Shown here in pieces: positions 1 through 20,000 of a stretch of DNA of 20,000 nt (positions are counted from its first letter, which is position 1; each line of letters opens with the position of its first letter). The stretch is from positions 61,438 through 81,437 of the forward strand of contig QPGO01000266.1 in NCBI GenBank assembly GCA_008632985.1, read 5' to 3'. The translations under genes were made by a program, and so were the position numbers. Under the pieces are notes generated by a model. It worked only from the letters and a program-made list of their open reading frames with translations, was not told the origin of the DNA and did not search any database. Source of the stretch: Psammoneis japonica (Eukaryota).

Positions 1-1565
1 GCAGAAATATCAACTCGAACTCTGTCAACATCTTTGTCCTTGTCAATAACGCGAATACCATTAAGACCTAGTATCGGACGGCCGCTTGCATCGAACCGTA
101 AAATATTGTCTGATGCTATTTGCAGAGGTACCAATAGCTTTGGTCTGTGATTTACGTTCAGCACACGGATTCGTTGTGTCGCAGCCAAGGAGGCACTTAA
201 CGTTGTACCGGTGTCATTACGTCCCCCGTATGCGATGACACGGAAATCAAAGGAGTCTAGGGGGAACTTCCAAATCAATTCCGTTGGCTTTCTGGCTCGG
301 AGCATTGAAATAATCATTTGGACAGAGACTCATAACGGACAGCTGTATGCGTGGCGTCTTCATCGATCCGGATGATCGACCCTGCTTCTAGGACTTTCGT
401 ACTATTGAAAGAAAAAAGTTTTCCATGCTTCGGAAGTGAAAGAATTTCCACTGCAGTTTGTCGCTCAGCCGTGGATGGAGTCACCCCACCAACCCACAGA
501 GCAACTCTACCGGTATTACCTTCTGGTAATGTGTACAACGTCGAGAGTGACGCAACCAAATCCAACGGTGCCACAGCGTCCACCTCTTCGAAGATCCTCT
601 CGCTTCTCTCAAAAGCTTCATCTTCCACCTCGTCCATAAACTGATCATAGATCGATACAGAGTGTATTTTTTCTGCGTACACATTGCGCTCGCCCCCAAC
701 CAGCTCGTGATCGCCACATGGAGAAAATAGCTGAATAGTGCGAGTCGCACACCAATTGCGGAAGCTGGAATTCAGGTAATCGCCAGAGATTTGCATCCCC
801 GAAACGGATTTCCCATTCAAAAACAAATCCATTTTGCTATTTCGAACAACAGGCGAGACAGTCGTAGTAGGCGAGGCAGTTAGAACGTTTGAAATTCGTT
901 GAATGGTGTTGGCAATCTTCTCTTCATCGTACCTTTCGCTGAACGACAAGACAACATGCTTTAAACTGAGAGTCGTGCTATCACAAATGAGAAGACGACG
1001 GCAATGTTTAGATGAACCAATTTCTGAATAGGCTAGTTCAAACATCCGCCCTGTGTAAGAAAGCGAAACATCCAAACCACCACATCCTCGGGGAACATCA
1101 TCCAAAATCTCGCTGGAATACGCCCCCCCGATGGTCAAAACAGGCCTCAAGGTGTCTACGATATCATCAAGTGTGAGAATCCCTAGCTCGATCGACCATC
1201 TCGAAGAAGGCCCTGATCTGACATGGTCGATGAGCGCCGTGATGTTGCTCCTCGATTCGATGACAGGAAAACTGAGACCTTCGTGTCCAACAACAAGTCT
1301 TATTCCTGATCCTAGGTTGCACCGAATGACGTCCTTTTCGTTCAAAACAAACCCATAAAAAAGGGATTTGAGTTCGTTTGGGAGAAAGACATCGCCGACA
1401 CTGTCTTCATCAAAGCAGAAGAAATCGTAAGTCTCTGATGGTCGCATTTTCATCGGTCCTTTGCTCCGATACAACAGCAGAAAGCGCGAGAATAAAAGCA
1501 GTTGTTCCGTTCGAATCGACTACACTACGTATAAAACACGGGTTAAACGTATCCCACGAGGCCAT
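1..1565 (-). CDS. Host-like LamG/concanavalin A-like domain protein followed by a cadherin/Ig-like repeat; three apparent +1 frameshifts, runs off the window start
   Basis: ORF 314..1474 has LamG-like motifs (TYDF, WSIEL, LKHVVLSF..MDLFLNG, KIHSVSIYD) and then SLPKHGKL..VRY. Shifted frames continue as DYFNAP.. and DSFDFRV..VLNVNHRP..IRVIDKDKDVDRVRVDIS to base 1. Candidate ATG at 1565 (MASWD..AFILALSAVVS). Domain names come from recalled motifs. Confidence 0.6.
837..932 (-). other. 96-nt in-frame spliceosomal intron
   Basis: Minus strand AG|GTACGA donor, CTAAC branch point (forward gttag 880-884), TAG acceptor. Removing it gives LKHVVLSFSESKMDLFLNG, a compact LamG-type motif. Confidence 0.75.
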
Positions 1566-2530
1566 GGTCAAGTGAGACCTCCCAAGCCGGGAGTGGGTCA
1601 AGTAGTGTCAAGTTTCATTTTTTATTTTTTATTTTTTGTAAACTGGTCACCCCCTCGTTTTTATGGCCAGTGGCTAAAATTTTGTGTAGACACATACCAG
1701 GTTTGTACGCTCGTATATTTTCTACACAGAAAATATTTACTATCCATTTTACTGAAGCTATAAATGTCATATCTGTAACGGTTTGCTGCTAAATAAAGTT
1801 CGTTAATATAAAATATGAGTTAGCCGGGGTAGGGCTAGTTGGTCGCGCACGTTTGGGTTCGATGCAGCCGTGCAACTAGCCATACCCTTCAGGAAGAGCT
1901 GTTGGTTGCGCGCGAGCAGAAGCAACAAAGCAAAGAACACGGCGTGGGTCAAAACGTTTTAAAATGACGCAACAACAAGCAGCGAGAAGAAACCCAACTT
2001 GACCCATGAATACAGCGCATACATATTGTCCAACCACTTCAATAGTATCTCGTATTCCCAGCTTGTAGATGAGGGGACGGCGTTCACGTTTCTCGCCATG
2101 GTGTTGTTGTGCGTTATCATGTTGTTTGCGCATGAAGAACACGGGATCTATTTATCCGATAGTCACTGTGTTTTGGTAATAGTAGATGTTTCACTATATC
2201 CAATCTGAAGTTATTTTTTGAGAAGCGCTTCGCGACAACCCTGTTCGCACCGTTAAATAGAATTTTTTTTGTGCAGATTCCAGAGTTCTTTCGGGGTGTT
2301 CTGTAAGATTTTTGAATTGTGGTATATATATTTTAAAGACAAAAGAAATTTCAATGATATGTAAAAGCTTCGGAGATGTACATAAATTTATCTTTCATGT
2401 AGATCACGTAGATTATGTACCGGCGGAAAATCCACCGCATGTCAACTCACTCAGCAGCAATTCTACGTATATTCTACTTACACCTCACACACGTACACCC
2501 ACACCTACACAGTCTAATAACCGTGCACTA

Positions 2531-4250
2531 AGTGCTCGAGATCAAGTTGCGCACAGACTTGGCCGGCCACAGAAGGAGGAAAGGTGGTGCTGGGTGGGGC
2601 GGGCACACGATTGATGGAAAAAGGTGATGGGATGATGGATGATGTGGGCAAGGAGGGGGGCAGCAGAGCAAGGTGACAGGCTTGTTGCTGTGGTGCAGCA
2701 AATGTTGAGTGTTGGGGCACTCTGTGGTTGTCCATTGATAAAATCAGAAAGAAGGGCCCAACGGGTGAGTGCCAGCTGCAGCACCATCGTGCCTCCTGGA
2801 GATCTGGAACATTTGGTGCAACCTGAGTTGTGGTGTGCAGCTTGAAGCCAGGGGGGGGGGGCAAGAGAGCAGATGGGACAAGAAATGGTGCACTGGCGCA
2901 CAGAAGACACAGCAGCAAGGCACCAGCTGGCAGCAAACACAGGTTTTGCTGTTGGAAAACAAAAGATTTGCACTCTCAGACAGCTCCATGGCTGGCATGA
3001 ATTGCAAGTTTCATGGAAGGAAGCTCAAGTGCCACGCAAGTTGCACTGTGTTAAAAGGTGAAGTCAAGTCACAAAGACTCTTGTGTTGAAAGCAATGTGA
3101 AACAAAAAGCAAAGAGGGGGGCCTCGCTGGGGTGGAAGAGAAGTCCCGGCTCGGTCCACTCGCCGGGACGAGCTGGTTGTTTGTTTTGCAATGGGCTCAA
3201 TTTTGACATCCAAGCAGTTGAGAGCAAACTCCAGATGCAGTTTTGACACAAAATGACCAGTTTCTCAAGGGATTTCCTTCACCCAGTTTGTGCTGTGGTG
3301 CAAGTGCTGTGTGGACAGCAGCTGCAGCTCGGGGGCCAGTGCCAGGTGGCAACCCAGATGCATCAGCTTGCTCTTCAAAAGAGCTGCAGTCACAACCTAA
3401 CAAAGCCAGATGGCAGTTGCCAGAAGCAGATCTCTTGCTTGAAGTGAAGCTGCTGCTGAGTTGTTTTTGCACATGAAGAAAAACAACAAGAAAGCTCATT
3501 TCCAGCTGTGCCAGTGGGGCTGCTGGGTTTGCAAGTGAGAACAGGGGTCGTGCTGCAAGCTGGGGTGAGCAAAGTCACTGGAGACAACTCAAACTGGGGT
3601 CATGTGCATGATCTTGAAAAAAGGGAACAGGAGCACTGGATCAAAAGAAGAGAAAAAAAAGCACTGCACAGGCAAGGGCACCCTGCCGAGGCAGCAAAAA
3701 GCATGCCAATTGGCTTTGCTCCCTAGATGCACCAGCTGCTCCCCTGCAAAAGAGTTTTGTTGTTGCTGTGTTTCTGTCTTGTGCTTGTCATCAAAGTTTT
3801 GCATGTGTGCCGGACAAGCTGATGATTTGAACAAGGTGATGAAGCAACACACAAACATGGAGTGTGTGCATGGAAGTGGGCCGCATTTTGTAAAGGAGTT
3901 TCTGGCAATGCAGAGCAGCAGAGAACCTGCTGTGCAATTTAAAACCACCCACAAATGAATCATGGTGAGGCACTGAAAAGCGTGACAGAGCAAACTGGCG
4001 AGGGAACAAACTGCAAAGCATGGTCATGGTGTGCAAGCTCAAAACTCCTTTTCTGTGTTCTGCATTTTCGATGCACTGGCCAAAGGACTGCTTCAATCTT
4101 GACATCTCTCAGGCTTTGCTTCTGACAAAGTGATGAGGATTCCAATGTTTGTGCCATTGGCTGCAGGCATCCCGTGGCCTGTCATTGTTTTGTCTTTCGT
4201 TGGTGCGAACACAGTGGCACAACACATGCACAGACAGATGGGTGTTGTGT
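2531..4250. other. TpA-depleted and CpG-depleted, CA/TG-rich tract; probably a hypermutated repeat relic of unknown family
   Basis: Hand count: about 6 TA and about 26 CG dinucleotides in 1,720 bp, against roughly 100 each expected at even base composition. ORFs in all frames are Cys/His/Gln-rich and nearly Tyr-free. The left flank (2461-2530) is TA-rich. Confidence 0.7.
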
Positions 4251-5350
4251 CATTTTTAAGGGGCTTAAGTGATTGTTTTATTGGGCTTATGTGATGTTTT
4301 GTCAGTGGGCATTGCATTTAAGTGTTTTGGCCAATCAGAAAACTCTTCCTAAGATTTGCGATATTTTCGTCAAAGGAAAAGAATAAATGAAATGCTCTTT
4401 CTTTTGCCCAAACAACAAATCACAATTAGCCATATCGAAACAAAGGCAATTTGTTGATGTCACATGTGTCATGACATGATGTGATCATATTTGTTCTATC
4501 ACTGCGTCACGATCATCACAACACTGTCGTGTAGCCCTCCAAAAACACGATTAGCGAACTTAGCGTCACACAATCATACTTCTATATTCACGAACAATTT
4601 TTACAACTCCTCACATGCGTTCTCTCATCAAAGAATACTTTTTCAGGTAGTGACGTCATTCGTGCTATTTTTTTAACAACTTCAATGCCTTTCTATCTCG
4701 AAAACGAGTCAGAATCCCCCCACTTTTCTTGTTTCCAAAACATCTCTTTTACTCAGCTGCATAACATGAGCGAATCATAAAAAAAATCTGTTGAACCATT
4801 TTGGAGATATTTCTGCTTTTATGTAATCGTGTGGTATGTCATGAGCTCTTTTTCTGAATTTTGGTCTCAACTTCACGATCGGTGTTCCATGCATGGCAAC
4901 GTACATCTGGGACACCAATAATCCAGGTGTCACACTAGCCGTCAAGATTTCTTGAAATAAAACCCGACATTTTCTCCCTTTAATCCAAGATTGTGCTGAT
5001 TTGACAAGTCAGCTTTTCTGAAATATTCAACAACAAACATCTATGTTCCTCAATTTAACTATTTACCCCCCCCCCCATCCGACAAGCCTTATGTGTATAT
5101 TTAATTCTATTTTAATTTCTGGATTGTGTGTTAATCAACTTTCTGGATCAAAATCGCCGCCTGTGTCCGTCAATCTAGATTCTAATTGTTTTCTCAATTT
5201 TCTCTCCCTGCCCATTCCATCCTTCCTCCCCGTCCATCCGCACGTTGTATCTCTATGTTTCTACCCTCACTGTGTCCCCAAGTGATTAATGCTGCACCCA
5301 CTGTTTACTTTCGATTCTCTTCTCAACTCCTTTGTCTATGTGCATCGGCC

Positions 5351-7831
5351 ATGTCGTCTGATGGTCTTGTTTGTCCATGGTGTAAACGAACCGGTTTCTT
5401 TTCCGAACGTGGCCTCAGCAGGCACATCGCAACTAACTGCCTCCGTTCCGCCATTTCCACCAAGTCTTTTAGTTGTCCTCGTTGCGGACAACGTGGATTT
5501 GACTCTGAAAACAACGTGCAGTATCACCTATCTCGGCACTGCACCGCAGCATCTGGTCTCCATCCCCCCTTGACACAGTTGCGCCGTACAACCCAACCAT
5601 CTTCTTCATCCGGCGGAACATCTCTTTCCTCTCATCCTCTGGATTCTGCCTCCGTCGGCTCCCTTGGATCCAACACCAACAAACCCAAATGTCCCCATTG
5701 CCGTGTTCCCTTTTCCAACATCGCCCTTCATCTACAGAAGTACTTGCCCTGCCGTGAAAAAGAGGAAATGTCCCTTCGCCTACATGCCGCATCTTCCACT
5801 GCCGCCCATGCACTTCCCCCTCCAGACGACGACCATGATGAATCACTGGACGACCATGATGATCCTGCTGGGTTTGGTTTCTCTGACGACAACCCCCCTC
5901 CTCCCCTCCCCGAAGTCCTTTGGAATCCAGCTCCATCTCTTCCCACACCAACGGACAATTCTTTTCCAGCTTGTCCTCCCTCTGCCGGAAGTGGACTACG
6001 CCCACCCTCCGTCAGACGCTCTGGTCGATTGCGTTCAGCTGCCAACTTTGCTGCCGCTAGTGCAGCCTCCCAAAATGTCCGCCGATTTGTTTTGTTTGCA
6101 GATGATGGTGTGTCCGCCCTTGGAGAGGACAGTCCTGTGGATGTTCCCGAGTTCATTGGAGCCGACCGTCGCGATGGTAGTTGTGGCCCCCCCTCAATTT
6201 CCCGTCCGATAGAAGATCCTGTTTCCTCCCTCGATCAACACAACCCTCTTGGCCCACCGCGTGATATCGCACCCGATGAGGATTTTGATGTACCTCCAGT
6301 CTACTCGCCCAGCATCGTACCCATGGTACGTTTGCTACATTTGTGTCGTTGGTCAGGTGTTGCAATTGACTTTGTCGACAAAGTAATGAGAATTTTGCAT
6401 GAAGAGCATGCAGAAAAAAGACTGGATTTGTCCAAGCCACCCATCACTACCGCCGTGGCGATGAAGCAACTCCTAGGGTTATTTCCCAATGTTCCTCTCC
6501 CCCGCACTGCCACTGTGATGCTAGAATGTAACAATCCAACACAGCAACAGAAGGATGGACCCAAATGTCGTTGCTCCCCACCTTTCCCGGTTTACAGTTT
6601 CACCGAGACCTTGCAGGATCTCTTCACCGAGCCAGTGTTCCGTGATCTTTCCAAGTTGCAGGTTAATCCAAATGATGTCTGGTCACCTTATGTGCCACCC
6701 CCCACCGACGGCGATTTGGAACCCAGCGCTAGCCCGGCTGACGGTTTTGAGATGTCGTTCCCGGATTATCCTGGGGACTGGCGATTGTCCACTCAAAGTC
6801 AAGACATGGGTGACGGCGAGTGGCAACAACGTTGCACCAATGCAAAGGAAACGGCATCTGATTTTCACGTTCACCTTGTTAATTACTCGGACAAGACCGG
6901 AGTTAATGCGGTCAATCCTCACGGGATGGAGCCTGTAATGTACTCACTTACCATGATTCGAGAGGACGCACGCCGTGACTACCGTTGTTGGCGTCCACTC
7001 GGATTCATACCCAATTTGGACAGGAAAGACAAGAAAGACAAGCTTGGGTACCTTGTTGTTGCCAACTGTCACCGCATTCTCAAGGAGGTCCTCCGTGGTC
7101 TGCTTCATTGCCAGGCGAATCCACCCATTGTTCGTGCAATAACAGGCACTCAACACCGCTATGTCAGAGCGGTGATACATTGCAACTCCCTGTTGGGGGA
7201 CATCCTCAATCAAGAACGCATTTGTGGAAGAGTCATGGGCCGAAGCAAGACCGAGAGGTTGTCTCACAACTGCCATGTGCCCTCCCACCGTTCTGATGAC
7301 CCCCTTCATGTCTGCCAATTTTTTAACCAAGCTTTCATAGAGTTGCTCACTGTAGCTGCATTGGGTCCGGATCCAGAGGATGACAACAGCCGTTGGCACC
7401 AGCATGTTAAAAGCGTTTCCCGGAAACATCGTACAATGACATCAAAAAAAAAGACTGAGACTGAGCTAGCTTCATCCCTCATTCGCCGAATGACTATATG
7501 CTCCAAAATTTTGAGAAAAGTGTTTGGACAGCACGCAGTGGACAATGCTTACTTTCCACTTAACATGGGCGACAACCCACGTGGTGTATTTGGCATGACC
7601 GTTGCTGACATAATGCATGTGTTGGAGGCGGGCATTGTCCCTCAAATGATGGAGGTAATCATTGGAGAGATGTCTGCCAAACAGAAAGAGGAATACGACC
7701 GTATTGCATCTGAGTTGTTCTGCACATCCCATTGTCGTCCAGGTCAGAGACGTGACTGCCCACGAATTCGAGTTAACGGGGGACTTTCCACACTCAATCA
7801 ACTTGCTAACATATCTAAAAGCACTGGTTAG
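5351..7831 (+). CDS. Plavaka-like (CACTA-related) DNA transposase with N-terminal zinc fingers, apparently 3'-truncated
   Basis: Three CxxC..H..C fingers (CPWC, CPRC, CPHC), a Pro/Asp-rich linker, then YSDKT..MEPVMYSL..WRPLGFIPNL, GDILNQERICGR, DIMHVLEAG and RDCPR..GLSTLNQL, matching recalled Plavaka-type motifs. First ATG is at 5351. Similarity stops near 7810. Confidence 0.7.
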   Translation: MSSDGLVCPWCKRTGFFSERGLSRHIATNCLRSAISTKSFSCPRCGQRGFDSENNVQYHLSRHCTAASGLHPPLTQLRRTTQPSSSSGGTSLSSHPLDSASVGSLGSNTNKPKCPHCRVPFSNIALHLQKYLPCREKEEMSLRLHAASSTAAHALPPPDDDHDESLDDHDDPAGFGFSDDNPPPPLPEVLWNPAPSLPTPTDNSFPACPPSAGSGLRPPSVRRSGRLRSAANFAAASAASQNVRRFVLFADDGVSALGEDSPVDVPEFIGADRRDGSCGPPSISRPIEDPVSSLDQHNPLGPPRDIAPDEDFDVPPVYSPSIVPMVRLLHLCRWSGVAIDFVDKVMRILHEEHAEKRLDLSKPPITTAVAMKQLLGLFPNVPLPRTATVMLECNNPTQQQKDGPKCRCSPPFPVYSFTETLQDLFTEPVFRDLSKLQVNPNDVWSPYVPPPTDGDLEPSASPADGFEMSFPDYPGDWRLSTQSQDMGDGEWQQRCTNAKETASDFHVHLVNYSDKTGVNAVNPHGMEPVMYSLTMIREDARRDYRCWRPLGFIPNLDRKDKKDKLGYLVVANCHRILKEVLRGLLHCQANPPIVRAITGTQHRYVRAVIHCNSLLGDILNQERICGRVMGRSKTERLSHNCHVPSHRSDDPLHVCQFFNQAFIELLTVAALGPDPEDDNSRWHQHVKSVSRKHRTMTSKKKTETELASSLIRRMTICSKILRKVFGQHAVDNAYFPLNMGDNPRGVFGMTVADIMHVLEAGIVPQMMEVIIGEMSAKQKEEYDRIASELFCTSHCRPGQRRDCPRIRVNGGLSTLNQLANISKSTG

Positions 7832-8303
7832 TCCCGCTCAGTTTCGATTCTCGGAATTGGAACAAACCCTTCTGAATGACAGAGCCTCAATTTGGTGTCA
7901 AGGCTGTTTTCTATGCTAAACGGGGCCAGATGCACTGGCGGGGGACAATGCCCAGATGGATTATTGGTCAACACTGCAGGTTGAGTCGGGGGTGGAATGT
8001 CATCGGGAGAGAAGTACGATGTATCGGACGGAAAAGAGATTCGTTGGTTCCATTTCGGTAACGTGGCCTAACAGGTAAGGGATTTGGTATGATTCTTCGG
8101 GGTGGGATCATTTTGAGGTTGTTGTTCTGCAACGGGAATGACAAGGCTACGGAAGACAAGAAATAGAGTTACCCAAACAATGTCTGTTCGCTGCTCAACA
8201 TGAGTTGATCAGCGACTTGGACAAGATTCGGGAGAATGTGGTTTGCTGTGGGAGAGGTACTTTATATCACGATACTGTACAGGCTAGTATTAAGTGTATA
8301 AGT

Positions 8304-8498
8304 AAAAAAGTGGCACCAAAGGTGTGCATTACCATGTGTGTGTATTAACAAAAAACTGATACCAAATTCTTCTGTTAACAAATATGTTTAATAATAGAAA
8401 GGTGACACCGAATTACTTTGTTAACAAATAGTTCTAATAATAAAAAAGTGATACCAAATTACTATGTTAACAGACAGGTGTATTACTAAAAAAGTGAT
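8304..8498. repeat. Diverged tandem repeat, exact 46-bp period, about 4.2 copies
   Basis: The aaaaaagTGataccaaatt..tgttaaca unit has its TG at 8311, 8357, 8403, 8449 and 8495. Confidence 0.85.
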
Positions 8499-8701
8499 GG
8501 TTTGTTTGTGGTGCGGAATGTACGGTGGATGGAAGCTTTTGCTTTGTGTCTGCCGCTGTGGTGATGTGAAAATATCTCACATCATCACTAACAGAATTGT
8601 GAGTAACAAAATTGTTTTCTATGCTTTTGAGATAGCTAGGATGACCGATATAATGAGATCCTTCAGTAAACAGGATCGACGAAGATCATATCACACGACG
8701 T

Positions 8702-8761
8702 GACTATTTGCAAAAAAAATGTCTGTGATGCACCCGACAGATAGACTACCGTTGTCAAAAC
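8702..8761 (+). repeat. Copy 1 of a diverged 60-bp direct repeat split by the Gypsy insertion
   Basis: gactattt..aaaaaaa..acagatagact.ccgttg.caa.ac aligns without gaps to 13767-13826. Confidence 0.85.
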
Positions 8762-9192
8762 TGCAGTATGCCTCGCTACTGGACAACACGGCGAGACCGT
8801 GCATAAGCCTCTTGTACGTGGCAACGTAGCATTGTTAACGCGTACCTGGGAAGCACGACCACAGGAGGGCGTGGCTCTAGGTCTTAGGCAATTCCAGAAG
8901 GATGCTAAGAGAGCATCCGTGTGAAGCACACTAGCCCGTCGTCTGGCCCACGATGGTAGCGTGATTCCACACGATGACATCACTCGTGCATGGCGCGTGA
9001 TGGCTTGATTCGCACGATCCATAATGCGAACGCACGATCGATTTGATACGATCCAAATGCGAACGAATAGGGATTTGGCAAGATTCCCTATTCGCACGAT
9101 CCCACTTTCTCTACTCTAAACTAGCTCATAATTTTCACAACGACAAAGTCGTAACACATCTTCTTTTCAGCGCCTAGCACATACATAGGGCA
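8762..9192 (+). repeat. Gypsy 5' LTR
   Basis: TGCAGTATG...CATAGGGCA; 427/431 identical to 13323-13753 by manual comparison. Confidence 0.97.
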
Positions 9193-9253
9193 CAGTAATA
9201 TTACTCCCGCATATTGTGTGAGGTAACGAAATCTACAGAAACGAAACTACGAA

Positions 9254-10426
9254 ATGTTGGTAGGACCGACAAATCTCAAAATGACCATGAAGAAGCAGAT
9301 TAAGCCGCCGATTCCGTTCGCACGGCCGGAGAAGAAAGAGCTACAGCAGGGCGAGCACCAGACGTTCAAACTACGTAACAACCCTGCTGATCCGGATAGT
9401 CCAACGCATGAGATGGGCATCCCGTACCTTTCTACGGCTACATGCAAGACACTCCTAATCTTTCTACGCAACGTGGATCGCATGCATGAAGGACAAAACA
9501 TGACGACCGGGCCAGCGAAATTTGCCCTTATGCGTGACCTACTACAGGGCGATGCTCTGACGTCATTCAACAATGCCGCTGACAAGCAGGCATCCCAAAC
9601 CAACGCTACGTACGCAGCATGCGTCGCGAAGCTAAAGGAAAGTATCTTCCCACATGGGGCGGTACCATTGCAGAAGCATTATCTGAGGCGCTTCATGCGC
9701 AAGCCCGCAGAGGTTTCTACTCGTGACTATGTCACGAGGGCTGTTGAAATTAACGGCTGTGTCTCTCAGTTTCCACCCGTGACGGAGGATGGAGAAGCAC
9801 CGGCACCATTACCTAATGACAAACTATGTGATATGTTCGAGTACGGTGTGCCGAACGCATGGCAGAAGTTCATGACGCTACAGAATTTTGACCCGTTGGC
9901 GCATACTATCGCCGAATTTGTACAGTTCTGGGAGCGCATCGAGCAGGTCGAGCTTGCCGAAGGTAACCTGGACCAACATGCTAAGATTCCACGTAAGCGG
10001 GGACGTAGAACGGACAATCCTGAGTCGTTGATCACGACCCAATGGAACACCCAGAAGTCGTGTATGCTACACGGGACTAACTGTGGACATCATACGGAGG
10101 ATTGCCGTCAGCTCAAGCACCACGTGAAACGTGTCAAGACTGGACATTCCAATAACGGAGGCAGCAAGCCTAATACAAAACCTCGGAATGAGGAAGACAT
10201 TAACACTCTCATCGGATCGAAGGTCGAGGAGTTCTTTGCCAACGCTCAAAAAAAGCGCAAGGCACGCGAGGAGGAGCTTAATCACTTCCGCGACCTCAAC
10301 TTAAGTGCTCGTTCAGTACGTCTAACGACTGTACCGTTAAATTTCGGTTACCAGAATTATCCGAAACTGCAGAACTTGAACATACCGTCCACGTACACAA
10401 CGGAAAGTTGGGCAAGTACGATATGA
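9254..10426 (+). CDS. gag: Gypsy Gag; true C-terminus lost near 10310, the remainder is out-of-frame read-through
   Basis: PPIPFARP, QKHYLRRFMRKP, EYGVPNAWQ and zinc knuckle CMLHG...HHTEDC, located directly after the 5' LTR. Confidence 0.88.
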   Translation: MLVGPTNLKMTMKKQIKPPIPFARPEKKELQQGEHQTFKLRNNPADPDSPTHEMGIPYLSTATCKTLLIFLRNVDRMHEGQNMTTGPAKFALMRDLLQGDALTSFNNAADKQASQTNATYAACVAKLKESIFPHGAVPLQKHYLRRFMRKPAEVSTRDYVTRAVEINGCVSQFPPVTEDGEAPAPLPNDKLCDMFEYGVPNAWQKFMTLQNFDPLAHTIAEFVQFWERIEQVELAEGNLDQHAKIPRKRGRRTDNPESLITTQWNTQKSCMLHGTNCGHHTEDCRQLKHHVKRVKTGHSNNGGSKPNTKPRNEEDINTLIGSKVEEFFANAQKKRKAREEELNHFRDLNLSARSVRLTTVPLNFGYQNYPKLQNLNIPSTYTTESWASTI

Positions 10427-13283
10427 TTATTGGACGTGACATTCTGGAGACACAAGGCATTGACATTGTCTTCTCTAAACAAATGACAGAGTGGCCATTG
10501 GTCAATGGAGAAGTGCCAATGAGGCACGTAGATGCTACGGTAAAAACCTCCTTCTATCTTCAAGATCCAGAAGCCTTATCTTCGGAAATCTTCGGAAACC
10601 GACTGGATTTCACGTATTTTAGACGCCAAGTGCACGCCGGCCTGCCTCGAGGACATAACGCGAGAGGCAATAGGACTTTCTACAGTTCAACAAAACGACC
10701 TTTTGGCACTATTGAAATGCCATGAGTCCTTATTTGATGGGACATTAGGAGAATGGAAGGGAGAACCCTACCACATCCAACTCAAGGAGGGTGTAGAACC
10801 ATGCCACGCTCGTCCGTATAAAGTACCTCGTGCATACGAAGAAATGCTACGTAAGGAAGTAGAACGCCTAGTGCATATCGGTGTTCTCAAACGCGTTAAC
10901 CGATCCCAATGGGCAGCTCCATCATTTATCATACCGAAGAAAGACTTAATGGTACGCTTTATTAATGATTTCAGAGAGCTGAATAAACGGATCAAGCGAT
11001 TGCCTTATCCGATTCCTCATATCCAAGATATGCTACTTGAGCTCGAAGGCTTTATGTGGGCTACATCGCTGGATTTAAACATGGGCTATTATCACATCTG
11101 ATTGGATGCTGATAGCAAGAAGCTCTGCACGCTCATCTTCCCATGGGGCAAGTATGAGATGCAGGTATTGCCCATGGGATTATGTAATTCGCCAGACATT
11201 TTCCAAGAACGCATGTCAGGCTTATTTGAAGATCTATCGTTCGTTCGAACGTACTTAGATGACCTTCTCGTCGTGACGAAAGGCACCTATGAAGATCACC
11301 TCAACAAACTTGAAGAAGTTTTATTGAGGGTCCAGAAAGCAGGACTAAAAGTTATCGCAACTAAATCTCATTTCTGTCAAACCCAATTAGAATACTTGGG
11401 TTATCTGGTCAACAGAGACGGAATACAACCAATACCTAATAAAGTCGACGCCATTAAGCGAATCGCGACCCCAACCAATAAACGCGACCTACGGTCATTT
11501 ATTGGTGTGGTGAACTACTACCGTGACGCGTGGATTAGACGTTCTGAAGTCTTGGCTCCGCTAACACGACTCGTAAGCGAGACTGTTAAGTGGGAGTGGA
11601 CGTCCGTTGAAGACGAGGCGTTCGAAACCGTTAAACGGGTGATATCGGATGATATCTTATTATCACATCCTGATTTTAATAAACCCTTTGAGATACATAC
11701 CGATGCCTCTAAATATCAATTGGGAGCAGTTATATCCCAAGATAATAAACCTGTCGCCTTTTACAGCAGAAAGCTTAATAGTGCGCAATTAAATTATACA
11801 ACAACGGAGAGAAAATTGCTCGCCATTGTGGAGACGTTGAAAAAATTTCGAACGATTCTCCTTGGTCATCGTATAATTATATATACTGATCATAAAAATC
11901 TTACGTACAAAGTATTCAATACCGAGCGCGTTATGCGCTGGCGGTTAATATGCGAAGAATACGGTCCCGAATTACGCTATGTTAAGGGTACCCATAACTT
12001 AGTCGCTGACGCTCTTAGTCCTTCGGCTAGCACCCAGCTTGCCTTCCAAGGCCAATCCGGATGTAAAAGACACTCCATCGAGTCGTCCTTTGCATGAAGC
12101 TTTTAATGCAGACGCGCAAGACGACATATCTCTGCCTATTAGCTTCAAGCGCATTCAAAAAGCACAACAAAAGGACAAGCACCTACTCTCACGAGCTAAG
12201 GACTCGTCCGACTACTCCATTCGCGCGTATCGTGGGGGAGGGTCATCACGACAGTTAATCTGTCATAAGGACAAAATCGCAGTACCACAGTCATTGCAGG
12301 TTCCGCTAACTGAATGGTACCACGAGACACTGTGTCATCCAGGTGAGACACGTACGGAAATATCTATTGCCCAGCACTTCTACTGGCCTAGTATGAGGTC
12401 TATGGTGCATTCTACGTGCGTTAAGTGCGATCGATGCCAGAAGACAAAACGCCGAACGCAGCATTATGGGAAGCTACCAGAAAAGGTCGCAGAGATAATT
12501 CCATGGGAGACTCCATGCATGGATGTGACAGGGCCATATAAAATTCAAAGATGCGGAAAGGACACTTTGCAATTATGGGCAGTCACAATGATTGACCCAG
12601 CAACCGGGTGGTTCGAGATTGAAGAAGTGTCTACGAAACGCGCAGACGTCGTAGCAAACGTCGTGGAACAAACGTGGCTATGCAGACATCCGTGGCCAAC
12701 CCAGGTGGTTTATGACCGTGGGACAGAATTTATGGCAGAATTTAGCCAGATGATTAAAAATGACTATGGGATTTTGAAGAAACCCATAAGCAAGCGGAAT
12801 CCACAGGCAAATGCCATGGTGGAACGTGTGCACCAGACACTTGGTAACATGGTACGTTCCTTTTCAGTACAGGATATGGAACTGGACGAAGATGACCCAT
12901 GGAGTGGCATCCTCTCCGCAGTAGCCTTCGCTATTAGAGCTACGGTACACACGACCACGCGTGCAAGTCCCATGCAATTGGTCTTCGGACGTGATGCGGT
13001 TTTATCTATTGCCCATCGTGCTAAGTGGAAGTACATAGAAACCAGAAAACAGAAGCTTATTCACTTAAATAACAAGCGTAAAAATCAGAAATGCAAGGAG
13101 CACCAACACACCGTAGGGCAATTGGTACTTATCAAACAGGAACAATCCTCTAAATACGGTTCTGACAGCCATGCAGGGCCCACCAGAGTTGTCCGTGTAT
13201 ATGACAACGGCACGTTGCGTATCCAGAACGGAGCGCTGATAGATACGTACAATCTACGGCAGATTGTACCCTATCACCAGTAA
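10312..13283 (+). pseudogene. pol: Gypsy Pol (half protease, RT, RNase H, integrase), disrupted
   Basis: YDMIIGRD (PR C-half); WAAPSF, DFRELN, LDLNMGYYHI, LPMG, YLDD (RT); TDAS, YTDHKNL, ADALS (RNase H); H..LCHPG..CxxC, YDRGTEF, NPQANAMVERVH (IN). Lesions: 10-bp duplication 10578-10597, TGA at 11099-11101, 4-nt insertion at about 12020-12023. Confidence 0.95.
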
Positions 13284-13313
13284 GACATCCTGTCACTTAA
13301 CCGCCCTGATCAT

Positions 13314-13320
13314 GGGGGAG
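13314..13320 (+). other. Polypurine tract of the Gypsy element
   Basis: GGGGGAG ends 2 nt before the 3' LTR. Confidence 0.85.
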
Positions 13321-13322
13321 TG

Positions 13323-13753
13323 TGCAGTATGCCTCGCTGCTGGACAACACGGCGAGACCGTGCATAAGCCTCTTGTACGTGGCAACGTAGTATTGTTAAC
13401 GCGTACCTGGGAAGCACGACCACAGGAGGGCGTGGCTCTAGGTCTTAGGCAATTCCAGAAGGATGCTAAGAGAGCATCCGTGTGAAGCACACTAGCCCGT
13501 CGTCTGGCCCACGATGGTAGCGTGATTCCACACGATGACATCACTCGTGCATAGCGCGTGATGGCTTGATTCGCACGATCCATAATGCGAACGCACGATC
13601 GATTTGATACGATCCAAATGCGAACGAATAGGGATTTGGCAAGATTCCCTATTCGCACGATCCCACTTTCTCTACTCTAAACTAGCTCATAATTTTCACA
13701 ACGACAAAGTCGTAACACATCTTCTTTTCAGCGCCTAGTACATACATAGGGCA
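13323..13753 (+). repeat. Gypsy 3' LTR
   Basis: Direct repeat of 8762-9192, followed by the TSD AAAC. Confidence 0.97.
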
Positions 13754-13766
13754 AAACATCACATGG

Positions 13767-13826
13767 GACTATTTACGAAAAAAACACCCGTGGTGCCCAC
13801 AACAGATAGACTGCCGTTGGCAACAC
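13767..13826 (+). repeat. Copy 2 of the 60-bp direct repeat (69-bp period in the reconstructed empty site)
   Basis: Ungapped alignment to 8702-8761. Confidence 0.85.
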
Positions 13827-13952
13827 ACATTTAGCGAGAAAGCCGTTTTCATTGCAAAGTAATGGGTGCGGACTTTCGCTATATTGGGTCTGTTCCACTT
13901 AAAGAAAAAGACTGGGTACCAATTGATTTGGCAGAACAGGCAACTTCAGAGA

Positions 13953-14726
13953 ATGGCGCGGAAGTGTTCTGTGAACGGATGCCGGAAATTTGCCCGTTGG
14001 CCGACAACATTATGCCAGAAACATGGCAAGTTACTAACACGCCTGGGTGAAATGAAATCTCATGTCGTCAAGAGCAAGAAGGTGGGGTCCAAAGAAAGAG
14101 AGCACCAGGAAAGAAAAAAAGGCTACTTACAAAAATTCAAAACACCACCACCCCTGCTCAACAAGATAACAACGCTTGCAAACAAGGCACCAAGTAGGAA
14201 GGGAGAAAAGGAAGGACACCGTTTTGTCGGTGAGTTCGCCATTAACAAAAAGGAAAAGGCGGAAGGTATTGGGTTGGCAGAAAAAATGTTGGAGTTAATT
14301 CCTGGCTTTCCCCTGGTGGGTGATTTAAGCAGAAAGATGTCCCGGCACACAGCAGTAAACGCTCCTGCTTCAAGTTCAAGATCTAACTTCTGGTCAAAGG
14401 GGGAAATTCATCGCGATTACGCGGAAACAAAATTATTACCTGGTAACAAATTTTTCACCATGTTTCTGTTCCTCGATGACACGACGGAGCACAATGGTGC
14501 AGTGGAGACATGGCCGGATAGTTGTGAGGTAACATTGAATGAGAAGGAACGCGAAAGACAATTGGTTAGGTTGGGTTTGGAAAAACAATTACTGGTTGGA
14601 GAAGCAGGCACTGCATTTGTTTTTGACGCAAGAATCATGTTGCACCGAGCTTTGCCTAACAAAATGAATTCGGATCGAAGGAACATGGCATGTCTAGTCC
14701 ATAATTTCGACACAGTAAGTGTGTGA
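13953..14726 (+). CDS. PhyH-like 2-oxoglutarate/Fe(II) dioxygenase with an N-terminal CxxxGC..LCxxHG zinc finger and basic linker
   Basis: MARKCSVNGCRKFA..LCQKHG; Lys-rich linker; IHRD (HxD), FLFLDD..NGAVETWPDS, GEAGTAFVFDARIMLHRALPN (distal His) and a downstream Arg (SDRR). First in-frame ATG at 13953; ORF uninterrupted. Confidence 0.78.
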   Translation: MARKCSVNGCRKFARWPTTLCQKHGKLLTRLGEMKSHVVKSKKVGSKEREHQERKKGYLQKFKTPPPLLNKITTLANKAPSRKGEKEGHRFVGEFAINKKEKAEGIGLAEKMLELIPGFPLVGDLSRKMSRHTAVNAPASSSRSNFWSKGEIHRDYAETKLLPGNKFFTMFLFLDDTTEHNGAVETWPDSCEVTLNEKERERQLVRLGLEKQLLVGEAGTAFVFDARIMLHRALPNKMNSDRRNMACLVHNFDTVSV

Positions 14727-15679
14727 ACATAGTAAGCGTGTGAACAAGTGTGTGTTGGAATACAAAACTAGCGAAGTAGTAAGTTGACATAGGTACAAAG
14801 TGGGTTTGTGTAGAGGGCTAATAAACAATGCATTGCTTACATAGACGACAGTTACATCACAAACAAAGTGAAATTGCAAAGTTACCCACTTTTGGCAGGC
14901 TTGAATTTACGTTTGATGTCAGACCCTAGGTCGTTCCTAGTGGAATGCCTAGTCTCCACGGCATCGTCTCTTTTCTTGGTGCACTTGTGAAGTAGGTGCC
15001 TGTCGACACCGCCTCCCCACGATAGATTGTCTGGACAGGCAGGAACAAAGAATGCTTCATGCCTCCATTTGTGCGTATAAACACAAAACATCATGTCCAG
15101 TGAAATAACAATGGCACCTTCAGGACACTCGTTGGACAGCTTCTCCTTGAGTTGGTTCTGTGGACGCGTTCCAGCCCCAGGTGGGACTCCGTGTGACATT
15201 GGGCCCGTAGAATTCTACGTGCGAGCTCCGTAGTACGAGAATTTAATTAATGGATATATTTATCTTCAACATCAAATAAACGGCCAAGTTTGTGGCACAA
15301 TTATGCCTCTCACCACTCGACGTTTTTGCAAATGCGCCTGCCCTATGCGATTCTTAAGACATTAAAGAATCGCGCTGTAACAAAAAATGTCAAAAGTTGT
15401 TGGACGGATCGCTCAATAAGTGTACCGTAAAATGACACAAAATGTCGAAAAAATCACGTAGAAATCTACGTGCGCGACATACGACGTGATTCAAAAAACT
15501 GTCGATGTCACAGTTCAGCAGTACGAGGTCCCACCTAGACCTGGAACGCGTCTGTGTCGCGTTGTTGTCAAAAAGCATTCGCCCATTGTAGTTATTGAAA
15601 AAATCTTTAAGTTGTTCAGACGGTACAACCGACGAACAGCATCGTCTTCAGAGAGGAAGTCCTGATTGATCAGGGCAGG

Positions 15680-15955
15680 TGACAGGATTTGAACAGGATT
15701 TAGGTGCGCGCGAAATATCGCGAGCTGTTTAGTTTCCCGCGCACAGTTTTGTGTGCTTTAGTTCTGCACGTTTGCACGCGATGTAGTTTCCTTTCGAGCC
15801 ACAAGGCTCACAAAAATAATAACAATAGCCCGATTATACCGACTTACACGTCTTTCGGCTCCTGTAACGGTCTCTGAGCGGAGACTCATCTGCCATTTAG
15901 ACAGCAGTAAGGAGTTGTTGTTTGAATTCTTGCCATTTGCCTTCATTTTCTGTCA
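15680..15955 (+). repeat. Candidate Copia 5' LTR (276 bp)
   Basis: Bounded by the inverted repeat TGACAG(GATTTGAA)...(TTCATTTT)CTGTCA and followed immediately by a tRNA-complementary 11-mer. The second LTR is outside the window. Confidence 0.65.
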
Positions 15956-15966
15956 GATTAACAGTC
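15956..15966 (+). other. Candidate primer-binding site complementary to the tRNA-Asn(GUU) anticodon arm
   Basis: GATTAACAGTC; its reverse complement GA-CT-GTT-AA-TC has anticodon stem-loop layout. Confidence 0.6.
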
Positions 15967-16785
15967 TTGCTCATTGTCAACCCATTGAGCAACCGCCATC
16001 ATCGTCGTTGATTTACCGACGACGCCATTTCAATTCTGCGTGGACCTCCGTATATGTTCTACGTACATCGGCAAGTCTACGCGCATTCAATGCCAGGCAT
16101 CGGCAGGAAGTTAACGTCACCGTCAAGTCTCCTTACCGCTGGATATCTGGATTGATTATACTACCTTTTATCGCTGAAGACATACATTCAACGGTCACAT
16201 CCAAGTCTATCCTTGATCCTCATCCCTCAATATACCCATTCATCGGTTAACGGTCAAGAACCCTACACATTCAAGGCTCTTCGTCGCTGAGGACACACAT
16301 ACACACATATCTTCACGGCCAAGAACTTGTACCCACTCTTTGGACTACGGCTTTGCTGCCACTCTACAAGCACACAGAGTCCATTGTACCTGATCTACCC
16401 CGGACTACTGGTGCTCTACAGTTCTGCCAGGTCTACGAGGATGACTGTGAGAGCAAGTAGCCGTGATTACAGCCTACGTTGGGGCGAGGGTGTTTTCCCG
16501 CGTTTGTTCGTTCGTCCACAGCGCCTAACGCCTACGTCAACTGGCCAGCCTGATCGGGAAATCCAACCGATATAAAATAAGAACGGTTCGGGGGTCTTGT
16601 CCACCTCTAGTCAGCTTACCTGCAGGGGTTTACAACCCGCTACTCCGCTCATAATCAACCCAAAGCACCACTAGCTGCGGGTTCGGACGTGCCGGCACAA
16701 CTCTACGGACCGGATAGGAAGTTTAGCACTTAACAACGAACGGGATAGCACAGCCCGGCGACTTCTGATTTTAAGGTAGTTCAAG

Positions 16786-16820
16786 ATTTCAAGTCAAGTC
16801 TATTTCAAGTCAAGTCTATT
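16786..16820 (+). repeat. 16-bp tandem repeat (ATTTCAAGTCAAGTCT x2) in the Copia leader
   Basis: Direct reading; more CAAGTCT copies lie near 16124, 16202 and 16834. Confidence 0.85.
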
Positions 16821-16891
16821 CTCACCCAAGTTTCAAGTCTACCTTCGCTTCCCAACAAGAATTGCTTGTCCTGACACCACTTTTGTCTACC

Positions 16892-19800
16892 ATGGTTCTC
16901 ACTCGTCAGCAACAAACTGATGGTTTCAAGCACGTTGTTGGAACCGTGCTTGCCCAAGGTGCTGGGAGCCCTCTTCGTTTGGCTTTGACCCAAGACGGCA
17001 CGGACTCGTGTCAAGAACTGTTCACGTTCATGCCGTCCCAAATCGACTCGCTTGAGTACGATAACGGCACTAATGTGATCCCTTTGCCCCGCGGTTATAA
17101 GAACATGTTAGCAGCTCTAATTAGTCTGTACATTGTCAAAGCACACGAAGGTCTTGACATTGCCAATGACTCCTCGTTGTCCACGCATGATGAGTTCCTT
17201 GCCTACCGCCTCAGCCCCGACTGCATGTCTTCTGTGTCCGTCGGCAGCTCGCCCCTCGCACCTCCGCATGTCACCAACCCGACCAAGGCACGCGACCCGG
17301 TACGAGACTTCAAGCGAGGCATCAAGCGTGACCCCACCGCTTTCACGGCTCTCAAATCCGACAAGCAGTGGCACACTTGGCACACCTCACTTGTGGCACA
17401 AGCCCGTGCCCAAGACGTCGAGTGCATTCTAGACTCGTCGTACAAACCGACCAGCCCCGAAGACAAACTGCTCTTTGCTGAACAGCAAAAGTACATGTTC
17501 GCCGTCTTTGAACGCATCCTTCTCACCAACAAGGGCAAGGCTCTCATTCGCGAAAATGTGGGGTCTTCTGACGCCCAGACCGTCTACCGCGCCTTGTCTG
17601 AGCATGCGCTCGCCTCCACCCGCGCATCTGTCGAGTCCTCCACCTTGCTCACGTACCTTACCACCGCACGTCTTGGTGATGGTACTTGGAAAGGTCCGAC
17701 CCACGGGTTCATCCTTCATTGGCAAGATCAGTTGCGCAAGTACGAGGCACTCATCCCGGCCAGTGACCACTTCTCTGAAGGACAGAAGCGCGTCATGCTC
17801 GAGAATGCCGTACATCCTGTCGAGGAACTTCGTGCTGTCAAGAACCAAGCTGATCAGCATCGTATGCAGAGTGGCAAGAGCCTCACATACGATCAATGTT
17901 GTGGCTTGCTCCTCTCCGCGGCGGCTCAGTACGACAGTACGTTTCAACCCAAGACGACACCTCGAGCTCCCCAACGCGCCATATACGCACACGACGTCTA
18001 CTCCGAGGAACCGTCCGATGATGTGTTCTACGACATTGACAGCGACATTGACGTCCTTCAGGCTAATGCTGCCTACACCCGTGGTCCCAGCCTCACCGGT
18101 GACCAATGGAAACGTCTCCCTCCCGACCACCAACGGATTTGGGATTCGTTGCCCCATTCCTCCAAGGCGATCATCCTTGAGCATTCTCATCCACCTCCCC
18201 GCAACCCGCGAGCCAGCAACTACCATGAGTCCGTTACGGCCAACCTTCACGACCAACGCCTTGGGAGTGACGGTGATGTCAACTTGTCCAACACGACTCC
18301 TGCTGACTCTGGTGACCCCGCTCCAAATGTGGATGCCACTTCGGATAATCCCATCCTGGCGCACCTCACCAAGCGCAAGCCACTGCCACCCGGTGATCTG
18401 CAACGCCTGTTGTCTCCTAACCAAGCCCCCAATGCTAGTCGACCGGGGCCATCCGCCGCTCCCTCTACCTCGCCAGCTCCCACCAATGACATAGAACTTA
18501 ACGGCCGCACTTACCGCCGCGTTAATAACCACAATGTCATTTACTCTGCCTCTGCTCATCGCTCCACACGCACTGGTGCTCTAGTCGATCGTGGGGCCAA
18601 CGGCGGCATTGCTGGCAACGACGTTCACGTCATTGCACGCACCTCTCGCCAAGTCGACGTTCAGGGCATTGACGACCATCAATTGGTGGACATCCCTGTT
18701 GTCACCGCTGGTGCCGTCATTGAGACACAGCGTGGTCCCGTCATCGCCATCCTCCATCAGTGCGCATGCACGGGAAAGGGCAAGACCATTCATTCCTGCG
18801 GCCAGCTCGAATGGTACAAACAGGATGTCAACGATCGCTCTGTCAAGGTGCCCAACGGCTTGCAACGTATTGCCACCCCTGATGGCTATGTCATCCCAAT
18901 TGACATCAAGGGCGGCCTGCCTTATGTTGCCATGCGACCTTACACTGATGCCGAATGGGACACCCTGCCCCATGTCATCCTTGCCGGTGATGACACATGG
19001 GATCCTTCTGTCCTCGATCACTCTGTCACTGACGACGACCAGTGGTACGATGCGATCTCTGACCTACAGGACGATCCCACTGCCAACCTATTTGATGAAT
19101 ACGGCAACTACCGTCATCGTGTTGTTGTCAACAAGACCATCATGTCCGCCCCCTTGTCTGCCGATCACGCGTCCGCCCTCGATGATCACCTCATTCCGAA
19201 CGACGACGTGTTCTACGAGTGTCATCTACACGCGATTGACCCCAAGGACGATGACGTTCCGCCCCCGGAGCGCACTGTGCAGCCCAAGGACCCCCCCTTC
19301 GAGTCTCTTCGGCCTTGCTTTGGCTTCCTACCTACCGACACGGTCCGTCGTACTTTTGACTGCACCACGCAGTACGCCCGCATGCCCGCCGGTACACACC
19401 TTAGGAAGGCCTACAAATCGCCCAACCCCGCCCTTAATGTGCACCGCCGCAACGAGCCTGTCGCCACTGACACCGTTTATGCCGACACCCCGGCCGTCGA
19501 CTCTGGTTGCACCAGCGCCCAACTGTTTGTTGGCACCGAGTCTACTGTCACTGATGTCTACGGCACCAAAACGGACAAAGAGTTTGTCAACACACTCAAG
19601 GATCAGATCCGTGAGCATGGTGCCCCATCCAAACTCATTAGCGACCGTGCTCAAGTTGAGATCAGCAACAAGGTGCTCGGGATCCCACGAGCCCTCTTTA
19701 TCTCCAGCTGGCAAAGTGAGCCTCACCAGCAACACCAAAACTTTGCCGAGCATTGACACCAGACCGTGAAGCACATGGCAAACACTGTCATGGATCGTTT

Positions 19801-20000
19801 CAGTTCGCCTGCCCACACATGGCTGCTGGCGCTCATGTACGTGTGCTTCATACTCAACCACACAGCGTCCCCACGTCTCCACTGGTGCACACCCCTCGAG
19901 ACTCTCACTGGCTCCACCCCGGACATCAGCCCATTGCTTTGCTTTCACTGGTGGGAACCCGTGTACTTCCACCTCGATGACTCCGTTTGGCCATCCGAAT
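16892..20000 (+). pseudogene. Copia Gag-protease-integrase polyprotein with a premature stop at 19754-19756
   Basis: MVLTR start; FKRGIKRD, QQKYMFAVF, FILHWQDQLRKYE (Gag); ALVDRGANGG (PR); VATDTVYADTPA, LISDRAQVE, WQSEPHQQHQN (IN). The frame continues past the TGA as HQTVK..WLLALMYVCFILNH..GSTPDIS..WEPVY. Confidence 0.92.

Follow-up and report, generated by a model that had tools for sequence, protein, structure and literature searches.

Do the transposable elements in this window, meaning the whole stretch of 20,000 nucleotides analysed here, record a mutational process directed against the dinucleotide TpA, as the original prediction held, or would a general bias, methylation decay or error account for their unusual residues? 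The signature at issue, replacement of TpA by TpG or CpA, is carried by two LTR retrotransposons (gypsy and copia-like), by a Plavaka-like DNA transposon and by a repeat without a Pfam match. We consider it probable that the elements of the window were, once integrated, exposed to a TpA>TpG/CpA process acting on either strand, atop the decay of CpG.

Organization of the locus

Table 1. Features of the window
Feature	Position	Strand	Remarks
Single-copy host gene	1-1700	-	ORF 314-1474, intron 837-932; in-window composition control
TpA-dense repeat adjoining the desert	2007-2528		depth ~4800
TpA desert, mid-repetitive element	2530-4256		nearly all TpA and most CpG gone
Plavaka-like DNA-transposase ORF	5186-7831	+	881 aa, no internal stop; Pfam Plavaka E=4e-5, under the gathering score
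Gypsy target-site duplication	8758-8761 and 13754-13757		AAAC
Gypsy 5' LTR	8762-9192	+	431 bp, TG..CA ends
Gypsy internal region	9193-13322	+	Pfam RVT_1, RT_RNaseH, Integrase_H2C2, rve
Gypsy 3' LTR	13323-13753	+
PhyH-like 2OG-Fe(II) dioxygenase ORF	13866-14726	+	Pfam PhyH E=3e-4, 2OG-FeII_Oxy_3 E=3e-3, both below cut-off
Copia-like (diatom CoDi-type) gag-PR-IN ORF	16862-20000	+	single frame up to the window end; one stop at 19754-19756

The gypsy element has coding parts for gag (9254-10426), PR/RT/RNaseH (10408-12097) and IN (12039-13283), and its internal region shows an in-frame TGA at 11099 in addition to frame changes; an extra CG after 12019, found in half of the gypsy family depth, restores the joint frame of RT and IN. 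Homologues of the copia-like ORF are ~50% identical to it, the named ones being diatom proteins only, at 40%, while those of the Plavaka-like ORF show 25-44% identity. The host gene, for which no Pfam match was found, is matched over 1-1695 by an X1 contig with 0 substitutions at a depth of 31, and an X2 contig omits 837-932 (CT..AC, i.e. GT..AG on the minus strand), leaving a single intron in ~1.6 kb. Another stretch shared with X2 spans 2007-2528, after which the contig diverges from the window.

A/T>G/C substitutions at conserved positions concentrate at TpA

Changes were polarised by alignments of 43-65 homologues per element (25-68% identical), and non-synonymous transitions in this one window were counted exhaustively per opportunity at columns at least 80% conserved. 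Under this scheme TpA had become TpG or CpA at 13 of 112 opportunities as against 2 of 448 for other A/T>G/C changes (Fisher p=3e-8). Thus, the A/T>G/C changes of the elements concentrate at TpA, an enrichment that had been set beforehand as a test. It is retained at 90% conserved columns (12/86 against 0/344) and is also robust when the cut-off is lowered to 70% and 60%; TpA events exceed what chance or the selective picking of sites would yield. The reverse change, CpA/TpG>TpA in the direction of RIP, occurs at 3/168 (p=9e-4 against the TpA rate), in agreement with the proposed direction away from TpA, and the division of the 13 events into 7 TpA>TpG and 6 TpA>CpA bears out the claim that both strands are affected. 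Seven of the 13 lie in codons other than those for Tyr. T>C outside TpA is found at 0 of ~198 opportunities, and there is no TpC effect.

By element, the events are distributed as 6/39 in the gypsy IN, 1/30 in RNaseH, 5/39 in copia and 1/4 in the Plavaka-like ORF. Those in IN include L159P, I164T, Y217H, Y357H and Y378H, and those in copia are Y346C, I613V, Y634C, T708A and L942P; on the coding strand they read as A>G in 4/5 copia cases and as T>C in 5/6 IN cases. The DNA transposon is affected too, with changes at TpA giving Y628C (Y in 51/52 homologues), Y858C (Y in 30/50) and V841A. Decay of 5-methylcytosine, a distinct and co-occurring process, is evident from CpG>TpG/CpA at 11/149 versus 3/280 at G/C sites outside CpG and CpA/TpG, and accounts for part of the changes and none of the TpA loss. 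Since it runs alongside, G/C>A/T changes (17/597) are about as frequent as A/T>G/C changes (15/560). All 8 G>A changes of copia are at CpG, its stop being R965 altered by CGA>TGA, and the ordinary G->A changes noted as a caveat are real, E371K and E381K being G>A at GpA.

All 20 peptides that had drawn attention to the locus are present in frame, at the coordinates given for them. That their codons lie one TpA step from consensus holds for most of those covered by the alignments: seven are strongly backed, meaning that 80% or more of the homologues share the consensus residue and that a single TpA>TpG/CpA step separates the window codon from it (L159P at 12514, I164T at 12529, Y217H at 12687, Y346C at 17898, Y634C at 18762, L942P at 19686 and Y628C at 7068). 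Three have moderate backing (V81A at 12280, V in 27/40; Y966H at 19757, Y in 36/56; Y858C at 7758), and two weak, Tyr being a mere plurality (C636 at 18767, 30/65; H985 at 19814, 26/52). It is not backed for LICH (12264), where the residue most often found among homologues is Cys itself (25/39) and the column of the His varies, nor for LRPCFG (19316), whose column holds F/N/L/K with Tyr absent. Homologues do not extend over gag, PR and the RT N-terminus, to which the sites at 9356, 9407, 9758, 10631, 10721 and 10802 belong. Conversely, the exhaustive scan added Y357H, Y378H, I260M, I613V, T708A and I351V.

The two gypsy LTRs, which are 99% identical, provide a further record. They differ at four positions (8778, 8830, 8992, 9178), all of them TA<->TG/CA of unpolarised direction, in an LTR that contains 33 CpG; the chance of 4 out of 4 is 0.004. 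Together with the changes in the DNA transposon, this pair differing just at TA<->TG/CA upholds the prediction of an action at the DNA level, or at least after integration.

Composition of the elements and their relatives

The most extreme composition is that of the desert, with 6 TpA per 1727 bases between sharp edges, a loss whose direction is unpolarised. Over 2650-4250 the observed/expected ratio (O/E) is 0.06 for TpA, 1.79 for CpA+TpG and 0.22 for CpG; the sequence is complex rather than low-complexity, its depth is ~900-1150 as against 31 in single-copy DNA, and its ORFs match no Pfam family. Right beside it, 44 TpA lie within 2011-2529. In the host gene the O/E, as the composition of one gene, is 0.58 for TpA and 1.06/1.09 for TpG/CpA. 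Across the elements, TpA O/E ascends from the desert through the Plavaka-like (0.43) and copia ORFs (together 0.43-0.5) to gypsy (0.8-0.97). Two 1-kb windows, 3001-4000 (TpA 0.08, CpA+TpG 1.74) and 4001-5000 (0.41, 1.53), pass compositional cut-offs that the available text of a preprint on another genome gives for that genome (10.64898/2026.01.13.699255), and 7001-8000, 18001-19000 and 19001-20000 come near them.

In copia, a TpA O/E of 0.48 is accompanied by 1.47 for TpG, 1.27 for CpA and 0.95 for CpG, and with CpG at this level the TpG/CpA surplus is not derived from CpG loss. Compared with 33 metagenome relatives, it has the lowest TpA O/E (0.47) and the highest GC (0.57). The same counting method applied to 29 copia relatives gave 21/571 versus 4/19 for the window. 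A second control, in which related metagenome copia copies forming 6 groups (25 loci) were analysed by parsimony at the DNA level, yielded 54/5045 (1.07%) at TpA, 213/22716 (0.94%) at other A/T and 177/4259 (4.2%) at CpG. The metagenome relatives thus show CpG decay without a TpA effect, and the process is absent from those families of other organisms.

At the tetranucleotide level, TACG (61 in the elements of the window) is not depleted relative to TGCG (70), which gives no indication that TACG is a hot spot of the TadA-like type. At least six places (6981, 8149, 9048, 11654, 17302, 17742, among the 40 of 1634 rows listed) read TpA in the window where every aligned contig reads TpG, four of the six within TACG; these fit mutation of the other copies, though a majority rule would call them TpG>TpA in the window.

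Comparison with known mutational systems

Fungal RIP acts on duplicated sequence by C>T (G>A) transitions, chiefly CpA>TpA, thereby raising TpA and AT and adding stops. The pattern described here shares with it a context-specific transition hypermutation that degrades repeats, but is opposite in direction and base, and leaves long ORFs intact; the rarity of CpA/TpG>TpA, the depletion of TpA and a copia GC above that of all 33 relatives lead us to reject RIP. Deamination of 5-methylcytosine likewise produces TpG/CpA and is at work in the window, as the CpG counts and the CpG-poor desert attest; as the full cause it is rejected, since it can neither remove TpA nor give the copia surplus at an almost normal CpG O/E. 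The APOBEC3 and ADAR editing of animals is comparable as deaminase hypermutation of mobile elements, ADAR favouring a 5' U, but its substrates are cDNA or RNA, it affects one strand and it is limited to retroelements; in the window, the changes fall on both strands and reach a DNA transposon, and the LTRs came to differ once they were integrated.

A precedent is presented by the chlorarachniophyte Bigelowiella natans. According to the available text of a 2026 preprint, mutation-accumulation lines reveal TpA-only A/T>G/C hypermutation of its integrated NCLDV and virophage DNA: of the 231 mutations that arose de novo within two viral inserts, 230 were A>G or T>C changes, each of them in a TpA (10.64898/2026.01.13.699255). 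There the inserts mutate at ~1000 times background with G/C>A/T changes almost absent, while the remaining genome has an ordinary, AT-biased rate; RT and DDE domains are over-represented in long-term clusters poor in TpA and rich in CpA+TpG, and an ADAT2-like deaminase is proposed as the agent (10.64898/2026.01.13.699255). The suggested novelty can thereby no longer be upheld in its original form: the kind of process is known since that preprint, and what is new here is a probable further case, on transposons. Diatoms are unmentioned in the available text of the preprint (10.64898/2026.01.13.699255), and the literature matches listed for TpA, diatoms and mutation include no paper on this subject.

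The two cases agree in the A/T>G/C change at TpA, giving TpG or CpA by strand, and appear to share the coupling of low TpA to high CpA+TpG in discrete, RT/DDE-linked blocks. They differ in their targets: single-copy viral inserts in B. natans, but here LTR retrotransposons present in many copies, along with a DNA transposon and a mid-repetitive element. The named relatives of the elements are diatom proteins only, and the one host gene, with its single intron in ~1.6 kb, is a further point of difference. Further, CpG decay runs alongside in the window, with G/C>A/T changes correspondingly common, and the evidence is a historical record rather than de novo mutations.

Alternative explanations

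A genome-wide TpA>TpG/CpA bias, visible in transposons through their freedom from selection and involving neither targeting nor defence, seems unlikely, although the polarised changes in the window come from elements alone, unique DNA being represented by the composition of one 1.7-kb gene, and the TpA gradient across elements could be plain age. It sits poorly with the ordinary or high TpA of the host gene and the desert-flanking repeat (O/E 0.58-0.69), with the sharp desert edges, and with the restriction of the B. natans process to particular inserts in the available account (10.64898/2026.01.13.699255). Less likely again is modification of thymine instead, with a TET/JBP-type dioxygenase making 5hmU at TpA of silenced repeats. 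5hmU mispairs with G, leading to T>C, and because TpA is palindromic this route would give both CpA and TpG, an outcome identical to the one observed. In dinoflagellates 5hmU marks transposons, and earlier work cited in the available text of PMC11572971 has it replace T preferentially in TA and TC; yet other T>C changes, including those at TpC, are lacking at the 80% columns, the window is without a TET/JBP gene, and its 2OG ORF is PhyH-like.

Uncorrected long-read errors, mis-polishing of repeats or biased site choice are a very improbable source of the pattern. Such an artefact could be suspected since, among the rows listed, the window base at 100%-share rows is backed by no aligned contig, and since just 36% of gypsy's sampled words occur in X1 contigs; moreover, TAG>TGG and TAC>TGC may arise as nanopore errors. 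This error was not found in the available text of PMC5816649. What speaks against an artefact is that ORFs of 3138 and 2646 bases are free of frameshifts, that the unique part matches its contig without substitutions, that the frame change at 12019 is common to half of the contig depth and that 3235/21185 aligned contigs are at least 99% alike. A context-dependent error should also strike both LTRs equally, and site picking was replaced by the exhaustive count with its controls (29 relatives, 25 loci). We give the least credence of all to A-to-I editing that altered transposon transcripts, or their cDNA while it was being reverse-transcribed, and then became fixed by retrotransposition: the preference of ADAR- and ADAT-type editing for a 5' U and the A>G sense of most copia events would suit it, but most gypsy IN events have the opposite sense, Y628C and Y858C occur in the Plavaka-like DNA transposon, the two LTRs are distinguished from each other at TpA sites, and the desert is not recognisable as a retroelement.

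Proposed mechanism and implications

Under the favoured reading of a post-integration TpA>TpG/CpA process, integrated element DNA would be converted from 5'-TpA-3' to TpG or CpA, that is A:T>G:C at TpA only, presumably by a process of the kind that hypermutates viral inserts at TpA in B. natans. The process would be enzymatic, with an ADAT2/TadA-type adenine deaminase as the likeliest agent, adenine being deaminated to inosine and read as G. The natural tRNA target of ADAT2/TadA-type enzymes, A34, is, as far as is known, always preceded by U33, which would account for the TpA rule. The predicted target is silenced or foreign DNA and not the whole genome. That adenine is the base deaminated, that repeats are singled out and that the genome is thereby defended is what we infer from the pattern. 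More tentatively, TpA hypermutation, so far reported only from one chlorarachniophyte kept in mutation-accumulation lines, may also operate in a diatom-like alga, where it would strike LTR retrotransposons as well as DNA transposons once they have integrated, up to near-saturation (the O/E of the desert), which would make it an old and widespread editing-based defence of SAR beside CpG methylation.

Were the pattern genome-wide, A:T>G:C mutational defence at TpA would not be peculiar to one chlorarachniophyte and would form a mirror image of fungal RIP and APOBEC editing. If true, the reading would supply a second, independent historical record from another algal lineage and from ordinary transposons. 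It would also account for the occurrence, in genomes of this type, of repeats low in TpA and enriched in GC and of long ORFs that are spurious, and would make TpA O/E against CpA+TpG O/E a compositional marker by which targeted DNA can be found and dated. The search for the enzyme, an ADAT2-like deaminase or a thymine dioxygenase, would be tractable in transformable diatoms.

The PhyH-like ORF, which has no PDB relative by sequence, sits in repeated DNA (depth ~4500) and lay ~1 kb from the Plavaka-like ORF prior to the gypsy insertion.

Organization of the window

Beyond the host gene the window consists of nested repeats (table below). Summed contig depth is about 900-4800 across 2002-8671, 12000-26000 across the gypsy element and about 60000-250000 from 14675 onward, against 31 for unique DNA, which marks the repeats as multi-copy families. 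The bin 15342-16008, where depth peaks at about 254000 against 31 for unique DNA, is probably the LTR of the copia family together with many solo LTRs. In the first of the two sets of matching contigs compared with the window (X1), joints connect about 2042 to about 15163, and 15552 to 2047, so that the 13-kb block 2043-15162 is missing from other copies; a composite insertion appears to have interrupted the copia-family flank. Terminal inverted repeats and a target-site duplication were looked for at its ends and not found. The host gene has an intron, as an RNA-like contig of the second set (X2) omits 837-932, with GT..AG ends on the minus strand.

Features of the window and their supporting evidence
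Feature	Position	Strand	Evidence
Host gene, single-copy, expressed	1-1700	-	X1 contig match 1-1695, 0 substitutions, depth 31
TpA-dense repeat	2007-2528		
TpA desert, element of unassigned family	2530-4256		Composition
Plavaka-like DNA-transposase ORF	5186-7831	+	Pfam E=4e-5, under cut-off
Ty3/gypsy element	8762-13753	+	431-bp TG..CA LTRs, TSD AAAC, broken frames
PhyH-like 2OG-Fe(II) dioxygenase ORF	13866-14726	+	Pfam PhyH E=3e-4, under cut-off
Copia-like gag-PR-IN ORF	16862 to window end (20000)	+	

Substitutions away from TpA at conserved positions

The original prediction of TpA to TpG/CpA hypermutation was polarised by consensus peptides, in place of which we used alignments of homologues: 43 for the gypsy integrase (50-68% identical), 49 covering the gypsy RNaseH, 65 for the copia polyprotein (43-57% identical) and 54 for the Plavaka-like protein (25-44% identical). 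Protein searches recovered no near paralogues (top identity 68% for the gypsy integrase, about 50-60% for copia and 44% for the Plavaka-like protein), and locus scans for near copies reached about 70% at best in metagenome contigs, with none in genome or viral contigs. All 20 peptides listed as evidence are present at their coordinates. The alignments back seven of these sites strongly, three moderately and two weakly, and leave two (LICH and LRPCFG) without backing; the remaining six are in parts that the homologues do not reach (gag, PR and the N-terminus of RT).

Counts were made over 575 columns conserved in at least 80% of the homologues. Every possible non-synonymous transition in a column was an opportunity, and an event was any departure of the window by a single transition; polarised sites are thus non-synonymous only, and 32 departures requiring a transversion or two steps were excluded. 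TpA changed to TpG or CpA at 13 of 112 opportunities, as against 2 of 448 for other A/T>G/C transitions (Fisher p=3e-8), which confirms both the predicted substitution and its TpA context. The predicted direction, away from TpA, is likewise borne out, since the reverse change of CpA/TpG to TpA accounts for 3/168. CpG>TpG/CpA stands at 11/149 and other G/C>A/T at 3/280. With conservation set at 90% the TpA class and the other A/T>G/C class give 12/86 and 0/344, and at 60% 19/168 and 12/650, respectively. The TpA events are distributed over the integrase (6/39), copia (5/39), RNaseH (1/30) and the Plavaka-like protein (1/4, or 3/9 at 60%), and affect both strands (seven TpA>TpG and six TpA>CpA). 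As 7/13 fall outside tyrosine codons (two L>P, two I>V and one each of I>T, T>A and I>M), the signal is no oddity of tyrosine.

Strand-coordinated clusters were considered (copia shows five A>G followed by two T>C, and gypsy mainly T>C) and set aside, the numbers being too small for a claim. Among the CpG transitions of the copia ORF (16862-20000, 60% conservation), 14/16 are coding-strand G>A (CpG>CpA) and two are C>T, a skew mostly due to the non-synonymous opportunities, which number 57 and 22.

Related copies and composition

As a control we repeated the count on metagenome loci, over the copia segment of 405 residues homologous to that of the window; 33 of 57 loci were taken (24 partial query matches were excluded) and four of the 33 dropped for more than two stops. 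The window has 4/19 events in the TpA class, and the 29 relatives pooled have 21/571, with at most three in any relative. At the DNA level, we counted singleton differences among metagenome copies that are 86-99% identical (25 loci, in six groups) and found them at 177/4259 CpG sites (4.2%), 54/5045 TpA sites (1.07%) and 213/22716 other A/T sites (0.94%). Thus, related elements elsewhere, decaying in the ordinary way, show a CpG effect and no TpA effect, and the TpA signal is not produced by the method.

The composition of the window carries the same mark to different degrees. The TpA desert, an element with no Pfam match, retains 6 TpA in 1727 bases (observed/expected ratio, O/E, 0.06; CpA+TpG 1.79; CpG 0.22), and is complex sequence with sharp edges, the preceding 519 bases holding 44 TpA and normal density resuming beyond. 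O/E for TpA is higher in the ORFs of the Plavaka-like and copia elements (0.43-0.5) and higher still in the gypsy element (0.8-0.97), whose LTRs are 99% identical; the host gene, at 0.58-0.69, shows no surplus of TpG/CpA. The copia ORF (TpA 0.48, TpG/CpA 1.47/1.27) has a CpG O/E of 0.95, so its TpG/CpA surplus cannot derive from CpG loss, and none of 33 relatives has so low a TpA O/E or so high a GC content (0.57, against 0.53 or less).

The gypsy LTR pair differs at four positions only (8778, 8830, 8992 and 9178), each a TA<->TG/CA exchange (chance of 4/4, 0.004), with 33 CpG present in the LTR. These differences date from integration or later and, together with the effect on a DNA transposon, bear out the claim of action at the DNA level.

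The other copies of the repeats differ from the window at 1634 places, of which 40 were listed with context. Given as window base > other-copy base, the full tally is A>G 518, T>C 485, C>T 210 and G>A 179, readable either way without contexts. None of the 40 listed differences falls at a site of the original prediction. Among them, 7/17 A>G differences are TpA in the window and TpG elsewhere (16% expected, p=0.011), six of these at 100% share and four in TACG; this fits TpA>TpG in the other copies, while majority rule would instead give TpG>TpA in the window. At 8149, 9048, 17302 and 17742, across different repeat families, the window has tAcg and all matching contigs have tGcg. These four places prompted the idea of a TadA-like TACG hot spot, which we rejected, TACG not being depleted in the window.

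Relationship to known systems and alternative explanations

The closest parallel is a preprint on Bigelowiella natans (10.64898/2026.01.13.699255), which reports mutation-accumulation lines where an integrated NCLDV and a virophage insert together received 231/302 nuclear mutations, 230/231 of them A>G or T>C and all of these at TpA, at a rate about 1000x background and in some lines only. The preprint also describes TpA-poor, CpA+TpG-rich clusters and coding sequences genome-wide, enriched in RT and DDE domains, and proposes an ADAT2-like deaminase. The window carries the same signature, and two 1-kb segments of it pass that preprint's cut-offs, which were set for another genome. Here, in place of viral inserts, multi-copy transposons are hit; CpG decay accompanies the change, in contrast to the near-absence of G/C>A/T in B. 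natans; and the record is historical rather than from mutation accumulation. The lineage is apparently another one, with diatom proteins as the only named relatives of the copia ORF (40% identity) and one intron in a 1.6-kb host transcript. Diatoms are not mentioned in the preprint, and the literature searched held no description of such transposon hypermutation in diatoms; passages of PMC2806351 give CpG methylation alone for diatom LTR elements. As a kind, the predicted system is superseded by the B. natans report. On balance, we favor a TpA-directed process like that of B. natans, at work on the integrated elements of the window, with repeat targeting, the enzyme and a defence function as putative parts of it; if borne out by the whole genome it would be of high interest, the kind itself being very recently described.

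Other processes account for the pattern less well. Fungal RIP is ruled out by the direction of change. So is RNA editing fixed by retrotransposition, given that a DNA transposon is affected, that the LTR pair differs and that T>C is in excess in the gypsy element. A thymine-based route is possible: according to PMC11572971, 5hmU, a product of TET/JBP enzymes, is a transposon mark in dinoflagellates and replaces T preferentially in TA and TC, but a TpC effect is absent in the window's elements. Sequencing error would be a further source, with TAG>TGG as a candidate nanopore error. Such an error was looked for and not found in passages of PMC5816649 or the other literature searched, and an unpolished long-read artefact is countered by ORFs of 3138 and 2646 bases that keep their frame, by a 2-bp frame change at 12019 common to half of the contig depth and by 3235/21185 matching contigs at least 99% alike.

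Further features of the elements

The change at window position 12019, within the gypsy element, is an extra CG in about half of the family contig depth (2646/5093, 8 contigs), which restores RT-RNaseH and integrase to a single frame; a frameshifted subfamily has thus itself attained high copy number. An X2 contig of depth 161 joins 9249 to 9958, omitting 708 bases of gag with CG..GC ends, and is a transcribed gypsy variant with an internal deletion, not a canonical intron.

The PhyH-like ORF has no PDB relative; an HRD...H...R pattern is discernible by eye, and its DNA is repeated about 150-fold. Prior to the gypsy insertion, about 1 kb separated it from the Plavaka-like transposase upstream, and the two may belong to one DNA transposon, with the PhyH-like ORF as cargo; fungal KDZ/Plavaka transposons carry TET/JBP dioxygenases along. 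In the TpA desert TAA and TAG are nearly gone and ORFs of 100-160 codons occur in all six frames, and gene finders would probably make spurious calls in such regions.

Follow-up and report, generated by a model that had tools for sequence, protein, structure and literature searches.

What has emptied a 1.7-kb tract of the Psammoneis japonica genome of almost all its TpA steps? The tract belongs to a transposon nest, with a Plavaka/EnSpm-type transposase gene 1 kb downstream of it, within the 20,000-nucleotide stretch of DNA analysed here (hereafter the window). A preceding sequence-only reading had taken it for an old repeat in which both TA and CG had been funnelled into CA and TG within a bounded domain. 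Our analysis retains parts of this account and leads us, tentatively and with somewhat less than even confidence, to prefer another one: the tract would form the main part of a discrete block, non-coding and multi-copy, with junctions for edges, shaped by transitions with biases at both CpG and TpA, and probably carrying an inherited state.

Composition and content of the tract

The desert spans 2531 to 4256 and contains 6 TA and 26 CG in 1726 bp. From the base composition of 2531-4250, 104.3 TA and 106 CG would be expected, giving observed/expected ratios (O/E) of 0.058 and 0.245; the scarcity of TA noted earlier (about 6 in 1,720 bp, with long runs lacking any) is thus confirmed, as is a CpG content of about 26 that is low yet less depleted than TA. 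The remaining TA steps, at 2739, 3052, 3398, 3724, 3891 and 3940, belong to TAA in five cases and to TAG in one. All four of the longest TA-free runs of the window (346, 326, 317 and 313 bp) fall within the tract, the next elsewhere measuring 233 bp. The rest of the window, with 0.046 TA per base, would predict 80 in 1726 bp (Poisson P(<=6) = 9e-27), and even the rate of the TA-poor 750-bp stretch at 5501-6250 yields P = 3e-5. The TA-poorest 1726-bp windows in 123,478 bases of comparison DNA, namely the rest of the window and 24 loci of transposase relatives, hold 24 and 35 TA, and nearby coding DNA, where it is poorest in TA, has an O/E of 0.2-0.3, far above the 0.06 of the tract. A and T still make up half of the bases of the tract.

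Pyrimidine-purine (YR) steps are CA or TG in 92% of cases, with 176 CA (O/E 1.84) and 201 TG (O/E 1.74; mean of both 1.79) evenly mixed along the tract, while the YR total is unchanged at 0.238 and YRYR words number 101, against 106 expected at the rest-of-window rate. Nowhere else in the window does the share of CA and TG among all YR steps hold at 0.82-0.97 in 300-bp windows. GpC is in excess (148, O/E 1.40), ApT is in deficit (69, O/E 0.66-0.67), and TGCA outnumbers CATG by 31 to 14. A patch at 3125-3169 has kept six of the 26 CpGs within 45 bp (3125, 3147, 3152, 3161, 3164 and 3169). With a plus-strand purine fraction of 0.569, as against 0.498 in the left flank and 0.44 in the right, the tract has a history separate from both flanks.

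Signals of coding, RNA structure or low complexity are absent from the tract. The suspicion that its many open reading frames (ORFs) are spurious is borne out, and a coding reading is rejected: a Pfam family is absent from all ten tract ORFs (none with E < 0.07; one chance-level match at E 0.077), no real protein relative was found, and the period-3 signal is 3.7, compared with 13.5 at 5300-7831 and 46 at 16862-19756, the two large ORFs tested. The minus-strand ORF at 2542-3024 has no match of 88-280 aa in a collection of 5.8 billion proteins, and none of 142 pattern matches in JGI metagenome contigs was confirmed; the ORF at 3589-4023, also on the minus strand, has two matches among 1.84 billion representatives, both long, internally repetitive proteins which we judged spurious. 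A structured RNA was rejected with no Rfam family, no tRNA and fold z-scores of -0.07 and -0.24. So was an origin in microsatellites or cryptic simplicity, 8- to 12-mer repeats and compressibility being equal to what a first-order Markov chain of matching dinucleotide frequencies yields. Trinucleotides lie near the dinucleotide prediction (z of at most 2.4), at least as closely as those of other window segments; the overall departure from such a chain, 58.8 against a mean of 58 for other segments, is uninformative on whether the tract is less structured.

Could the block have come from another compartment or genome with its own dinucleotide usage, captured by way of a mobile element? Base skews and dinucleotide usage unlike all other parts of the window would fit such an origin, as would the sharp edges described below. 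However, no relative emerged from the two protein collections or, for one ORF, from the metagenome contigs, and we know of no source with a TA O/E near 0.06. We regard a foreign origin as improbable. An origin in a dinoflagellate was rejected as well, a search for a spliced-leader relic having turned up none.

Edges, copies and surroundings of the block

The left edge is as sharp as previously described: the 70 bp at 2461-2530 contain 10 TA, the last one at 2529 inside the CACTA of CACTAAGTG (2526-2534, plus strand), which we tentatively regard as the left edge of the tract. Transposons of the EnSpm/CACTA type have CACTA as their terminal motif, according to the available part of PMC12730594. 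The right edge, at 4256/4257, is sharp too: 317 bp free of TA are followed by 10 TA within 180 bp, so that the gradual return of TA that had been read from about 4255 onwards is in fact an abrupt one at 4257. CG scarcity extends past this point, to about 4359. The adjoining segment of normal TA density (4257-4652) opens with a 22-bp tandem repeat (4254-4300), closes with TAGTG (4648-4652) and shares the depth bin of the tract; it may tentatively form one repeat unit with the tract, as its 3' part. This TAGTG lies near a depth step in the contigs of run X1 (1000 in bin 4003-4669, 3087 in bin 4670-5336). Its pairing with the CACTA at 2526 is post hoc, with further TAGTG/CACTA sites at 4933 and 14938, and the TA desert stops 400 bp short of this proposed right end.

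Within about 12 bp of the left edge, another copy of the left-flank repeat parts from the window sequence. One X2 contig departs from the window near 2518; a second, from another copy, crosses from the left-flank repeat over the edge to 2542 with 11 of 13 letters matching, which suggests that left-flank repeat and tract can travel together. X2 contigs, which may be transcripts, leave 2669-4669 uncovered, and no RNA data set is listed for the stretch; neither observation gives evidence on expression either way. As both edges are sharp and the left one lies at CACTA and close to a divergence of copies, a junction between sequence blocks fits better than the edge of a chromatin domain, which is less likely. 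The edge near 2525 would then more probably be a repeat boundary than the limit of homology- or heterochromatin-guided targeting that had been proposed for it.

Contig depths were compared within run X1, which also contains the neighbouring single-copy gene. Summed depth is 915-1148 over 2669-4669 and 31 over the unique positions 1-1334; at about 30 times the single-copy level (a contig depth, not a copy number), the tract is therefore a repeat and not single-copy. While the repeat of the earlier account stands, its old age is less certain: in places, 1 to 9 X1 contigs carry a depth of 400-1300, which hints at near-identical copies whose state was inherited from a master copy, not acquired by decay in place.

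Misreading of modified bases as transitions, in assembly or base calling, could in principle disguise genuine TA and CG as CA/TG. The two error types would each amount to a transition at a self-complementary step, and red-algal Plavaka elements are reported with an N6-adenine methylase and a 2OG oxygenase in the available part of 10.1101/2025.02.11.637652. However, at least about a quarter of the sampled tract 31-mers (about 24%; 0.35 of 210 words, the flanks supplying at most 14%) occur exactly in X1, whereas about 4% would be possible with an error every ~9 bases, and X1 matches the neighbouring unique 1695 bases without any substitution. Four tract positions are among the 40 best-supported differences shown, none at a CpG; all X1 contigs disagree with the window there, and in no case do they restore TA or CG. 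An artefact is accordingly disfavoured, and we consider it highly improbable.

How does the tract relate to its surroundings? To its left lies an AT-rich repeat (1335-2525) with a depth of 3790-4816 and a copy number above that of the tract; its true start is at about 1640-1700, the unique contig ending at 1695. A search for protein relatives of the single-copy neighbour gene found none. To its right, the transposase ORF (5186-7831, plus strand, 881 aa, probable start near 5282) carries N-terminal C2H2 fingers. It scores 23.4 bits against Pfam Plavaka, under the cut-off of 26.3, and is placed in the atlas at 0.96 with Plavaka clusters, whose sources are red algae, Mucoromycota and haptophytes; nine relatives were found (best 42% identity; PF18759 in five), and none in viral contigs. 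For a 964-aa ORF the atlas has no taxon on record. Further downstream follow a TA-rich 46-bp tandem array of 3.5 copies (8339-8498) and another array, made up of two units of roughly 70 bp (8702-8761 and 13767-13826), which is split by the insertion of a young plus-strand Ty3/gypsy LTR retrotransposon (8762-13753; 431-bp LTRs with four differing sites, TG and CA ends, AAAC flanks). A plus-strand ORF at 13866-14726, with a donor-like GTAAGT near 14715 at its end, has weak matches to 2OG-Fe(II) oxygenases (PhyH 21.5 bits, cut-off 22; 2OG-FeII_Oxy_3 E 0.0034) and no match among PDB sequences.

Tandem arrays next to a 2OG-oxygenase-like ORF are also reported for giant Plavaka elements of red algae (10.1101/2025.02.11.637652, available part), and the adjoining transposase and the CACTA/TAGTG at the candidate ends are reminiscent of the EnSpm/CACTA-Plavaka (CMCT) group (PMC12730594, available part). 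In contrast to the latter, the tract lacks a matching 3-bp target duplication (none of 2-3 bp is present, GTG preceding 2526 and ACG following 4652), an inverted repeat of more than five bases (the candidate ends agree at 14 of 30 positions, and a search for an inverted-repeat partner of the left end found none) and subterminal repeats, with no subterminal or internal repeat in the tract above shuffled controls (best score 47, null maxima 36-49). Neither source mentions a TA-free region in the parts available.

Sharing a block of repeats with the transposase, whose start it precedes by 1.0-2.75 kb, and opening with a CACTA motif, the tract might be the leader or upstream region of a Plavaka-type element in which TA and CpG are selected against. 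Possible benefits would be the avoidance of CpG methylation, of a target for TA insertion and of TATA-like or poly(A)-like words; transposons that duplicate a TA target occur in such genomes (PMC12730594, available part), and the clustering of surviving CpGs, six in 45 bp, looks as if one patch had been treated differently. However, such a tract is present in none of the 24 loci of transposase relatives (26-41% identity; lowest TA O/E per kb 0.23), a weak test as few of them reach 1.5 kb or more upstream, and its read depth in X1 is 3-4 times under that of the transposase region. Motif-level structure beyond dinucleotides is absent, and about 100 separate non-coding sites would demand very efficient selection. 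We hold selection to be unlikely, although it keeps some weight.

CpG decay and the loss of TpA

Which mutational processes could have produced the tract? CpG decay of methylated transposons has been published for rust fungi and other eukaryotes (10.1101/2020.03.18.996108; PMC4352252; both in their available parts), and its marks, a low CpG O/E (0.25) with an excess of CpA (1.84) and TpG (1.74) amid transition-dominated neighbouring repeats, are found here. Over the whole window, 1392 of the 1609 flagged differences from X1 are transitions, and sites with A/T in the window and G/C in other copies outnumber the converse 2.6-fold; several sites of the left flank are CpG in other copies, and between the 60-nt array units compared, seven of nine transitions fall on YR steps. 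Decay of CG to CA/TG thus predominates in the divergence of the neighbouring repeats, which supports the CG part of the sequence-only reading. However, this process leaves TpA in place. In simulations on local DNA, the loss of 75-100% of the CpGs lowers the TA O/E from 0.68 to 0.59-0.56, as against 0.06 observed, a drop of the size of the artefact that PMC3829696, in its available part, attributes to Duret and Galtier. One related locus (L006) still has a TA O/E of 0.55 at a CpG O/E of 0.11. CpG decay therefore explains the loss of CG and part of the gain of CA/TG, not the loss of TA, and since it stops at a TA O/E of 0.56-0.59, a second process is needed.

Simulated conversion of both TA and CG to CA/TG in local DNA reproduces the CA/TG excess (mean O/E 1.85 +/- 0.08, observed 1.79), and to this extent the proposed funnel holds. 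It never yields the observed GpC (1.40) or ApT (0.67), neither value being attained in any of 400 window segments or 322 locus segments, and the TGCA:CATG ratio of 31:14 is matched by none of the former and about three of the latter. Thus, with its GpC excess and ApT deficit, the tract is not simply local DNA after a TA/CG funnel.

Decay in place, in which homology- or heterochromatin-guided conversion would have saturated an old copy within a bounded domain, has the merit that the CA/TG excess equals the yield of lost TA and CG, and that the YR and YRYR numbers are unchanged, as transitions alone would leave them. At 3249-3250, moreover, the window reads CA and nine of nine X1 contigs read TG, a double difference expected from independent outcomes; it is, however, the only one of its kind in the tract among the best-supported differences shown. 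Apart from the GpC and ApT values that the model does not produce, base-sharp edges, the left one at a transposon-end motif, argue against it, as do the few contigs at high depth, which suggest near-identical copies, and a purine content unlike both flanks, which transitions cannot cause. Transition-tolerant searches, finally, brought up no less-mutated copy in the window or the 24 related loci: purine/pyrimidine-collapsed 26-mer seeds gave one chance-level 26-nt tract match in the whole window (35% base identity), and Smith-Waterman scores reached 53 and 51 against the rest of the window (shuffled 50 +/- 4) and 63 and 64 against the related loci, for which the mononucleotide shuffles (51-59) understate the null. 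Overall, decay in place appears quite unlikely.

Among known systems, very-short-patch repair is the sole process known to us by which a word with TA is turned into words with CA/TG: in E. coli, its bias of correcting T:G mismatches to C:G is seen in a scarcity of CTAG and an excess of CCAG/CTGG. However, it is bacterial, confined to one context of 4 to 5 bases and preserves the methylase site, whereas the tract loses CpG. A retro-copy hyper-edited from A to I by an ADAR-type enzyme was rejected, as A-to-G changes would be expected on one strand whereas the enrichment concerns CA (176) and TG (201) alike, in an even mixture. ADARs favour U and A over C over G as 5' neighbour, a preference that is not reflected here, where ApA is enriched (O/E 1.34), unlike GpA (0.82). 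Repeat-induced point mutation (RIP) of ascomycetes offers a likeness in its context-dependent transition signature, its restriction to repeats and its sharp limits, but it has the opposite sign, turning CpA into TpA. RIP is indicated by a TpA/ApT of about 0.89 or more and a (CpA+TpG)/(ApC+GpT) of about 1.03 or less. The tract, with 6/69 = 0.087 and 377/193 = 1.95, is no RIP-mutated repeat by these indices, which are those used in 10.1101/2020.03.18.996108 (available part). Our search of the open-access literature on TA-free or TpA-depleted repeats and on A-to-G hypermutation of transposons found no such tract described.

The reading we prefer is that of a block of tens of copies, most likely beginning with the CACTA at 2526 and ending with the TAGTG at about 4652, whose edges would be junctions of sequence blocks with different histories. 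Transitions would have driven nearly all YR steps to CpA/TpG: CpG would have been lost by deamination of methylated cytosine, the process dominant in the divergence of the neighbouring repeats, while a second bias, towards G:C, would have removed TpA and, less so, ApT. We know of no described process that accounts for this second bias, nor of any enzyme or repair bias that removes TpA in eukaryotes. It also speaks against this reading that other repeats of the window, among them the TA-rich arrays within the presumed Plavaka element, have not lost TA. The TA-free state probably predates amplification, having been present in the founding copy of the family and inherited by the present one. That TA changed into CA/TG and not the reverse, when TA was lost, and where the element begins and ends are points that we infer.

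A bolder possibility, which we think improbable, would be a TpA-directed A:T-to-G:C process, the mirror image of RIP, acting on one transposon lineage, perhaps as a by-product of DNA modification by Plavaka enzymes. Candidate modifiers of TpA would be the 2OG oxygenase and the N6-adenine methylase reported in red-algal relatives; by analogy, thymine is hydroxylated in TpA contexts in kinetoplastids and dinoflagellates. Such a process and CpG decay together would push all YR steps to CA/TG.

What would follow for the defence of genomes against their repeats? RIP, CpG decay and similar context-dependent signatures in repeats are the main sequence record of this defence, and to our knowledge those described all lose C:G pairs. 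A near-elimination of TpA that is borne by a repeat over a kilobase scale has no described cause. If it is mutational, it points to a hitherto unknown DNA modification, repair bias or deaminase specific for TpA; if it is selected, it points to a cellular reader of TpA, be it a nuclease, a TA-inserting transposon or a modification enzyme, which this transposon lineage avoided.

Composition and limits of the tract

Between 2531 and 4250, TA occurs 6 times where base composition predicts 104 (observed/expected, O/E, 0.058), and CG occurs 26 times (O/E 0.245). In excess are CA (O/E 1.84), TG (1.74) and GC (1.40), while AT is depleted (0.66) and ApA and TpT runs are retained (1.34 and 1.26). No TA-free run elsewhere in the 20-kb window is as long as the four longest of the tract. 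The TA frequency of the window outside the tract would predict 80 (P(≤6) = 9e-27), and even at the rate of a TA-poor 750-bp stretch of the same window (5501-6250) the count has P = 3e-5; the lowest counts in tract-length windows of 123 kb of comparison DNA were 24 and 35. The TA desert of the sequence-only reading is thus borne out, as is its sharp left edge, with 10 TA in 2461-2530, the final one at 2529. Its gradual return of TA on the right is not: after 317 bases without any, TA restarts abruptly at 4257, with 10 in the 180 bp that follow. As the right edge is also sharp, we took the limits of the tract, from the TA positions at both edges, as 2531-4256. Eleven of its 26 surviving CpGs lie in two short patches, 3125-3169 (6 within 45 bp) and 2537-2608 (5 within 72 bp); just to its left, 2440-2512 is CA-rich, with degenerate CACACC/TACAC-like units that Tandem Repeats Finder reports as 1.9 copies of a 12-bp unit.

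The purine fraction is 0.569 in the tract versus 0.498 and 0.44 in its flanks. Since transitions leave purine content unchanged, the tract has an origin separate from the adjoining sequence, and its sharp edges would therefore be junctions rather than limits of a spreading mark. The edges thus more probably mark junctions of blocks than limits of a chromatin domain, which the domain-limited targeting proposed earlier would produce. That the block is foreign or captured DNA we consider highly unlikely; its difference from both flanks would fit such an origin, but its sequence was not found in protein or metagenome records.

A coding function was rejected, as the period-3 signal is 3.7 versus 13.5 in the ORF at 5300-7831 and 46 in that at 16862-19756. 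None of the 10 stop-to-stop ORFs of the tract contains a Pfam family; a search of 5.8 billion proteins found no relative for one, and a second has just two matches among 1.84 billion representatives, internally repetitive proteins judged spurious. These ORFs are by-products of absent TAA and TAG, as previously suggested. Known or structured RNA was ruled out, as was low-complexity sequence or a decayed microsatellite, since a first-order Markov chain of equal dinucleotide usage has as many repeated 8- to 12-mers and is as compressible; Tandem Repeats Finder reports one 20-bp array. Trinucleotides also approximate the dinucleotide-frequency prediction, which carries no evidential weight, as other window segments do so equally.

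The surrounding transposon nest

A repeat nest spans the window from about 1335 onward. At the left end of the window, an orphan single-copy gene lies at 314-1474 on the minus strand (transcript 1-1610), with a 96-nt GT..AG intron (837-932) skipped by one contig of sequencing run X2, whose contigs may be transcripts. This intron shows the window to be eukaryotic. The gene matches no Pfam family, and 5.8 billion proteins (212-676 aa) yielded no relative. An AT-rich repeat extends up to about 2525. Beyond the tract lie a Plavaka/EnSpm-type transposase ORF (5186-7831; Pfam 23.4 bits, below cut-off; 0.96 to Plavaka clusters of the atlas, a protein cluster collection; nine protein relatives, top identity 42%), tandem arrays rich in TA, a young Ty3/gypsy element (8762-13753, with 4 differences between its 431-bp LTRs), an ORF weakly matching 2OG oxygenases and, beyond 14.7 kb, elements of very high copy number. 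In its arrays adjoining a 2OG-oxygenase-like gene the window resembles the red-algal giant Plavaka elements, for which 10.1101/2025.02.11.637652 reports tandem arrays next to a ParB/2OG-oxygenase gene, as well as an N6-adenine methylase. Two array units of ~70 bp split by the gypsy insertion (8702-8761 and 13767-13826) differ at 13 of 60 sites; 9 of the 13 differences are transitions, 7 of these at pyrimidine-purine steps, among them TG/TA changes either way, TG/CA and TGCA/TACG. A MITE-like element (15163-15552) has 30-nt inverted ends, 83% complementary and 330 nt apart; its bin holds the window maximum of summed depth (254,004, with single-copy sequence at 31), and numerous contigs end loosely at 15163 and 15168. 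A 964-aa ORF on the plus strand (16862-19756; coding periodicity 46, depth 60,000-90,000) has no Pfam family, and its atlas neighbours are unnamed and, weakly, Copia-type gag/integrase clusters; a retroelement of very high copy number probably encodes it as its polyprotein.

CACTA, the end motif of EnSpm/CACTA elements according to PMC12730594, stands at 2526-2530, exactly on the left edge, and TAGTG at 4648-4652, adjoining a depth step between adjacent bins at 4669/4670; together they weakly suggest a candidate non-autonomous unit of 2.1 kb. Its 3-bp flanks are unlike each other, its ends agree at 14 of 30 positions and its final 400 bp lack the TA poverty; at the left edge, one X2 contig from another copy passes through to 2542 and another departs near 2518. 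Other parsings are possible, with a right-hand element from CA at 4251 followed by 22-bp repeats, or with ends at CACTA 4933 or TAGTG 14938. Among 24 metagenome loci encoding transposase relatives (26-41% identity), few of which reach far upstream, no such tract occurs (TA O/E per kb is nowhere below 0.23); their TA-free runs measure 220-370 bp at normal CpG (O/E 0.79-0.91), and two look like acidic coding stretches. This weakly argues that the tract would not be a family-wide feature. A selected TA/CpG-free cis-region of the Plavaka-type element we regard as an unlikely alternative.

Substitution processes

Transitions make up 1392 of the 1609 differences flagged among window repeats against contigs of sequencing run X1, A/T in the window facing G/C in other copies is 2.6 times commoner than the reverse, and several left-flank sites are CpG in other copies. 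These findings uphold the CpG decay claimed earlier, a process published for methylated transposons (10.1101/2020.03.18.996108 and PMC4352252), which explains the tract's CpG deficit and part of its CA/TG excess. It does not account for the TA deficit, as local DNA put through CpG decay in simulation drops from a TA O/E of 0.68 to no less than 0.56-0.59; a lowering of such size is the artefact that PMC3829696 treats in connection with Duret and Galtier. L006, the contig of one transposase relative, is a natural case of extreme CpG decay with TA kept (O/E 0.11 and 0.55). At 8149, 9048, 17302 and 17742 the window has TACG where all other X1 contigs have TGCG; recurrent G-to-A beside CpG creates TA here, the reverse of the change proposed for the tract.

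The proposed funnelling of TA and CG into CA/TG fits in part. Turning 94% of TA and 75% of CG in local DNA into CA/TG yields a CA/TG O/E of 1.85 ± 0.08 (tract 1.79) and keeps the totals of pyrimidine-purine (YR) steps and YRYR words, matching the tract. However, GpC of 1.40 or ApT of 0.67 was reached by none of 400 window and 322 related-locus segments, and the TGCA:CATG ratio of 31:14 was equalled by none of the former and about 3 of the latter. Such a funnel would thus be quantitatively adequate for CA/TG, YR and YRYR but is not sufficient alone: the wider pattern is one of alternating A/T steps lost, GpC gained and ApA/TpT kept. ADAR-like editing was rejected, CA and TG being both enriched and evenly mixed, ApA undepleted and GpA unenriched; compared with RIP, the tract has the opposite sign (TpA/ApT 0.087, (CpA+TpG)/(ApC+GpT) 1.95).

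Copies and history of the block

Unique sequence at 1-1695 is matched by X1 contigs without substitutions at depth 31. Summed X1 depth is 915-1148 on the tract (bins 2669-4669), 3790-4816 on the left flank and 1757-4215 in the transposase region; summed contig depth not being copy number, we read this only as tens of look-alike copies, in keeping with the repeat originally postulated. Of sampled 31-mers in 2400-4400, 35% are present in X1, the flanks' maximum share being 14%, so that at least about a quarter of tract words are exactly confirmed. Together with the scarcity of fully supported tract differences (4 among the 40 best-supported listed), this speaks against a base-calling artefact, to which we attach a negligible chance.

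At several tract positions a depth of 400-1300 is carried by a mere 1 to 9 contigs, a hint that many copies may be nearly identical and the TA-free state older than their amplification. At none of the 4 listed tract positions where every X1 contig departs from the window is TA or CG restored; one is a double difference, CA in the window versus TG in other copies. An inherited state is more probable than an old copy decayed in place, the case first envisaged, which is quite unlikely overall. We tentatively favour a discrete, multi-copy, non-coding block in whose lineage CpG decay would have removed CG and an undescribed bias TpA and ApT, both preceding amplification, such that the copies would have inherited the TA-free state. 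A TA loss of such magnitude has no described cause, which makes it a finding of interest.

What the first reader, a model, noticed from the sequence alone, without database searches (positions are those of the whole stretch)
8762..13753. All four differences between the two Gypsy LTRs are TA<->TG/CA; none of the more than 30 CpGs differs
Seen: 8778 A/13339 G (TAC/TGC), 8830 C/13391 T (GCA/GTA), 8992 G/13553 A (TGG/TAG), 9178 C/13739 T (GCA/GTA). Established: LTRs are normally identical at insertion, so this is a database-free record of post-insertion mutation. Inference: if TA is ancestral, 3 hits fell in the 5' LTR and 1 in the 3' LTR, on both strands, with 3 of 4 in TAC context. The TA process would then outpace CpG decay in a young element, and LTR-based dating would be inflated. 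The LTR pair alone cannot give the direction of change.
Basis: partly seen in the sequence, partly recalled or inferred. Interest (0 to 1): 0.8.

Follow-up and report, generated by a model that had tools for sequence, protein, structure and literature searches.

The report
LTR mismatches confined to TpA/CpA steps
A young, broken Gypsy-type retrotransposon has two end repeats that differ at four bases, all at TA versus TG/CA steps; the pattern is real and probably not chance, but the available evidence points to ordinary C-to-T change making TA, not to a new TA-eroding process.

Summary
The LTRs (8762-9192, 13323-13753; 431 bp, TG..CA, 4-bp target duplication AAAC) differ at exactly the four transitions listed. 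All four are TA vs TG/CA, and none falls in the 33 CpGs. Three of the four also share one tetranucleotide, AG[Y]A.

Chance probability is about 0.0045, or about 0.001-0.03 once free choice of motif is allowed for.

No genome is held, and no same-family copy could be fetched. The only outgroup was one lay of public contigs, which printed 40 of 914 variant rows and none for the four sites.

What it shows:
- Two further LTR changes private to this element (9022, 9048) are also TA-class and go towards TA.
- Site 3 is most simply TG to TA.
- Seven of nine other polarised TA-class changes in the family go towards TA.
- In the 4.1-kb interior, CpG loss dominates: CG-class is 10 of 18 private transitions and TA-class only 3.

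So a context bias in the LTRs is likely real. Its direction is probably the classical CpA/TpG to TpA, and it does not outrun CpG decay across the whole element. RIP indices are negative and the host is unidentified. With n = 4-6, the verdict is tentative.

The parts
8758..8761 (.). Target-site duplication AAAC, left copy
   Evidence: Read directly. The same four bases follow the 3' LTR.
8762..9192 (+). 5' LTR, 431 bp, TG...CA termini; 33 CpG, 24 TpA
8778..8778 (+). Mismatch 1: A here, G at 13339 (T[A/G]CT)
8830..8830 (+). Mismatch 2: C here, T at 13391 (AG[C/T]A)
8992..8992 (+). Mismatch 3: G here, A at 13553. The neighbouring base 8991/13552 is T here but C in 15 contigs of run X1.
9178..9178 (+). 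Mismatch 4: C here, T at 13739 (AG[C/T]A)
9022..9022 (+). T in both LTRs (also 13583). Other copies have C in 25 contigs, 13645.8 of 13780.7 depth. This is a CpA to TpA change private to this element.
9048..9048 (+). A in both LTRs (also 13609). Other copies have G in 34 contigs, all of the depth. This is a TpG to TpA change private to this element.
9227..10426 (+). Open frame in the gag position (399 aa), with no Pfam match
10544..12097 (+). Reverse transcriptase and RNase H frame, interrupted by an in-frame TGA at 11099-11101
10578..10598 (+). 10-bp tandem duplication (ATCTTCGGAA, 2.1 copies) where the reading frame changes. A minority of X1 contigs lack it.
   Evidence: (table 4)
12003..13283 (+). 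Integrase frame (zinc-binding H2C2 and rve core). It is entered through a frame change near 12019, where about half of the family depth carries two extra bases.
   Evidence: table 4
13314..13320 (+). Purine run GGGGGAG just before the 3' LTR (polypurine-tract-like)
   Evidence: Read directly
13323..13753 (+). 3' LTR, 431 bp
13754..13757 (.). Target-site duplication AAAC, right copy

Best explanation
The feature is a young, defective Ty3/Gypsy insertion with LTR divergence 0.93%. Its LTRs have accumulated C-to-T / G-to-A transitions at CpA/TpG steps, creating TpA. This is the classical deamination direction, not the loss of TpA. On this reading the 3' LTR took three hits (13391, 13553, 13739) and the 5' LTR one (8778).

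The bias looks like a context-dependent cytosine-deamination process that is visible in the LTRs. The LTR CpGs are spared, plausibly because they are not methylated. The interior of the same copy decays mainly at CpG.

Shown: the mismatches, their contexts, the different spectrum of the interior, and the direction at neighbouring LTR sites.

Inferred: the direction at the four sites themselves, the enzyme or chemistry, and why LTR and interior differ.
For: 1. The four mismatches are all TA-class.

2. Laying public contigs (5541 contig pieces of run X1 laid at 80% likeness or more; 40 of 914 variant rows printed) shows two more LTR changes carried by both LTRs of this element but by essentially no other copy.
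- 9022 is T against C. The window allele has depth 134.9 of 13780.7. That is about two copies, if the depths of 55-75 that the joint-spanning contigs show are taken as one copy.
- 9048 is A against G, with the window allele at depth 0 of 41314.9.
- Both are TA-class with TA derived.
- Together that makes 6 of 6 LTR changes TA-class (0.259^6 = 0.0003). Against the interior (3 TA-class of 18), Fisher P = 0.0006.

3. Site 3. The X3 contig over 8903-9067 is family-typical at 9022 and 9048. Its only kinds of change are A>G and T>C, so it has G at 8992. No T>C row at 8991 is printed for it. A TG haplotype therefore exists outside this element, and a single G-to-A change in the 3' LTR suffices.

4. 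Other TA-class changes polarised by privacy or minority status run 7 towards TA (9022, 9048, 8604, 11654, 13156, 10198, 10258) against 2 away (12818, 10204). 8604 is itself AGCA to AGTA.

5. CpG loss in the interior is confirmed by distant-relative proteins at 10950, 12403 and 12048. Cytosine deamination is therefore active in this lineage.
Against: - The ancestral base at sites 1, 2 and 4 was never observed.
- The 7:2 direction tally is not significant on its own.
- The interior of the same copy shows no TA-class excess (3 of 18 private transitions). It has no hit at its 62 AG[Y]A positions, against 3 hits in 18 LTR site-copies (Fisher P = 0.0099). A process acting over the whole element is thus not seen, and the restriction to the LTRs is unexplained.
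- At residues conserved in distant Gypsy relatives, the family's older non-synonymous transitions run the other way: 6 of 13 remove TA where 14% is expected (P = 0.005), including Tyr to His four times.
- The host flanks are TpA-poor (observed/expected 0.51-0.60) while the element is not (0.88-0.97). A TpA-eroding pressure would predict exactly that.
- The argument assumes that one search printed all rows with near-100% share. That is my reading of its ranking, not a stated rule.
Confidence: 0.45

Rival explanations
1. Small-sample coincidence. The four mismatches are ordinary neutral transitions with no special context process, and the TA-class and AG[Y]A regularities are post-hoc patterns in n = 4 to 6.
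For: - In the same family, 28 other element transitions printed show TA-class 9 of 28 (32%) against 26% expected (binomial P = 0.52).
- Close pairs of related elements from metagenome contigs give TA-class shares near expectation: for example L011/L026 14 of 37 classifiable transitions against 31% expected, and L005/L006 17 of 60 against 27.5%.
- The interior has no AG[Y]A hit.
- The scan read very many windows, so events at P of 0.001-0.03 must occur by chance.
Against: - P = 0.0045 for 4 of 4, 0.0011 for the joint pattern after allowing motif choice, and 0.0003 for 6 of 6 once the two extra LTR changes are counted.
- The LTR and interior spectra differ at P = 0.0006.
Confidence: 0.2
2. TpA is ancestral and is being lost to TpG/CpA by an A-to-G / T-to-C process acting on both strands, with three hits in the 5' LTR and one in the 3' LTR.
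For: - Host flanks have TpA observed/expected 0.51-0.60 and TpG+CpA 1.24-1.32, while the young element has TpA 0.88-0.97.
- Six of 13 non-synonymous transitions at conserved residues remove TA (P = 0.005).
- 12818 (Ile to Met, ATA to ATG; relatives have Ile) and 10204 go this way.
- Passages of PMC3829696 treat mutations that remove TpA as a fitted parameter for genomic DNA: by those passages they were absent from the most influential parameters in mammals and C. intestinalis, and were fitted at rates several-fold lower in DNA than in mRNA.
Against: - The two element-private LTR changes and site 3 point towards TA.
- The tally among recent family changes is 7:2 towards TA.
- TpA depletion of the flanks may reflect selection on transcripts or intrinsic composition of other elements rather than mutation.
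- There is no TA-class excess in the interior.
Confidence: 0.12
3. Artefact. In a family this abundant, assembly or polishing may have placed variants of other copies, or context-specific base-calling errors, into one LTR.
For: - 5541 contig pieces of one run lie on the element, and 765 fit two places, so reads are easily mis-assigned.
- Family variation is transition-rich (768 transition places against 144 transversion places).
- One search printed no read-level support for either allele at the four sites.
Against: - Borrowing from typical copies (most contigs are 90-95% alike) would bring clustered differences, not four isolated ones 52-186 bp apart.
- At 9022 the window's private allele is present in run X1 at about two-copy depth, so this element's LTR sequence is at least partly confirmed.
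Confidence: 0.1
4. Editing during reverse transcription. A deaminase acts on single-stranded cDNA between the two copyings of the LTR template, so the LTRs already differed at integration.
For: By the standard reverse-transcription scheme (recalled, not from a call), the minus-strand U3-R-U5 is copied twice. Damage between the two copyings would mark only one LTR.
Against: The scheme predicts plus-strand G>A or T>C in the 3' LTR only, and C>T or A>G in the 5' LTR only. Whichever base is ancestral, sites 1, 2 and 4 fit neither; only site 3 can fit (reasoned).
Confidence: 0.03

Closest known systems
Repeat-induced point mutation (RIP) of fungi
   Same: C:G to T:A transitions with a CpA preference in repeated DNA (abstract of PMC2621366). 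The inferred direction and dinucleotide here match.
   Different: - RIP indices are not met: TpA/ApT is 0.77-0.84 where at least 0.89 is required, and (CpA+TpG)/(ApC+GpT) is 1.07-1.17 where at most 1.03 is required (thresholds, values).
- The equally repeated interior is not affected.
- The load is tiny.
- The host is not shown to be a fungus. The Plavaka-like neighbour's nearest Atlas clusters are labelled Rhodophyta, Mucoromycota and Haptophyta.
Deamination of 5-methylcytosine at non-CpG (CHH/CHG) sites in silenced plant-type LTR elements
   Same: C to T at C followed by A. Five of the six LTR sites are CHH (CAT, CAT, CAC, CAA, CAT) and one is CAG. Silencing machinery is often aimed at element ends (recalled).
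   Different: Where non-CpG methylation occurs, CpG is usually methylated too, yet no LTR CpG changed. No methylation data exist here, and the host is unknown.
AID/APOBEC-type cytosine deaminase hot spots (WRC, e.g. AGC)
   Same: Three of the four mismatches, and the flank change at 8604, are at AG[C]A, which fits the WRC hot-spot motif as I recall it.
   Different: Site 3, 9022 and 9048 do not fit WRC. None of the 62 AG[Y]A positions of the interior is hit. No deaminase gene was examined.
General TpA under-representation of genomes
   Same: The flanks show it strongly (observed/expected 0.37-0.65 in 2-kb windows).
   Different: It is a compositional state with disputed causes, selection on UpA in RNA against mutation (passages of PMC3829696). 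It is not a demonstrated mutational process in this element.
Ty3/Gypsy LTR retrotransposons
   Same: TG..CA LTRs, a 4-bp target duplication, a polypurine run, and the domain order RT - RNase H - integrase.
   Different: The best protein match in the public collection searched is 73% identity. This copy is broken by frame changes and one in-frame stop.

Membership tests
Ty3/Gypsy LTR retrotransposon | Two long terminal direct repeats with TG...CA ends, flanked by a short target-site duplication | tested here: met
   431-bp LTRs at 99.07% identity with TG..CA ends, and AAAC on both sides
Ty3/Gypsy LTR retrotransposon | pol domain order: reverse transcriptase, RNase H, then integrase | tested here: met
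   RVT_1 and RT_RNaseH in 11102-12097; Integrase_H2C2 and rve in 12003-13283
Ty3/Gypsy LTR retrotransposon | gag and aspartic protease upstream of RT; primer-binding site after the 5' LTR | tested here: inconclusive
   Open frames at 9227-10426 and 10282-10725 have no Pfam match. The primer-binding site was not analysed.
RIP (fungal repeat-induced point mutation) | C:G to T:A transitions preferentially at CpA | tested here: inconclusive
   The class is met (6 of 6 LTR changes). Direction was observed only at 9022 and 9048, inferred at site 3, and unknown at sites 1, 2 and 4.
RIP (fungal repeat-induced point mutation) | RIP indices TpA/ApT >= 0.89 and (CpA+TpG)/(ApC+GpT) <= 1.03 | tested here: not met
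   LTRs 0.77 and 0.84, and 1.17 and 1.11; interior 0.83 and 1.07. Thresholds are from PMC2621366.
RIP (fungal repeat-induced point mutation) | Acts along the whole duplicated length | tested here: not met
   Interior private transitions: TA-class 3 of 18, CG-class 10 of 18
RIP (fungal repeat-induced point mutation) | Fungal host with the RID/DIM-2 machinery | not testable with these tools
   No genome is held and the host is unidentified
CpG methylation-driven decay | Excess of CpG to TpG/CpA among recent changes | tested here: met
   Met in the interior: 9 CpG losses among 18 private transitions over 247 CpGs, three confirmed by outgroup proteins. Absent in the LTRs: 0 changes at 33 CpGs per LTR, where 1.2-2.4 are expected at the interior rate.
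   The four sites are not in the printed rows. Proxies favour TG/CA as ancestral (site 3, 9022, 9048). Older coding changes favour TA loss.

The most novel reading that the evidence does not exclude
A context-specific cytosine-deamination process (CpA, often AG[C]A) is aimed at the LTR ends of retrotransposons and spares their CpGs. It would work like a light RIP or AID-type genome defence, in a host that may not be a fungus: the nearest labelled relatives of the neighbouring transposase include red algae and haptophytes.
Probability: 0.12. Interest if true: 0.65.

Novelty: new member of a known kind. Interest (0 to 1): 0.3.

Why it matters
LTR pairs are widely used as clocks and as database-free mutation records. 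If a context-specific process acts on LTRs only, LTR ages in this genome would be biased, and the host would have a repeat-directed mutator worth finding.

The present data show a real-looking but very small signal of 4 to 6 sites. Its likely direction is the classical one, and the interior of the same element behaves conventionally, with CpG decay. The finding is therefore a lead for a whole-genome tally, not evidence of a new mutational process.

Tried and rejected
Access to other copies
- No whole genome is held.
- Same-family copies were sought and not found in any of these:
  - the protein collection with the RT-RNase H frame (best hit 73% identity);
  - the protein collection with a translation of the LTR itself, where three of the four sites change the residue (no hit);
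  - metagenome contigs (51 loci, all 70% amino-acid identity or less over long matches);
  - prokaryote genome contigs (1 locus at 34%);
  - viral contigs, by protein and by a 24-base LTR pattern (none).
- LTRs of the distant relatives do not align to this LTR, so they cannot serve as outgroup.
- The Plavaka-like frame found no homologue at E <= 1e-10.
- Earlier findings of the scan held nothing.

Limits of the one lay of public contigs
I chose a long stretch and a 1% share threshold; a shorter stretch might have shown them.

Related elements from other hosts
- Terminal LTR overlaps of related metagenome elements gave mixed spectra. L020 has 8 of 12 transitions TA-class; L004 has 1 of 4.
- Close pairs of related elements gave TA-class shares near expectation.
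- These come from other, unknown hosts and say nothing certain about this genome.

Hypotheses rejected
- Editing during reverse transcription was rejected on strand logic at three of the four sites.
- Ectopic conversion from typical copies was rejected because it would bring clustered differences.

Host identity
- Pfam scans of 27 further frames did not identify the host.
Full report
WHAT IS THERE

The window holds one LTR retrotransposon at 8762-13753. Its two 431-bp LTRs (8762-9192 and 13323-13753) begin with TG and end with CA, and they are 99.07% identical without gaps. AAAC flanks both sides (8758-8761 and 13754-13757), and a purine run GGGGGAG sits just before the 3' LTR.

The interior encodes reverse transcriptase, RNase H and integrase in the Ty3/Gypsy order. 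It is broken in three places:
- The frame changes at a 10-bp tandem duplication at 10578-10598.
- There is an in-frame TGA at 11099, where relatives have Glu or Arg.
- The frame changes again near 12019, where about half of the family depth carries two extra bases (table 4).

The insertion lies between two units of a roughly 70-bp flanking repeat (8702-8761 resembles 13767-13826 at 78%). One public contig shows a paralogous unit junction without the element (tables 5 and 5c). That fits a simple insertion rather than a recombinant.

THE OBSERVATION

The four mismatches are exactly as reported:
- 8778 A / 13339 G
- 8830 C / 13391 T
- 8992 G / 13553 A
- 9178 C / 13739 T

All are transitions between TpA and TpG/CpA. 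None touches the 33 CpGs of the LTR.

Of 429 scorable positions, 111 (25.9%) belong to this class, so 4 of 4 has P = 0.0045 under uniform transitions. It is less if CpG is hypermutable. Allowing any single-neighbour class raises it to 0.032.

I also found that three of the four sites lie in one tetranucleotide, AG[C/T]A (T[A/G]CT on the other strand), which occurs at only 9 positions per LTR. Simulation gives 0.0025 for at least three of four sharing any 4-mer context, and 0.0011 for that together with a shared neighbour. These are post-hoc figures on four sites.

OUTGROUP EVIDENCE

No genome is held, and no same-family copy could be fetched from any collection.

The only window onto other copies was one lay of Logan contigs of a public run:
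- 5541 contig pieces of run X1 lie on 8300-14300 at 80% likeness or more. By likeness they split 674 / 1574 / 2394 / 899 (99+, 95-99, 90-95, under 90). The family is therefore very abundant and diverse.
- Variant places are transition-rich: 768 transitions against 144 transversions.
- They are lopsided. The window has A or T where others have G or C at 511 places, and the reverse at 257 places.
- Only 40 of 914 rows were printed, and none is at the four sites.

The printed rows look ranked by share. If so, they contain every place where nearly all other copies differ from the window.

WHAT THOSE ROWS SAY

In the LTR, two changes are carried by both LTRs of this element and by essentially no other copy.
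- At 9022 the window has T where others have C. The window allele has depth 134.9 of 13780.7. I read that as about two copies, taking as one copy the depths of 55-75 that the joint-spanning contigs show.
- At 9048 the window has A where others have G.
- Both are TA-class, with TA as the derived state.

Base 13552, next to site 3, is T here but C in 15 X1 contigs laid on the 3' LTR. The single X3 contig over 8903-9067 is family-typical at 9022 and 9048. It shows only A>G and T>C changes, so it has G at 8992, and no printed T>C at 8991. A TG haplotype therefore exists in other copies. The simplest history of site 3 is an ancestor with TG and a G-to-A change in the 3' LTR. That is the classical direction.

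In the interior, 18 transitions are private or nearly private to the window copy:
- 10 are CG-class. Nine are CpG losses, and three of these are confirmed by the residues of distant relatives at 10950, 12403 and 12048.
- 3 are TA-class. 11654 and 13156 go towards TA, and 12818 goes away from it.
- 5 are of other classes.

None falls on the 62 AG[Y]A positions of the interior.

Counting the LTR as 6 of 6 TA-class against 3 of 18 in the interior gives Fisher P = 0.0006. Over all 28 element transitions printed outside the four sites, TA-class is 9 of 28, against 26% expected (P = 0.52).

Among TA-class changes that can be polarised by privacy or minority status, seven go towards TA (9022, 9048, 8604, 11654, 13156, 10198, 10258) and two go away (12818, 10204).

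EVIDENCE POINTING THE OTHER WAY

- At 371 positions conserved in at least 80% of distant Gypsy relatives, the element keeps only 17 of 23 Tyr (4 became His, 1 Cys) and 15 of 22 Glu (5 became Lys). It keeps all His, Cys, Trp, Gln, Pro and Asp.
- Of 13 inferable non-synonymous transitions at such positions, 6 remove TA where 14% is expected (P = 0.005).
- The host flanks are strongly TpA-poor (observed/expected 0.51 and 0.60) and rich in TpG+CpA (1.32 and 1.24). The element is near parity (0.88-0.97).

A long-term TpA-eroding pressure would explain both the coding changes and the flank composition. So would selection, or intrinsic composition of the neighbouring elements. These observations concern older history than the LTR pair.

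MECHANISM

I judge a context-biased C-to-T / G-to-A process at CpA/TpG, visible in the LTRs, to be the best reading (0.45).

- It is not RIP by the usual tests. The indices are 0.77-0.84 and 1.07-1.17, against thresholds of at least 0.89 and at most 1.03. The interior is not affected, and the host is not shown to be a fungus. The neighbouring Plavaka-like frame has nearest Atlas clusters labelled Rhodophyta, Mucoromycota and Haptophyta.
- Non-CpG methylation with deamination, or an AID-like WRC hot spot (AGC), are possible chemistries. Both motif preferences are recalled, not tested.
- The sparing of LTR CpGs, against heavy CpG loss in the interior, suggests body-type CpG methylation that stops at the LTRs. 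That is an inference.
- Editing during reverse transcription fails on strand logic at three of the four sites.

PAPERS

- For PMC2621366 I saw the abstract start in a search listing and two passages.
- For PMC3829696 I saw the listing and nine passages.
- Statements about AID, polymerase or deaminase motif preferences and about the reverse-transcription scheme are recalled.

VERDICT

The proposed TA-ancestral process is not supported. The likely direction is the classical one. CpG decay is not outpaced across the element as a whole. The sample is too small to claim a new process.

Noticed in passing
window 1-8761 and 13754-20000: The flanks are strongly TpA-poor (observed/expected 0.51 and 0.60; 0.37 in 2001-4000) and TpG+CpA-rich (1.24-1.59), whereas the Gypsy element is near parity (0.88-0.97). 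Region 2001-4000 also has CpG observed/expected of 0.41.
   Followed up: partly
window 9227-13283 (pol and gag frames): At residues conserved in distant Gypsy relatives, the element has lost 6 of 23 Tyr (4 to His, 1 to Cys, 1 to Met) and 7 of 22 Glu (5 to Lys). It has kept all His, Cys, Trp, Gln, Pro and Asp. On the plus strand these transitions are mostly T>C and G>A.
   Followed up: partly
window 10578-10598, 11099-11101, near 12019: Three breaks in pol: a 10-bp tandem duplication that most of the family depth shares, an in-frame TGA where relatives have Glu or Arg, and a 2-base difference from about half of the family depth. The abundant subfamily may be non-autonomous.
   Followed up: partly
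window 5186-7831 (+): An 881-aa open frame with a weak Plavaka (KDZ) transposase match (E = 4e-5, below the Pfam cut-off) and a C2H2 finger. Its nearest Atlas clusters are Plavaka-bearing, labelled Rhodophyta, Mucoromycota and Haptophyta. No homologue at E <= 1e-10 was found in the protein collection.
   Followed up: partly
window 16775-19756 (+): A 993-aa open frame without a Pfam family, in a 57% GC stretch. Its nearest Atlas clusters are unnamed; further hits are retroelement gag/integrase clusters at low score.
   Followed up: no
window 8339-8498, and 8702-8761 / 13767-13826: A 46-bp tandem array (3.5 copies), and a roughly 70-bp repeat unit on both sides of the insertion. The flanks themselves are repeated in run X1 (summed depth about 700-3900, against about 65 for single-copy contigs), and one contig shows a unit junction without the element.
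   Followed up: partly
L020:1-289 and 5029-5317: The terminal LTR overlaps of a related metagenome element (67% RT identity) differ at 13 sites. Of the 12 transitions, 8 are TA vs TG/CA. Other related contigs do not show this.
   Followed up: no
window 8604: In the repeated left flank, the window has T where 12 contigs (97.8% of depth) have C, in the context AG[C]A. This is the same tetranucleotide as three of the LTR mismatches.
   Followed up: partly
window 13863-14726 (+): A 287-aa open frame with weak PhyH / 2OG-Fe(II) oxygenase matches below the Pfam cut-offs.
   Followed up: no
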